Positions 1 to 64,000 of a stretch of 64,000 nt of DNA are shown here, one piece after another. Each line of letters opens with the position of its first letter. Within the stretch, counting starts at the first letter, position 1. The position numbers and the translations under genes were made by a program. The stretch spans positions 57,673 through 121,672 of IMG/VR virus record IMGVR_UViG_3300034121_000940. One strand, written 5' to 3'. The stretch is from a virus. Under the pieces are notes generated by a model. That model was not told the origin of the DNA and made no database searches. It saw nothing but the letters and a program-made list of their open reading frames with translations.

Positions 1-479
1 GTCTTATAATCTATGATATTTATTTTACCATTTACTACTTCAACTAAATCTGATTGACCACAAATACCTGCAGATTTAAGATACACCATGTGCTCAGGAT
101 ACACACCTTCTTCAAGTTTTTGTGAAGGAGCCATTTTTATACCACTCTCAAGTAAAGGTACAGGAGCTATAATAGGAACTGTCTTACCCTCTCTTTCTAT
201 AGAAGCAAGCGCACATAAATCAGCTTCTCTTTGATTATGATAATATGTACCAAGAGTTACAGCTCTATCAGCCTCAGCTTCCCAAATTTCCTGAATTTTC
301 TTTGGATCAATACCAAACCATTTAGATCTTTTATTCTTGGAAACTTTTTCAGCAATCTTTTTTGCTTCAAATGGTTTCTTAAAATGGGATACTAATGTTG
401 TTACACTGATCCAATCAATGTTATCTTCAGCTGCTAAGCTTTTATAACTGTGATCTGTTGCATTAAAGTATATGCTCAT
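1..479 (-). CDS. PD-(D/E)XK (Cas4/RecB-like) exonuclease, truncated by the window edge
   Basis: Not in the ORF track. Manual translation from ATG at 479 gives MSIYFNATDHSY...SVTTLV...GTYYH...PEHMVY...GICGQSDLV...IIDYKT, with the SVTT, GT.xH, G..D and DYKT motifs. Confidence 0.85.
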   Translation of the reverse strand, partial: MSIYFNATDHSYKSLAAEDNIDWISVTTLVSHFKKPFEAKKIAEKVSKNKRSKWFGIDPKKIQEIWEAEADRAVTLGTYYHNQREADLCALASIEREGKTVPIIAPVPLLESGIKMAPSQKLEEGVYPEHMVYLKSAGICGQSDLVEVVNGKINIIDYK

Positions 480-810
480 AACCTTCATTTTTTAATATAG
501 TAGCTGCTAATTCTCTTGATGCTTCATCATTTGACTCAATCATGTTTAGTATATTAACAGTTTCTTCTCTTGTAAACTTACCTTCTAATACTAGTATTTT
601 AAGAAACATAATAAGATTATTTTTCTTTAAAGATCTTATAAGTGCCACTGTTATATCCTCCGTTCCTGAATCATCCATGATTGATAAAGGAGCAGTCATC
701 ATTGATGAAGTATCAATAGAGTTCCAAGTAGCACCACCACTGTTACTAGTAATAATACTAGATGTTATATCAGATGCAATTGATATTGGTTGGTTAAAAG
801 GATGTGACAT
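463..810 (-). CDS. hypothetical protein with the MxxSxDxxxxxLAxxIL helix motif
   Basis: ORF packed into the operon; C-terminal NMIESNDEASRELAATIL. Confidence 0.6.
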   Translation of the reverse strand: MSHPFNQPISIASDITSSIITSNSGGATWNSIDTSSMMTAPLSIMDDSGTEDITVALIRSLKKNNLIMFLKILVLEGKFTREETVNILNMIESNDEASRELAATILKNEGYEHIL

Positions 811-811
811 A

Positions 812-1117
812 TTATTTAAGATTATCTAGTTTATCTTCATCTTCTTCAGTAACTACAGCATTCCATTTTTCTTTTGGACACTCTGATGATAATGCTCTTG
901 TTTTAAATTTAAAAGCACAACCACAAATACTGCAACAAGGTTGAGAACCTGTAAGTGCACAAGATTTTCCTACTTCATCTTTAAATTCACATGTATTACA
1001 TACTGCTAATCTTTCTGCAGCAATCTCTTCAACAAATTCATCTCTTATTATTGAATTTGTAATACCTTCCATAATCTGTTTTCTATTCTTCCAGATTTCC
1101 TTTAGACTTGGTTTCAT
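812..1117 (-). CDS. small Cys-rich (Zn-binding) protein
   Basis: CNTC, C..C, CSICGC and CPKEKW pattern. Confidence 0.7.
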   Translation of the reverse strand: MKPSLKEIWKNRKQIMEGITNSIIRDEFVEEIAAERLAVCNTCEFKDEVGKSCALTGSQPCCSICGCAFKFKTRALSSECPKEKWNAVVTEEDEDKLDNLK

Positions 1118-1472
1118 ATTTAGATTGTTTAAAGTTGGTTTTTCTTTCTTCTTCTTTAGTAATCATTTCATGCAAATTCTTCATTGCTTCAAGTTTTGCT
1201 TCCAAAACTTTCTTGTGATGATAAGCAGCAAAGGTAGATGTATCATGTGTTACTAATTTTGTTTCTATGGTTTCTATACCTTTTTTAACAGCATATGGTT
1301 TAGCAGCAAACTGTCCTAAACCATCTACGTTAATTCTAGGATGAGCAAGACTTGACAGTTTTTTTCTTAATGTTTTATAAACATGTTCCATCAAATCTTC
1401 TACTAAGTTTTGATCAACTTCTAATTCCTCAGAAATTGTCTTATATAAGTTGACTGCTTTCTTGGGATTCAT
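1083..1472 (-). CDS. HU/IHF-like DNA-binding protein
   Basis: Helix pair (ISEELEVDQNLVEDLM) followed by RINVDGLGQF, matching the HU V.I.GFG.F motif. Confidence 0.6.
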   Translation of the reverse strand: MNPKKAVNLYKTISEELEVDQNLVEDLMEHVYKTLRKKLSSLAHPRINVDGLGQFAAKPYAVKKGIETIETKLVTHDTSTFAAYHHKKVLEAKLEAMKNLHEMITKEEERKTNFKQSKYETKSKGNLEE

Positions 1473-1830
1473 AGCCTAATAATTTATAGTCAAGTAATAT
1501 TGTTCCTGCTGTTTGAATTTTCAATGTTGGATTAAGCATTACTTGTTTTTTATTATTTGGGTCCTTTACAACTAATCCATTTTTCTCAGCTTTGTTTACA
1601 CAGTTTCTTACAGTTTGTGGAGACTTAAATATCCACTCTTCTTCTGCAGAAGCATCATAACAAAAATGAGTTAGTTCTATTGGCTGATTAAAACTTAATA
1701 GTGTCAAACAGTTTAAATCAGATTCACTCATTACTATACGGTTAATATAGCAATGAGTTAAGATCTGAAATTTAACCACATCCCATTTAGGCATTCTAAC
1801 CTTTTTCTGAACTTGGTTAACTGTTGCCAT
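1441..1830 (-). CDS. putative winged-helix DNA-binding protein
   Basis: SPQTVRNCVNKAEKNGLVVK resembles a wHTH recognition helix plus wing. Confidence 0.5.
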   Translation of the reverse strand: MATVNQVQKKVRMPKWDVVKFQILTHCYINRIVMSESDLNCLTLLSFNQPIELTHFCYDASAEEEWIFKSPQTVRNCVNKAEKNGLVVKDPNNKKQVMLNPTLKIQTAGTILLDYKLLGYESQESSQLI

Positions 1831-1832
1831 TC

Positions 1833-2114
1833 TTATGATTTTTTAAGTTTTCTTTCTGCTGTAGGAGCTGGTGTTTCTTCATCCTCTTCACGGTCACTTG
1901 TGTCTTGCTCTTGTTGTGCCGCCATGATGTTAGCCCATTGCATTTGAATTGTTACTCTCTTAAATCTAGCTTCCTCAATTTCTGTTAGTAACTTCTCATA
2001 CTTAGATTGTGCTTCCAAATAAGGTACAGACTCTTCATAGAAAGCTTTCATTTCTTCCTTTCTCTGAATTAATTCTTCCTGAGTTAATTCTCTTTCATCT
2101 GTTACATTTTCCAT
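1833..2114 (-). CDS. hypothetical coiled-coil protein
   Basis: ORF in operon with an AT-rich leader. Confidence 0.65.
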   Translation of the reverse strand: MENVTDERELTQEELIQRKEEMKAFYEESVPYLEAQSKYEKLLTEIEEARFKRVTIQMQWANIMAAQQEQDTSDREEDEETPAPTAERKLKKS

Positions 2115-2237
2115 TTTTTATATTTTTAAAGTTTAAACAAAAATACTAATAAAGTTTAAATTTTAAATATTTAAAAACTAAAAAATCCAGATGTATAAAC
2201 ACCTGGATTATTGTAACCACCATTACGGTAATGAGCA

Positions 2238-2396
2238 TTACCTATTTTTAACTGTAAAATTTAATAAAGTAAAACAGTAAAAATCTCTACTTGCATCAAT
2301 TTCAATACTAAACAAATCTAAACTAGATAGTCTTACTTTAAGAATTAATTTATCCCATTGTTTATTTTTAGATACCCAATTATTTCTTAGTTTCAT
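2238..2396 (-). CDS. small 52-aa protein after the endolysin
   Basis: Manual translation MKLRNNWVSKNKQWDKLILKVRL...TVKNR; ATGA overlap with the endolysin stop; followed by a hairpin at ~2183-2209. Confidence 0.6.
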   Translation of the reverse strand: MKLRNNWVSKNKQWDKLILKVRLSSLDLFSIEIDASRDFYCFTLLNFTVKNR

Positions 2397-2989
2397 ACTG
2401 GTTCAAATTCATTTAATAAGACGTAAGTAACTTTTTTTTGAGACTTTAACATTTTTACAAGAGCTAAATGTTTTTGTTTATTATTACAAACTTGACAACC
2501 AGCAGACCAAGTACCAATATTTTCTTGCTCACCTTTAAAAGAATCATCATAAGTAGCAGCATGAAAATTAATACCATAACCAGAACCTTTAATTGGAACT
2601 CCAATTTCTTCTGATTTGTTATCTCTATCACCATCTCTAAAAATTATAAAATTACCAACTTGTTTTAATGCTGGCATTTTACCCATATGTAAACCATATT
2701 TCCATACATTATAATACCATTCATCAGCTTTAACAATAGCTGCACCTAATTTATTATATTTTAAAAAACCACCTTCTAAAACAGGTGTTCCTGGATTTGT
2801 TGTCCCTAATAAAACAGAATCAAACTTTTCACCTTTAAATATATAAAATTTATCATCAAATTTATTAGGTGCATCTTCATTTGATCTTACACCCAAAATC
2901 CAATAATCTTCAGGAATAGATTTATATGATGGTAATGACTTTACTTTTGCAAGCAATTGCTTATCATTGTATGCTCTTACATTAATCAT
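2393..2989 (-). CDS. putative endolysin, L,D-transpeptidase (YkuD)-like catalytic domain
   Basis: GINFHA...WSAGCQV matches the H-x(n)-S-x-G-C catalytic motif; next to holin-like genes. Confidence 0.65.
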   Translation of the reverse strand: MINVRAYNDKQLLAKVKSLPSYKSIPEDYWILGVRSNEDAPNKFDDKFYIFKGEKFDSVLLGTTNPGTPVLEGGFLKYNKLGAAIVKADEWYYNVWKYGLHMGKMPALKQVGNFIIFRDGDRDNKSEEIGVPIKGSGYGINFHAATYDDSFKGEQENIGTWSAGCQVCNNKQKHLALVKMLKSQKKVTYVLLNEFEPV

Positions 2990-2999
2990 AAATTAGTTT

Positions 3000-3227
3000 T
3001 TAATGTTCTACTTGAGAATCTTCAACTGTAAACTGAGACATAGTTGCAATCAATCCACCTCCAAATGCTGCATATGTTCCTGCGGTAATGATGACTGCTG
3101 GTAATGCGATTGGTGCTGTAGCAATAAATGTTCCTAATGCTGTCAAACCTAAACCTAGACTTTGTACTTTTTTCCAAAATTTAGGTGTTGGCGAAAACCA
3201 TCTTTGTTTTAAAGTTAATCCTTCCAT
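3000..3227 (-). CDS. holin-like membrane protein
   Basis: 75 aa, two hydrophobic segments, basic N-terminus (TPKFWKKV), next to the endolysin. Confidence 0.65.
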   Translation of the reverse strand: MEGLTLKQRWFSPTPKFWKKVQSLGLGLTALGTFIATAPIALPAVIITAGTYAAFGGGLIATMSQFTVEDSQVEH

Positions 3228-3229
3228 AA

Positions 3230-3538
3230 TTATACTGTTTTTGGTCTTTTAATTATTAACTCTCTTACTGCATCTGAAAGTTCACTAACATGCTTGGCAA
3301 GATTTTTAATTTCAAGCTGAGTCAACTCCTGAATAGCTTGATATTTTAATTGGTTTTCTTGTTGTACTAACTCAATTTTTCCTTTAAGTTTTCCAAGTTC
3401 TTCAGATGTTTTTGTATGATTATTTATTAATAGCTCAATGTCTTTTCTAGTATCATTGTAAGCTGTTCTTAAAAAGAAACCAAAAATTGTAATTATTGTT
3501 GCTGCAATAAATAATATAACTGTAAGCATTTCATTCAT
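3230..3538 (-). CDS. membrane-anchored coiled-coil protein (lysis accessory)
   Basis: N-terminal transmembrane helix followed by a coiled coil; first gene of the lysis cassette. Confidence 0.55.
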   Translation of the reverse strand: MNEMLTVILFIAATIITIFGFFLRTAYNDTRKDIELLINNHTKTSEELGKLKGKIELVQQENQLKYQAIQELTQLEIKNLAKHVSELSDAVRELIIKRPKTV

Positions 3539-3551
3539 AATAAAAATTTTT

Positions 3552-3582
3552 ATATAATAATATACTAAAAAAATTCTACAAA
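3552..3582 (-). promoter_or_regulatory. candidate late promoter TTTGT-N13-TATATTAWTATA
   Basis: Same two elements with identical 13-nt spacing also at 10069-10098 and 11649-11678, each just upstream of a minus-strand gene. Confidence 0.55.
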
Positions 3583-3585
3583 CTA

Positions 3586-3828
3586 CTATAAATAGTACTC
3601 ATTTCTTATCTGAATTGGAACATTGTCCATCTCTTGAAACTTTTCAAATAAGATAGGTGTCTGAGTAATAGTTAATCCAGGTATTTCTTCTAATGCTTCT
3701 TGCTCATTAGGAAAAATAAAAAAGCTTGCTATGTAATCTGATATCTGTGAATCAGATGGTCTTAAACAAACATTAGCCTCTAAATCCGGCTCAATAAAAT
3801 AACTTGTTGATAATGTAAACTGTTTCAT
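3586..3828 (-). CDS. hypothetical protein after the tail fibre
   Basis: ORF abutting the tail-fibre stop. Confidence 0.55.
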   Translation of the reverse strand: MKQFTLSTSYFIEPDLEANVCLRPSDSQISDYIASFFIFPNEQEALEEIPGLTITQTPILFEKFQEMDNVPIQIRNEYYL

Positions 3829-3830
3829 AA

Positions 3831-6800
3831 TTATAAAGAATAAACACCTAATCTATAAACATCAAATTGTCCTGAGTTATTAACTCCACCTCCGGATGTA
3901 CCCATTGTTCTTACACCAAAGAAATTTAATCCTACCGTTGATGCGGGTAGATTTGTATTTAATACACCTTGTGCAACAACACCAGTTTCTTTATTTACAA
4001 TTCTATAAATAACATCTGTTGATCCAGGAGCATTGTATAAGTAACAAGAATAAATAGTAGTAATAGCGGCACCAGCAGTTCTGTTTGACGGGAATGAAGC
4101 ACCTAAATCTGTTTTAGTTGCTGTACCTGAAGCATCATTATACATAATTTGCAAGTTAGCATCTCCTGAATCATTAGCAAAAGCTATGATGTTTGTTAGT
4201 GCAGATGGTTGATCATTATTACTACCACCAATTGCTAAATCTGCTGTTGAAGAAGCTACTCCCCAAAAGTTATGTGTACCAGTAGCTGTAGCTGTATCTG
4301 AAATATTAAATTCACCAGTATATAAAAAACCACCAGTAACATACCATAATAATACAGAACCTCTCATACCAGAATATCTACCAGTTGCTGTTATAGACGC
4401 TGTTACACCTAATCTAATACTTTTGGTAGCATATGAAGTTGTTCCTACAGAACGTGCTGTATTTGTACCACTTGTTGATAAAGTAATACCAGCAGTAGTA
4501 TCAATAGTAGTTGAATTATTTCTAAAAGTTGCACCTCTCCAAATTTCATTACCTTGTAGTTTAGGAATTAACGATTCTTCATATACTGGTATATTTAATG
4601 TAGTTCCTGTAAGAGTTGCTGCACCACTTGTACCAGTATTTGTTACAGTTAATATATCACTAATTGTTTCTGCAGCTGTTCTATATTTTACAATACCATT
4701 ATCACTTACTAAAATTTTACCAGTATTAGTAGTAGCATTTGCTACAGTAGATATTTTAACGTTACCATTAACTTCTAATTTGGCTGATGGTGTAGATGTA
4801 CCAATACCAAGATCACCATTTGCTAACATAGTCATTTTGATGTTACCAAAATTACTCCATCTAAATAAAGGTCTATTAACAACTTCTGAACTACCGATTC
4901 TTACATCATGGTTTAATAATGGTTCTGTACCTGTATCATTTGTTCCATTACCAAAAAGATATAAAGCAATCTTATCACTTGCATTATAACCCTGCAATGT
5001 TGGAATAAAATTACTATCAACACCTGTAGCATTACTAATTCTAAAATAAGATGAATCATCACTTACATCAAATTGAGCAATAGTTTCACTATCACTAGGT
5101 ATCTCTATACTTCTTACATGAAGCGGTGCTGTAGGATTAATAAGTCCGACACCTACTTTACCTAAATTATCAATTACAAATGGTGATGAATCTACATTGT
5201 TATTATCTTCTACTAAAAATGAATTAGCAGATGATGTATTATTAACATGTAGTCTAGCTGTTGGTGATGTAACTGTAGTACCAATACTTACATTACCTCC
5301 AGTTACTCTAACCGTTTCTTGTGATCCATCAAATAATCTTATAAGAGGTCCTGAAATGATAGCCTGGTCTCCTTGAGCTCTAAAGTAATTATCATCGCCA
5401 TACTTTAATTCTGACCAAGTTGCACTATCAATTGTTAATTGAGCACTTATATCTTTTAATCTTACATTACCTAAAGTATCTAATTTATAAGCAGGTGTTG
5501 TGGTTCCAATACCAACATTGCCATTTTTAAGTAAATGAATTCCTGTGGTTAAATCATAACCAGTTGTTGATGATGAACTTCCTACAGTCCAATGAGAACT
5601 TATTAATGAAGAATTTAAACCGTATGTACCAAAAAACACGGTACCATTTGTATCACTTGTTGATATTTTACTCACTCCAGTCCAACCACCGGTATTAAGT
5701 GAGCTCATATCTAAATTTGTTCCTGCACCATAACTTCCAAACAAAATACCTCCAGCTGGTCCAAGTTTGTAAGTACCATCTACTTCTAATTTTTCTGTTG
5801 GTGTAGTTGTACCTATACCAATATTAGTTCCTGTATCAGTAATAATACCTTGTTTAATTATTTTTCCTGTTGTACCATCAAATACAGGTATAGTATTATT
5901 AATTGAACTTGCAGGACCAGTTACAGCACCTACAATATTTTTTTGAATTACATTCCAGTATTGACCTACAGTAGCTTGATTACCAGACACAGTCCCATCT
6001 GTGTTACATATAATCATATCTCCTACTTCAACATCTATACCGCTTGCACCACCAATTTTACCAGCAACACTTGCAATATACATCCATCCGGCATCTGCTG
6101 CAGGATAATTAGGATTTGTAGAACAATCAATAGTTCCTTTATATACTAAAGCATTAGAATTACCTAATATATTGTCTGTATAAACTTTGACTGCATTCTG
6201 TGTTGGGTATAATGTATCTGATGTACCTAATGAAACATCAGTTGATTTATTTGCTTGATCTTCCGGAGTATATCCTAAAGCAGTAGCAACTGTAATTTCT
6301 TCTACAGAACCTGTTCCTGCTGTGGTTCTACCAAGAATTTTAGAAGTTGACATTGATAGCTTACTAACACTAATTGCAGCAGTTGCTGAAATATCAGAAT
6401 CTACAATAGTACTAGCAGGACTTTGAAAAACTCCATTTACAACTTTTACAACACCTGTTCCAGCAACAGAAGGGATTGTAGTATGAACGTGAGATGGATG
6501 TAATGAATCAAAATAAAATACAACTTGTCTTGATTGTGTTACATTTTTTTGTGCCCATAATTCTATATAAATTCTTTCTGTTGATAGAATTGTTGTTTGA
6601 GGCATTGTAACATTTGCAATATACTGTGCTGTTGTTACAGGATCATAAATATAAACATCATCTGAATTAGCTAAAGATGTATATACTCCTGTACTTGAAT
6701 TATATTTATAAATTCTTATTTGAAATTGTGTTTGATTAGTTGAGCCTCCACTTCCAGCAACAGATGCCCAAATATTAAAATCCCATAAACCTCCAGGAAT

Positions 6801-7349
6801 ATCAGTAACTCCAGGTGTTCCTGTAATAGTAACAAATCCACATACTAAACTGTATGAACCATTTGTTAAATTAGCAGAAGTAACAGAACCTGTACCTACA
6901 TTATATGTTATACCTAATTGAGATACTGCTACAGGGGAGGTTGGTAAACCAGTAGTAGGAGATATATCAGTAGTATTTTGGTAGTTTAAATAATAAACTA
7001 TACCACCCCCTCCGGAACCACCGTTAGGAATAGCTCCCGGAACCCATGCGCTACCATTCCACTGAAGTGTTTGACCAGTTGAAGGTGTAGCATTACTTAC
7101 AGGATTTCCTTGTAAACCATCAACAGTTGGGTTAGGATATGTACCAGTTAAATCACCACCAGCAGAACCCGTTACTCCCATTATATTCCAAGATGTTCCA
7201 TCTGAATAATAATATTGGTCAGACCAATACACTATTCTTTTAGTATTAGCACTTGCTAAATTAGTTGTAATATCTAATGTATCTGCTTTTAAATTATTAA
7301 TATCACTGCCTTGAAGGTTGATATCAACAAAAAACTTCTTCTCTGCCAT
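3831..7349 (-). CDS. tail fibre / receptor-binding protein
   Basis: G/T/S-rich; five GNVGIGTTTP-type repeats; GGDLTGTYPNPT motif. Start placed at MAEKKFF (7349) because the upstream gene has the same N-terminus. Confidence 0.75.
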   Translation of the reverse strand: MAEKKFFVDINLQGSDINNLKADTLDITTNLASANTKRIVYWSDQYYYSDGTSWNIMGVTGSAGGDLTGTYPNPTVDGLQGNPVSNATPSTGQTLQWNGSAWVPGAIPNGGSGGGGIVYYLNYQNTTDISPTTGLPTSPVAVSQLGITYNVGTGSVTSANLTNGSYSLVCGFVTITGTPGVTDIPGGLWDFNIWASVAGSGGSTNQTQFQIRIYKYNSSTGVYTSLANSDDVYIYDPVTTAQYIANVTMPQTTILSTERIYIELWAQKNVTQSRQVVFYFDSLHPSHVHTTIPSVAGTGVVKVVNGVFQSPASTIVDSDISATAAISVSKLSMSTSKILGRTTAGTGSVEEITVATALGYTPEDQANKSTDVSLGTSDTLYPTQNAVKVYTDNILGNSNALVYKGTIDCSTNPNYPAADAGWMYIASVAGKIGGASGIDVEVGDMIICNTDGTVSGNQATVGQYWNVIQKNIVGAVTGPASSINNTIPVFDGTTGKIIKQGIITDTGTNIGIGTTTPTEKLEVDGTYKLGPAGGILFGSYGAGTNLDMSSLNTGGWTGVSKISTSDTNGTVFFGTYGLNSSLISSHWTVGSSSSTTGYDLTTGIHLLKNGNVGIGTTTPAYKLDTLGNVRLKDISAQLTIDSATWSELKYGDDNYFRAQGDQAIISGPLIRLFDGSQETVRVTGGNVSIGTTVTSPTARLHVNNTSSANSFLVEDNNNVDSSPFVIDNLGKVGVGLINPTAPLHVRSIEIPSDSETIAQFDVSDDSSYFRISNATGVDSNFIPTLQGYNASDKIALYLFGNGTNDTGTEPLLNHDVRIGSSEVVNRPLFRWSNFGNIKMTMLANGDLGIGTSTPSAKLEVNGNVKISTVANATTNTGKILVSDNGIVKYRTAAETISDILTVTNTGTSGAATLTGTTLNIPVYEESLIPKLQGNEIWRGATFRNNSTTIDTTAGITLSTSGTNTARSVGTTSYATKSIRLGVTASITATGRYSGMRGSVLLWYVTGGFLYTGEFNISDTATATGTHNFWGVASSTADLAIGGSNNDQPSALTNIIAFANDSGDANLQIMYNDASGTATKTDLGASFPSNRTAGAAITTIYSCYLYNAPGSTDVIYRIVNKETGVVAQGVLNTNLPASTVGLNFFGVRTMGTSGGGVNNSGQFDVYRLGVYSL

Positions 7350-7383
7350 TTTATTATTTTTTACAAATATAGTATATTTAAAA

Positions 7384-7412
7384 AAACCCACCCCTATTAT
7401 GGAGTGGGTTTA
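7384..7412 (-). terminator. intrinsic terminator
   Basis: aaacccac.cc / ggagtgggttt stem with a T-run on the minus strand. Confidence 0.55.
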
Positions 7413-7436
7413 AGTTGAGTTTTTGTTAATTAGGTA

Positions 7437-9392
7437 TTATAAATTACCATTTGCCTTAACCAAACAAATAGAAACATCAGTTGAAAAAGCAATATTACTT
7501 CTTACTGTCATATCACCAGCAGTAATATCATAATTAATTTCAATAGGATCAGTATTACTACTACCCTGATAAGTATTTACAATTAAGAAAGGAGTACCTA
7601 AAGGATTAACAAAGTTAAAATAATATTCCCCTGCTATTGGTTCAAAAATCCAATCACCAATTGAAATAATTTCAGTGTGAGATAGTGCTTTAATAGCATT
7701 ATTTCTATCAGTTACTTCTTGAGAAATAGCAGAATCAGTATAAGCATTAGCATTATCTTGTGCATTAGCTTGTGCAGCTGAAGTAACATCATCAACATAA
7801 ATTTTGTTAGCAGCGTCACCGTCAGCAGTTGGAGCTGGTAAGTTTGTAATTGTATTACCAGCAGCCATGTTTAATTGAGTATAAACATCTATTCCATTAA
7901 CAGTTGATGATGTAAGTTCTTCTGTTACAACCAGTCCAGCATTGTTTATTGTGCCACCACCCATGTCAAGGGTTCCAGTCATAGTACCACCAGCTAAGTC
8001 TAATTTAAGAGCATCAGCATCGTCAACATATGTTTTGTTGGTAGCATCACCTCCGTTAATTGGTGCAGCAAGGTCAACAATTTTATTATTATCTAAAGAA
8101 AGTTCACCATTTAGTGTGCCACCATTGATTGATAAAAAGTTATTATCAACATAAGTTTTGTTAGTAGCATCAGTTCCAAGAGTAGGTGTACCTGTTAAAT
8201 TTGTGATTTTACTAATTCCAGCAAGGCTTAAATTTCCACCACTCCATGTAAATCCAGCAGTACCAGCATGATTACTTACCTCATCTGTTCTAACAGCATT
8301 AAGATTAGTAACCTCGTTCATACCCATATCAATACTACCCGACATAGTACCACCAGTAAGTGATAATTTCAATGCATCTTGGTCATCTACGTAAGTTTTG
8401 TTAGCTGCGTCTCCACCGTTAGTTGGAGCTGTTAAATTTTTAGGTAAATTGTTACCACCAAAATCTAAGCCATTATCAACTATAATGTCAGAACCATAAC
8501 CATCAAGGTTATTAGTTGAAATTCTATCAGCAGAAACAAAATCAGCACCGCTAATACTATTACCATTCATATCAATAGTACCAGACATAGTACCACCTGC
8601 CAATGGCAACTTGTTAGATGTGTTATCATCTACATAAGTTTTGTTAGCTGCGTCTCCACCGTTAGTTGGTGCTGGTAAGTTGATAATAGTTTGAGTATTT
8701 ACAGCATCTAAAGAACTATCTAAAGTAATATTTTCATTAATATATGCAGACAAAATATCTGTAACAACAGAACCAGCACCAGCAATTTGATTACCAGACA
8801 TATGAATATCACCAGACATAGTACCACCTTGCTTGCTTAACTTGTCGTTAATCTCAGGAGTAATTTGAGCATCAATTTTACCTTGTAATGTAGCTGGAGT
8901 AATAACAACTGCACCACTAATAATACCATCATTAGCTTCTTCTTGTGTAGCTAAACGAGAAATACCATCTACTGAATCAGTTGCAATAACTATGTTACCT
9001 TGTAAAATCAACCAGTCTGCAATTGTTGCACCAGCATTATCAACTTTAGCAACAATTGAATCACCAACTTGTACAGACTCTCCTAAGAAAGTACCTGCTG
9101 CAGTTGCTGCCCAAAAGAAACCTTTTAATGCTGATCCGTCTGCAATATCAGGAGTATTAGTTGTTGGATCATATCCACCTTGGAAGATCAAACCACCTGT
9201 TACTGCTGAGATATCAGATAAGTTAGCTACATTTTGAGTAGCTGTACCATTGAAATATTGTAAACGGTGTGAAGCTGAATCATATCCAAAAGCACCTTCC
9301 GTTGAACCAATACCCGTGTTAGTTCCAATTTTTGCGTTAGTTAACGCACTACCTTGTAGATTAATGTCTACAAAAAACTTTTTTTCTGCCAT
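7437..9392 (-). CDS. tail fibre protein with DAxNKxYVD repeats
   Basis: Five P..G.DA(A/T)NK(T/I)YVD...L...GGTM(S/T)G repeats typical of phage fibres. Confidence 0.75.
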   Translation of the reverse strand: MAEKKFFVDINLQGSALTNAKIGTNTGIGSTEGAFGYDSASHRLQYFNGTATQNVANLSDISAVTGGLIFQGGYDPTTNTPDIADGSALKGFFWAATAAGTFLGESVQVGDSIVAKVDNAGATIADWLILQGNIVIATDSVDGISRLATQEEANDGIISGAVVITPATLQGKIDAQITPEINDKLSKQGGTMSGDIHMSGNQIAGAGSVVTDILSAYINENITLDSSLDAVNTQTIINLPAPTNGGDAANKTYVDDNTSNKLPLAGGTMSGTIDMNGNSISGADFVSADRISTNNLDGYGSDIIVDNGLDFGGNNLPKNLTAPTNGGDAANKTYVDDQDALKLSLTGGTMSGSIDMGMNEVTNLNAVRTDEVSNHAGTAGFTWSGGNLSLAGISKITNLTGTPTLGTDATNKTYVDNNFLSINGGTLNGELSLDNNKIVDLAAPINGGDATNKTYVDDADALKLDLAGGTMTGTLDMGGGTINNAGLVVTEELTSSTVNGIDVYTQLNMAAGNTITNLPAPTADGDAANKIYVDDVTSAAQANAQDNANAYTDSAISQEVTDRNNAIKALSHTEIISIGDWIFEPIAGEYYFNFVNPLGTPFLIVNTYQGSSNTDPIEINYDITAGDMTVRSNIAFSTDVSICLVKANGNL

Positions 9393-9429
9393 TTTTATTT
9401 TTATTTAAGTTATATAATAATATAATGAA

Positions 9430-9681
9430 TTAATTACAATAAACAAAACCTGTAACAGGAATATTAAATATTACGTTTACAGTATTGTTATTTATCCAAT
9501 CAATTTGAGCAATAATTTCATTTTGATCTTCATCAACTACTTGTACAGAACATTTAGTATTTAAATTATGAGTAACAACCCAAGTAGTTGCGGGAACTGA
9601 TTGAGTATGTACATAGCTTATATCTTGTAATGAATTTACTAAGTCAAACTCACCAGATACTGGGTTATATTTATTTTTCAT
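9430..9681 (-). CDS. small tail-associated protein
   Basis: YVHTQSVPATTWVVTHNL...VQVVD motif seen in tail-fibre-associated domains. Confidence 0.6.
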   Translation of the reverse strand: MKNKYNPVSGEFDLVNSLQDISYVHTQSVPATTWVVTHNLNTKCSVQVVDEDQNEIIAQIDWINNNTVNVIFNIPVTGFVYCN

Positions 9682-9683
9682 AA

Positions 9684-10049
9684 TTATGAATATTGAATTT
9701 GTGTAACATTTCTATTAGCATCATATGTAAGAGTTTCAATAATAGTTTCTGCACCATATTCTGTTGTTCCTGTATGTGTAATACTTGTAACATCATTATT
9801 ACCATTATATGCTAGAACTCTATTATAGTTAGCTGATCCTTGAATTCTACCTATTTTAGATATTGAATTCTTTTTTATTGTTTCTACTAATGCTTCAACT
9901 AATATTAATGTAGTTTCTGTAGCAACTCCTCCTGGAGGTGCAAAACCAGAAATACCATCTGCAATTTGCTGAAGGCCTTGTAAAGTTTTTAATTGATATG
10001 GAAAGTTAGAACCTTTGTTCCCAGTATCTTTTAAGTTCCCTATTGACAT
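9684..10049 (-). CDS. putative structural protein
   Basis: Probable start MSIGNLKD, just below the promoter-like motif; lies among tail genes. Confidence 0.55.
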   Translation of the reverse strand: MSIGNLKDTGNKGSNFPYQLKTLQGLQQIADGISGFAPPGGVATETTLILVEALVETIKKNSISKIGRIQGSANYNRVLAYNGNNDVTSITHTGTTEYGAETIIETLTYDANRNVTQIQYS

Positions 10050-10150
10050 GATATAAATATTTAGACTATATATTAATATAAGTAAAATATTTGACAAAAA
10101 CAAAAAACCCTAGACAGTTATGCCTAGGGTTTAATATACTGCTGTAGGAA

Positions 10151-10321
10151 TTATTCTGAAACTGCAGTTAATTCCGGTATAGAAGCTTTTACTTCTTCTA
10201 AATTACGAAAAGTGTTTAGTGCTAACAATACTTTATTAACATCTGGTAATGAATACACACCTTTCAAGTTAGCAAGATTTACTGCTTGCTCAATAACATT
10301 TAATGCTTCAGCTGGAGTCAT
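10151..10321 (-). CDS. small 56-aa protein
   Basis: Manual translation MTPAEALNVIEQAVNLANLKGVYSL...; followed by a hairpin at 10105-10132. Confidence 0.6.
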   Translation of the reverse strand: MTPAEALNVIEQAVNLANLKGVYSLPDVNKVLLALNTFRNLEEVKASIPELTAVSE

Positions 10322-10430
10322 AATTAAATTTTTTTGGTTTATATTATTTGGTAAATATAATAAATTTAAACTTAAATTTTATTAAGCTTATAATTTTTAT
10401 AAACACACTTTAATTTTTCAATTTACTTTA

Positions 10431-11402
10431 CTAACCTATTTGATTCACAGTAATTATTGTTGATGGAATTGCTGGTCCACCCATTGCACCTGTATTATAT
10501 TGTAATACTATGTGATCATTATCTGAACCCCAATATATTTCTACATAATCATTTGCTGATACTGCTAAAAAGAAATTCCAAGCAGCAACAATATAAGGAC
10601 TATTTGTATTTACATTTACTCTTGTATTTGTATCAGGAACTGCAACTCCATTTTTTGTTAACCATATTTCTACAGTATTACCATTTCCACCACCACCAGT
10701 ATTATGTAATTGAAATGAAAAAGCAAAATTATATATACCTGTATTACTAGCTTTTATTCTACTGTTATTGATTACGTTGAACCCGTTAGTACAAGAAAGA
10801 TCTGTTTGTCTAACTAATACAGGTTGACCTGTTGATAAAGCATTTACAGATTGTGTTGCAACATCATAAAAAGAACCTCTATATCCACCAACTGCACCTG
10901 GTACACCTTGAATACCCTGAATTCCTTGTATTCCTTGAATCCCTTGAGGACCCTGAATACCTTGAATACCTTGAATACCTTGTGGTCCTTGTAAATCTCC
11001 TGCATCATTCCATGTATTAGTTAATGTATCCCATACATATAAAGAACCATCTGATTCAATAATCCATGCTGTACCAGCTGTTCCTGGAGAACCACCAGCG
11101 CCAGCTAAAAAACTTGCTAAATCAGGATATGATCCTAATACAGTTAGAGCAGCTCCAGTTTCTCCTTGTATTCCTTGAGGTCCAGCAATTCCTTGTGGAC
11201 CTTGTGGACCAGGTATGCCTTGTGGACCTTGTGTTCCTGTGCCTACTTGAGAAATAAAATCTGCTACGGATATTGCACCGGTTAAATAATCATCATCACG
11301 TCTTTTATCTTTTATACCAATAGGTAAAAGTGTTTTTGCTGGATCAATAACATGAAAAAGTCTTTTATCTTTTAGCCATGATATAAAATTTAAAATATCC
11401 AT
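10431..11402 (-). CDS. collagen-like (Gly-X-Y) fibre protein with a C1q/BclA-like C-terminal domain
   Basis: Two GPQ/GIQ tracts; C-terminal GIYNFAFSFQL...NDYVEIYW beta domain. Confidence 0.75.
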   Translation of the reverse strand: MDILNFISWLKDKRLFHVIDPAKTLLPIGIKDKRRDDDYLTGAISVADFISQVGTGTQGPQGIPGPQGPQGIAGPQGIQGETGAALTVLGSYPDLASFLAGAGGSPGTAGTAWIIESDGSLYVWDTLTNTWNDAGDLQGPQGIQGIQGIQGPQGIQGIQGIQGIQGVPGAVGGYRGSFYDVATQSVNALSTGQPVLVRQTDLSCTNGFNVINNSRIKASNTGIYNFAFSFQLHNTGGGGNGNTVEIWLTKNGVAVPDTNTRVNVNTNSPYIVAAWNFFLAVSANDYVEIYWGSDNDHIVLQYNTGAMGGPAIPSTIITVNQIG

Positions 11403-11413
11403 AATGTATAATA

Positions 11414-11626
11414 TTATGGATTATAAACAATAAATAATTGACCAGTAGCAGTTCTATAAAAATCACCTGCTTTTAGTCCAGCTGTTAATGCAACTGCATT
11501 ATTAGCATAAACATTATTATTTGCTTGTTCTAATAAATAATTTAAATGTCCAAATTTTACTAATGCTGCATCAGCATCTGTTTTTAAATATAAATCTGGA
11601 GATTGAGGTACAAATTTTTCTGGCAT
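11414..11626 (-). CDS. small structural protein
   Basis: YANNAVALTAGLKAGDFYRT motif common in Bacteroidota phage tail regions. Confidence 0.55.
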   Translation of the reverse strand: MPEKFVPQSPDLYLKTDADAALVKFGHLNYLLEQANNNVYANNAVALTAGLKAGDFYRTATGQLFIVYNP

Positions 11627-11723
11627 GATTTCTAAATTTTAATTGTTATATAATAATATACAAAAAATTTTTAACAAAAAAAAGCCCCAGTAAAACTGAG
11701 GCTATAAATAAATAAACAAAAAT

Positions 11724-11930
11724 TTAACTTATCATTGTTGCAGAAATTAATCCTAATATATATGCTATCATACACATAATGATTACAGTTAAGTTAGCTC
11801 TAGATATTTTTTCTGGATCTTCTTGCCACATATTATATACTTTATGATATGATGGTAATCTCCAAAACTTCTGCAGTTCATACAGAACATACAATGCTAA
11901 CAATCCTATAATCAAATAAACAAAAATCAT
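11724..11930 (-). CDS. two-TM membrane protein
   Basis: Two hydrophobic helices. Confidence 0.6.
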   Translation of the reverse strand: MIFVYLIIGLLALYVLYELQKFWRLPSYHKVYNMWQEDPEKISRANLTVIIMCMIAYILGLISATMIS

Positions 11931-12304
11931 AAACTATCAATTCTACGCTGCAAATATACTAAAGCTTTTTGTAAATCTTCCTTTTCTTTTGCAGGATCTT
12001 TTTTACCAGCTCTTGCTACATACTTAATCACATTACCTAAATAAAAATCTTTATCAAGTTCCCAAGCTTCTAAAACTTTAAAAACTTCGTATGTACTATC
12101 AGCACCACCATAATGCTTTGGTCTTAATGCATCTGGTTGTAATGTAGGAGATGTAATACTAGTCCATTTAGGCATGTTGTCCAATATTCTTTTACTATAA
12201 TCTTGAGGATCAACCCATTTAGGTTCTTGTGTAGCAGATACATTTTCTTTTTTCAAACCTTTCATAACAGTTCTATTATACTCTCCATAACGCATTTCAT
12301 CCAT
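11927..12304 (-). CDS. DUF3310 family (T7 gp1.7-like nucleotide kinase)
   Basis: PKHY...FYLGNVIKYVARAGKK...EDLQKALVYL signature. Confidence 0.8.
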   Translation of the reverse strand: MDEMRYGEYNRTVMKGLKKENVSATQEPKWVDPQDYSKRILDNMPKWTSITSPTLQPDALRPKHYGGADSTYEVFKVLEAWELDKDFYLGNVIKYVARAGKKDPAKEKEDLQKALVYLQRRIDSL

Positions 12305-12305
12305 G

Positions 12306-12581
12306 TTAATATACTATTGCAATGTCAAACTCTTTTACTAATAACTTCATCTCTTCACCGATCATAATCTTTTCAGCAGATTCTAATCCAAATGCTTGTA
12401 CATATATTTGATCACCGACAGCAACTTTTTCTACTTCATCACCTACAGCAAATACTTCAAGCTTTGTCCATTTCTTAATAGCTTCTCTTTCGCGCTCTGC
12501 TTCTTGTGCTGGACTTAATTCAATCACCGGTTTCTCAATAACCGGGATGTTAATTAAAATTCTTTTTCCTAATAGTTTCAT
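12306..12581 (-). CDS. groES: GroES-like co-chaperonin
   Basis: LLGKRILI, EVFAVGDEV..VAVGDQI and LLVKEFDIAIV. Confidence 0.75.
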   Translation of the reverse strand: MKLLGKRILINIPVIEKPVIELSPAQEAEREREAIKKWTKLEVFAVGDEVEKVAVGDQIYVQAFGLESAEKIMIGEEMKLLVKEFDIAIVY

Positions 12582-12589
12582 TTTCTTTT

Positions 12590-12868
12590 TTATTTAAACG
12601 TAATTACTTTTACTACTGCCATTTGTGCACTTACTAATTCTCCCACAGCATGGTCAAATAATAAACTCTTAACTGGATTTCCTGGACCCTCTTGATAAGA
12701 GTCTTTTAGTATGTTAGCTACTTCAGCAAATAATTCTTTTACTTTAGCTACACCAGCATCATTAGATGAATTGAATTCAATCCCTACTAACTGCTCACCA
12801 AATGAAAGTACCTTAGCTTCATTCATACTAATAATAGGTCCACCCATTTCTACAACTGTTTTATTCAT
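12590..12868 (-). CDS. Acb2/Tad1-like helical-hairpin protein (candidate cyclic-nucleotide sponge)
   Basis: SFGEQLVGIEFN.S...VAKVK..FA and C-terminal A..EL..AQMAVVKVITF resemble the A.T.LE.A.MWA.KA helix; recognised by eye. Confidence 0.45.
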   Translation of the reverse strand: MNKTVVEMGGPIISMNEAKVLSFGEQLVGIEFNSSNDAGVAKVKELFAEVANILKDSYQEGPGNPVKSLLFDHAVGELVSAQMAVVKVITFK

Positions 12869-12953
12869 TTCTTTTTTGTTTTATTGATTAATAACCATTG
12901 AAGCCATCCTTTTAATACTTCAACTTTTTGTCTGTTTGTTGACTTGCTCATAA

Positions 12954-13235
12954 CTATTTATTTTCGGTTTTCTTTACTTTAACAAATTTACTCTCGTATT
13001 CATCAGGAGTATAAACACTGAATTGTTCATCATCACCCTTTACTATATAGTATCCAGGACCAACTTTTCTAGGCCCTGTAAAAGTATCTACAAATAAAGT
13101 AAGGACATTTGTATTTACTGGTATTATAAACTCTGCTTTTTTACCTACAAAGTCAAATACTGCTTCTCTGTCATCTTCATTAAATTTGAGCACATCAAAA
13201 TACTCAGGCTTCTTCATACATCTTTCAATCATCAT
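12954..13235 (-). CDS. conserved phage protein of the KKP...T.EG...GDYI.KG..GEF.P..P..F family (possible Acb4-like sponge)
   Basis: MKKPEYFDVLKF...VDTFTGPRKVGPGYYIVKGDDEQFSVYTPDEYESKF. Confidence 0.45.
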   Translation of the reverse strand: MMIERCMKKPEYFDVLKFNEDDREAVFDFVGKKAEFIIPVNTNVLTLFVDTFTGPRKVGPGYYIVKGDDEQFSVYTPDEYESKFVKVKKTENK

Positions 13236-13471
13236 GCATCAAATTTATTATTCATAAAATTCCCAGGAAGCTCATCTACTTCCTCAAGCTCTTCATCAAA
13301 GTCTTTTAATAATAGATCAAATTTTGCTTTTTCTAATAAACCTACCAGAACGGGAATAGATGTTTTATTAACTCTAGCTATTCTTATCTCAAATGTATTG
13401 TCACTATTTGAAACAATTTCCAAAAGGGTAATAGGCTCTTTACTCTTACGCTTACTCTTACTGTTTTTCAT
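13232..13471 (-). CDS. hypothetical protein
   Basis: First ORF of the leftward operon; TATATTTG (-7 box) on the minus strand at 13491-13498. Confidence 0.6.
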   Translation of the reverse strand: MKNSKSKRKSKEPITLLEIVSNSDNTFEIRIARVNKTSIPVLVGLLEKAKFDLLLKDFDEELEEVDELPGNFMNNKFDA

Positions 13472-13738
13472 TAGTAGTTTGTTGGTTCAACAAATATAAA
13501 AAAATTAATTTGTAATGTAAGAGCATATTAAAATAAAAAACCCAAGCAGTAATTCTTGATCAGAGAAACTTACTTGGGTGTTGCTACAGTTATATGGTTG
13601 CTTATAGAGGTAACGCGTTTACACCTATAAATCAGTTCCACTTTCCTGAGCAGAGAAGACCAGAGAGTAAGCGAGCAGTTCTTATGGTATGCCCTCCTGG
13701 CACTGAGCCTGCAGAATAGAATCTACAGGGATGGAGTG

Positions 13739-13812
13739 CGCTTCTTCTAAGGCTCGAACTTAGGACCCCCAGATTAACAGTCTAGTGCTCTAACCAACTG
13801 AGCTAAAGAAGC
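13739..13812 (-). tRNA. tRNA-Asn(GTT)
   Basis: Full cloverleaf GCTTCTT TA GCTC-AGTTGGTTA-GAGC A CTAGA-CTGTTAA-TCTGG GGGTC CTAAG-TTCGAGC-CTTAG AAGAAGC G; CCA not encoded. Confidence 0.93.
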
Positions 13813-14178
13813 AAAAACCCAGGTGAGGAACCTGGGCTTTCATTATTAGGCTAAAGCGGAAACAGCCTTATTTGAACGACACATGCAAATGTAACAACTT
13901 TTCTTACATCACATATATACTCCTAAAAATTTTTTATAAAAATTTTCATGATGTATAAGAACCCCCCCCACATGTTACCAAGTAGTAACTTACCCCATGG
14001 TAATATGGCTGACATAGCTTCATCCATATAGGTATTTGGGAATACTCCATATTAGAGGATGTGGTGGTCCCCCTATCTCACCACCCCCCGCCCCTCAAGC
14101 CTTTGCCCCTACCCCCCATGCTTTCTCAACCACATATTTCATATGTAATATATCTATAACATTTTTTCTAGTGAAAAA

Positions 14179-14451
14179 ATGGTCAACCCTACATACATAA
14201 CAAAATCTTTTGTTATGAGTTCTAAATTTATCCAAACACAAACCTTTCTGGTGAAAGTTTTGAGTTCTCCAAAATTTCCTAAAATGTTTTGTCTCAAACT
14301 TGTCAATAGTGACAAGTTCTTGCCACGCACATTTATCAACAACCTTCCTGCAGGAACCAAGTCTGGTGACTTGATGTTCCTTACAGGTAGGCTGTATACC
14401 AATGCATCTGGCTATGATGCCATCTACATTGACAATGCTAAACCAGCTTAG
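14179..14451 (+). CDS. first rightward (early) hypothetical protein
   Basis: ORF ends in a hairpin plus T-run; the start may be ATG 14215. Confidence 0.55.
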   Translation: MVNPTYITKSFVMSSKFIQTQTFLVKVLSSPKFPKMFCLKLVNSDKFLPRTFINNLPAGTKSGDLMFLTGRLYTNASGYDAIYIDNAKPA

Positions 14452-15170
14452 GCTGGCTTAGCTTTTCTTTTTTCCCTCTCTTCAATCAACCTTTCACTTA
14501 ATTAAAACAACTGTATTGATTGAACTAAACAAATGATGTTATCAAGCAGTTATATTATGTAGCAAAAGGTAATAGAAAAAGTCTGATGACTTTTTCTTTT
14601 TCTTTTCCCTCTTCTTATCAACCCTTAATTTAAAATAAAATAATTTATTAACAATTAAAAACAAAACAAAATGAAAGCAATTTATTTAACTTCTAGAAGA
14701 AGTAAGAAAGGAAACATTTTCCACATCTACAATGTAGTAGGAGCAGTAGCAGAAATTGAAGAGTATAAAAACTCACCAAATTTCAAACAGTATCCTTCAT
14801 TTGGTCCAAATGGAGAAGTGCAGTATTTAACAAACTATATTGCAATGGAAGATGAAGTAGCATTAGTGAAAAAACAAGATGGAAACTTCACATTGGATCA
14901 AGGATCTTTTAACAAAGATGTAGCAAGACTTAATGCTGTTGCAGAAGCATCAGCAGTATTAGCAGATAAGTTTGCAGACAAGTTAGCAGATAAGTTAGCA
15001 GGTAGTGCAAGTGCTAAAAGAGCAACAAAAGCCTTCACTGTTGTAGAAGAAACAGTTGAAGATACTACAGAAAATTTAGATAATATGTAGTAGTAGAAGA
15101 TACTAATGGTTTACACCATTAGTATTTTTTCTTTTTCCCTCTACTAATCAACCATTTATTTAATATAAAA
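14437..15170 (+). repeat. three copies of hairpin + TTTTCCCTCT-N4/5-ATCAACC + AT-rich tail
   Basis: Copies at 14437-14508, 14574-14640 and 15100-15170. Confidence 0.8.
14671..15090 (+). CDS. early hypothetical protein
   Basis: A-rich leader, clean codon usage, flanked by repeat copies 2 and 3. Confidence 0.75.
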   Translation: MKAIYLTSRRSKKGNIFHIYNVVGAVAEIEEYKNSPNFKQYPSFGPNGEVQYLTNYIAMEDEVALVKKQDGNFTLDQGSFNKDVARLNAVAEASAVLADKFADKLADKLAGSASAKRATKAFTVVEETVEDTTENLDNM

Positions 15171-15664
15171 CTTATTATTAAGTTTTCTATTAACTAAATG
15201 CTGTTAAGTATAAGTGTTAATTCACTTTACTCAGCATTAATAGTTTTATAAATACACTCAGTAGCGTGTACTACCTACTACTCACTATCTATTAAGTTGT
15301 GTAGTAAGAATGATCTGCTCACTGTAGAAACATAATATCTTTGTCTCCACCGTGTGTAACAATGAGACTCACTCACTGATAATCAATCAGTTAATTTTTT
15401 GCAAAATTGTGTGCAGATGTGTGTTAAAGTGGGGGAAGGTGTTATACTTCACTACTATTCTAACTCTTCAACAAGTATGCAAAATAGGCTAACTTGCTGT
15501 CTATGAATATTTATATAGCTAAAACAGCATTAAGCATTTCCCTGTTAACAACATATACAGTATGTCTATACATATATTAATCAGTATTACTATTACTTAT
15601 AGTATTGTTATTAGTGTTATGTGCTTTAGGACAGTAAATGCTTCCGGAAACTATATAAAAATAT

Positions 15665-15790
15665 AATATTAATGCACCATATCTACTTCCCAAGGGTAGA
15701 CAGTTGTAATACAAGATTGATCAGTATCCTGATTGGTATAACCAGAAAGGACAGTTATCATAGTATTACAACTGAGTGCAGAGGGATTTA
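15665..15790 (+). ncRNA. twister ribozyme (type P1, with a long P5)
   Basis: UAA-UGCA-CC-AUAU-CUAC-UUCCCAAGG-GUAG-A-[12-bp CAGUUGUAAUAC/GUAUUACAACUG]-AG-UGCA-GAGGG maps onto the twister core (U/A cleavage site, P2, P4, both pseudoknots). Confidence 0.75.
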
Positions 15791-15893
15791 ACTCACACTA
15801 CTGAGTCTGTCACAAGAGTAGTATCCTAACAGTATCCTTAACAGGGCTTGGAAGGGGCTTGTGACTTTTTTATTAATCTCAAAATTATTTCAA

Positions 15894-16178
15894 ATGACAA
15901 ACTATTACTGGACCATGAAAGATGGTAAGAAAATTAACGTGGATGATATGGATATCACTCACCTTAGAAACACTCTCAAGATGATCTTGAGAAATGTAGA
16001 AGCTCAGAAAGCTTTAATAGCTCAAGAAGTATCAAGAAAGAAACATCACATTGAACTTAATGGTGATATGGCACAACAGTTTCATGAAACTTATTTTGCT
16101 GATCAACAACAAGCAGATGAACTCTTTGATGATGATGAAGATTTCCGTTTTATGGATGATTACTATAAAAACCAATAA
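15894..16178 (+). CDS. hypothetical protein (WTMKDG..I...DM...HL.N family)
   Basis: Recurrent phage motif; ATG 15894 preferred over GTG 15861. Confidence 0.7.
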   Translation: MTNYYWTMKDGKKINVDDMDITHLRNTLKMILRNVEAQKALIAQEVSRKKHHIELNGDMAQQFHETYFADQQQADELFDDDEDFRFMDDYYKNQ

Positions 16179-16179
16179 T

Positions 16180-17225
16180 ATGAGTAAATTAATATTTATT
16201 TGGTGGTTACTAAATGGAACAATAACACCAGCAGGAACACATGAAAACCACAAGTTATATACTGTGTGGTTTAAAGATGACAAGTTTGCTGATCATATGT
16301 ATAAAGGAGAAGTTCTCCACTATATTGAAACAGGAGACCTTGAATACAATGAAGAATATGAATTTGAATCTCTTAAAGCAGATAGAGATTAGTGATTAAT
16401 TAAAATTTAAAGTATATGATTTCAAGTAAAAAAAGAAAAGAAAACACAGTTGAAGTGACAAAATTTGTAGCATGTCTTCCAGGATATGAAGACTTCAACT
16501 ATAAACCTGTGAATTATATTCACTCATGGTTCAGAAAGAAAAGTGCAAATGATTATAAAACTGAGAAAGAATGGAAAAAACAGAAATTGAATACAGAATT
16601 AAATCACTAATATTATATAGTGATGCAGTTGAAAGAGCAGACATGCCAATAGAAATGAAACAAGATAAGCTCAATGAAATTGAGAAAGAAAAAATATTTC
16701 TAGAGAATATACTTGAAGACAGAAAGTTTAAAGCTTTTATGAAAGAGTTTCTAATTGGTATGGTACTACTGATATTAGCTAGTATATTATTGTTATTTAT
16801 AGTTATATTTTATGGATCCTAGAACTTGCTATGTAAAGTATGATGTAAATACTTTTAGTGTATTGCTTAGAAGATTACTAACATCTGAAGATGTATATGT
16901 AAAGAATAAGCTTATAGAAATGCTTACTCTCTATACTTATGAGAATGAGAACATGTGTAGGAAGATTATTGATCTTTCTATAGGAACAATGATTCCCGAA
17001 CCTATTAAAACAGGTACCAAAGTAAAAATTGATAAAGAAAAAACTGGTTGGCTTGGTACTAGTGAGAAAGAAATTCTTGATAAGAATACAATAGATGAAG
17101 CTGTATATGGTACTGTGTTATCTTTTAATGGCTATCATAGTTACAATGCATATACAGTTGGCTTCCCAGAAGGTACTGTCAATCTACCTATGGAAGCTGT
17201 ATCAGATGTTACTAGTATTTTATAA
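16180..17225 (+). CDS. four small early hypothetical ORFs (16180-16392, 16416-16610, 16571-16822 with a C-terminal TM, 16812-17225)
   Basis: Tightly packed or overlapping plus-strand ORFs. Confidence 0.6.
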
Positions 17226-17377
17226 ATATTTTGTCCTGTATGGACGCTTTTCCCAGATAATAATATGAGAGAGTTAATAGCTCTCTCTTTATTATTAGCT
17301 ATATAGTGCCATGTTTTTGTTTAATTTTAGTCAGTAATTGTTATTTATGTAATACATTTACTACACATTAATCAAAC

Positions 17378-17644
17378 ATGCTATATCAGTTACCTAACGG
17401 AAAAGTAATTAACATCTCAATTGATCAGTTTCTTGATATGACTGATCAAGATATTCAATACTTTATGTCAGTCAATGGTGGTGATTATTGTAGCAATCCA
17501 TTCACAGAATCAGCTTGTATAGATAATGCAAAGGAAAAGTATTATGACTTTGAATTTCTACCTACTGATGATTTGGATGATATTCCTGATAATAATATCC
17601 CGTTTGATGATATTATAGACTTAACAGAAGGCTTGGATATATAG
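17378..17644 (+). CDS. acidic hypothetical protein
   Basis: MLYQLPNGKVI..., acidic tail. Confidence 0.65.
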   Translation: MLYQLPNGKVINISIDQFLDMTDQDIQYFMSVNGGDYCSNPFTESACIDNAKEKYYDFEFLPTDDLDDIPDNNIPFDDIIDLTEGLDI

Positions 17645-17749
17645 ATGCTTTGACATCTATCTCTTACTGCACTATGAGTAATGGTGTTGGTATAGTATTC
17701 TATTTACTCACAAATTATTCTATTTATTAACTCTCAAAAATTAAAAGAG

Positions 17750-18238
17750 ATGGACTCAAAAGTTAAAGTTGTAGCTGATGCTACTACAGGATTGGTTATT
17801 AACCAAAGTCAAAATCCAGAATTTGGATATGTTAGAGTAGTACAAACCAGAGTTGTTATTGATGACAATGGATTTATGAAAAGAAAAGAGTATTCTGCTC
17901 TTATCCACGGATTAGTTGAAGACTTACAAACTGTTGGTTACTATGATGGTCAAGAACTTGTAGGTAATATTATTGCTGAAGAATCATTAGATCCTTTCAG
18001 TAAAAAAGGTCCTAATAAACCTAAAACTGCAGGTGATACTAATGTAGTATGTACATTAGGTGGTTTTCCAATCTACAGAAGAACTAAATACACAACTAAA
18101 TCTAATGCAGAAGATATCTTAATTGCACATGACAACAAAGCAGAAGTTAAAGCTGCTTATGCTAATGCTGCTAATAAGAAACCTGCAATGCAACCAAATG
18201 AATCATTTGATTCAGCATCAGAAGATTTTAATTTATAG
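17750..18238 (+). CDS. hypothetical protein, possible ssDNA-binding OB-type fold
   Basis: Beta-rich with an acidic-aromatic C-terminus (SASEDFNL). Confidence 0.5.
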   Translation: MDSKVKVVADATTGLVINQSQNPEFGYVRVVQTRVVIDDNGFMKRKEYSALIHGLVEDLQTVGYYDGQELVGNIIAEESLDPFSKKGPNKPKTAGDTNVVCTLGGFPIYRRTKYTTKSNAEDILIAHDNKAEVKAAYANAANKKPAMQPNESFDSASEDFNL

Positions 18239-18243
18239 TAATT

Positions 18244-19140
18244 ATGGAAAAAGTAGAAATAATTAGAGCTGAGTTAAAAGAATTAACTAATAAAGCTTTA
18301 GAAATGTTACTAAAAAACTGTAACACAGATGATGTTGATTTTAATACACCAGCATCTAGACTCCATATGCATTTAGAAGATGCACTTTGGGAAATATCTT
18401 GCTTACATAAAGAAGATTTAAAATAGTAAATAACAAAGAGCCTGTTACGGCAGGCTCTATTTTATGATTTCAAAAATGTATATGATTATGGAAAAGCTAA
18501 AACAAGACATCAAGAATTACATGCTTGAACCTGGTAAATACCAAGTATTTGAGCAAGATAAATATTCTACATACCAGAACTATCTTTATAAGAGAGCTCT
18601 ATATGGTTTAGAATCTTTATCTAAAGAAGAACTTGCTACTATGTGTAGTAAGAAAAGGTCCAGAATCCTGAATGTTTATAACAGAGCACAGATAGTTGTG
18701 AATAATTATAAACATAAGATAACTAAGCAGTTAACTGATAAATTATTATTGTCATTATTTCCTAGTAGCTCAATCATAAATGAGATTACTGCTTATGATG
18801 AGATAGACAATAACTTTAAGAATACACTTACTTTTAAAGATTTGTGTATACATAAAGACCATCTAGTTGAGCTGTTTATACTTGAAGGAGTTCTTCCTAA
18901 AAATTTCTTATCTTTGGAAAAATAAAAACCAACATGAGAAAAAATGATACCAAGCCAGCATTTGCTACTGTACATGCTGGCATTCTTCAACCAGGTATGA
19001 ACAAAAGAGAATATGTTTACAATTCAGTTTCACAAGGTTTATTATCTAGCGGTAACTGGACAGGTATTGAAGAAGGATTTCCTGTTAGGGTAAAGCAAAT
19101 TTCTGAACAAATCTTAAATTTAATGGATGAAAAAGCTTAA
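18244..19140 (+). CDS. three hypothetical ORFs (18244-18426, 18464-18925, 18934-19140)
   Basis: ORF track; terminator-like hairpin at 18437-18463. Confidence 0.6.
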
Positions 19141-19519
19141 AGTTTGCAGTGGTTGCAACAAAGAAGCTATCATATGGAAAAATCATGAGGGTAATAAGTA
19201 TTGTCAATACTGTTGGAATAAGGTCAAATCAGATGACCCTGAACATAAGAATGTAATTCCTACAGTATCTGATAAGAGAAAGAAACAAGATGCTGAGTAT
19301 TTAAAACTCCGCTATAGATTCCTTAGTGAGAATACTATGTGTAAAGTTAGTGTTGCTGGTTGTTCTACAAAAGCAAGTGATGTACACCACACATTTGCAG
19401 GAGCCAATAGAGATGCTTTTTATTTAATACAAAGCACATGGTTACCTGTCTGCAGAAACTGTCATGACTGGATACATTTACACAGTAAAGAAGCTAGGTT
19501 AATGGGGTGGCTTAAATAA
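19127..19519 (+). CDS. Zn-finger HNH-type nuclease (NinG/Ref-like)
   Basis: CSGC, CQYC, C....C...DVHH...VCRNCHDWIH. Confidence 0.7.
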   Translation: MKKLKVCSGCNKEAIIWKNHEGNKYCQYCWNKVKSDDPEHKNVIPTVSDKRKKQDAEYLKLRYRFLSENTMCKVSVAGCSTKASDVHHTFAGANRDAFYLIQSTWLPVCRNCHDWIHLHSKEARLMGWLK

Positions 19520-19534
19520 TTAAAAATAATCAAC

Positions 19535-19915
19535 ATGGAAACAGTATTTAAAGTAGGTGATAAAGTCTTTGACATTAAGTATGGTTGGGGAACAGTTAAA
19601 GAAGCAGGTAAGTATTCAAAACGTGGTTTATATGTTGCTTTTGAAAAAAATACTGCAAGTTACTATTCAAATGGTGCAGCATTTGATTGTGTAACACCAA
19701 CACTCTCATTCACAGAATACACCTTACAAGGTTTTAGTCAAGAAAGACTGATTATACTGCCTGAAGTTGGTGAGTTGTGTTTGATGAGAGATGCAGATAT
19801 TGAAGAATGGAAAGCGGTTGCATTTGAACAATATGATTCAAGTGATAAATATCCATTTATTACAGAAAAAGGTTTTGCTTTTAAACAAATGAAAAGAATT
19901 AAAATATTAGACTAA
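19535..19915 (+). CDS. hypothetical protein (FKVGDKVFD...GWG.V family)
   Basis: SH3-like N-terminus common in Bacteroidota phages. Confidence 0.65.
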   Translation: METVFKVGDKVFDIKYGWGTVKEAGKYSKRGLYVAFEKNTASYYSNGAAFDCVTPTLSFTEYTLQGFSQERLIILPEVGELCLMRDADIEEWKAVAFEQYDSSDKYPFITEKGFAFKQMKRIKILD

Positions 19916-21015
19916 TGATTACAAAAGATGATGTACAAGACATTGCATTAGCTAAAACTGATGATCATAGGAGATGCTCAATTGTTTTAGGAACCGGAGT
20001 TGGGAAAACTAGAGTTGGTCTGAACCATATCAATAGAAATACATCTCCTCTAAACAAAGTATTGGTTGTTGCACCAAAGAAATCTATATTTCAATCTTGG
20101 ATTGATGATGCTGGTAAATTTGATATGGCTAATCTACTTGGTAGAATAGTATTTACTACTTATCTAAGCATAAACAAACATGATCCAAATGATTATGATA
20201 TTGTTTACTTGGATGAAGTACATAGTCTTCTTGATAGTCACAGACTATTCTTAGAGAACTTTAAGGGTAAAATACTAGGTCTTACAGGCACACCACCAAA
20301 GTATGATGGGTCTGAAAAAGGTAGAATGGTTAATGATTTTTGTCCTGTAGTATATAGTTTTCAAGCTGATGATGCTGTAGATAACAATATCTTAAATGAT
20401 TACAAGATATTTGTTCATATGCTTGAATTATCAAATGAAAAAAATTACTTGGTTAAGACTAGTAATAATGCATTTGTTACTTCAGAGAAATTAAACTATC
20501 AGTATTGGTCTCATAGAGTTGAGTCTGGTGGTGGTAATTTGCAAATGCTTAGAGTAATGAGAATGCGTGCTCTTATGGAGTATCCTAGTAAAGAAAGATA
20601 TACTAAGAAACTTATTGAGAGTATATCTCAGAAGAGTAAAGTAATTGTATTTGCTAATACTCAAGAGCAGGCTGATAAACTATCTCAATACTCATATCAC
20701 AGCGGTAATAGCAGAAGTGATGAGAACCTTGAGTTATTCAAAAATAGTAGTATAAATTGCCTATCAACTGTACATCAGTTGAGTGAAGGTGTTAATATTC
20801 CTAATTTGAGACAAGGTATTATCATGCATGCTTATGGTAATGAGAGAAAGTCAGCTCAAAGAATAGGTAGGCTTCTAAGACTTAATCCAGATGACACAGC
20901 TGTAGTGCATATATTATGCTATAGAAACACTATGGATGAGCAGTGGGTTAAACAAGCCTTAGAAGGATTTGATCAAACTAAGATAACTTACAAAACATTT
21001 AATGTACAATACTGA
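19915..21015 (+). CDS. superfamily II DExH helicase
   Basis: GTGVGKT, LDEVH, GLTGTP, LSEGVNIP and QRIGRLLR. Confidence 0.92.
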   Translation: MITKDDVQDIALAKTDDHRRCSIVLGTGVGKTRVGLNHINRNTSPLNKVLVVAPKKSIFQSWIDDAGKFDMANLLGRIVFTTYLSINKHDPNDYDIVYLDEVHSLLDSHRLFLENFKGKILGLTGTPPKYDGSEKGRMVNDFCPVVYSFQADDAVDNNILNDYKIFVHMLELSNEKNYLVKTSNNAFVTSEKLNYQYWSHRVESGGGNLQMLRVMRMRALMEYPSKERYTKKLIESISQKSKVIVFANTQEQADKLSQYSYHSGNSRSDENLELFKNSSINCLSTVHQLSEGVNIPNLRQGIIMHAYGNERKSAQRIGRLLRLNPDDTAVVHILCYRNTMDEQWVKQALEGFDQTKITYKTFNVQY

Positions 21016-21037
21016 GAAAAATTCCATAAATTATAGT

Positions 21038-21277
21038 ATGGAGAACAAAACACATAAACTAGTATTATTCAATGATGATGTGCATGACTTTTTATATGTG
21101 ATTGCATGTCTTATGAAATATTGTGACCATGATCCACATCAGGCAGAACAGTGTGCTCTTATAGCACATAGTAATGGTTCTATAGATGTTGCATCTGGTG
21201 ATTTTATGAAGATACTAGAGATTCATGAAAATCTTAGTAAGATGGAAATGAAAACTGAAATATCAGAGTATGCTTAA
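21038..21277 (+). CDS. clpS: ClpS N-degron adaptor homologue
   Basis: LVLFNDDVHDFLYVIACLMKYCDHDPHQAEQCALIAHSNG matches the Bacteroidota-type ClpS signature (NDD...H.G). Confidence 0.85.
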   Translation: MENKTHKLVLFNDDVHDFLYVIACLMKYCDHDPHQAEQCALIAHSNGSIDVASGDFMKILEIHENLSKMEMKTEISEYA

Positions 21278-22088
21278 AGTAATATGTATAAATGACAAAA
21301 ACAAGCCTTCAAAGATCCCTTATAGTGAGTGGATAGTTGAAGGCTCTGTTTATACAGTGAAAAGAATTGTTCAATTAGCACTGATGAACAACCAAGTTGG
21401 ATTTGAATTGGAAGAAGTATCTCTTTCTCCAGAATCTTTTCCGTATGAATACTATAGTGCTTCACGTTTTAAACCAACAGAAGATGAAAAAGAAATTGCA
21501 AAGTATGAAGAGTCTGATTTATCAGTGGTTCTCTAAGAAGAAAGAAGTTAAGTTAACAGACAACAGTGAGTATTTAAAGATCAAGATAATTGATGATACT
21601 GCACAGACTATATCAGCTTCATTAGGTATTACAGACAAAAGAAAACAGTTTCTTATTGATCTTGTAAATACTGAAATGAAAGAACATGAGAATATAGTTG
21701 AAATAATGGTCAATATAAGTCAACATGTTACTCACCAAAATGAACTAGGATTTGCTATTTATGTATTAGCACAACATCTTGAAAAAGAATGTCAAAATCC
21801 TATTGTTAGAATTATGGGTATCATAGGTAAAAAGTTTGATGGGGAAGATTAAAGAAATTTACATAGACTTGATAAACTCTGGTGTAACACCTGATGGTTT
21901 ATCAGTTGGAGAAGCTCTTGATATTCTAAAACAAAAAGAGAATGAAGAAGGAGAACAATATGCCAGACAACAATCAACTGGTGAACAAGAAGATAGCAGA
22001 GAGACTTGAGTATTTCAACAAGCTTGATGAAAAAGAAAGAAAAGCTAAAAAACAAGAAAAAACAATCAGTACAGGTGTGAGCAATTAG
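21270..22088 (+). CDS. four small hypothetical ORFs (21270-21536, ~21505-21852, 21839-22009, 21960-22088)
   Basis: The last two were translated manually (MGKIKEIYIDL...; MPDNNQLVNKKIAERLEYF...). Confidence 0.55.
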
Positions 22089-22143
22089 ATTCCTGTGCGA
22101 TCCATTAGTGGGTGGCTGACCTTAAAGCAGGCGACTGGTTCTA

Positions 22144-22219
22144 TGTGTTGTTCCCTTGAGAAAGGAGATGAGTAAATGTGGATAGTTGAGTTGCCACCAA
22201 CACAGAGGTTCTCAACCTC
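22144..22219 (+). ncRNA. structured RNA element with a loop-loop pseudoknot
   Basis: TGTGTTG/CAACACA stem; loop TTGAGAA is complementary to loop TTCTCAA of the adjacent GAGG/CCTC hairpin. Confidence 0.55.
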
Positions 22220-22522
22220 AAACTGAATGGTAGCCAATTATGAATCGCTATTAAGCAATACTTGCAACTTAACAAGGTTTAATGGAAAGATTGGTGATTT
22301 AAGTATTTTGACATATGTCATAACCTAGTTACTGAGGGTTTTATGAGGTTTTGTAGCTATACATACCTAGAGAAGTAACAAATAGCAAAACAGATTGACC
22401 CAAAGGCATGGGTGTAGTGTTAATAAGTGCTGACCTCTCAAATGGAGAGTTAAGTATGAGGGCGATGTATCACTTATTAATAATGACTCTACAATATGAA
22501 CAGGTAGCTTCCTGTTATTTAT

Positions 22523-22682
22523 GATGAGATGGTGGAATTGGTTAGACACTATCATTTTTTGTGGAAAATAAATGTGAGTATAAGGCGTGGTTAGCTGCCA
22601 AAAGCAATACTGAGAGAGGAACTCTTGAAGCAAAAAATGATAATCCAGACGTGGAATGCAGGTTCAATTCCTGTTCTCATCA
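22523..22682 (+). ncRNA. tRNA-Leu-like RNA with the anticodon loop replaced by a ~70-nt domain
   Basis: Acceptor GATGAGA/TCTCATC+A; Leu-type D arm TGGTGGAATTGGTTAGACAC; 12-bp helix TATCATTTTTTG/CAAAAAATGATA; variable arm TCCA-GACG-TGGA; T arm GCAGG-TTCAATT-CCTGT. Confidence 0.7.
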
Positions 22683-22744
22683 CTAAATCCTGACACCGCT
22701 GTTTACTACAGCTTGAGGTTGACAGCCAGGAAAGACTGGTAATT

Positions 22745-22798
22745 GGGCGACTACTGAAGTGGATCAGGTGGTGATGGTTCGAGTCCATATGTTGTCCA
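22745..22798 (+). ncRNA. truncated tRNA-like element lacking one arm
   Basis: GGGCGAC/GTTGTCC+A acceptor, a single CTGA/TCAG hairpin, and T arm ATGG-TTCGAGT-CCAT. Confidence 0.45.
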
Positions 22799-23062
22799 CA
22801 ACTTCGCTGGTTAATGGGAGAGGTTGGTATCTTACCGTCTCGCGTTAATGGATTACAGTCTTGAAAGAGTTAAACCTATTTTATAGGCCGTTTTTATTCT
22901 GTAAATACTGACACCAACCTCTGCAAGTTTGAAACAAAACTGTACTGCTTAGAAAGATGGAACCGTATAGGCTTGACCTATGAAGATACACGGAAAAATT
23001 GGAGAAAAAGTGTGTATGATGTCCGACAAGTTTGCCACAGGGTATGTTTTAGCAGGACAATT

Positions 23063-23120
23063 AACCGGTGATTAGATGAATATTTACTTGACATTCATAA
23101 ACATCTATCACCGGTTTTTT
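23063..23120 (+). terminator. long hairpin / terminator closing the RNA island
   Basis: AACCGGTGAT.AGATG / CATCTATCACCGGTT followed by a T-run. Confidence 0.6.
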
Positions 23121-23131
23121 AACTTAAATTA

Positions 23132-23653
23132 ATGTATATGAAAGTAACAGTAATGTTTGTAATGATTGGAGTATTTACAGCCGGTTTAGTAAGCTTAGGG
23201 AAAAGTGATAAAAAAGAAATTAAAGCTGTAAAGAAAGTGATTAAAGATACTACAGAAGTAGTAGCAGTAGATAGTTCTAAGTTAAATAAAGAACTATTAG
23301 TAAGTTATATCTTAAAACAAGATATAAAACATCCTGAGATTGCTTATAGTATAGCAATGGGTGAATCAGGAATATGTAGTAATCTATTCAAATCAAACAA
23401 CAACTTGTTTGGTATGAAACATCCTGGAATTAGACCTACAAAGAGTCTAGGTAGAAAAAATGGTTTTGCACATTTTGAGTCTTGGCAACATAGTATACAA
23501 GACTACAAGTTATATCTAGAATTTGTTGGTGGACATATGATGAGTAAGCAACAGTATCTATTACATCTAGATAGAAATTATGCTCACAGAGGATATAGTT
23601 CTTATATCAGTAAGTTTTTTGAAGAATTTTATGCACTGAAAGATCAGTTATGA
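23132..23653 (+). CDS. GH73-like glucosaminidase (peptidoglycan hydrolase) with an N-terminal signal/anchor
   Basis: AMGESG...NNLFGMK...FAHFESWQHSIQDY...YA motifs; hydrophobic N-terminus. Confidence 0.75.
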   Translation: MYMKVTVMFVMIGVFTAGLVSLGKSDKKEIKAVKKVIKDTTEVVAVDSSKLNKELLVSYILKQDIKHPEIAYSIAMGESGICSNLFKSNNNLFGMKHPGIRPTKSLGRKNGFAHFESWQHSIQDYKLYLEFVGGHMMSKQQYLLHLDRNYAHRGYSSYISKFFEEFYALKDQL

Positions 23654-24531
23654 ATTGGGTTACACAGGTGTCTAGAAAGTCAATGCTTATTAGACCCAGT
23701 GGTAGATCTACAGATTATATATCACCGTCCTTTGGACATGGGTGCTTATATAACTGTAGTTACTGCTACATGAAAAGAAATAAACCTACAGGTTTATCTA
23801 TTGCTAAAAATCATGGAGATATATTAACAGCTATCAGTGACCATGCATGGTTTGCTGATGTGGAAAAACCAAATCAAACACATGAAGAGTATATCACTTA
23901 TGATATCTCTTGTAATGAAGACTTTGCTCTGCATGCTAAATACCATCAGTGGGAAAGAATATTTGATTTCTTTACATTACATCCAAGAGCTATGGCATCA
24001 TTTGCTACTAAGTATGTCAATGAAAAGCTCTTAACATTTAATCCTCAAGGTAAGGTAAGAATTAGATTCAGCATGATGCCTGAAGAATATAGACAACAGC
24101 TTGAACCAGGAACTGATCATATTATTGATAGGCTTGCTGCTGTAAGATGGTTTCTTAATGCGGGTTATGAGGTTCATTTAAACTTTAGTCCTGTTATTGT
24201 AGAGGAAGGTTTTGAAGGTTGGGGACTAAAATATGAAAATTTATTTATGGATATTAAAGCAATGGCCTCAATGAATGGTTGGGCTGATAGCAGAGTAAAA
24301 GCTGAAGTAATATTCTTAACTCACAATGTAGATAAGCATTATGCTAATCTTGCTAATAATCTTCCCGGAGAAAGTTTACTTTGGAAACCAAAAATACAAG
24401 AGAAGAAAACATCTCAGTATGGAGGTGCTAACTTGAGGTATAAATATGCTCTTAAAGCACATTATATTGAGGAGTTTAAAAAATTACACCAGGAGATATT
24501 ACCCTGGAACACAATAAGATATATATTTTAA
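23650..24531 (+). CDS. spore photoproduct lyase (SplB)-like radical SAM protein
   Basis: GCLYNCSYCYM (CxxxCxxC), FATK, RIRFS, HLNFSPVI and YGG..LRY. Confidence 0.82.
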   Translation: MNWVTQVSRKSMLIRPSGRSTDYISPSFGHGCLYNCSYCYMKRNKPTGLSIAKNHGDILTAISDHAWFADVEKPNQTHEEYITYDISCNEDFALHAKYHQWERIFDFFTLHPRAMASFATKYVNEKLLTFNPQGKVRIRFSMMPEEYRQQLEPGTDHIIDRLAAVRWFLNAGYEVHLNFSPVIVEEGFEGWGLKYENLFMDIKAMASMNGWADSRVKAEVIFLTHNVDKHYANLANNLPGESLLWKPKIQEKKTSQYGGANLRYKYALKAHYIEEFKKLHQEILPWNTIRYIF

Positions 24532-24541
24532 ATTAAAAATT

Positions 24542-27500
24542 ATGAGAGAAAATTTTATAACATATGAACAAGCATTAGCTTTAAAAGAATTAGGGCTTGA
24601 TGAACCTTGTATAGCTTTTTATAGTGAGCAAATATTAACCTTCCATACACATGGAATAGACCCTCACTTTATTTTCAAAAAAAATTCAGAACTATGGGGT
24701 TCACCTTCAGCACCACTCAAATCACAAGTCTTCAAGTGGTTTAGAGAGGAACATGGTATATGGGTAACATTTGAATATGATGATTGTGATTGTGTTGAAG
24801 CTAATGTATGTTGGTATGTTGGTAAATGTTTCAGATATGGTATAGGACCATTGTTTCTTACAAATGAATTAAATGACTTTAAAACCTATGAAGAAGCTGA
24901 ATCAGCTTGTATAGATAAGTTAATATCAATCATTAAAGAAAAGAAATCATGACACCAGATACAACACTTATAATTAGTAAAACTTTATTGCAAGTAGAAT
25001 ATAGAACTTTGTCAAAAGTAAGAGAAAAATTTCCAAAAAAATCTAATCATAAAGCTGTTGTCTATGTTGAAAAGGAAATGACAAGAGTTCTTAATGAGAT
25101 AGATTTTATTAACCAACAATTAAATTTAAAATCATGAGTAATATACACACTGATTATCTTCAAGGTTTTATTAACCAATTTGGTGATGGTGAACTTGGAG
25201 AACTTAACCCACAAGAATGGGATGTATTGCAATTCTTAAAATGGTTAAAACTAAATAATTTTAAAATAATTAAAAGAAATCATGAAAAACATACATATAC
25301 TCCCAACAACGCAACCAAGTAGGTTAGTTAAAAACTTAAAAGGTATATTTAGCTTAATGAAAGAGTCATTAGAAGTAGGAGGTGCTATTTGTAACATAAA
25401 TATCTACATCACTTCTGAAAATGAAAACATAAATGAAAATGATTATGTGATGACAAGAGATGGTGAATTAATACAGGTTGATTACTTGTTAAGCCCCTAT
25501 GTGCAAAATTCAAATAAAGTAATTTTAACAACAAATACAACTCTAATTGAAGATGGTGTTCAAGCTATTGATGATGAGTTCTTGGAATGGTTTGTTAAGA
25601 ATCATACTTGTGATTTTGTTGAAGTCGAATTAGAGTGTTTTTACCAAGGAAAATGTGTGAAAGAAAGATGTTTAACATATTGTTGTGATGAAAAACAATA
25701 CAAAATCATCATACCACAAGAAGAACCTAAACAAGATTGTACTTGTGGTGTATGTAATGAATGTGAAGAACAAGAAACTATTCAAATTCTAAATGAAGCA
25801 AAAGAAAATGCTTTAAAACAATCTACATTAGAAGAAGCTGCTAAAGAATTTTATCCACCTACAACTACAGATTTAATATGCTCTCCAAAATTAGTTAGAG
25901 ATGCATTTATAGCAGGTGCTAAATTCCAAGCTGAAAGAATGTATGCTGAAGCAGATAACATTATGAGGTTTTTAGATACAGAAGTAGAGTTGAAGCTTTC
26001 AGATACAAAAACTATTGAAAGAATAAAATGGTATTTTGAAACATATTTTGAACAATTTAAAAAGAAATAGTATGGAACAAGTTGTTAGTAAAAGATCTAG
26101 ATATATCTTTTTACATAAAGGAACTAAAGCTAAACTAGAATTTGAAGCAGAAACTGATCATGAAGCTATTATGACATTAGGAAAATTATGTCAGACTGTT
26201 ATGGATTGGACTATGAGAAAACATGGGCTTAGCAAGAGTAAAAAAAATAAACTGTTAAGATGAATAAATTAATGGTGATATTGTGTTTTATGTCTTTCAC
26301 TGGAAAGAATGACTTAGTAATAAACTCTGAAGTTAATTCTTGTGACAAATACAGAAATATAAAAATTATATTTATAAACTGTAATAATCAGAATAGTGAT
26401 GAGTTTATTACTAGTTGTAGAATAGAGGACAAGAAAATAATTGTTCCAGGTATTTTAAATTATGCTAGTTTTAAAAAGTCATATGAAAGTGCTGATTACA
26501 TGAAGATTAAATTGTTAAGAGGTAGTATTTGTGAAGAACAAATAATAAAGCTATGAAACTAAAACTAAAAGATTTAGACCAAAAATCTCTAAAAAAAATG
26601 AATACTATTCATTTAACTAAACTACTAATAAGTTGTCCTAAAGATAGTGTACAGTTTAGAATCATATGGAATATCTTGCAAAAGAGAAGAAATATGGTTG
26701 AGAACTTCTCTAAGAAAGCTCTTGAACAAGTGCAAAAAGAGTACAAAGAAAGTTTAGAAAAAAATAAAATACACTTTGGTTACAAAAATGTAGAGTATTT
26801 TACTGAAGAAGAAATGATTAATGGTTATGTGGTACCGAAATATGAGGAACTTAGTCCTGAAGAAAAAGAAATTTATGACAAAGAAGAAAGCTAGAAAGTC
26901 TGATTATATCTGCTCTAAGTGTGGAGTAGACTATCTTACACAAGAACAGAAAGATAAAGCACGGATTTGCACATTCTTTCTTGGAACATGTGGTTTATGT
27001 AATGAGCATGCTGCTATTACACACATTAGAAATTATAATTATTTAAATAAAAAAGAATGAAAGCAACATTTGTGTTTGATATGAATGATCCAGAGGATAT
27101 GATGGATCATAAAAGAATGAGTAATGCTCTTGGTATGGCTTTAGTACTATGGGAACTAAAAGTCAATGTCAAAAAGAAAATGGAGAATATACTTGATACT
27201 GATAATTTATCAGGTCAAGAAACTCTAGATAGAGTATTTGAAATGATTGGAGAATTAATGGAAGACCAGGGTCTGAATATGGAAAATTTAATACAATAAA
27301 GTTATGGTAAGTAATATATCTGAAACTGATGTGGTAGTAGTAGCTAATAGCATTAGAAAAAAATTAACTACAGAACAAGTTAACAAAGTAATTTTAATGT
27401 ATCCACATGAAGAAGAATGTGATGCAACAGGTACTTGGAATTTAATTGTTGAAAACTGTATATACCAAGTACTACGTGATGAAGAAGTTGTTCTATAGGA

Positions 27501-28222
27501 TAGCTGAAGAATGCCAGTTAATAATATTATTGATTGTATATGGGCAAGAGTAATATAAGTGCTGATGTTGGTAAAGAAATACTGTATTTAGCAAAAGAAC
27601 TTGTTAAAGAGCACATGATTATATCACAATTTGTAAATACTGATGTAAATTACATTTTGTTTAAACACCAAGTAAATATACATTCACCCAGATATGATTT
27701 TCTTAATAAGAAAGAATGGTTGTTTGTATTTAAGCTTGAGCTTAATTTATTACAGTTTCTAGAAATAATTAGTGAAGATGAAAATAACAGAATGTTTGAT
27801 ATGTTACAGTCTGATGAAGATAATATTTACATGGCTGTGCTAAGCTTAAAACAATTTGTTAACCAAAAAAAAGAAGTAAAACCTATTGTTAAAGTCTGGT
27901 CAAAAGAAGAATATTTTAAGCTTGCAACACCAGAACTAATGATGTTTAAAATGAAAAACAAATTATGACAGAGCAAGATTTAATAGATGCAGGCTTTGAG
28001 AAAGTTCATGTATCTAAAGAAGATAGTGGAGATGATGAAGATTACAGTTATTACCTTCTTGAAGTTACTGAAGGTATTACATTAGTATCTGATTCACCTG
28101 TTGAAAATAATGGAGATAGTTGGTCTGTGCATTCTTTTGAATTAGATAAAGTGCTCATAGTAGAAGCAGACCATTTAATTTACTTTCTTAATGCATTAAA
28201 ATTATGTACACTGGCAAACTAG
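24542..28222 (+). CDS. run of 12 hypothetical ORFs (24542-24952, 24949-25137, 25134-25322, 25282-26070, ~26072-26263, 26260-26556, 26553-26894, ~26875-27060 Zn-finger, 27057-27299, 27304-27498, ~27540-27968, 27965-28222)
   Basis: Overlapping start/stop codons; several recurrent Bacteroidota-phage motifs (YEQALALKELG; MKNIHILPT; ETLEEAA-like). Confidence 0.65.
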
Positions 28223-28578
28223 TTAAGAAAGATGGTAAGCTTACATATGCCCATCCGAAGGATAAGTTAGCTTATGAACTGTTTCTACAGAAAATTCCTG
28301 AAGGGCAGGAAGTAGAAATGTATATTGATCTTGCTAATGCAGATCATAGCAGAGCACAGATTAATAAAGTGCATGCTTGTATTAGAGAGTTAGCCAAAGA
28401 ATCTGGCTATACTTTTGAAGAAATGAAGAAGATTGTGAAAGAAAGATCTGGTCTTTGTTACACAGACTCAGAAGGTGAGTATTGCAAATCATTTGCAGAG
28501 TGTACCAAAGACCAAATCATGTTAAGTATTGAAGCTTGTATAGAAATAGGTGTAGAATTAAATGTTAATCTTCAGTAG
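28204..28578 (+). CDS. NinB/DUF1367-like protein
   Basis: S.AQ...VHACIRELAKESGYTFEEMK..VK...SFA pattern. Confidence 0.55.
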   Translation: MYTGKLVKKDGKLTYAHPKDKLAYELFLQKIPEGQEVEMYIDLANADHSRAQINKVHACIRELAKESGYTFEEMKKIVKERSGLCYTDSEGEYCKSFAECTKDQIMLSIEACIEIGVELNVNLQ

Positions 28579-28876
28579 GAGCAACATAACCTTCATCTCC
28601 GGGTTCAAGTACATCAGTTTCAACATACAGATTTTGATTTTTAGCTTGTAATTCTATTTCAGCTATTAACAATGTCATAGTTTTAACAAGTTTTTGATCA
28701 TCATCAAGTTCATCATAACTTTTTGAACCAATGTTATTAAAGTATTCTTGTGATGGGTTGTTTTTCATCATGTTATTAATTAAATAAAAAATACCCATTT
28801 TTACCATTAAATAATAACCTTTACTAACTTGTATTTGCACTAAAGCATTTTCTTTTAACTCTTTTGCTTTGATCAT
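28565..28876 (-). CDS. hypothetical protein, lone antisense gene
   Basis: 103-aa ORF filling the gap; no competing plus-strand ORF. Confidence 0.65.
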   Translation of the reverse strand: MIKAKELKENALVQIQVSKGYYLMVKMGIFYLINNMMKNNPSQEYFNNIGSKSYDELDDDQKLVKTMTLLIAEIELQAKNQNLYVETDVLEPGDEGYVAPTED

Positions 28877-28908
28877 TGGTTTTTAAATTTAAATTACAAT
28901 GTAAAAAT

Positions 28909-29631
28909 ATGAAACAAAAATTAGAAATTGATAAAATAAGAGACAGAATCTATGAAGATTTACAACCTTCTGGTTGGGGAAGAGTATTAAGAACATTTAT
29001 TTATAGTTCTGATTTTGATAATATTTTGCATAGTCTTGTAGTAGAAGTAAATGCAGGAAACAGATTTACACCACCTCTCAAAGATGTATTCAGAGCATTT
29101 AAAGAATGTCCATATGAAGAACTTAAAGTTGTGATTGTAGGTCAAGATCCCTATCCATCTATTGACACAGCCGATGGTATTGCATTTAGTTGTAGTAAGA
29201 GTAAGACACCGGGGCAAATACAACCTAGTTTAAAGTTTATGTTACAAGAAGTAAACAGAACTGTTTATAATGGTGAATATGTTAGTTACAATCCTGATTT
29301 AGCAAGATGGTCAAATCAAGGTATATTAATGCTTAATACTGCTCTTACAACACAAATAGGTAAGATTGGTAAACATTATGAAATCTGGAAACCTTTACTA
29401 AACTATTTATTTGACTATTTAAAACTTTACAATCCTGGTTTAGTATACATCTTTATGGGAAAAGAAGCAAAAAATTGGGAAGATACTGTAGGAGAAACTT
29501 GTCACAAGTATTTTTGCTCACATCCTGCATCAGCTGTTTATAACACTAAACAAGTTTGGGATTGTAATAATGTTTTCAACAATACATCTGAAATTGTAAA
29601 AGAATTACATAATTTTGATATTATTTGGTAA
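28909..29631 (+). CDS. ung: family-1 uracil-DNA glycosylase
   Basis: VIVGQDPY, ADGIAFS, QPSL, WSNQGILMLNTALT and SHPAS. Confidence 0.92.
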   Translation: MKQKLEIDKIRDRIYEDLQPSGWGRVLRTFIYSSDFDNILHSLVVEVNAGNRFTPPLKDVFRAFKECPYEELKVVIVGQDPYPSIDTADGIAFSCSKSKTPGQIQPSLKFMLQEVNRTVYNGEYVSYNPDLARWSNQGILMLNTALTTQIGKIGKHYEIWKPLLNYLFDYLKLYNPGLVYIFMGKEAKNWEDTVGETCHKYFCSHPASAVYNTKQVWDCNNVFNNTSEIVKELHNFDIIW

Positions 29632-30218
29632 TGGTAGAGATATTTAATAGACTGATAAAAGAGGATCTAATGCCTAATACATACTATGTATTGCATTGTC
29701 TAAAAGAAAAGGTTGTCCCTAATAAATTTGTTAACAAAGATCTAGAAATCAGTAGATTAAAAGCTGGTGATTGGCTTACAGATGATTTGGTATTAACAGC
29801 AAAAAGTCTTATATTTACCGATGAAATCAACAGTTTCTTTAAGAAAACTAAGAAAAAAACAGTTAGTGAACTAATGGGTGAGAACTACATTGACATGATG
29901 TTAGAGTATTTGGAAATCTTTCCAAACAAAAAACTAAATTCAGGTAAACCTGCTAGAGTAAATGTAAAAAACTTAGAAGGAGCATTTAAATGGTTCTTTG
30001 AGACTTATGATTATGATTGGAAAGTAATATTAATGGCAACTGAAAAATATGTATCTGAATATGAAGCTAAAAGGTATGAATACATGAGAAATTCACAATA
30101 TTTTATCCGCAAACAGAACTTGGATAAGTCTTATGAGTCAGATCTGGCTACATATTGTGAACTAGTAGTATCTGGTGCAGATGAAGTTCCTACTTATTTT
30201 AGGGACAACATAGTGTGA
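29625..30218 (+). CDS. putative replication initiator / helicase loader
   Basis: Directly upstream of DnaB; YLEIFPNK...YMRNSQYFI resembles the C-terminus of phage replication proteins. Confidence 0.45.
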   Translation: MVMVEIFNRLIKEDLMPNTYYVLHCLKEKVVPNKFVNKDLEISRLKAGDWLTDDLVLTAKSLIFTDEINSFFKKTKKKTVSELMGENYIDMMLEYLEIFPNKKLNSGKPARVNVKNLEGAFKWFFETYDYDWKVILMATEKYVSEYEAKRYEYMRNSQYFIRKQNLDKSYESDLATYCELVVSGADEVPTYFRDNIV

Positions 30219-30238
30219 TCAATTTTTAAAATCCACAT

Positions 30239-31246
30239 ATGTCAAATTTATTTAATGGAGCAAGACCTTTGCTACCTGTTAGTGAAAGGCAGTCCGTAGA
30301 AAAAGCTATTTTTAAAATTAGAGCCAGGAGACAAGGTACATTAAAATCCTTAAAGAGTGCCTGGCCTAAATTTAATGATGCTTTCTGTGATGGTCTTGAA
30401 TGGAGAACAATAACCGTAGTTGGTGCCAGACCTGGAACTGGTAAAACTTTATTTATGGAGCAGTTAATAACTGATATTATTGCAAACAATAATGACCAAT
30501 ATTTTAGAGTTTTGAAGTTTCAGATGGAGATGGTAGATGAAACTAGCGGTGTAAGAAAACTGAGTCTGATTACAAGTGCTGATTACAACACATTAATGAG
30601 TAAGGACGGAAAACTTGTAGATAAGAGAATCTATGATGAATGCGTTAGGTATTACCAAGGAATGCAAGCAATGGATAGAATTAATGTTATCTATGATGCA
30701 TGTACTGTGGATGAAATGTGTGCAACAATACATTATGAAATGGAGAAGTACAAAAATGATGATGGTACTTTTAATAATATGTTAGTTGCAATAGATCACT
30801 CTGCATTATTTAAAGTTGGTAAGGGACAGAAAGACAAATTTGATATGCTAGGAAGCTTAGGTGAGGCTCTCACTATGATGAAAAAGAAATATCCTATAGC
30901 ATTTATTGTATTAAGTCAGCTTAACAGAAACATAGATGATCCTAAAAGACAAGAAGAAGGTACTTATGGTAATTATGTGCTAGATTCTGATATTTACGGG
31001 TCTGATGCTTTACTACAACATGCTGATGTGGTTATGGGTATTAATAAACCTTCTGTAAGAAAGTTAAGGTTATATGGTCCTGAGAAATTTATTATTCAGG
31101 ATGAAGATATTCTAGTGTTTCATTTCCTTAAATCAAGGAATGGTACTACTAGGATTAGCTTCTTTAAACTTGATAGAACTACTATGAGGATTATAGAAGT
31201 ACCAACACCCCCAACAGCAACTAAACCAAAAATTTCAACAGTATGA
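30239..31246 (+). CDS. DnaB-like replicative helicase
   Basis: GARPGTGKT, QMEM, IDH, LSQLNR, SD...QHADVV and KSRNG. Confidence 0.92.
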   Translation: MSNLFNGARPLLPVSERQSVEKAIFKIRARRQGTLKSLKSAWPKFNDAFCDGLEWRTITVVGARPGTGKTLFMEQLITDIIANNNDQYFRVLKFQMEMVDETSGVRKLSLITSADYNTLMSKDGKLVDKRIYDECVRYYQGMQAMDRINVIYDACTVDEMCATIHYEMEKYKNDDGTFNNMLVAIDHSALFKVGKGQKDKFDMLGSLGEALTMMKKKYPIAFIVLSQLNRNIDDPKRQEEGTYGNYVLDSDIYGSDALLQHADVVMGINKPSVRKLRLYGPEKFIIQDEDILVFHFLKSRNGTTRISFFKLDRTTMRIIEVPTPPTATKPKISTV

Positions 31247-31929
31247 GTGTAACAACAGTAAGAAAAACAAGGGAGAAAGAGTTTTATGTGAATCACATAG
31301 AAACTTTTAAGAAAATAGGAGAGTCTGATCCTATGTTCTTGATTAAAACAGCCTTTTTTCAAAAAGGTAAGTATGGTAGACAAGTTCAGTTCTTTGAAAG
31401 TGAGTTGTCAAAAGGACAAGACATTTATGTAGAGTTCTATGACAATGTAACTGATAATTCAGGAACTGTAGTTGATATTAAACCATTCTATGAAAACAGA
31501 CAATTATTTAGATATAGATACAATCCTTTCTATTCTGAAGAATATGATAAAAAAAGTGGTGTATCTTCAACAGGATCTGACTATTCATTATTCACAGTTC
31601 CATTACAAGAATTAGTAGCTGTTAATCCTGATGGATCTACACTTAGCTATGGTTTGTTTGAGAAAAGACTTGCTGAGATTGAAGAAAAGAAAAAAGCTGG
31701 TGATTTTGATATAGATTTACCAAGACTTCAGAATTCTTTAGTTAATAATAGTGACTTTCCAGATTTCACAGAAGGTTTATCAACAAGACCTGCAACAGTA
31801 GAAGAAAGTTTAGCTACAACTTATAAAGATCCTTTAATGAGTGAGATGACTATTCAGGATTTTGCTGCAATCATGTGGAAAAAACCTGTAAGTAACAAGC
31901 AATGGTTAAATGATTTAATTAGTAAGTAA
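31243..31929 (+). CDS. hypothetical protein in the replication module
   Basis: Overlapping start/stop codons with neighbours. Confidence 0.7.
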   Translation: MSVTTVRKTREKEFYVNHIETFKKIGESDPMFLIKTAFFQKGKYGRQVQFFESELSKGQDIYVEFYDNVTDNSGTVVDIKPFYENRQLFRYRYNPFYSEEYDKKSGVSSTGSDYSLFTVPLQELVAVNPDGSTLSYGLFEKRLAEIEEKKKAGDFDIDLPRLQNSLVNNSDFPDFTEGLSTRPATVEESLATTYKDPLMSEMTIQDFAAIMWKKPVSNKQWLNDLISK

Positions 31930-32651
31930 TGAGTATAGTACTTCCAACTACAAAGGTAAAGGCTCAGAGAGCTAATCCTAAAAGATTGGTTATTTATTCA
32001 AAACCAAAAACAGGTAAAACTACTTGTTATGCTGGTCTTGAGAATAATTTAATCTTAGATTTAGAACATGGTGCAGATTTTATTGAAGCATTGAAAGTTC
32101 CTATTACTAGTTTACAGGAGTTATTGGATACAGGTAAAGCTATTAGAGAAGCTAATAAGCCTTACAAGTATATTACTATAGATACTGTAACAGCATTAGA
32201 AGAAATGGTGATTCCATTAGCAATAAAACTTTATCGCCAAACACCATTAGGAAAAAATTTTGAAGGAGACACTATTTTAAACTTACCAATGGGTCAAGGT
32301 TATATGTATTTAAGACAAGCTTTCTTTCAAGTTTTAGATTTTGTTGATAGCTTAGCTGATCATATTATACTTTCTGGGCATATAAAAGATGCTCAAGTTG
32401 ATGATAAAGGTGAGCTTGTTATGGCTGCTAATATAGATTTGACAGGTAAAATAAAAAGTTTGATTTGTGCAAATGCTGATGCTATTGGTTACTTACATCG
32501 CAAAGGAGCTCAAACTATTTTATCTTTTAAATCAAAAGATGAAGTAACATGTGGTGCTAGACCAGACCACTTGAGAAATAAAGAAATAGTAATAGCAGAT
32601 TCCTCTGAAGGTCCATTAAAGATTTCTTGGGATGAAGTATATGTAAAATAA
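31929..32651 (+). CDS. AAA_24 / Sak4-like recombination ATPase
   Basis: YSKPKTGKTT, LDLEHG, IDTVT, LSGH and ADAIGY. Confidence 0.8.
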   Translation: MSIVLPTTKVKAQRANPKRLVIYSKPKTGKTTCYAGLENNLILDLEHGADFIEALKVPITSLQELLDTGKAIREANKPYKYITIDTVTALEEMVIPLAIKLYRQTPLGKNFEGDTILNLPMGQGYMYLRQAFFQVLDFVDSLADHIILSGHIKDAQVDDKGELVMAANIDLTGKIKSLICANADAIGYLHRKGAQTILSFKSKDEVTCGARPDHLRNKEIVIADSSEGPLKISWDEVYVK

Positions 32652-32684
32652 AAAAGTAAGTTTAATAATTAAAAGTAAAAAAAG

Positions 32685-33365
32685 ATGGCTTTAAGTACAA
32701 CAGATTTGGGAACAGGCTCAGGGATGCCTAAAACAATTACACCAGGTAATCATGTTTTAAAAATTAATTCTATTCACTTAGAAGAGTTTACATTTATAGA
32801 TGGTGCTTATCACTTGATGTTAAATGTAGAAACTCCTGCTATTGATGACTTTGAAGGTTTTATGATTGACAAAGATGATGAAAGTAAAGGACGCTATGCT
32901 GGTCAAATTGGTAGATTAAAAGCATCTCAGTATGCATTTGCTGATGGTGAAACTAAGTCTGGTATTAAAATTCAGAGAGATAGATCAATCATGATCTTCT
33001 TAAAGAACTTAGCACATACATATGGTATTGATGAGTGGTTTATTGCTCAAGATAACAAGTTTGACACTATTGAAGACTTTGTTAAACACTTCAGTGAAAA
33101 TGCTCCAATCAAAGATAAGTATCTTAAATGGTGTGTAGGTGGTAAAGAGTATATGGGTAAAACTGGTTATACTAACTATGATTTATATTTACCAAAAGGT
33201 GAAGGAACTAAATATGCTTATGGTGATGCTGAAGGAGGTAAAGTTCTTGAGTATAATGAGGCTAAACACCTTAAAAAACTTGAAGTAACTGAGAAGAAAG
33301 AATTTGGTGCTGATGATGATTTATCTATCCCAAGCAAGAATGCTGCAGACTTCAGCTTAGATTAA
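32685..33365 (+). CDS. putative single-stranded DNA-binding protein
   Basis: Follows the Sak4-like gene; PGNHVLKI N-terminus; acidic-aromatic tail (ADFSLD). Confidence 0.55.
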   Translation: MALSTTDLGTGSGMPKTITPGNHVLKINSIHLEEFTFIDGAYHLMLNVETPAIDDFEGFMIDKDDESKGRYAGQIGRLKASQYAFADGETKSGIKIQRDRSIMIFLKNLAHTYGIDEWFIAQDNKFDTIEDFVKHFSENAPIKDKYLKWCVGGKEYMGKTGYTNYDLYLPKGEGTKYAYGDAEGGKVLEYNEAKHLKKLEVTEKKEFGADDDLSIPSKNAADFSLD

Positions 33366-33382
33366 AAGTAACAACTTTTGAG

Positions 33383-33409
33383 AAAGGGAGTCTCAGTGCT
33401 CCCTTTTTT
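33383..33409 (+). terminator. intrinsic terminator
   Basis: AAAGGGAG-tctcagtg-CTCCCTTT then T-run. Confidence 0.7.
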
Positions 33410-33427
33410 ATTCTTAAAATTTTTGGT

Positions 33428-34402
33428 ATGATTTCAACAAAAGCAGTTATACATGACTTAAACCAAGTTCCTAGAGAATGGGTGTTTGAGTTCTATCTTA
33501 ACTTAACAGAAAAGTTAACAGGACAAGATCTTAAAATCAAGTCAGTATTCTCTAATGAGAAAACTCCATCATTTTGTATTTATCCAAATAAAATGGGTCA
33601 GTATTCATTTAAAGATTTCTCATCCGGTAAGTCTGGTGATGCTATTGAGTTTGTAATGCAATATTTTAATCTTGAATCTAGAGGTGTTTCTGTTAGAAAA
33701 ATAATGGATGACTATTCTGATTACATAAGCAAGAATGATATCACTCCTAGAGAATATAAACCTGAGAGTAGATATGAAGTTTCTGATTATGAGATCAGAC
33801 ACTGGAATAATCTTGATGAGGATTTCTGGATGAGTTATAAGATAGGTTCTAAAGTATTAGATGAGTATAATGTTCAACCACTAAAGTATTTTATACTTAG
33901 TAAGACTGATAGTGAAGGTGCTGTAAAAGAGCTCCGGTTTGAAAACAATTATACCTATGGCTATTTCAAGAATGATGGTACATTGTATAAAATCTATCAG
34001 CCTAAAAACAAGGTGAGTAAATTCATCAAAGTATCTGATTACATTCAAGGTTCTGAGCAGGTTACATTTCAAGCTAAGTATTTAGTAGTAACTAAATCTC
34101 TGAAAGATATCATGTCTTTTAAAACTCTTGGTATTGGTAATGTAGAAACAATTGCACCAGATAGTGAGAATACAGTTATTGCAGAAAATCTTATGAAGAA
34201 GTATATTCATAAGTATGCTAAAATCATATTGATTTTTGACAATGATGAGCCTGGTATTGAAGCAGCTAAAACTTACAAGAAAAGATATGGTTTTGACTAT
34301 CTTATACTACCATATGAGAAAGATATATCTGATACTGTAAGAGCAAGAGGTATTCAAGAAACAAGAAACATAGTATTCAAATCAATAAAAGCACTATTAT
34401 GA
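33428..34402 (+). CDS. DNA primase (TOPRIM), Zn-finger ligands degenerate
   Basis: EKTPSF...FKDFSSGKSGDAIEFV; KSLKD; IFDNDEPG; KDISD. Confidence 0.8.
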   Translation: MISTKAVIHDLNQVPREWVFEFYLNLTEKLTGQDLKIKSVFSNEKTPSFCIYPNKMGQYSFKDFSSGKSGDAIEFVMQYFNLESRGVSVRKIMDDYSDYISKNDITPREYKPESRYEVSDYEIRHWNNLDEDFWMSYKIGSKVLDEYNVQPLKYFILSKTDSEGAVKELRFENNYTYGYFKNDGTLYKIYQPKNKVSKFIKVSDYIQGSEQVTFQAKYLVVTKSLKDIMSFKTLGIGNVETIAPDSENTVIAENLMKKYIHKYAKIILIFDNDEPGIEAAKTYKKRYGFDYLILPYEKDISDTVRARGIQETRNIVFKSIKALL

Positions 34403-34839
34403 GTAAACCAATAGATTTTTGGACATATGAAGGAAAAGCATTTAAAGAATCTGATATTCCAGAAGGAGCTATTGGCTTTATTTACATTATGACAGCTATA
34501 ATAGATGGTAAGTCTGTTTCTTATATTGGCAAGAAAAATTTCTTTGCCAATATAAAAAGACCGTTAGGAAAGAAAGCTCTTGCCGTAACTACTGATAAGA
34601 GACTTAAAAAGTACAGTATGGTTATTAGACCAGACTTTCTTAATTACTATAGCTCTAATAAAATACTGAAAGAAGCACATAAAATGGGAGTAAATATTAA
34701 GAGAGAAATACTTAGAATATGTTACTCAGGTATGGAGCTTACTTATCAGGAAACAAAACACCAATTTGTACATGAAGTGTTAGAAAAAGAAGAATTTCTT
34801 AATGGAAATATCTTAGGTAGATTTTATAAAGTAAAATAG
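34399..34839 (+). CDS. GIY-YIG-like nuclease (free-standing)
   Basis: GFIYI...SYIGKK...YYSS...REIL...E pattern. Confidence 0.7.
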   Translation: MSKPIDFWTYEGKAFKESDIPEGAIGFIYIMTAIIDGKSVSYIGKKNFFANIKRPLGKKALAVTTDKRLKKYSMVIRPDFLNYYSSNKILKEAHKMGVNIKREILRICYSGMELTYQETKHQFVHEVLEKEEFLNGNILGRFYKVK

Positions 34840-34946
34840 ACTATGAAAACACTTAAATGCATTTATAGGTATTTAGCTTTTATTGAAAAGCATGTTAAAA
34901 AATGTAGAGAAAATTCTCTATTTGGTAAAATGTAAAAAATAAACTG

Positions 34947-35363
34947 ATGGAAAAATTCTTATTTGGAAAAGAAGAATGTAAGAATCTGATTGCAATGATT
35001 AAGTCACCTGATGAAAGTAACCATGAAATGGCAAAAACAATATTAGAATCCCTTGACATTGAAGATAATCTTCAGTGGGTTTTTATCATTATCGTATTTG
35101 CTGGTAAGTCTGAAAGATTCTGGATGCATAATAATTTCTATACTAATCTCACAAAAAGATTTGGTAGTTTTCTCCAAGCTTCTTTAGATAACAGAACAAT
35201 GAGTTTGACACTCTTGAATACTGTTTTACCTAATGAAGTAAAGTTGAAGTCTCCTTATGTAGAGTTATATTTTGAATTATACTTTCTAGAAATGAAAAAG
35301 AGTCTGAATCAATATGGGTATGATTTTGTAAATGAAATTCAAATAAAAGCAAAAGATGAATAA
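34947..35363 (+). CDS. hypothetical protein with the MxxSxDxxNxxMAxxIL motif
   Basis: Overlaps the start of the vWA gene. Confidence 0.65.
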   Translation: MEKFLFGKEECKNLIAMIKSPDESNHEMAKTILESLDIEDNLQWVFIIIVFAGKSERFWMHNNFYTNLTKRFGSFLQASLDNRTMSLTLLNTVLPNEVKLKSPYVELYFELYFLEMKKSLNQYGYDFVNEIQIKAKDE

Positions 35364-37758
35364 AGTAGATTTACTAAGCAAGGCCAGTAAGGACCTTATG
35401 CTTAAAGAGCCGTATTATGGCTATTTTCTAATCCAGCTTAACAAGCATTGGAGAAATGACATTCCTACAGCAGGAGTTAGTAAGAATGGAATTAACTACC
35501 AGTTAGCAATTAATGAAACTTTCTGGTGTGAATTGACGGATCTACATAGATTAGGTTTGTTAAAACATGAGCTATTACACATTGCATTTGGTCACTTAAC
35601 AGCTTATCACAGTTTTGCTGATAGAAGAATGGCCAATATTGCAATGGATTAATTCCTAGTCCCGCTATACAGTAATGTATAGTTGAAAGCTTTAAATTGA
35701 CGGGAAGTTCCTAAAGCTTTATCTACCAAGTATAGGTGGTGACACACTATATGGCTGAAGTAATTACTCAGGTATGGTAAAAAAGATAAAGATGTCTAAA
35801 TGGATAATCCGCAGCCAAAGTTCTTTAAAATGTTTGTGTAATAGAAATTAATTAGTATATTTGTTTTTATGAGACAAAAATTATTAATCACAGATGATAT
35901 TATACAGCAATTATATGCAACAGGTTTAAGTTGTCAAAAAATTGCAAATAAATTAAATTGCTCAGAAAGTTATATTAACAAAAAACTCAAGAGCTTGAAT
36001 ATTACTAAAAGATCTAATTCTGTTTATAGAAAAAGATCATGGAATGAAAACTTTTTTAATACAATAGACACTGAAGAAAAAGCATATTGGCTTGGTTTTT
36101 TATATGCAGATGGTTGTGTACATGATACACCTAATGGTCAAAAGTTAATTACTTTATGTGTGAAAGATAAAGAAGTGATTGAAAAGTTTATTAAATCTAT
36201 TAAGGGTGATTTTGTAGTTAAAGAATACAATAATGTATATGGTATATATTTAACAAGTAAAATCATGTTTAATGACTTATGTAAACTTGGTTGTATTCCA
36301 AGAAAATCTTTAAATCTTAAATTTCCTGATATCAATAATGATTATATAAATCATTTTATAAGAGGTTATTTTGATGGAGATGGTACAGTATTTATCTGTA
36401 ATCCTAAAAATTACAACAATACAAATACTGTTTATAAATCAATCGGTATTGGAATATGTGGAACATATGAAATGTTAAGTATTTTATCAAAACATGCTCC
36501 AATTAATTTTCCAAAAAAAGATAAAAGAAAACTTAGTAATATTTGGTATTCTTCTACATTTGGTACAAATAAAGCATTAACTTTTTATAATTATTTATAC
36601 AATGATGCTACTATTTGGTTAGATAGAAAAAAGAATAAATTTGAAAATTATTTTAAAGAAAGAGGTTCAGAGACTACAATAAGCCACCCTACTGGGGTGA
36701 AGGTATAGTCCGATCTGCAGGGAAACTTGCAGCTAACATAAATGATGGAGATTAACCAGTACATTGATTGTGCGTGGTTACCTGGTGGTGAGCATACAGC
36801 AGATGAATTTGCTAAAATTAAAGCAAAAGTCATGAGTGAGTATGATCAAGCAACAGCTAATGGAGCTACACCAGAAGAATTAAAAGAGATTATGTCTAAG
36901 TTGCCTCCAAGAGGTATAATGATTGATGATTATCATGAGTTGAATCTTGATACAAAGGCAGGTACTAAATACTACTATAAGAAGCTGAAAGAGGCTCAGG
37001 AGAAGAAAGAACAAACCGGTAGTTCTGGTTCAGCAGCTATGGATCAATTGCTTGATGAAATGGAGCAAGGTAATGGTCCTGGTTATGATCATAGTACATG
37101 GGATGAATTTGAAGGCATAGGTGAGACAGAACAGAAACTTATGGACCGTCAGATTCAGAGAATTCTTACTGAAGCTAAGGAACAAACTGAAAAGAAAAGA
37201 GGTTATGTTCCTGGAGAAATGTCTGCTCTTATTAAAGTAGAAGAATTTGTAAAACCAAAATTTGATTGGAGAGGTTATGTAAGAAGATTTACTGGTACAA
37301 GTACAAAAGTATATACCAAGAAACTTCAGAGAAAGGAAAACAGAAGATTTCCGGCTTTTCCAGGTCTAAAAATTAAAATGCGTCAACACATCTTATTAGC
37401 TATTGATACTTCAGGTTCAGTAAGTGATTCAGAGTTAAAAGAGTTTATGAATGAGATTCATCACATTTATAAAACAGGTGTTGATATTACTATTATCCAA
37501 TGTGATACAAAAATCAACAGTATTGAGCCCTATAAAGGCAAGAATGATTTGAATATTGTTGGTAGAGGTGGGACTGAATTTGATCCCGTCCTAGAGTATT
37601 ATGATGCAAACATCAGAAAGTTTACAAGTTTAATATACTTTACTGATGGTGAGTGTTATACAAGTATAAAGCCAAAAGGCAAAATATTGTGGGTATTATC
37701 TGAAAGATCAGACATGAATGATAGATTACCAGGCAAAGTTATTAAGTTAGAGTTATAA
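35356..37758 (+). CDS. metallopeptidase-like + vWA protein (DUF2201 type), spliced: exons 35356-35649 and 36745-37758, 435 aa
   Basis: HELLH; joining restores ANIAMD|MEINQYI; MIDAS DTSGS, GRGGTEF and YFTDG. Confidence 0.88.
35833..35863 (+). promoter_or_regulatory. Bacteroidota sigma-A promoter for the intron endonuclease
   Basis: TTTG-N19-TATATTTG, 5 nt before ATG 35869. Confidence 0.65.
35869..36708 (+). CDS. intron-encoded LAGLIDADG homing endonuclease with an N-terminal HTH
   Basis: YWLGFLYADG and FIRGYFDGDG motifs. Confidence 0.9.
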   Translation: MRQKLLITDDIIQQLYATGLSCQKIANKLNCSESYINKKLKSLNITKRSNSVYRKRSWNENFFNTIDTEEKAYWLGFLYADGCVHDTPNGQKLITLCVKDKEVIEKFIKSIKGDFVVKEYNNVYGIYLTSKIMFNDLCKLGCIPRKSLNLKFPDINNDYINHFIRGYFDGDGTVFICNPKNYNNTNTVYKSIGIGICGTYEMLSILSKHAPINFPKKDKRKLSNIWYSSTFGTNKALTFYNYLYNDATIWLDRKKNKFENYFKERGSETTISHPTGVKV

Positions 37759-37775
37759 ATTATTAAAAAAAAGTT

Positions 37776-38945
37776 ATGAGCCAAGTTCAATTAAACCTAG
37801 ATGAGTTAAAAGATTTCGTAAAGTATATGGTTACTAATAACCAACATATTCAAGCTAACGGTAAAGTTCCTGTAGCAGTGAATATAGAAGGTGATGCAGG
37901 TTTGGGTAAAACTTCATCAGTAAAACAGTTAGCTGCAGAGCTTAACATGGATATTATCAGATTAAATTTAGCAGAGTTTGAGGAATTGGGTGACTTAGTA
38001 GGTTTTCCCGTTAAAGAATTTGAGATTGCAAATGCAGAAGGTAAAACTACCTGGATTAATGAGCATCAGATTGATGCAGCAATGAAGAAAGGTTACAAAG
38101 TAATTAATAAGAGAATGGCTCATGCAGCTCCTGAATGGATTCAAGGTAGAGGTGAAGGTGGTTTCTTAATCTTAGATGACTATACCAGAGCTGACCATAG
38201 ATTTATGCAAGCTACCATGACTTTGATTGATGAGCAAGCATATGCTTCTTGGAAATTACCTAAGAACTGGCATATTTTATTGACTACCAATCCAGATAAT
38301 GGTGATTATAATGTAACTTCATTAGATATTGCTCAAAAGACTAGATTTATTTCTACAGAAGTAAAATTTGATGTTAATATCTGGGCTAAGTGGGCAGAGA
38401 AAGCTAGTATTGACAGTAGATGTATTAACTTCTTATTGATGAATCCAGAATTAGTTTCTCAAAGAATTAATCCAAGGATGATTACTACTTTCTTTAACTC
38501 TATTAGTTCTATCCAAGATTTTGCTAAGAACTTACCAATCATCCAAATGATTGGTGAAGGTTCTGTTGGTAATGATTTTGCTTCTATGTTTACTATGTTT
38601 ATCAATAACAAACTAGATAAAATCATTGGTCCAAAAGATATCTTTGAGAAAGATGAGCAGTATGTGTTAAATACACTTAAAGCTGCTGTAGGAGATGGTG
38701 AAGATTTCCGAGCTGATTTATCTAGTGTAATTGCAACAAGGGTTGTCAACTATGGTTTAACTTTTGCTGAGAAGAATACTGTGTCTCAACCAATGGTTCA
38801 AAGATTAATTAAACTTACTACTGAGTGTGATTCTTTTACTGATGACTTGAGATATTATATTATCAAGGAATTAATCAATGGTAACAAAGTTAAATTTGCT
38901 CCATTAATGATGAATGCTAATGTAGTAAAGATGTCAGTAAAATAA
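37776..38945 (+). CDS. MoxR-like AAA+ ATPase, partner of the vWA protein
   Basis: GDAGLGKT, GDLVGFP, LILDDYTRA, TTNP and LD.AQ..RF. Confidence 0.85.
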   Translation: MSQVQLNLDELKDFVKYMVTNNQHIQANGKVPVAVNIEGDAGLGKTSSVKQLAAELNMDIIRLNLAEFEELGDLVGFPVKEFEIANAEGKTTWINEHQIDAAMKKGYKVINKRMAHAAPEWIQGRGEGGFLILDDYTRADHRFMQATMTLIDEQAYASWKLPKNWHILLTTNPDNGDYNVTSLDIAQKTRFISTEVKFDVNIWAKWAEKASIDSRCINFLLMNPELVSQRINPRMITTFFNSISSIQDFAKNLPIIQMIGEGSVGNDFASMFTMFINNKLDKIIGPKDIFEKDEQYVLNTLKAAVGDGEDFRADLSSVIATRVVNYGLTFAEKNTVSQPMVQRLIKLTTECDSFTDDLRYYIIKELINGNKVKFAPLMMNANVVKMSVK

Positions 38946-39036
38946 ACAGGACTAACCAGTTCCCTGTAAACACAACTAACTTAATTATTAACTATGATAG
39001 GGGTGGATTACATCCCTATCTTTTTATGTTTAAAAA

Positions 39037-40377
39037 ATGAAAGCAAATATTTATATAGAAATAGATAATAGTGGTAACTTAACTACTAAACTTAAACACT
39101 TTGTCAATAGTGCAAAACCATTGTTTAATATTCAAGATATAGATTTTCAACCAAAGAAAGGTGATAAAATGTATATTTTACCAGGTGTTAACATCCCTAG
39201 AGTAAAAGTAAAACAGTTTAATGAAGAAAATGGTACTAAGACTATTAGAGATTTGAAAACTGCAGATTATATCTTTGGTTCTGATAGAACACAGAATGAG
39301 TATTTTGATGCAAGAGGTAATCATTGGATTTACAAGATGCCTGCATCTGATATTGAGCAGTTGATGGTTTATTTTACAAGTGAATTAGGGTGTGATCCAA
39401 CTGATGTAGCAGATTTAAGAGACATAATTGAAGCTCACAAAACAGTTGAAGAAAATTTAGAAATTTACTACAACTATACAACCATGAATAATTTAAGAGA
39501 TGTCAAAAATAGGCGTAATCTTAAAATTCATGAAAACTATGATGACTCAAATACTTATCATATGATTGATCCTGAGTTTCTTGAAGAAGTTGAAATGTTA
39601 GAAACTTTAACAATTTATAATGTTAATGCTCTGATAAATGCCGTTAATTGTAAGAATGTGACAATTGATTATGAGATGTTTGGTCAGTTAAAAAACATGT
39701 TTGAAAGTAATGACATAGATAATCATGTCTTAGCAATGGAGATCATGGCTAACTCAAATATTATTGAAAGTTTACTTTTCATTGAAATGCTGTTTAAAGA
39801 ACATAGTTATCAGATGTATGGCAGTCACACAAGAAACCATGTAAACTTTAAAAGTTTATGTAACACAATTGGTAAAGATAGCTATAGATTTGTAACAGGT
39901 ATTGATGATGTAGTTAAATCTTTGAGAACATTTAATGTACTTACAGCTGATAAATTAGATATCTTAATGAAGCATTATCATGAAGAAATCATGAGAAATG
40001 GTGATTCTACATTCTTTAAAGTTAAGACTATTACTGTTGCAGATAATGTGCATGAGATTCTAAATCAGAACTATACATATACTGTTAAAGATGATTATCA
40101 ACCTATAGCTCAAGATGAAGAAGAAGTTGTTGTAGAAGAAGTTTTAGAAGAAGAGCTTGTTGAAGCTGTAAACACTGAAAGTTTAAACATAGAAAGTGTA
40201 GAAGAAGAACCATCTTTTGAATTATCAGATGTAAATGTAGTTGAAGAACCGGTTACTGAAACAGTTGAAGAAGTGGTAGAAGAACCTCAAGATGTTGTTG
40301 AGACTATTCAAGAAGAAGTTATTGTTGAACCTAATAAAGAAGAAGAAAGTGGAGACACAGAAATTGATTGGTTCTAA
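39037..40377 (+). CDS. hypothetical protein with a possible BRCT-like N-terminus and an acidic tail
   Basis: PRVKVK......KTIRD...ADYI; MFESNDIDNHVLAMEIM motif; E/V-rich C-terminus. Confidence 0.65.
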   Translation: MKANIYIEIDNSGNLTTKLKHFVNSAKPLFNIQDIDFQPKKGDKMYILPGVNIPRVKVKQFNEENGTKTIRDLKTADYIFGSDRTQNEYFDARGNHWIYKMPASDIEQLMVYFTSELGCDPTDVADLRDIIEAHKTVEENLEIYYNYTTMNNLRDVKNRRNLKIHENYDDSNTYHMIDPEFLEEVEMLETLTIYNVNALINAVNCKNVTIDYEMFGQLKNMFESNDIDNHVLAMEIMANSNIIESLLFIEMLFKEHSYQMYGSHTRNHVNFKSLCNTIGKDSYRFVTGIDDVVKSLRTFNVLTADKLDILMKHYHEEIMRNGDSTFFKVKTITVADNVHEILNQNYTYTVKDDYQPIAQDEEEVVVEEVLEEELVEAVNTESLNIESVEEEPSFELSDVNVVEEPVTETVEEVVEEPQDVVETIQEEVIVEPNKEEESGDTEIDWF

Positions 40378-41371
40378 TGAAGAGTTAGAGCAGTTCTATA
40401 AGAAGAAGTTTTACTTCAGTTATAGTGGAATTAATAAGTTATTATATTCCCCGGTGGTATTTTACAACCATTATGTTCTTAATCAAAGAGAGGACTCTAC
40501 AGACGCGCACCTTGTTGCAGGGCGCGTTCTGCATTGTCTACTATTTGAAGAAGAAAAATTTGATGAGCAATTCTTAGAGCTACCAGGTAAGATGCCTACA
40601 GATAACCAAAGAAAAATCATCAGTGATTTATTTAAGATTCATTTGTCAATAGGTAATAATTCATTATCTTTGGAAGACTACTCCTATGATATTCTCACAT
40701 TACTTCTCACAGCTAATCTTTACCAATCTCTTAAAACAGATAAGCAAAGACTTGACAAGATTCTTACAGAAGAAAACAAGACTTATTTTGAATTCTTGAA
40801 AAACAGTGTTGGTAAAACAGTTGTAGATCAAGAGACTCTGAGTGGCTGCAGAGTTCAGATTGAAATTCTAAGAAGTAATAAAGATGTTAGAGCTTTATTA
40901 CAATTAGATAGAAAACCTGAAGATAATCATCTTGTTGTAGAAAGTGAGTTGCATTTAGCGTATGACAACCCTAAATTAAGCTTTGGTCTTCATGGAGTTC
41001 TTGATCATGTAGTTGTAGATTCTGAATCTAAGACTATATTCATCAATGATCTCAAGACAACATCAAAAGCAATCCAAGATTTTCCAGAGACTGTAGAATA
41101 TTATAAGTATTGGATGCAAGCCGTTATTTATACTATTCTTGCAAATAACAAATATCTTGCTGACAAAGAGGATAAGTTTGATTGGAAGTTCCAAGTAACA
41201 TTTATTGTTATTGACAAGTATAATCTAGTGTATCCATTCCAAGTTAGCCAAGAAACCTTAGAGAAATGGAAGGAGTCTTTTAATGAAATAGTGAAAACTA
41301 TTAAGTGGCACTATGATAATAAAAGATATGACCTACCATACTCATTAGTTGTTAATAATGTAAAATTGTAG
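40349..41371 (+). CDS. PD-(D/E)XK exonuclease (RecE/DUF3799-like)
   Basis: FSYSGI, GRVLHCLL, HGVLDH..., INDLKTT and YWMQAVIY; start uncertain (GTG 40349). Confidence 0.8.
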   Translation: METQKLIGSNEELEQFYKKKFYFSYSGINKLLYSPVVFYNHYVLNQREDSTDAHLVAGRVLHCLLFEEEKFDEQFLELPGKMPTDNQRKIISDLFKIHLSIGNNSLSLEDYSYDILTLLLTANLYQSLKTDKQRLDKILTEENKTYFEFLKNSVGKTVVDQETLSGCRVQIEILRSNKDVRALLQLDRKPEDNHLVVESELHLAYDNPKLSFGLHGVLDHVVVDSESKTIFINDLKTTSKAIQDFPETVEYYKYWMQAVIYTILANNKYLADKEDKFDWKFQVTFIVIDKYNLVYPFQVSQETLEKWKESFNEIVKTIKWHYDNKRYDLPYSLVVNNVKL

Positions 41372-41376
41372 GTATT

Positions 41377-42367
41377 ATGGCTTTAAATTCAGTGTATAGG
41401 AAATATTTCCAAAAATCCCAAGTGTTTTTATATCCGCTCTTGGGAATTAAAAGAGGTGCAGCTTATGTTCCTAAATCAACTTATGTTGCTTGGGAAGATA
41501 ATGATGTTACCTCTGAGGATATGAAACTTGTATGTGTATATGAGAATGATGGATCAAATACATTTGATGTATTTGTGAAAACAGTGTTGCTTAAACATTC
41601 TAGATTATTTGGATATGTTAAAGCTGACTCAAAAACTAGTGTATTCACATTTGAGTTTTCTGATTTGGTAGCTGATTGGGACCATTTTTTAAATGGTAAG
41701 TATAGTAAAATGAATCTGAATTTAAAGGAAAAAATTCTAAACTTTTTTGATCCACAGACAGGTAACTTTCAATATGTAAAAAGCTATTTATACCCTGATA
41801 AGTATTATGGTGCTTATGCAGAATTGTTAGCTACTGATGTGGAAATATTAAAATCTGTAGGTGAGTTATGTAGCAAACCTGATTTGGAACAAGAAATGTT
41901 ACAATTAGAGATTGCTAATTTAGGGTCTATAGAAGAAAGTACAGTAAATTTGTTAAATAATAAAATAAATACCTATGAAAAACACAATGATGATTGTCCA
42001 AGCAACTTGGAATGAAACACAAACTTTTAGATTAATTCCAATTTCAACAGAATGTCCTTATGTTGAATGTATTTTTGATCCAGCTACAAAAGTGTTTGTA
42101 ATTATATCAAAAATTACTAAACAAAGTTTACACATGTTACCTAAAATGGATGAGAATGGTGATCCAATAGCATGTAAAACTAGAAGACCTAATGGTAGAA
42201 ACTTCAAAGAAGAGAGAAACAAAATTGAAGTTTTTCAAGAGTATTATGTTGAAGATAGAATTGCTATTGAAGATTTAATCAATCTTTTTGCAATCAATGC
42301 TTCTACATTTGATTACAAAGCATTCTTAGAAAAAGTTGAAGAAGCAGTTGTATCTGAAGCAAACTAA
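41377..42367 (+). CDS. two hypothetical proteins (41377-42015, 41975-42367)
   Basis: ORF track; terminator hairpin at 42376-42409. Confidence 0.7.
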
Positions 42368-42444
42368 TGACTAATACACAGAGTGTCATTAGTGATGCTC
42401 TGTGTTTTTAACTAAATGGGGAAACAGCTTAACTGAATATTTTT

Positions 42445-42639
42445 ATGGATTTAAAAAGTAAAGAATACCTGTTACATGAGTTTCCAGTTGGAAAACATAA
42501 AGGTGAAAGAATAAGTGAATGTAGAAGTCTAAATTATTTAGAGTGGATGTTTGAAACACTTAAACTAGATGATACTACAAGACAAGTAATAGGTCTTAGA
42601 ATTTATCAGTTATCAAATCCTAATGCACAAAGAAGATGA
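42445..42639 (+). CDS. small DUF3820 / ExoX C-terminal-like protein
   Basis: FPVGKHKGERISE....YLEWM. Confidence 0.6.
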   Translation: MDLKSKEYLLHEFPVGKHKGERISECRSLNYLEWMFETLKLDDTTRQVIGLRIYQLSNPNAQRR

Positions 42640-45588
42640 GGACCAATTATGTAATGGACTACGAGACTTTAAAGAATTGTTTTGTGGCTGTGTATGAGGA
42701 TGTTAAGTCTGACAATAAAGAAATATTTGTGTGTCATGAATCCAGAAATGATATCTTTGATTTAATAACATTTTTAGAACACAATATTGCCTATAATGAA
42801 TGGCATATAAGCTTTAATGGCTTAGCTTTTGATGCTCAAATAACTCAGCATATTCTTAAAAATAAGCAGATGTTACTTGCAAGCAATGGAGACAAGATAG
42901 CAAGATTTCTTTATTACAAAGCACAAGATGTAATTAATAGACAAAACAATGGTGAGTTTGCAGAGTTTAAACCCAAAGACATCAAGATTAGTCAGATTGA
43001 TTTGTTTAAACTTAATCACTGGGATAATCCAGCTAAAAGAAGTTCATTGAAGTGGATTCAGTATACAATGGATTGGACCAACATAGTTGACATGCCTATT
43101 CATCATACTAAGGAAATTACTGCGGATGAAATTGACATGGTTATTAGTTACTGTATTAATGATGTCAAGTCTACTAAAGCTATTCTGATGTTATCTAAGA
43201 GTCAGATTGATCTCCGGAAAAATCTAACTATGGAGTATAACATAGATTTATTCAGTGCATCTGAGCCTAGAATTTCTAAAGAATTGTTCCTGCATTTCTT
43301 GAGTGAGAAAACTGGATACAAGAAATGGGACCTTAAACAACTAAGAACTTATAGAACTCAGATTAAGTTTGAAGATATAATTCTACCTTATGTAAGTTTT
43401 GAGACTGCAACATTTCAAAATCTACTAAAGAAGTTTAAGGAGATTGTTTTGAACCCTACACATACTAAAGGAGGCTTTAAGTATTCCGTCCAGTATAAGG
43501 GTGTGAAAACAGATTTTGGTCTGGGTGGTGTGCATGGTGCTAAAACAAGTGGAGTATATGAATCAGATGATGAGATGGTAATCATGTCTTCAGATGTTGT
43601 CAGCTACTATCCAAACTTGGCTATTAGAAATAAGTGGGCTCCATACCATCTTCCTAAAGCAGAATTCTGTGAGCTGTATGAATGGTTCTTTGATGAGAGA
43701 AAAAAGATAAGCAAAAAGGACCCAAAAAACTATGTATATAAGATCATCTTAAATTCAACTTATGGTTTGAGTAATGATGAGAATAGTTTCTTGTATGATC
43801 CTGAGTTTACTATGAGAATTACTGTAAATGGTCAGCTTAGTCTAATGATGCTGTATGAGATGATTTGTGAAGAAATTCCAGATGTCATCCCATTAATGCA
43901 AAATACAGATGGTCTAGAGACAATGATTCCTAGAAAGTATTATGATAAGTATATGGAAATATGCGAGAGATGGCAGGATATAACTAATTTGCAGCTAGAG
44001 CATGATACATATAGTAAAGTAGTGCTTGGTGACGTTAATATTAGCGTCTTAACCTTGTGAATTGCTGGAATATCCTAAAGCTTTATAAACTACAACATGG
44101 CTTGAAAAGGCGGGTGTGAATGTTAAAAATTATAAAGATGTCTAATGGACAATCAGCAGCCAAGACCCTTTAAAATGGGTAAGGTTCAGAGACTATCGAA
44201 ACTACAGTAATGTTAACTGGAAAGGAGTAGAGTACACTTAAATGTGGAAGTGCAAGGCAATTATTAATCTTTTGTTTGGTTATAACAATTATATTGCATA
44301 TATTGCAGTATGAAAGCAAACAAAAATCATAAAAGGTGTGGTATTTATTGTATTAAAAACACTATAAACAATAAAGTTTATATTGGAAAATCAATAGATA
44401 TCTACAGAAGAATTAAAGAGCACATAAATATGTTAAACTTAAAGCGTAAAGATGAAAATGCTCATCTTACAAATGCTTGGCATAAATATGGAGCTGATTC
44501 TTTTGAATATAGTGTATTAGAATATTTAGAAGCAGATGAAAAAAATGTTGCTATAAGAGAATTACATTGGATGAAACAGTTCAATGCTCTTAATAAGGAA
44601 TATGGGTATAATTTAAGAAGTGATTCAGATTCAAAAATGATAGTTCATTTAGATACAAGTACTAAAATATCCAACAGGCTTAAAGCTGAATGGAAAGCTG
44701 GTATTAGAGATGGACATAGTGCAAAATTAAAAAGTTCTTGGAAACAAGACACTAATAGAAAAACAGCACAATCAGCATTGTTATCAAAAACACTTACTAA
44801 ATATGCTTATGAGTTATACAATTTAGAACAAGTTTATATTAAAACTTGTACTTATCAAGAACTTATTGAGTTAAGTCTTAAAAACTGTATTGCTACATTC
44901 TGTAGAAAAAAACTTGATTACATAAAATTTAAAGCCTATTATATTAAAAAGATTAAAATTGAAGATATAGTCCAAACTAATTAGAAATAATTAGATAAGA
45001 AGTAATAATTACATTGCTATTACTGAGAGAAAGAAAGTAGACAAAGAAGTCTATGATGAACTCAAGAAAAAAGTTCCATATGATGTTTATGAAGAAATTG
45101 ATGGAGAATATTTCTTCAAAGCAACTAAGTCAAAAGGCCGGTTTGAGTTTGCTAATCTAGCATTACACAAAAACAAAAGCTTCTTGATTATTCCAAAGGC
45201 TGTATTTATGTATTTTGTACATGGAATAAAACCTGAAGAGTATCTTCTTACTGAGAAGAACATATTTGATTACTGCGGTGGTGTAAAAATTAAAGGGAAT
45301 TGGGAATTTGTAGAACATCATGTAGATGATGGTATATATGCAAAAGACAAATTACAAGATACATTGAGGTATTATATCTCTAAGACCGGTAGTAAAGTAA
45401 TCAAACAAAACAGAGGAGACAACCGTGAGATTCAGATAGAAGCTGGACGCTGGTTGCAAACAGTTTATGTAAAACATGTAGAAAAGCCATTTGATGATTA
45501 TGGTATCAATCTGAGTTATTACTTAGATAAGATTTATAAAGAGGTTGAATCTCTTGAGCCAGTAGTAAATCAATTAAAATTATTTTGA
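42636..45588 (+). CDS. polB: family B DNA polymerase, spliced: exons 42636-44035 and 45003-45588, 661 aa
   Basis: Exo DYE and FN...FD; SDVVSYYPN, KIILNSTYG and NTDG; joining restores GDV|NNYIA followed by KSKGRF. Confidence 0.92.
44036..45002 (+). mobile_element. group I intron (967 nt) in polB
   Basis: P1 GACGU|UAA-UA-UUAGCGUC with U-G; AATTGCTGGAA, AATCAGCAGCCAA, GTTCAGAGACTA and GATATAGTCC; terminal G at 45002. Confidence 0.92.
44310..44984 (+). CDS. intron-encoded GIY-YIG homing endonuclease
   Basis: CGIYCI...KVYIGKS..IYRR..EH...RE..W...GYN. Confidence 0.9.
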   Translation: MKANKNHKRCGIYCIKNTINNKVYIGKSIDIYRRIKEHINMLNLKRKDENAHLTNAWHKYGADSFEYSVLEYLEADEKNVAIRELHWMKQFNALNKEYGYNLRSDSDSKMIVHLDTSTKISNRLKAEWKAGIRDGHSAKLKSSWKQDTNRKTAQSALLSKTLTKYAYELYNLEQVYIKTCTYQELIELSLKNCIATFCRKKLDYIKFKAYYIKKIKIEDIVQTN

Positions 45589-45589
45589 C

Positions 45590-46744
45590 ATGCCAAAAAG
45601 AATTAGCGAGTGTAGCAAAGCACATTTAATTAATGTGCCGCTACCACAACACGGATCAACTTATACAGTAATCAGCCACCAATTTGTGATTGATTATGTT
45701 CACCAAGCTTTAGCAACGGCAGGGTTTGTTATTTTACATGAAGAATACAGATGTACAGCAGATGGTCAAATAGCTCAAGGTATTCATAAGTTATCTTATA
45801 ATAATGACCCTGAGTTATCAATGATGTTTGCTTGGACTAATAGCTACAACAAACAGATTAAATTTAAATGTATTGTTGGTGCTTACATTGAAACTAGCAG
45901 CACTGTGATGGTATCCGGTGACATGGGAGTTTGGATTAGAAAACATATGGGTACTGCAGACACTGAGACTAAAGATACAATTGATGAGCAGATTCAAAAT
46001 GCACATCAATATTATGCTCAACTGTTGTCCGATAAGAATGAAATGGTTGACAAGACCCTGGACAAAAGAAAAAAGGCTCAGCTTTTAGGTATTTTGTTTG
46101 CTGAGTATGGAGTGTTAACTACAGAGCAAGCTAGTATTGTAAAGAACTTTATTGATAGACCAATGAAAAACTTTACAAATCCTGATAGCTTATGGACTTT
46201 CTATAATGCAGTTACTATTGCTTTACAACAGTCACATCCTAGAACTTGGATGGAGGACCAAAGAGTGTTACACTATTTTATAGATAGTATCTACAAGTTT
46301 CCTAAACAAGTTTACACAGCTCCAGTAGTTGCTGTTGAACCTGTAGAAGATGTAGTAGAAGAAACAGTTACTCCAGAAGCCTCTGAAGAAATTCCGGATC
46401 CTAATCAAATAAACATCTTTGATGTTATTGAAGAGGAAGAAATGGCTGTTTGTCCTTCACCAGCTGAAGTTATTGAAGAACCAGAAGTAGAAAGTGAGTT
46501 TGCTGCTGAAGACAATATTGATGATGTGATTCAATATACAGACCCTGCGGGAAATACATTTGAAGCACCTGTAGTGGACACACCTGTTTCTATAGAAGAA
46601 ACAAAAACTGAAAAATTATCACTTGATGATATTTTGATAAGATTACCAAATGAAGAGAAAGCTAAAGAAGAACCAGATTTTTCATTAGACTTTACACCTT
46701 CAGATGAAGAAGAAGATTCTGATTTCATACCTGATTTGTTTTAA
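45590..46744 (+). CDS. DUF932-like protein with an acidic C-terminal tail
   Basis: P....TYTVISH, NSYNK, RKHMG and SLWTFYNAVT. Confidence 0.6.
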   Translation: MPKRISECSKAHLINVPLPQHGSTYTVISHQFVIDYVHQALATAGFVILHEEYRCTADGQIAQGIHKLSYNNDPELSMMFAWTNSYNKQIKFKCIVGAYIETSSTVMVSGDMGVWIRKHMGTADTETKDTIDEQIQNAHQYYAQLLSDKNEMVDKTLDKRKKAQLLGILFAEYGVLTTEQASIVKNFIDRPMKNFTNPDSLWTFYNAVTIALQQSHPRTWMEDQRVLHYFIDSIYKFPKQVYTAPVVAVEPVEDVVEETVTPEASEEIPDPNQINIFDVIEEEEMAVCPSPAEVIEEPEVESEFAAEDNIDDVIQYTDPAGNTFEAPVVDTPVSIEETKTEKLSLDDILIRLPNEEKAKEEPDFSLDFTPSDEEEDSDFIPDLF

Positions 46745-46764
46745 TTGTTTAATTTATTTTTTTA

Positions 46765-46797
46765 AGAGGCGGGAAACTGCCTCTTTTTTTATCTTTG
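46765..46797 (+). terminator. terminator overlapping a TATCTTTG -7 box
   Basis: AGAGGCGG-GAAA-CTGCCTCT-T7, then TATCTTTG at 46790-46797. Confidence 0.65.
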
Positions 46798-46801
46798 CAA
46801 A

Positions 46802-46942
46802 ATGAAATTTTTAATGATTATACTAGTGCTAACTTCATGTGCTACCATGAGCGAACATGAGTGGAAAATGAAGCAAATGCATAAACAGGATAAAAAGATG
46901 ATGAAAAAAGTACAGAGAGCTATAAAGCATAGTACAAAGTAG
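46802..46942 (+). CDS. small lipoprotein (46 aa)
   Basis: Manual translation MKFLMIILVLTSC..., lipobox LTSC. Confidence 0.6.
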   Translation: MKFLMIILVLTSCATMSEHEWKMKQMHKQDKKMMKKVQRAIKHSTK

Positions 46943-47347
46943 ATGATGAGAAAGAAAAACATTGAAATTGTTCAGTTAATTCAGATACCGTTAATAAATC
47001 AAGATTTTATTTTTATATATGGTGTTAAGGATTATAAAAGATTAAGTACTTATTTTATTGGTCAACATGAATTAGCAAAAAGAGTCTATGCAGACTTTGA
47101 TAAAACTAATCCATATACAGATGCATATGTTGAATTATATACAGAAGATAATGATGATTACTATTTAAGCTTTGTTCTTAAAAAAGTTGAACTAGGAATT
47201 ATTGTACATGAGATAACACATCTTATGCAACACATAAGAACCCGCTTTTTTCCAAATGGAATAGAAAGGGAGTTTGAAGCTTATCTTACTGAATGGATAT
47301 TTAATGAGATATATAAAATATTAAAAGATAATAAATTAATACAGTAA
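46943..47347 (+). CDS. small HExxH zincin-like protein
   Basis: IVHEITHL...EFEAYL. Confidence 0.65.
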   Translation: MMRKKNIEIVQLIQIPLINQDFIFIYGVKDYKRLSTYFIGQHELAKRVYADFDKTNPYTDAYVELYTEDNDDYYLSFVLKKVELGIIVHEITHLMQHIRTRFFPNGIEREFEAYLTEWIFNEIYKILKDNKLIQ

Positions 47348-47349
47348 TC

Positions 47350-47529
47350 ATGGAAGAACAACAAATCAAAAACCAAATTGAAGAGTATAAGAAACTCTTA
47401 ACTGGTGATCTTTTTGCTGATGGTGATATTCAGCAAAAAATTTATGACTTAAAAAAACAACTGAATCCTAGAATTGAAGAACATCCTGAAGAGGATGATG
47501 ATGAGGGATGCTTAAACTGTGGTAGTTAA
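47350..47529 (+). CDS. 59-aa protein ending in a ribonucleotide-reductase-like CxxCGS tail
   Basis: Manual translation MEEQQIKNQIEEYKKLLTGDLFADGDIQQKIYDLKKQLNPRIEEHPEEDDDEGCLNCGS. Confidence 0.7.
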   Translation: MEEQQIKNQIEEYKKLLTGDLFADGDIQQKIYDLKKQLNPRIEEHPEEDDDEGCLNCGS

Positions 47530-48077
47530 TGAGTGAAGAAAATGTATCTTATAATGACACAATCCGTATTGTAAGGATTGTTATCAAGTGTTCTGATTTA
47601 TTATCAGACTATGATCTTTTAGAAGGTTATGTGAAGATTAAAAAAAGCAAATATATAAAGCATGAATTAAAAGAAACATTCTTTAATCTTGGTGAATATA
47701 TTGATAAGTTTAGCTCAGCATTCTTAAAACCTTTTGTAGAGGAAGATGATATGACTCAGATGGAATTGCAAGCTATGTTTAATGAGTTTAATAAAGGTAT
47801 TTACATTGATAACCCCCAGAAAACAGCATTCATATTACTCTATTCTAAAGTTTATTCTATAATGAATGATCTTTCAGAAATGGAATATAATGATACTATG
47901 CTAGAAGGGTTGCGTAATATATGTAAAGATTTTATTAATGAGTGTTATAAGAAACATTTTGGATTATTTAACATGCAACACAATGATGAAAATTTAGTAG
48001 TTACAATTATAACTGCTATAGATAGTTTAGGTAAAAAAATAATGTACGGTAATAAAGATGAAGGTAGAATTGATTGA
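47529..48077 (+). CDS. hypothetical helical protein
   Basis: ORF track; TAATG overlap. Confidence 0.65.
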   Translation: MSEENVSYNDTIRIVRIVIKCSDLLSDYDLLEGYVKIKKSKYIKHELKETFFNLGEYIDKFSSAFLKPFVEEDDMTQMELQAMFNEFNKGIYIDNPQKTAFILLYSKVYSIMNDLSEMEYNDTMLEGLRNICKDFINECYKKHFGLFNMQHNDENLVVTIITAIDSLGKKIMYGNKDEGRID

Positions 48078-49057
48078 TCACTTTGGAAGTGATAAAATGG
48101 TAGTAGATGTTGCCCGTGTAAGTTATAACAAAGAAGCTAGTAACTACACAGAAAAACAAAATAATAAGCTTATTAAATACTTATGGAATCATAAGCATAC
48201 AAGTCCTTTTAGACATTTGTCATTACAATTTAGAATTATTTGTCCTATTTATGTGGAAAGACAATTGTTTTAACAAATATTGTTTTTAAAGATTAAACTA
48301 TTTGGAATTATTAAATTTAATAAAGAAAAAAAACAATATTTAATAGAACCTTATATGTGGGAGCGTATAAGCAAACTCATTGAATTGCTGGAAAATCCTA
48401 CTCTTAACCAAAGACAAGAGGACAATCAGCAGCGAAGCTTTTTAGGGGAAACTCAGGAAGAACGTTCAACGACTATCCAGAAATGGAGTACACTCAAGTG
48501 AGTGGAAGCGGTGAGAACCTAGAACAGGTTATGATATAGTCTGCTCTGCATAGTAATATGCAGCAGTTCATAAGAGAACGCATTAAGAGTAACGAACTTA
48601 GTGGAACATAAGGAAACATCAAGTGGGAATATCAATTAACAGTATTTCAGGAAGATATGTAGATTTCTCAGATACTTATACTATGATTGATTTTTGGAGA
48701 GAGCAATCTAAAGATAGTAAACAAGGTAGTGCAGGTGTATTAGATACTGATACACAAGAAAAATGTAACATGATTGAGATGCATGTGTTTGAAACTTGTA
48801 AAAAAGCTTATAAAGATTTAATAGAATTAGGTGTAAGTAAAGAACAAGCTAGAACTATATTACCTCTTAACTTAAATACTACATTCATCTGGACGGGAAC
48901 ATTTCTTGCTTTTATGCATATGTGTGCTTTGAGACTTAAACCAGATACTCAGTATGAAACAAGAAAAGTTGTTGAAGCAATGTTAGGTACTTTAAGAGAG
49001 ATTCCTGAAAACCCTTTTGAACAATTATTACAAATTATAGATTCAGAATTAATATAA
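48058..49057 (+). CDS. thyX: flavin-dependent thymidylate synthase, spliced: exons 48058-48270 and 48614-49057, 218 aa
   Basis: ARVSY and HTSPF; joining gives VERQLF|KHQVGISINSISGRY; KEQARTILP and LRL...TQYE. Confidence 0.9.
48271..48613 (+). mobile_element. group I intron (343 nt) in thyX with no intact endonuclease
   Basis: Exon ends in U and intron ends in G; TGAATTGCTGGAA, GGACAATCAGCAGC, GTTCAACGACTA and GATATAGTCT core. Confidence 0.88.
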
Positions 49058-49062
49058 TCAAG

Positions 49063-49272
49063 ATGAATTTTTTAAGATATTTGATAATTAATGGTGTTCA
49101 AAGGTGGGGTTCATTTATGTGGGTAGGAACTCATGTAAGTATGACTCAAACTGATTGGCATTGGATGTTAGAAACTATCTTATGTGTTGGTTTAGATATA
49201 ATTTTAGTTATTGGTTTATATTTAGAATGGTTAGAATATAAAAAAGATAAAAATAATGAAAAAGCAAATTGA
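49063..49272 (+). CDS. small membrane protein
   Basis: Hydrophobic helices. Confidence 0.55.
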   Translation: MNFLRYLIINGVQRWGSFMWVGTHVSMTQTDWHWMLETILCVGLDIILVIGLYLEWLEYKKDKNNEKAN

Positions 49273-49651
49273 AGCTGTGCGAAAGTTCCATGAAACTTTC
49301 AAACAAGAAAATGGTGTAAAGCCAAGATTACTTAATGAAAATGAATATGCATTAAGATATAATCTTATGGCTGAAGAGAACAAAGAGTATTTTTTAGCAT
49401 GTGAGAATCAAGATCTTACAGAAATTGCTGATGCTCTGGGTGATAAACTTTACATATTGTGTGGCACTATTTTAAAGCATGGTATGCAAGACATCATAGA
49501 GAAAGTATTTGATGAGATACACTCTAGTAATATGAGTAAAGTTGGTGAAGATGGTAAAGCAATCATGAGAGAAGATGGAAAAATATTAAAGGGTTCAAAC
49601 TACTTTAAACCTAACTTAAAACAATTTATTGAAAATGCTGAGAACAAATAA
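49256..49651 (+). CDS. MazG-like / PRA-PH nucleotide pyrophosphohydrolase
   Basis: VRKFH, EENKEY, EIADALGD, EIHSSNMSK and REDGKILKG. Confidence 0.88.
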   Translation: MKKQIEAVRKFHETFKQENGVKPRLLNENEYALRYNLMAEENKEYFLACENQDLTEIADALGDKLYILCGTILKHGMQDIIEKVFDEIHSSNMSKVGEDGKAIMREDGKILKGSNYFKPNLKQFIENAENK

Positions 49652-49807
49652 AAATAGAAACAGAAGAACTGCAATAAAATTAGATCTGAGAAGTCCAATA
49701 AGCTACAAAAGATTCAAGTTTAGAGAAAACAGAAAAGGTGTTATTAATCATATCAGAAGAGATAACAGGATTAATAACATAGTAAATGATGATTTAAATT
49801 AATTGTT

Positions 49808-49981
49808 ATGCATGTAGGAGCATTTAGAAAAGCAATGGTAGAAGCATATTTAGCAGGTGCTAAAGTTATGGACTGTGGTTGTTATGACACACCAACTAAA
49901 GAAGAAGCCAGACAATGGTTTGATGATGAGTATGGTAGACAAGAGTCAGAAGAATGTGACTGCTGTGATGATGATGAATAA
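49808..49981 (+). CDS. small acidic Cys-containing protein (57 aa)
   Basis: Manual translation MHVGAFRKAMVEAYLAG...ECDCCDDDE; stops right before the terminator. Confidence 0.6.
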   Translation: MHVGAFRKAMVEAYLAGAKVMDCGCYDTPTKEEARQWFDDEYGRQESEECDCCDDDE

Positions 49982-49984
49982 ATT

Positions 49985-50016
49985 AGGGAGAGCTTTCGGG
50001 CTCTCCCTTTTTTTTT
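49985..50016 (+). terminator. terminator at the convergence of the two gene blocks
   Basis: AGGGAGAGC-TTTCGG-GCTCTCCCT followed by a T-run. Confidence 0.8.
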
Positions 50017-50154
50017 CTATCTCCCCTGTCCTTTGTAAGACTTTCGGTAGTTTTTTGACCTTTTACTTTTTGAAGTTTTAGTCTTTGCATGTACACCAGG
50101 TCTTGATACTTTTACTCTTGAAAGAGCAGACCCTGTTGAAGTTTTAGCTGCCAT
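50017..50154 (-). CDS. small very basic protein (45 aa)
   Basis: Manual translation MAAKTSTGSALSRVKVSRPGVHAKTKTSKSKRSKNYRKSYKGQGR. Confidence 0.65.
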   Translation of the reverse strand: MAAKTSTGSALSRVKVSRPGVHAKTKTSKSKRSKNYRKSYKGQGR

Positions 50155-50172
50155 TATATTTGTTTTTAATTA

Positions 50173-53100
50173 TTACCTAATTCTTGTTGCACCTTTGGAT
50201 AAGTTTTTCAATGCAGCTTCAGGATCTCCAATACCACCTGTTAAACCTAACATATTAAAGATTCTTTTGTATGTCTTTAACTCACCTTTTTTCTGCCACC
50301 AGTAAGGACCTACATCTTTCTTGTATCTTACAGCTTCATCATTTAAAGTGATTAAATTTAAAACATCACCAAAGATTTCAATATAAGTCAACAAGGTGTT
50401 TCCAAATGCAGTAGTAGTTGATGTTAACATTTTAGCATAATCATCTGCACCAAAGTTCATACCTGCAATTGATGGTAATGGAATAAAAGCACCTGTTTCA
50501 GCTTGTGCACCTAATAACAGTAACAGAGCATGATTAGAAATATAACCATAAGTGTTAAATTCATCTGTAAATAGGGCCCCTGATTTAGCTTTTATTTTTT
50601 TCCATTTGTCTGGATCATCATCATCAAAACCAAATAACATTGATGCAAGTAATGCAGAAGCAACAACTATTAAACCTTCTGTTGCAGCTTTTTTCATTGC
50701 TCCTTTTTCATCATCTGTTAAAAACTGATAGTCTGTTCCTTTAGATTTAATTATTTTATATAAAGCTTGAAATGCTTCAACATAGAAACCTTTTGTAGTT
50801 CTACCCATAGCCCAATCATATCTTGCTCCACCAAAATTTTCTTTAGACATATCCATACCAAAACGGTTTGCAAACATTGGAGTAAACCATTTTCTCATGA
50901 AAAAGAACATGCGGTACATGATATACTTGTTACCTTCTGGTTGACCAAACTTATCATAAACCCCAAATAGTGCTCTTGATGTTCCTTGTAGTTTATTTTT
51001 AAACTGCTTGAAATATTCTGATTTAGCAATAACAATCTCCTGACCATTTTCAAGTTGTATCTCAGACTTAATACTGTTTTTAGCTTTAAGTTCTTCTAAA
51101 GTTACATTGTATTTCTTTGCAATATCTTCTAGCTTCTCACCTTTAGTATAGACATGAAATACAGATTCATAATTCCAACCAGGATGAATACCTTCTTTAA
51201 GTTTAAGTATCCCATTTTCATCTTTTTCCCAAGCATCAACATAATTTATTAAGCTTTTTGAACCATCAGAATAATTCTGATGAATTTTTTCTGCATGTAA
51301 AAATGAACCAAACAATCTCATTGCAACTTCCATTTCACCAAACTTACGGTGCATGTACATCCAGTCACCGTTTACTAAGTCTTTGTATAAAGATCTATAA
51401 ACAGGTTTACCATTTTCATCTGTTGCTTTAAAGTTAGGATCAAAAACTTGAACTAACTGTGTAGAAACTGCACCAGGACCTATTTCATAGATTCCTTTAG
51501 TACTCCATTCTAACATTGCTTTAGTTGTCCATGCTGCAGATAGTGCTAAATCTCTTCCAGATATAAATCTATTTCCTGAAGCTTCAATAATAGTTTGAAT
51601 ATAACCTGAAACCTGGTTTTTAATATCAGATGGAATGTTCAATGCTAATGCTGCTCTACTAGATCTACTTGTTAATGTGTTTAGCCATTTACTTAATACA
51701 GGATTGTTCTCTTCTATACCTACAACTTGTCTTCCGTGATACTCTCTTTCAATTAGTGATCTTACTTGACCTGCTCTATTATTAATAGAGTTAGATCTAG
51801 TTGGATGTTGTTGCTTCTTTCTTAAAGTATAGATACCTTTTGAAAATGCATCTAAGTTTTTAGGTTGATTAGCAGGATCTTCTAGAGTTTCTAATATAGA
51901 GTTTACTAATGGTAAACTTTTAATTAAATTACTTTGTGTTTGTACAGAAAGACCATATTTAAACAATGAATTAAATACATCAGCATCTACAGTATCTGCA
52001 TCCAAATTATAAATACCAGTTACAGGAATATATGAAATCTCATTTCCTTGTAAGTCTGTATTTACTAAGTTGTTTTCTGCATTATAGTTAAATTGATCTA
52101 AGTTATCTTGTACAGACTTACCAAAAGATTGCTTTAACCATTCTTTTACATTGTCTCTTACTTCTTTAAATCTTTCACCATACTCACCTTTTTGTAAAAC
52201 TTGGTAGTAATCTCCTCTTTCAATACCATATCTTGGTAAATCTAAATAAAGCTTACCGTAACTTGAAGCACCTTCTTGCAATTGTAAGTGGTATTCCTTC
52301 ATTGTTTCTAGTAACTTGTATTCAGGAGAATTAGGATCAGCTTTCATTTTTTTAAACTTCTCACTAATGAACTTACTATCCTTTGCACTGTTTTTAGAGC
52401 TTGGGTTAAAAGATCTTGGTAAGAAGTTACCCTTATTATCAACAACCTTACCTATATAGTCTTTTCTTGAAGCACCTCTTGGTATAGTTCTATATTCATT
52501 TTTAACTTCTCTTCTTGAGTGTCTAATGTTAGGAACACCTATAATAGAGATAACTTCACCTGTTAAGTTGTCTTTTATCTTTGTAGTGATAAAGTGTTTT
52601 GGATTGTTAGGTTTGCTGTAGGAATTAGCTGCGGTTCTCTGGTATTTTGTAACCAGTTTTTTATCTTCATAAACCTGCAATTTAACATGACTTAGTTCAA
52701 ACCATTCAAACAAATCAGCATCATATAAGTCACTTTCTGGATCTATCAATTCAGAAAACAACTGACCATTAATAAATTGATCTACTGTAACATCAGTAAA
52801 AGCAGGAATGTTATCATACTTTGACATGTGTCTTTCTAGTTCATCCATATAGTAATCTGTTGGATACTTACTAGAAATATCAGATAATTCACCTATTACT
52901 TCTGACAAAGTTTCAACTAATGTAACATCTACATCTTTCTTAGCAGATAGTAATCTATCTAGTTCTTCCGCTTCTTCAACAGTTAATTCTTCATCTTTTG
53001 ATTTGATGATTAATTCTTGTAATGTAGCAGAATCATCTTTTGATAAACCAGTGTATTTATCTAGTTTTTGTCTTACATCAATAATATTTTGTTGAATGTC

Positions 53101-56100
53101 TCTGATTTTTTTCAGTCTATCTACTCCTAGTTGTGTAGGATCTGGTTGACCAAAGTCATCTTTAAATGTATATAGTAAGTCTAATATTTTTTTATACTCA
53201 TCAGATACATTGTAATCTGTCTTCAATTGCTCATTAATCTGAGCTTGTATAGAATTTAATTTATCAAACAATCTAGTTCTCTCATCATAGTATTCCTGAG
53301 AATAAACAACTCTAACATTTTGTTTTTGCCAATCTCTAAGTAACTTAGCATATTCTTTACTATCTTTTTTGATATCTTTTGTAAGTAATTCAGACACAAA
53401 CTCATTATAAGCAGTATCTAATGAATTAGTAATTGGAACCCACTCATAAAACTTGTTTGTTTCTTGTCTGTGTTTAATTAATAATTCAGCAATAGACTTG
53501 TCATAAATACCTTTTGCAGGATCATCTACTTTTGGAGTACCATCTTCATTTTGTAAAGAATACAATCTTTGATAAGTTTTGAAAGCTTCTTGTAACTCAC
53601 TGTGTTTTTCAAATCTTTCATACTCTTTTTGCAAACTGTTTTGTAAGTTGACAAAGTTTTCTAAAGCAGATCTTCTTGCAGCATAAGCTAATGACCCTAT
53701 AGGAGACTCATTAAATATATCATCTTTTTCATAATACTCTAATGTATACTCTTGCCACATATAGTCTTTACTAAACTGTCTTAAATCATCAAGAGCTTTA
53801 GCAATTTTTACTTTGTCATCAGATTTTTTAGCTTCTTCATATTCATATTCTAATTTATCAAGCTCAAATCTCCATCCATTTCCAAATTCATTTGCAAAAG
53901 TGTAAACATCTTTAGCCTCATACTTACCTGTTTTTTTATTAAAGTAAAATATCTGGTCTTTTTCAGCAACCATGTCTCTAATCTGAGTAGAATTCATTTT
54001 GCTAAAGTTTACTTGTGGTAGTAACACCTCTAACTTAGATCTAAAATCCTGAGACATTCTCCAAACTTTAGTTTCTACTTCAGTCTTTTGGTTTTGAATA
54101 TACATTGCTAAAGGGCCCACAATAATATCATTGCTTGAACTGTAAGATTCTAACCATCTGTTAAACCAACTTACATCCTTTGCATGTCCTGTAAGAGCTT
54201 CTTTTATTTTATCTTCATTTACAACATAGTCATTGTATTTTTTGATAAACTCTTTAAGAATATTTTCTGGAACACCTTTTTCATAAAGTGCTTGTGCATC
54301 TTCTGGAGTAAACTTCTGGTCAACAACTTTTTGGTATAGTTCATCAACAGCTGCTTCTAAATCAGATTCAGAGTATGCTTTCTTTAAAGCAATACCTAAA
54401 TTAGATTTTAACTCTTTATTTACAAATTCATTCATATAACCTGTGATTTCCACAAAGAATTGAATGTTACCTTTTTTATAAATCTGAGCAATCTTAGAAT
54501 TAATTACAGTAGCATTATTAACAATACTAGTAATAAGTGAATAGAACTCACTGTTTTTATCAACATCAACCTGGTCTAACAGTTCATTAATTTCATTAAT
54601 TACATTTAACCAAGATTGTGAAGTGTTTTTATAAAGACCAAGTAAAGCAATAGTATTTCTATTATTGATTAACTCAGGTCTTTTATTTATATTATTTAGC
54701 TCTTTAATTATGTTGTTACTTGATGTATTAATCCTGTCAACACTATTAATTAAAGCCGCAGCCATTTGTTTTGTTTTTTCCAAGTCTTCTAAATCTTCAT
54801 CTAATAAAGCATTTAGGTTATTGATATTTTGATAACCTGCAAGAATTTCTTTTACACCCGGTAACAAGTTTGTTGTATTCTGCTTTTTCAAAGCTTTTTC
54901 CAACATATCTCTAGTTACTTTATCAGCTTTGAAGTCTTTGATTTGATTAACAATCTGTAAGTTACTTGCATAAACTTCATTTACTATTTCTTGTAAAACA
55001 TTACCTTTAGTACTAAGTGCAAGTTTATCTGCTTCTGTAAAGATGTCTCTAACATACATTACTAAATCATCCTGAGTAATGTTAACTTCTCCAAAATCAA
55101 ACATAGTGTCATCAAGTAGCATCTCAGCTAATTCATCAAGTGATGTTGATTCATTTAGGTTCTTTAAGTTTACACCAGTCCCGAATACATCACGTAATAA
55201 CTGTTTTAATGAAGCTAATAACTTGGTTATAAAAGATTGGAACCCTTCTGTCTCAATTTTTTGTTCAAGTTTATTTATTGATTTAAACTGTAAAGCAAAT
55301 GCTAATGCTTCTTCTTTAAATAAATCAGAGTTAATATCTAGTTCTGGATATGCTTTTGTTACATATGAAATGATACCTAAACCTTCTTCAGTGTTTGCTA
55401 GTTGGTCAAATAAATTATTAAATAACTTAGGATTTGTCTTTCTTATACCTTGAAGTAATGGGTGAGAAAACTCATGTAAAAGAATTCCTGGTTTTACATT
55501 ATCTCCAACAATGAATACAGCTCCATTGTAGAAAAATGCAGGTTCACCTCTATATGGTACAGGATTGTTTTTAAGCATTTCTGTAGCTTGCTCTGGTGTT
55601 AAATTATGATAATTTACACCAAGCTTAATAGCTAATTTAGATGCTATAGCTTCAGCAACTGCTTTTGATGCTTGTTGATTTACTGTATTTAAATCAATTG
55701 GTATAAATGGAATGTTATCATCTGTTCTTATAAACATAGGTTTTTGAGAACTATCTTTTTCTGAAGCTGCCTTTAAACTTATAATATTAATTAAATCATC
55801 TATAGAAATTTTTATAGTTTTTAGCCTATCTGTACTGTCTGAAAAACTTACAGAAGAAAATTCTTGTTTTAAAAATTGACTATATTCAGCTTTAAAAGCA
55901 TCATAAAAGTTATTAGGAAAATGTATATATTTAATCTCATTATTTTTTAAAGCTTTTAAAGTACCTAAGGCAATAGTATATCTATTATCTACAATAACTT
56001 TAGCTTTTGGTTGTTTACTTACATCAGTTTTTAAAAAATCTTCCCATAAAAAAAACCCTTTTGGATTAGGGTTATAAATAGAATCTGATTCTAAATCTCT

Positions 56101-56676
56101 TCTATAAAAATCTAAAACAGCAGTAATTAAACCAAATATATTCCTTCCTTTATTGTCTACTGCAATAGAAAACTTATCATTACTTTTTTTATTAACATAT
56201 AAGTTAACATTTTCTAACTCTACTTTTTCAAAAGGTGTTCCATCTAGTCTAAATATTTTTTCTTGTAATTTTTCTGTAATATTAGATTCTAATGTTTTTT
56301 CTAAGTTGTTAATGTTTTCTAGTGTATTAGGTACAACAGCATTATCAGCTATTGCTTGTCTTTCATCATATCTAACTTTCAGTTCTTGAAGTTTTTCAAA
56401 CAAAGACTCATTAGGTTCTGCTCTATTGATAGTAACAATACTATCTCTTCTGTATGTAGAAGTTCTTTGATCTTTTAGTTTTATCTCAGTATCACTAAAA
56501 AGCATTTGACCATTTGTTTCTAAGCCATACTTGTCTACAGCAAGTTTAGTGAGACTCTCATTGAGCTCACTAAACTTTGCTGTATCAATTATTGTTCTTA
56601 TATCATTTGTTGCTTTCTCTTTTTCTAAATACTTGATAGAATTTACTTTAACTTCACAAACCATTTTTATACACAA
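50173..56676 (-). CDS. giant virion (ejection/cargo) protein with a zincin HExxH and a LysM domain
   Basis: 2167 aa, next to the vRNAP; LLHEFSH...EEA; HVYTKGEKLEDIAKKYNVTLEELKAKN...LENGQEIVI; TM-like helix near the C-terminus. Confidence 0.75.
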   Translation of the reverse strand: MCIKMVCEVKVNSIKYLEKEKATNDIRTIIDTAKFSELNESLTKLAVDKYGLETNGQMLFSDTEIKLKDQRTSTYRRDSIVTINRAEPNESLFEKLQELKVRYDERQAIADNAVVPNTLENINNLEKTLESNITEKLQEKIFRLDGTPFEKVELENVNLYVNKKSNDKFSIAVDNKGRNIFGLITAVLDFYRRDLESDSIYNPNPKGFFLWEDFLKTDVSKQPKAKVIVDNRYTIALGTLKALKNNEIKYIHFPNNFYDAFKAEYSQFLKQEFSSVSFSDSTDRLKTIKISIDDLINIISLKAASEKDSSQKPMFIRTDDNIPFIPIDLNTVNQQASKAVAEAIASKLAIKLGVNYHNLTPEQATEMLKNNPVPYRGEPAFFYNGAVFIVGDNVKPGILLHEFSHPLLQGIRKTNPKLFNNLFDQLANTEEGLGIISYVTKAYPELDINSDLFKEEALAFALQFKSINKLEQKIETEGFQSFITKLLASLKQLLRDVFGTGVNLKNLNESTSLDELAEMLLDDTMFDFGEVNITQDDLVMYVRDIFTEADKLALSTKGNVLQEIVNEVYASNLQIVNQIKDFKADKVTRDMLEKALKKQNTTNLLPGVKEILAGYQNINNLNALLDEDLEDLEKTKQMAAALINSVDRINTSSNNIIKELNNINKRPELINNRNTIALLGLYKNTSQSWLNVINEINELLDQVDVDKNSEFYSLITSIVNNATVINSKIAQIYKKGNIQFFVEITGYMNEFVNKELKSNLGIALKKAYSESDLEAAVDELYQKVVDQKFTPEDAQALYEKGVPENILKEFIKKYNDYVVNEDKIKEALTGHAKDVSWFNRWLESYSSSNDIIVGPLAMYIQNQKTEVETKVWRMSQDFRSKLEVLLPQVNFSKMNSTQIRDMVAEKDQIFYFNKKTGKYEAKDVYTFANEFGNGWRFELDKLEYEYEEAKKSDDKVKIAKALDDLRQFSKDYMWQEYTLEYYEKDDIFNESPIGSLAYAARRSALENFVNLQNSLQKEYERFEKHSELQEAFKTYQRLYSLQNEDGTPKVDDPAKGIYDKSIAELLIKHRQETNKFYEWVPITNSLDTAYNEFVSELLTKDIKKDSKEYAKLLRDWQKQNVRVVYSQEYYDERTRLFDKLNSIQAQINEQLKTDYNVSDEYKKILDLLYTFKDDFGQPDPTQLGVDRLKKIRDIQQNIIDVRQKLDKYTGLSKDDSATLQELIIKSKDEELTVEEAEELDRLLSAKKDVDVTLVETLSEVIGELSDISSKYPTDYYMDELERHMSKYDNIPAFTDVTVDQFINGQLFSELIDPESDLYDADLFEWFELSHVKLQVYEDKKLVTKYQRTAANSYSKPNNPKHFITTKIKDNLTGEVISIIGVPNIRHSRREVKNEYRTIPRGASRKDYIGKVVDNKGNFLPRSFNPSSKNSAKDSKFISEKFKKMKADPNSPEYKLLETMKEYHLQLQEGASSYGKLYLDLPRYGIERGDYYQVLQKGEYGERFKEVRDNVKEWLKQSFGKSVQDNLDQFNYNAENNLVNTDLQGNEISYIPVTGIYNLDADTVDADVFNSLFKYGLSVQTQSNLIKSLPLVNSILETLEDPANQPKNLDAFSKGIYTLRKKQQHPTRSNSINNRAGQVRSLIEREYHGRQVVGIEENNPVLSKWLNTLTSRSSRAALALNIPSDIKNQVSGYIQTIIEASGNRFISGRDLALSAAWTTKAMLEWSTKGIYEIGPGAVSTQLVQVFDPNFKATDENGKPVYRSLYKDLVNGDWMYMHRKFGEMEVAMRLFGSFLHAEKIHQNYSDGSKSLINYVDAWEKDENGILKLKEGIHPGWNYESVFHVYTKGEKLEDIAKKYNVTLEELKAKNSIKSEIQLENGQEIVIAKSEYFKQFKNKLQGTSRALFGVYDKFGQPEGNKYIMYRMFFFMRKWFTPMFANRFGMDMSKENFGGARYDWAMGRTTKGFYVEAFQALYKIIKSKGTDYQFLTDDEKGAMKKAATEGLIVVASALLASMLFGFDDDDPDKWKKIKAKSGALFTDEFNTYGYISNHALLLLLGAQAETGAFIPLPSIAGMNFGADDYAKMLTSTTTAFGNTLLTYIEIFGDVLNLITLNDEAVRYKKDVGPYWWQKKGELKTYKRIFNMLGLTGGIGDPEAALKNLSKGATRIR

Positions 56677-59600
56677 TTAAAAGGATCAGATTCAAAACCT
56701 AGTGATGCAAGAATTTCATCATCTGAGATACCTTGTTTATTATTTAATATTTCTGTTATGTCTTTATACATTGTAGAACCTGGGTTTAAATACCCTAGTT
56801 CTTCAAACAGTCTCTTACTTAAATATACAAATAATTCTTGAGGCATTTTGTTTACATTACCTATTCCTTCTATAGGAAAAGCAATTTTGCTCCCTGAATC
56901 CTTAGCATCTTTAAGCTCCTGAATTTTTCTATCAAAATAGTTTTTCACACTTTGATATTTATCAGCTGCTAAGTTACTAAAGTTATCACTTCTATCTGCA
57001 GCATCATTACCAAAACTTGTAATAAAAGGTAGTGCAGTGTCAGGTGAAACAAATCTTAAAAATGATTGACTTCCTATAGTAACATTTTTATCTAACTCAT
57101 GTTTGCTTGCATTGTATACAAAACCTACTGTAGAGTTAGAACTAGTTAATTGTCTATAATAATCTGCAGTTTTAGTTTTAGCATCATCAAAAATAAATAT
57201 GTTAGGATCTGATGTTGTAGTAAGATTATTAGTTTGTTCTTCTACAGCTTCAGTAGCTGGTTGAGCAACACCACCAGTACCTACTTTACTAAAATTAATG
57301 TCAGTAAAATAGTTTTTAAATCTAGATTTTTCTTTGTTACTGAAACTATTTTGAGCATTAAACTTATTATAAAAATCTTCTAATAGTCTAGATGCTTTAC
57401 CTGGATCAGCCAAAAGTTTAGTAAAGTCATCAACAGCAGTATCCATAATATTTAAGAATGGTTCTGTGCTTACATAAGGAACTAAGTTAGCTTTAGTCTT
57501 ATTAATACCAGATTGCATATATGCAAATAAAGGTAGTCTAGAAAATAAATCTGATATATAATCAATATCTTGATCACTTAGATTTAAATCTTTTGCTAAT
57601 GTTTTTAATACAACTGGGTCAGCTAAATCAGTTAAGTTTTTAGTGTAAATGTTAGCTTTAATGTTATCAATGTCTCTGTCAACTAACTCAAGATTAAACA
57701 TTGTGTCACTTGTGTTATTGTCAACTTGAAGTTTAGATAGTATATCAAACTTGTTTACAAGTTTAGGATTGCTTGTAATAACATTATAGATTCTTAAAGC
57801 AAAAGCATTTTGAGGATCTCTAAACATGTGATTTACATTCAAAGTATTATCCAAAGCTCTGTTTGCTAAGAATTCTTCATACTCTGCTTTCTCCATTCCA
57901 GTTTCAGCAATTGGATATACAGATCTTAAATATTCTCTTTCTATTACAAATCTTGCATAAGTTTCTGCATTGTTACCTTTAGCAATTGTAAATGTATTAT
58001 CAGGAACTGGATGTAAACCTAATTGAGAATAATTGTTTGGCTCATCAGCTTTATTACTCCATTCTTTAGAGTTATATTTCTCTAATAAATTTTTAAGGTT
58101 GTAATATAATGTTTTGCTACCATCTGTATTTGTTTTTACAAAAGCACCAAACTTATCAGAAAGCATTTCTTTAGTTGGAACTTCTTTTGCATCATAAGAC
58201 ATGTAACCTTTTTTGATATCTGTTTTACCTAATGCATTTTGAAAAATATAACTTACTAAGTCATTTCTAAATGTATTTAGATAGTTATCTCTACCATCTT
58301 CACCAAATGTAGTTTTAATATTTTCCACTAAGTTATTCTCATCATCTTTTTGCTTTAGGAAAGCACGGATTGCTGGGTTATACCTTAACTTAAATAATGG
58401 AGCAGCTAATGATAGTGCAAGTTTATTGTTAAAGAAAGAACTAATAATAGAGTCTTTCATCAAAGATGAAATAATTGGTTGTAATTCAGGATTGTTTTCT
58501 AAATTTTCTAGTCTTCCTTCAGATGTTTCAATGTCAGATAATACAGACTTAGTATTTGTATCTGGATTTGCATTCATTTTAATCTGAGTAATACCTTTAA
58601 TTTGGTCTTCAATATCTAAGTAATGTAAGAACATAGTTAAAGATAGATCAGAAGATTTAGCACTGCGTACATTTTTAGACTCCTTAATTAAATCTAACAT
58701 TTCTTTTTCAGTAAACTGTTTGCTTTTTCTATCTTTCATATAGTTATCAAACATCTCACGTCCAACTTCAAATCTAGTAGTACCTTTACTTTTAGATGGT
58801 AAAACTGAAGGATTAAAGTATTTGTCAATAATGTTAGAAGCTGCTTGGTATTTAACAAATGATTTTTGATCAGGAGCTTTACCTAATACTTCAGCAAAAG
58901 TAGATTTAGCAAGACGTTGTTCAGTTACATACTCTCTTACTAATGGTTGAGATACAAAATAAATAGCTTCTTTAACTGGTACACCAGCTTTTACTAAATA
59001 TAACAATATAGGTGCAACTTCATAGTTACCTTGGATAAAGAAAATCCATGCATCTTTCTCAACATCCACCCAACCGTTCATAGCTTGGGAGAATACATCT
59101 GCTATTTTATTTGTGTTATCAACATCATATAAGTTAGATAAAGAAATTCTCTCTTTACCATTAACTGTTCTTACATTATGTCTTAAACCTAGAGTAGTAC
59201 TTCTTGATTGACCTTTGTAGTTAGTGTATGTCTCCGGCATTAGGGCCCCAATTGAGTTTAATAATACATTCATTGTATTCTCTACAGCACCTAATCCTAA
59301 TGTTTTCTTACCAACAATATTAGATTCATGTTTATATAAGTTATAAAGTGGTTCTAATACTCTTGTTGCACTGATAATTTTTTTACCTTCTTCAGGTTCT
59401 ATTGTTGTATCAGTCATGTAATTCTTAAATGGATCAAACTCCATTACATCTCTAGCTAAGTCTTCAGCAATACCTTTAAGTAGGAAAGTACCATTTGGTG
59501 TAATAAGTGATACAAAGTTTTGTGGAAGCTCAAGTATTTCTTTGATGTCATTCATCAAATCATTTTCAACACCAGCTTTTTGTTGTTTAAAAACTTTTGT

Positions 59601-62600
59601 TATTGATTCTTCTTTGTTCTCTTTGATGTTCTGTGAAGAAGCTTTCAACTCCTCCGTGTTTTTATAGATTCTTTCTTTAAGCTTACCATCCATGTCTATA
59701 TTAGTCATGAAGATTGTAAGTTTATCAATATCAAAGTCACCCCCTGACTTAGCAACTATCTCAGCTGGAGGTATGATTATGTTACCTGCTTGTGCTGGCA
59801 AGAATTCATACACTTCCATAAACTCCATAGAGTTTAGACCTTGAACCGGAATCCTAACCCCTACAAGAGTTATTGCTTTTCTGTTAACACCATTATTTGC
59901 ATCTAACCATTCATCATCTTTGATAGCTCTGTTTAATGTCTTGATATCACCAATGATTTGTCCATTATATTCAAGATTTAACAAGTTAGCATAGTCCCCC
60001 TGCAATGCAATCATAACCTTCATTGCTCTAGTTTTACCATCAGCCCCTTGATGATATGTAGGAAGTAGATTACTACCAACCCATTTTTTCTTATCTGCAT
60101 CAGTAGCATTTCTGAACTTAGGAGATTCTGTAAGGTTATTTTCATAAAAAGCAGAAGATACTTGTACAAGTGGTTCTCCTTTTACTTTTTGTTTGATAAC
60201 TCTCTTATTAATTAGAGATAATAAAAGTTTCTCAATTTTTAATGCTTCTGGATGTAAAGACAAATCATGTAACAATTCACCACTATCAAGAGCATCAATA
60301 AAATTTATCATATCATCACTGTAAGATTCTTCTCTTTCTAAGTTATTTCTAACAAGTGATAATAGTTTTCCAATACTTTCTTTGTCTCTTGGTTTATAAC
60401 CACCATCCGGAGTTTCATCAAAACCAATCTCTTCTAATAATTCTAATTTAACTAACTCAGTATAATCAGATACATTATCAAGATATCTTTTTACCAATGG
60501 AGACACTACATCTTCTTCATTAGGAGAATTGATTACACCATTTTCATATAAGTTATCAAGAATTAATTTTCTCATCTGAGTAGAGAAAATAGATTTACCT
60601 TTAAACTCAGAGTTAACTTCTGTCTGATTCTTTAAATATTCTGTAAAGATTACATTTTTTGTAAATGGTACATTTTTTATAATGTTACCATTATCATCAA
60701 TTATAGCATCTCCATTACCTAAATGACCAACTTTAGAACCTGATTCAAAAACCACATAGTCCATACCTTCAGCTATCATTTTTTCATTCAAATCATACAG
60801 TGGTGTGCCCTTTTTAGCTACACCTGGAATGATTGGAGCAAGTGAGAATTTATGGAAAGATACAAGCGGTAAACCTGTAGTTTCCATAGCACCACAATAT
60901 TGTAATTTATATGGAGGAAAGTAATGAACAATATCTGCTACAGATACTTCTTCACCATTAGCTAATTTTTTATACAACTCTTCTTGTTCTGGTAACCAGT
61001 TACCTTCAAGTTCTTTTAAAATTCTATATGTTTCAAAACTGATGTGACCTTGACCATCACCAATCTTCATACCTTTATATTCTTTTAAAGCAGTTTTTGC
61101 TAATTCTTCTGCCTTAGCTTTATCACCTAATCTTTTTGTGTAATCTTTTACGAGAGCATCATAGTACTCATCATAATATAAAGATTCTTTTATTTTTCTT
61201 TCTTTAATAATACCTGTAGTTAGAGTACCGTCAAATGGCTTTTTGGTAGGATCAAATAACTTAGTCATTTTGTTTACAAAGCTTCTTGATTTTAAATCAG
61301 AAGCAAAACCTAAACCACCAGAACCAAAACCTGCATTACGCTTATGGAACTCTTCTTTAGCATGGTTGTATTGTGCTAAATCTCCATAACCAAGAATAGC
61401 AGTCTCAAACTTATGTATCCAAGAATTATAAGCATATGCTTTTAATAATGTTGTGTCAGACTCATCTACAGTAAGCTCTACACCTTTACTCTCTACACGG
61501 TTTCTTAATGCTGGGTCAATAAATTTAGCTTTATCAAGTTCAGTTTTTAAGTCTTTTGTTAATAGATTAAAGTATGTAGCTATATCTTTTCTTATCTCTG
61601 CTGTAAGAGCAGGATTGTCTTCATATACATCTTCAAAATTAAAACTAGTATTTTTGGTGTTAGATGCTTGGTCTACAATTTTGTAGATTTTTTCTTGAGT
61701 AGGTTTAGATAATACATCTTCAAATGCAGTAAGTGCTTGACCAGACATAACAACTTCACCTGTTTTTCTTTCTACATCTCTTGTATAACCTGTAAATTGA
61801 CTATACTTATCTAAGTCAGAGTTAAATCTAAAGATTCTATTTACTTCACCCGCTAAGTATCCAGATAAAATATCAAATGCATAGTCTTCACCAGAATTAG
61901 TAGTAGGTAAAAATTTCTCTAAATCAATATATAAGTTCTTTGCAGATTTATTACCGTAAGTATTAAGACCATTTTTTAACACAATACCTTGTGACATTTG
62001 CTTAGAAGCATGTCTCATGAACTCTTCTACACCATTCATCAACATAGTATGTATCTCTTGTAAATATTTACTTGTAGCATCCATTGATGCTGTAGAAATA
62101 CCTGTTGACTTATTAGTGTTTTTATCTATTAACTGTGTTCCTGCTACATTCTGAATAACCAATTTGTTATCTTTTTTACCACCAGGATTATTTACATCTA
62201 ATAGACTATTAAACAATGATTTCAAAAGTATTGAATGTGGAGTATAGGTATTATTGTCATATGCTAAATATCTCATATGTCTGAATATACCATTAGGGTC
62301 CGCATCAGGGTTTGTTAATTGTTGCCATGACTTAGCATGGTTTAATGAAGTCATTATTCTTGTAAAAGTATTATCCAAGAAATGTTCCCATACTCTATTT
62401 CCTTCAGGGCTTATTGCACTAAAGTTAGAATACTTATCAGAAAATCTTACTTGGATATTAGCAAGCTCTTTAATTCTTGAAGAAGAATCAAAAGCTTTAC
62501 CTGGATCTAATGAACTTGGTAATGCAGACTTTAAATACTCAAGTGGATCTTTAACAAACTTAGCTTTCTCTGAAGAGTTTGTATTATTAATATGCTCAAG

Positions 62601-64000
62601 AGATTCAAAAATATGTCTAATACCAAATTTATTTATAAAGTTTGGATCAGATACTACACCAGCAATTGTTGGATTAGAAGTATCCATCATAATCCCTAAT
62701 GCATTTAAGAATGATACAACATTCTTAGGGTTTAAATTATTCTTAAAGTCTTTAACTAATCTATCTAAGTAAAGCACTTTATTTTCTGAGATATATTTAG
62801 ATTGAGCTACAGTCTTAAAATTAATTTGCCAGTCTCTTAAAACTTTGCTTCTATCAAAATCAGTTCTTTGAAGTCTTGCTTCTGCTAGATTATCTTTAGC
62901 ACCTTTTTGAATATTTAAGTTTAACTGTACATAAGACAATCTTGGTTTTTTAAGATCTTGCCAGAATTTAGTTTCAATAGTAAATTCACTTTTGTCAGCA
63001 TAATCTTTTTTAGTTGGATCTGGTAAGTAAGATAATAACTGTAAAAACTCAGGGTTATCAACTACACCATCTGAAAGTCTCTTGTACATTTCTTCTTTAT
63101 CAAAAGAACCAGCTACAACTTTAGCAACCTTACTCCACATTTCTCTCTCATCTAATAACACAGGAAGACCTGTTTGAGGATCTATTTCATACTCAACAGC
63201 CATACTTTGTTTTCCCGCATCATCTGTAGTTACAGTAATTTTGTTTCTATCTATTTTGTATATACTAGATAGAATAGTTTTAGTTTCTTGACTAGCAGCT
63301 TCTCTTGAAGAGAAAATGTTACCACCATCAAGTCTAACAATTCTAGAGTTATTAATATCAGTTGGGTCTTCTTCTAACTCAACAAATTTGTTTGCTAGTA
63401 TTTTAAACTTAGAATTTTGTAAGTGAAAAGCAATAACACCTTTCTGGTCTTTACCAGCAATTGTTTTTTCTATGTCTCCAAAATTATCAAGTACTTTAGC
63501 CAAGAAAGTTAATTGATTTAATTCTTCAGGGTCTACATCAATACCTTCAGCAGCTCTGGTTGCAAAACGTTCCCTTAAATCATCTAATTTTTTAGATAGT
63601 TTATTCTCTAATAACTTATATAAAAATGTTCTGTTGTTATTAGTTTGTAGAACTTTTACTGGTCCTGAAGTAACACCAAACTTATTATTAAATGCAGTAA
63701 ACACTTCAGGAAGCATGCTATCTAGATAGTTTACTATCTTTAATGATTCAGCTGAATCAAAAGGTTCATATTTAGCAGCAACATCCCTTACAGCAGTAAT
63801 AGCTTTAGCTCTGTTTAATTGTGTAAACATTATGTTATCTGTAGAAGCCTTCATGTTTTGCAACAATTCAGGTTTTTCAGATGCTACATATAGTTTATCA
63901 AATAATTCTTTTATTGAAGCAATGTCTCTTGGTCTTGTAGCTAAGTCTTGTTTATTTACTTTACCAAAGATGTTATTTAGGAAGCTGTAAATTCTTCTAA
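56667..64000 (-). CDS. virion-packaged RNA polymerase (crAss-type, two-barrel), N-terminus beyond the window
   Basis: RIPVQG...SGGDFDIDKL catalytic motif, DGQG and K.SL.P; frame stays open from 63866 to the window end. Confidence 0.9.
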   Translation of the reverse strand, partial: RRIYSFLNNIFGKVNKQDLATRPRDIASIKELFDKLYVASEKPELLQNMKASTDNIMFTQLNRAKAITAVRDVAAKYEPFDSAESLKIVNYLDSMLPEVFTAFNNKFGVTSGPVKVLQTNNNRTFLYKLLENKLSKKLDDLRERFATRAAEGIDVDPEELNQLTFLAKVLDNFGDIEKTIAGKDQKGVIAFHLQNSKFKILANKFVELEEDPTDINNSRIVRLDGGNIFSSREAASQETKTILSSIYKIDRNKITVTTDDAGKQSMAVEYEIDPQTGLPVLLDEREMWSKVAKVVAGSFDKEEMYKRLSDGVVDNPEFLQLLSYLPDPTKKDYADKSEFTIETKFWQDLKKPRLSYVQLNLNIQKGAKDNLAEARLQRTDFDRSKVLRDWQINFKTVAQSKYISENKVLYLDRLVKDFKNNLNPKNVVSFLNALGIMMDTSNPTIAGVVSDPNFINKFGIRHIFESLEHINNTNSSEKAKFVKDPLEYLKSALPSSLDPGKAFDSSSRIKELANIQVRFSDKYSNFSAISPEGNRVWEHFLDNTFTRIMTSLNHAKSWQQLTNPDADPNGIFRHMRYLAYDNNTYTPHSILLKSLFNSLLDVNNPGGKKDNKLVIQNVAGTQLIDKNTNKSTGISTASMDATSKYLQEIHTMLMNGVEEFMRHASKQMSQGIVLKNGLNTYGNKSAKNLYIDLEKFLPTTNSGEDYAFDILSGYLAGEVNRIFRFNSDLDKYSQFTGYTRDVERKTGEVVMSGQALTAFEDVLSKPTQEKIYKIVDQASNTKNTSFNFEDVYEDNPALTAEIRKDIATYFNLLTKDLKTELDKAKFIDPALRNRVESKGVELTVDESDTTLLKAYAYNSWIHKFETAILGYGDLAQYNHAKEEFHKRNAGFGSGGLGFASDLKSRSFVNKMTKLFDPTKKPFDGTLTTGIIKERKIKESLYYDEYYDALVKDYTKRLGDKAKAEELAKTALKEYKGMKIGDGQGHISFETYRILKELEGNWLPEQEELYKKLANGEEVSVADIVHYFPPYKLQYCGAMETTGLPLVSFHKFSLAPIIPGVAKKGTPLYDLNEKMIAEGMDYVVFESGSKVGHLGNGDAIIDDNGNIIKNVPFTKNVIFTEYLKNQTEVNSEFKGKSIFSTQMRKLILDNLYENGVINSPNEEDVVSPLVKRYLDNVSDYTELVKLELLEEIGFDETPDGGYKPRDKESIGKLLSLVRNNLEREESYSDDMINFIDALDSGELLHDLSLHPEALKIEKLLLSLINKRVIKQKVKGEPLVQVSSAFYENNLTESPKFRNATDADKKKWVGSNLLPTYHQGADGKTRAMKVMIALQGDYANLLNLEYNGQIIGDIKTLNRAIKDDEWLDANNGVNRKAITLVGVRIPVQGLNSMEFMEVYEFLPAQAGNIIIPPAEIVAKSGGDFDIDKLTIFMTNIDMDGKLKERIYKNTEELKASSQNIKENKEESITKVFKQQKAGVENDLMNDIKEILELPQNFVSLITPNGTFLLKGIAEDLARDVMEFDPFKNYMTDTTIEPEEGKKIISATRVLEPLYNLYKHESNIVGKKTLGLGAVENTMNVLLNSIGALMPETYTNYKGQSRSTTLGLRHNVRTVNGKERISLSNLYDVDNTNKIADVFSQAMNGWVDVEKDAWIFFIQGNYEVAPILLYLVKAGVPVKEAIYFVSQPLVREYVTEQRLAKSTFAEVLGKAPDQKSFVKYQAASNIIDKYFNPSVLPSKSKGTTRFEVGREMFDNYMKDRKSKQFTEKEMLDLIKESKNVRSAKSSDLSLTMFLHYLDIEDQIKGITQIKMNANPDTNTKSVLSDIETSEGRLENLENNPELQPIISSLMKDSIISSFFNNKLALSLAAPLFKLRYNPAIRAFLKQKDDENNLVENIKTTFGEDGRDNYLNTFRNDLVSYIFQNALGKTDIKKGYMSYDAKEVPTKEMLSDKFGAFVKTNTDGSKTLYYNLKNLLEKYNSKEWSNKADEPNNYSQLGLHPVPDNTFTIAKGNNAETYARFVIEREYLRSVYPIAETGMEKAEYEEFLANRALDNTLNVNHMFRDPQNAFALRIYNVITSNPKLVNKFDILSKLQVDNNTSDTMFNLELVDRDIDNIKANIYTKNLTDLADPVVLKTLAKDLNLSDQDIDYISDLFSRLPLFAYMQSGINKTKANLVPYVSTEPFLNIMDTAVDDFTKLLADPGKASRLLEDFYNKFNAQNSFSNKEKSRFKNYFTDINFSKVGTGGVAQPATEAVEEQTNNLTTTSDPNIFIFDDAKTKTADYYRQLTSSNSTVGFVYNASKHELDKNVTIGSQSFLRFVSPDTALPFITSFGNDAADRSDNFSNLAADKYQSVKNYFDRKIQELKDAKDSGSKIAFPIEGIGNVNKMPQELFVYLSKRLFEELGYLNPGSTMYKDITEILNNKQGISDDEILASLGFESDPFNCV

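Follow-up and report, generated by a model that had tools for sequence, protein, structure and literature searches.

A putative non-decoding RNA gene derived from tRNA-Leu, with a conserved folded domain in place of the anticodon loop, in an uncultured crAss-like phage

Genomic Context and Leader of the Element

The window analyzed here is a stretch of 64,000 nt taken from a virus record of 121,672 bp (IMG/VR IMGVR_UViG_3300034121_000940), in which it covers positions 57673-121672 and for which the completeness estimate is 100%. Pfam identified four crAss-type proteins (Crassvirus major capsid protein, muzzle protein, and tail ring proteins 1 and 2) and several homing endonucleases in the genome, and its DNA polymerase shares less than 37% identity with the polymerases of all cultured phages. 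Lake-water metagenomes contain at least half of the sampled words of the stretch in 11 of the 24 listed runs. The genome is that of an uncultured freshwater crAss-like phage, and its host presumably belongs to the Bacteroidota, judging from what is generally known about the Crassvirales.

The element described in this study, located at 22523-22682 (+), sits in roughly 1.1 kb of DNA free of genes, with genes reaching to approximately 22055 on one side and a glucosaminidase gene at 23132 on the other side. A helicase (19915-21015) and a ClpS protein (21002-21277; PF02617, 51.4 bits) are encoded nearby, the latter about 1.3 kb upstream. Blastn of the region 22400-22900 against cultured phages gave no match. 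Neither Pfam, run on 122 ORFs, nor PHROGs revealed an RNA-related protein near the element; four ORFs (3831-7391, 7437-9392, 10431-11402, and 42636-44060) were covered by PHROGs only, while two giant ORFs at 50173-63866 and two ORFs at the locus borders lie outside both scans. Profile searches of the genome for Leu_Phe_trans, TROVE, and CCA-adding (PolyA_pol) domains found none of the three. No neighboring gene co-occurs with the head domain described below, and no partner for this domain was found. An Ala-type minihelix stands beside the tRNA-like RNA in the window.

The element is preceded by a leader. Its 5′ block AAACAGATTGACCCAAAGGCATGGG (22388-22412, +) includes a TTGACC box as well as a short hairpin (ACCC-AAAGGCAT-GGGT). 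This block is present in a single copy in the window genome, and an identical 20-mer occurs in 15 viral contigs, located 60-130 nt upstream of either tRNA-like RNAs (referred to as cargos) or protein genes. The block is followed by the leader hairpin AACAGG-TAGCTT-CCTGTT with ATTTAT at its 3′ side (22499-22522, +), which ends exactly at the first base of the RNA and leaves a U at position -1. The leader-hairpin pattern was found in 21 viral contigs, and in the loci inspected the cargo starts right after TTATTTAT. A simple scan rated the hairpin as terminator-like, and a simple promoter scan returned nothing exceeding shuffled sequences. In related phages, the leader opens with the block ACAGATTGACCCAAAGGCATGGG, continues with a variable hairpin, and closes with ACAATCTGAACAGG-TGCTT-CCTGTTATTTAT, the end of which falls precisely on the cargo's base 1; it is found ahead of most cargos.

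Architecture of the tRNA-Like RNA

The Rfam tRNA model (RF00005) matches 22523-22682 (+) from end to end and gives the cloverleaf body a score of 36.1 bits, above the gathering cut-off of 29 (E-value 6.6e-4 over 64 kb, and 9.8e-6 when the 951 nt of 22200-23150 were searched alone with permissive filters). It is the second of two Rfam matches in the whole window. All 71 model positions (1-71) are matched, and 77 nt replace three consensus loop positions. About 80 nt occupy the place of the 7-nt anticodon loop, with 81 nt separating positions 31 and 39 and a stem prolonged to 12 bp. The initial annotation, which was made from the sequence alone, had described a tRNA-Leu body with a replaced anticodon loop, and this description is borne out by the Rfam match and by the acceptor stem, A73, D arm, variable arm, and T arm, which can be read directly. 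The same Rfam search of 22200-23150 at E ≤ 10 returned no family of introns, tmRNAs, ribozymes, or riboswitches, and the two other matches, which lie outside the element, do not rise above chance level (E-values 1.3 and 2.6). The fold energy of the element has a z-score of -3.11, with one out of 200 shuffles being as stable.

The 5′ strand of the acceptor stem, GATGAGA (22523-22529, +), forms seven out of seven Watson-Crick pairs with TCTCATC (22675-22681), and this 3′ strand together with the discriminator A73 spans 22675-22682 (+). Pair 3-70 is U-A rather than G-U, in agreement with the initial annotation, which had noted the missing G3-U70. No CCA is encoded after A73 (the next bases are CTA), and the ordinary tRNA-Asn of this phage likewise has no encoded CCA. 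The Rfam alignment places a tRNA-Leu-type D arm, GGTGGAATTGGTTAGACAC, at 22532-22549 (+), with A14, A15, G18, and G19 present, and a T arm, GCAGG-TTCAATT-CCTGT, at 22658-22674 (+). A class II variable arm, TCCA-GACG-TGGA, is located at 22644-22655 (+).

The anticodon stem has grown into a rod of 12 bp, formed by TATCATTTTTTG (22550-22561, +) and CAAAAAATGATA (22631-22642, +), a perfect helix exactly as first annotated. It encloses a three-way junction at 22562-22630 (+), which we call the head. Junction J1/2 of the head holds the invariant GGAAAAUAAAUG (22563-22574, +). P2 (22576-22611, +) comprises a GUAU/AUAC stem, internal loops, and an apical hairpin, P3 (22612-22626, +) reads GAGAG-AGGAA-CUCUU, and J3/1 is GAAG. 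The inner pairings initially proposed were retained in part: AGTAT/ATACT stands, GGC/GCC gave way to the pairings found in homologs (GC/GC and UGGU/GCCA), and AGAG-GAA-CTCT was re-registered to the P3 hairpin given above. Since a rod and a three-way junction take the place of the 7-nt loop, the RNA cannot decode, and it does not have the set of features of a decoding tRNA-Leu (a 5-bp anticodon stem closed by a 7-nt loop in which U33, an anticodon for Leu, and a purine at position 37 are present).

Default ARAGORN overlooks the element, its lone call in the window being a tRNA-Asn at 13738-13812 (-). A tRNA search of the phage's own genome also returned the tRNA-Asn alone; this search is insensitive to a long insert and misses the copy at locus L155 (see below) too. 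With introns allowed, ARAGORN calls a tRNA-Leu(caa) with a 72-nt ‘intron,’ a call for which the anticodon stem has to be set off from the D stem by two bases.

The head contains a mini-frame AUG-NNN-GUA-UAA (AUG-UGA in the window copy), which is probably structural. Resemblances of the window copy to a hammerhead, a sarcin-ricin motif, a purine riboswitch, and a GTPase center, noticed by eye, are not kept in the homologs and were discarded. We also rejected GGAAAAUAAAUG as a base-pairing guide: two sites in the phage genome match it with at most one mismatch, one of them being its own reverse complement, versus 2.5 expected.

Homologs, Covariation, and Conservation of the Head

Homologs were collected with a custom scan for an acceptor stem plus a T arm and with three pattern scans. 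The same RNA was found at seven further loci (L155, whose contig is the same as that of L165, L160, L161, L162, L163, L164, and L166), with complete copies being 158-160 nt long and the copy of L166 being cut at its 5′ end. The initial annotation had proposed a check for ordinary homologs that do not have the insert; there are none among the eight loci, all of which carry the conserved head. The same head is found on four acceptor stems (GATGAGA, GGTGAGA, AGTCAGG, and AGCAGGT) and in various contexts, namely after the leader (L163, L155), in a tRNA array with a tRNA on one side and a tmRNA on the other (L161), after a terminator (L164), and after a small ORF (L160).

In an alignment of the eight sequences (A1; the window and the seven loci, mean column identity 85%), 93.1% of 364 cells are paired versus 84.7 ± 1.0 in shuffled alignments, and both sides change at 19 of 47 pairs versus 10.0 ± 1.8, with 0 of 500 shuffles reaching the observed value in either case; these homologs are close (effective sequence number 1.24), with few independent covariation events and with most head helices showing no variation. 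When the partners are slid by one to three columns, 1-7 pairs with changes on both sides and 32-45% paired cells are left. In the body, both-side changes are seen at five out of seven pairs of the acceptor stem and at two out of four pairs of the variable arm, the loop of which (GACG; G126 A127 C128 G129) is invariant in all eight sequences. The D-stem pair U11-A24 is replaced by C-G in five homologs, and all cells of the T arm (100%) are paired. Six of the 12 rod pairs change on both sides, though the overall length of the RNA is constant. Within the head, P2c varies on both sides at two out of four pairs (UGGU/GCCA to UGGG/CCCA or UGAGA/UCUCA), P3 at one out of five (A-U to U-A), and P2a at one out of five at most, and P2b shows no variation. 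The motif GGAAAAUAAAUG, the blocks GUAUAAGGCGUG and CAAAAGCAAUAC, and GAG-NGG(A/C)A-CUC are invariant or nearly so in the homologs, and a second alignment (A2) contains 49 invariant columns in the head and the distal rod.

A covariance model of the head (R1), searched against 618,553 nt of related loci, recovered the known copies alone (nine matches with E ≤ 2.1e-18, the next having E-values of 2.2 and 3). A head pattern had no match in the representative genomes of 185,579 species, and a second head pattern returned the same three viral contigs again and none that was new. The looser pattern TCATTTTTTG-N(55-80)-CAAAAAATGA gave 56 matches in viral contigs, which were palindromic, AT-rich, and unspecific; they were not used, and the corresponding loci (L081-L136) were excluded from later scans.

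A Variable RNA Island in Related Phages

Relatives were gathered via the glucosaminidase protein (L001-L015, 54-87% identical) and their intergenic DNA was compared. Thirteen of these loci are syntenic (L001-L013). A tRNA-shaped cargo is present in six of them (L003, L006, L007, L008, L009, and L012), one locus contains the leader alone (L010), and the remaining six have no cargo (L001, L002, L004, L005, L011, and L013), with an intergenic region of 77-171 nt. The cargos differ from each other: those of L003 and L008/L012 have class I bodies in which 51-52 nt replace the loop, the cargo of L009 has a 10-nt loop, and that of L006 is a different RNA of 126 nt. Since model R1 finds the known copies alone, the heads of L003, L008, and L012 belong to a different family. 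The same intergenic spot is thus a presence/absence-variable RNA island across the relatives, and this location, together with the occurrence in phage tRNA arrays, suggests that the RNA serves counter-defense or the takeover of the host.

A Wider Family of Phage RNAs With a tRNA-Leu Body

The fetched loci were also scanned for a Leu-type D arm, a T arm, and acceptor pairing. This census yielded 30 rows, six of which were dropped (three concatenations of two genes, two ordinary tRNA-Leu of 78 nt in L168 and 84 nt in L161, both with a normal anticodon loop, and one non-Leu body), leaving 24 distinct RNAs of 70-160 nt with a Leu-type body, or chassis, on phage and MAG contigs. A73 is found in 22 of the 24, and the acceptor stem's 5′ strand reads AGTCAGG in 12 and GGTCAGG in three. 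The mean identity is 86% over the first 25 nt and 83% over the last 25 nt, while the middle parts are 43% identical, which equals shuffled sequence (43%); the census is biased, as several loci were fetched by a chassis 25-mer and the filter demanded a Leu-type D arm. The members of 70-73 nt have loops of 4 nt, 5 nt, or a non-canonical 7 nt. In the representative genomes of 185,579 species, the chassis 25-mer occurs in six contigs only, all of them MAG contigs, from bins assigned to Flavobacterium (twice), Chitinophagaceae, Neisseriaceae, Peregrinibacteria, and Saccharibacteria. Each of these contigs has yet another middle part, and several of the RNAs lie within tRNA arrays.

The window RNA is a member of this wider phage family, in which one tRNA-Leu body carries unrelated middle parts. 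The full-text literature that we searched, with most subscription journals and supplements outside its scope, contains no description of such RNAs, and the family of phage RNAs with a head on a tRNA body is apparently undescribed.

Excision of the Insert and RNA-Library Data

Every way of leaving 7 nt between a 5-bp anticodon stem was tried for each homolog. A Leu anticodon loop with U33 and R37 can be rebuilt in three of the eight, namely the window, L155, and L163 (UUU|AAAN, giving UUUAAAA, UUUAAAU, or UUUAAAC with a UAA anticodon, U33, and A37). The anticodon of these three would be split at 34/35, which we take to be the classical site of tRNA-Leu introns. No such loop can be rebuilt in L160, L161, L162, and L166, nor in L164, which was assessed by hand (MAFFT had shifted the stem columns). 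The helix around the insert is a perfect 12 bp without bulges and does not offer the bulge-helix-bulge site of an archaeal/eukaryal-type tRNA intron. Group I introns have a catalytic core of P3-P9 and usually measure at least 200 nt. The insert is 72-81 nt long and, as mentioned, no Rfam intron family was found at E ≤ 10 in 22200-23150, and the initial annotation was thus right to set aside a group I intron.

The assembled contigs of four RNA libraries, in which rare forms are dropped, contain no exon-exon joint in any of the four. One contig of 166 nt from library X20 comprises 22537-22672 (a 136-nt insert with 0 differences), flanked at both ends by what we recognize as Illumina adapter sequence; it represents one short insert that crosses rod, head, and rod unspliced. 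A variant copy in library X12 covers 22507-22661, again unspliced. Parts of the region 22300-23000 have no cover in the RNA contigs. The RNA-library contigs, which show neither ends nor strand and may include DNA carry-over, hint at an RNA that crosses the insert unspliced, and the element is probably not an intron.

Discussion

We consider the chances slightly better than even that 22523-22682 (+) is the gene of a stable, non-decoding RNA of about 160 nt that derives from tRNA-Leu, with the conserved head as its predicted working part. A non-decoding tRNA mimic had been put forward in the initial annotation, and the homologs support it, as the insert is conserved in all eight and is not simply removable in five of them. 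Leucine identity in Escherichia coli is described as residing in A73, A15:U48, G18G19, A20a, and the D/T-loop elbow, and neither in the anticodon nor in the variable arm (PMC9976931). According to the same source, tRNA-Leu variants deprived of the anticodon and variable arms are still charged, and C73 abolishes charging (PMC9976931). All E. coli-type LeuRS determinants are found in the window sequence (A73, A15:U48, G18G19, an A before G21, U8:A14, and an intact D/T-loop elbow), so that the anticodon-independent determinants pointed out initially are indeed kept at the sequence level; A73 and U48 are invariant in all eight homologs, and the window and L155 have one extra U ahead of the A before G21. 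Because bacterial LeuRS ignores the anticodon arm, the window RNA is probably leucylated without an anticodon. Some cargos of related phages are built on a class I chassis, for which the synthetases normally need the anticodon, and charging is therefore not general to all cargos.

We propose that the RNA would be transcribed together with the conserved leader, cut by RNase P at 22523 and by the 3′ tRNase after A22682, and then provided with CCA by host enzymes. LeuRS would charge it, and charging and the tRNA fold would shield it from exonucleases. Processing and stability, and probably also leucylation independent of the anticodon, would be the contribution of the Leu body, while the head would bind a host or phage factor (protein or small molecule) via its invariant junction and internal-loop nucleotides. 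More tentatively, and with some doubt, we suggest that Bacteroidota phages, including crAss-like ones, may use a modular, anticodon-less but chargeable tRNA-Leu chassis with interchangeable heads as ‘tRNA-scaffold aptamer’ effectors against host factors or defense, with the chassis halves serving as recombination arms for head swapping.

Several other explanations need to be weighed against this non-decoding RNA with a working head. An unlikely one is a decoy or sponge for host defenses that target tRNAs (nucleases, nucleotidyltransferases, or acetyltransferases that bind to the tRNA body, the acceptor end, or the class II variable arm), in which the chassis would be the active part and the head would bar the ribosome and anticodon nucleases. 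Such a role would agree with a chassis that is far better conserved than the middle parts across the 24 RNAs, with their presence in phage tRNA arrays and in the variable island, and with a variable arm whose GACG loop is invariant. It leaves unexplained the invariant junctions, the covarying head helices, and the constant rod length, however, a simple stem-loop would be enough for it, as in the 70-73-nt family members, and we know of no defense system that targets tRNA-Leu bodies in Bacteroidota. An anticodon-nuclease decoy in particular is possible, though the conservation of the head is then left unaccounted for. Defenses directed at tRNAs do exist, for instance Septu, which is described as cutting tRNA-Tyr, a class II tRNA, in its variable loop (PMC13096335). 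We regard it as quite improbable that the element is an intron-bearing tRNA-Leu (UAA or CAA) from which a protein-dependent or ribozyme mechanism removes an insert of 72-74 nt, resulting in a decoding tRNA. The ARAGORN call with its 72-nt intron and the loops that can be rebuilt in the window, L155, and L163 are in line with it, but the same head occurs without a rebuildable Leu anticodon loop in five of eight homologs, bulge-helix-bulge sites as well as group I intron and ribozyme families (E ≤ 10) are missing, the four RNA runs contain no joints while two of their contigs cross the insert, and the loops of the 70-73-nt members measure 4 or 5 nt or are non-canonical 7-nt loops.

The chances are slim for a cis-acting processing or stability element (‘punctuation’ by RNase P/Z cuts) or a decaying tRNA gene with a junk insertion, even though the leader precedes protein genes in other contigs and a tRNA-like RNA directly follows a short ORF in L143. 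An acceptor stem and a T arm suffice for punctuation, which makes the Leu-type D arm, the variable arm, and the head superfluous, and junk would not hold the 49 invariant columns of A2 and compensatory changes over eight loci in unrelated contexts. Two further functions suggested in the initial annotation are extremely unlikely. One is a leucine donor or sink for the N-degron pathway, acting with the phage ClpS encoded 1.3 kb upstream. The chassis looks chargeable with leucine, but ClpS turned out to be a backbone gene that occurs without the RNA and vice versa: it is present in four of five related records, including the record of L005 with an island devoid of cargo, and in one of three records with the same RNA, being absent from the 41-kb record of L160 (68% complete). 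Moreover, the 121,672-bp genome has no L/F-transferase domain, and the head would be unexplained. The other, to which we give equally little credence, is a minimal tmRNA-like ligand of stalled ribosomes. In outline, a tRNA body from which a long helix runs to a structured domain is reminiscent of tmRNA, and the homolog in L161 adjoins a phage tmRNA; against this, pair 3-70 is U-A, there is neither a tag frame nor a tmRNA call by Rfam or ARAGORN, and the full D stem and 12-bp rod would, judging from their geometry, clash with the 30S A site.

The non-decoding RNA proposed here is a variant within the already known tRNA-like non-coding RNAs. To our knowledge, few of these have a known role (tmRNA, Y RNAs, and the 3′ ends of plant viruses), and none has a folded domain at the place of the anticodon loop. 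With bacterial tRNA-Leu (RF00005), the window RNA shares the 7-bp acceptor stem, A73, a GGYGGAATTGGTAGAC-type D arm, the long variable arm, the T arm, and the lack of an encoded CCA, but a 12-bp rod and a three-way junction stand where tRNA-Leu has its 7-nt anticodon loop. It resembles tmRNA in its long helix, its structured non-tRNA domain, and its tRNA-like body, which would be charged by a synthetase that is blind to the anticodon; in contrast to tmRNA, it has no G3-U70, tag frame, or pseudoknot ring, measures about 160 rather than about 360 nt, and has a full D stem and a variable arm. By description alone, it can also be likened to the stable RNAs ‘species 1 and 2’ of phage T4 (rnaC and rnaD), which are encoded in the tRNA cluster and processed like tRNAs.

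Closer in design are RNAs in which a helix continues from the place of the anticodon arm. YrlA, a bacterial Y RNA, has a tRNA-like domain (T and D arms and an acceptor-like stem) with a long helix at that place, and YrlA of Mycobacterium smegmatis is reported to be cut by RNase P and to gain CCA, which its authors suggest, perhaps along with charging, to be protective (PMC4201824). YrlA ends in a long Ro-binding helix and its acceptor stem is closed, whereas the window RNA is organized in reverse, ending at the acceptor stem; in addition, the rod of the window RNA is variable in sequence while its head is conserved, and the phage genome has no TROVE/Rsr gene. The allo-tRNAs and the irregular tRNA-like polycistrons (Mukai et al., 2017; reviewed in PMC7609411) are alike in having an amino-acid identity (Ser, Ala) that is independent of the anticodon, and some irregular tRNA-shaped RNAs from metagenomes are described in that review as non-translating. 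Allo-tRNAs are depicted there with a normal anticodon loop and a 12-bp acceptor domain, the acceptor and T stems being 8/4 or 9/3 (PMC7609411), while the window RNA has an acceptor stem of 7 bp, a T stem of 5 bp, and no anticodon loop. The engineered ‘tRNA scaffold’ (Ponchon/Dardel; PMC3753655) keeps the acceptor, T, and D arms and has a structured RNA in place of the anticodon stem-loop on a continued helix, and in E. coli such chimeras are described as undergoing processing and modification and as being protected (PMC3753655). This scaffold is a laboratory construct, whereas the window RNA is natural, phage-encoded, built on a Leu chassis that retains the variable arm, and conserved along with the head it carries; by this analogy, we infer that it may be the natural counterpart of the scaffold.

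The phage would follow the same course as RNA engineers who employ the ‘tRNA scaffold,’ using the one kind of chassis (Leu) that is chargeable without the anticodon arm. The chassis family accounts for some of the ‘pseudo,’ ‘undetermined,’ and ‘intron-containing’ tRNA calls in phages, and intron readings of such calls should be made with caution. If the heads are binding modules, these RNAs would constitute a new class of RNA-based phage effectors and a natural toolkit of stable aptamer carriers.

A second tRNA-like RNA and its upstream hairpins

Downstream of the ~160-nt tRNA-Leu-type RNA, sequence reading identified a second tRNA-like RNA of only 54 nt on the plus strand (22745-22798), which lacks any anticodon arm. 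Its acceptor stem (GGGCGAC/GUUGUCC, 7 bp) includes G3-U70, and A73 is present; the RNA further has a small D-like hairpin carrying GG within its loop and a 4-bp T arm with the loop UUCGAGU. G3-U70, present here together with A73, is an alanine identity mark. The counterpart in a syntenic relative (L012:3467-3520) retains G3-U70 unchanged despite alterations at acceptor pairs 6 (A-U to G-C) and 7 (C-G to U-G). Neither Rfam nor ARAGORN called the 54-nt RNA; it is spanned by an assembled RNA-library contig covering 22669-22806.

Two trailer hairpins (22698-22739, plus strand) lie 3' of the tRNA-Leu-type RNA. The first reads GCUGU-UUACU-ACAGC, the second CCAG-GAAAGA-CUGG with (U)UGACAG just before it. 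Both show covariation in the relatives L008 and L012 (GCCU/AGGC and CUUG/CAAG). A gap of 5-6 nt separates the second hairpin from the tRNA-like RNA that follows it, both in the window and at loci L143, L150, and L167.

Observations at related loci

The locus L161, which carries a homologue of the tRNA-Leu-type RNA, also encodes a phage-borne tmRNA (L161:10313-10692; Rfam, 77.4 bits), located within a tRNA array 150 nt downstream of that homologue. From the sequence, the tRNA-shaped cargo of L007 (L007:1071-1216, the same as L141) contains a 28-nt tandem duplication across the 3' part of the head and the anticodon stem, and therefore measures 146 nt rather than 118 nt.

Protein-coding genes in the window

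A ClpS adaptor is encoded on the plus strand (21002-21277) and is kept across this phage group. In the control set of our domain search, Bacteroides thetaiotaomicron gave no match to ClpS or to L/F-transferase; a TROVE/Ro match was present. Two plus-strand genes are apparently split by mobile elements, namely a DUF2201 metallopeptidase-like gene in two parts (35356-37758) and Thy1 (ThyX), found as two open reading frames (48058-48273 and 48623-49057). A LAGLIDADG open reading frame sits between the two parts of the former. Elsewhere, the phage contains GIY-YIG, HNH, and additional LAGLIDADG open reading frames.

Conserved upstream elements

Sequence sharing revealed a further conserved non-coding element on the plus strand (22143-22232; GUGUUGUUCCCUUGAGAAAGG...CAACACAGAGGYUCUCAACCUC), common to the window, L003, L007, L008, and L145. 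A CCCUUGAGAAAGG core resembling that of this element occurs in L169.

The conserved leader cassette (22388-22522, plus strand) recurs at loci L137-L159, with one copy in the genome of the window phage and up to three elsewhere. It starts with a ACAGATTGACCCAAAGGCATGGG block, ends with a hairpin and TTATTT(A/T)T, and is bordered by the inverted repeat CAGATTG/CAATCTG. The hairpin stem (ACAGG/CCTGT) is identical in sequence to the T stem of the tRNA-Leu-type body. The cassette is followed by tRNA-like cargos and, in L137, L138, L144, and L149, by protein genes. It may comprise a promoter and a 5' leader; alternatively, it may encode a small RNA and its terminator.
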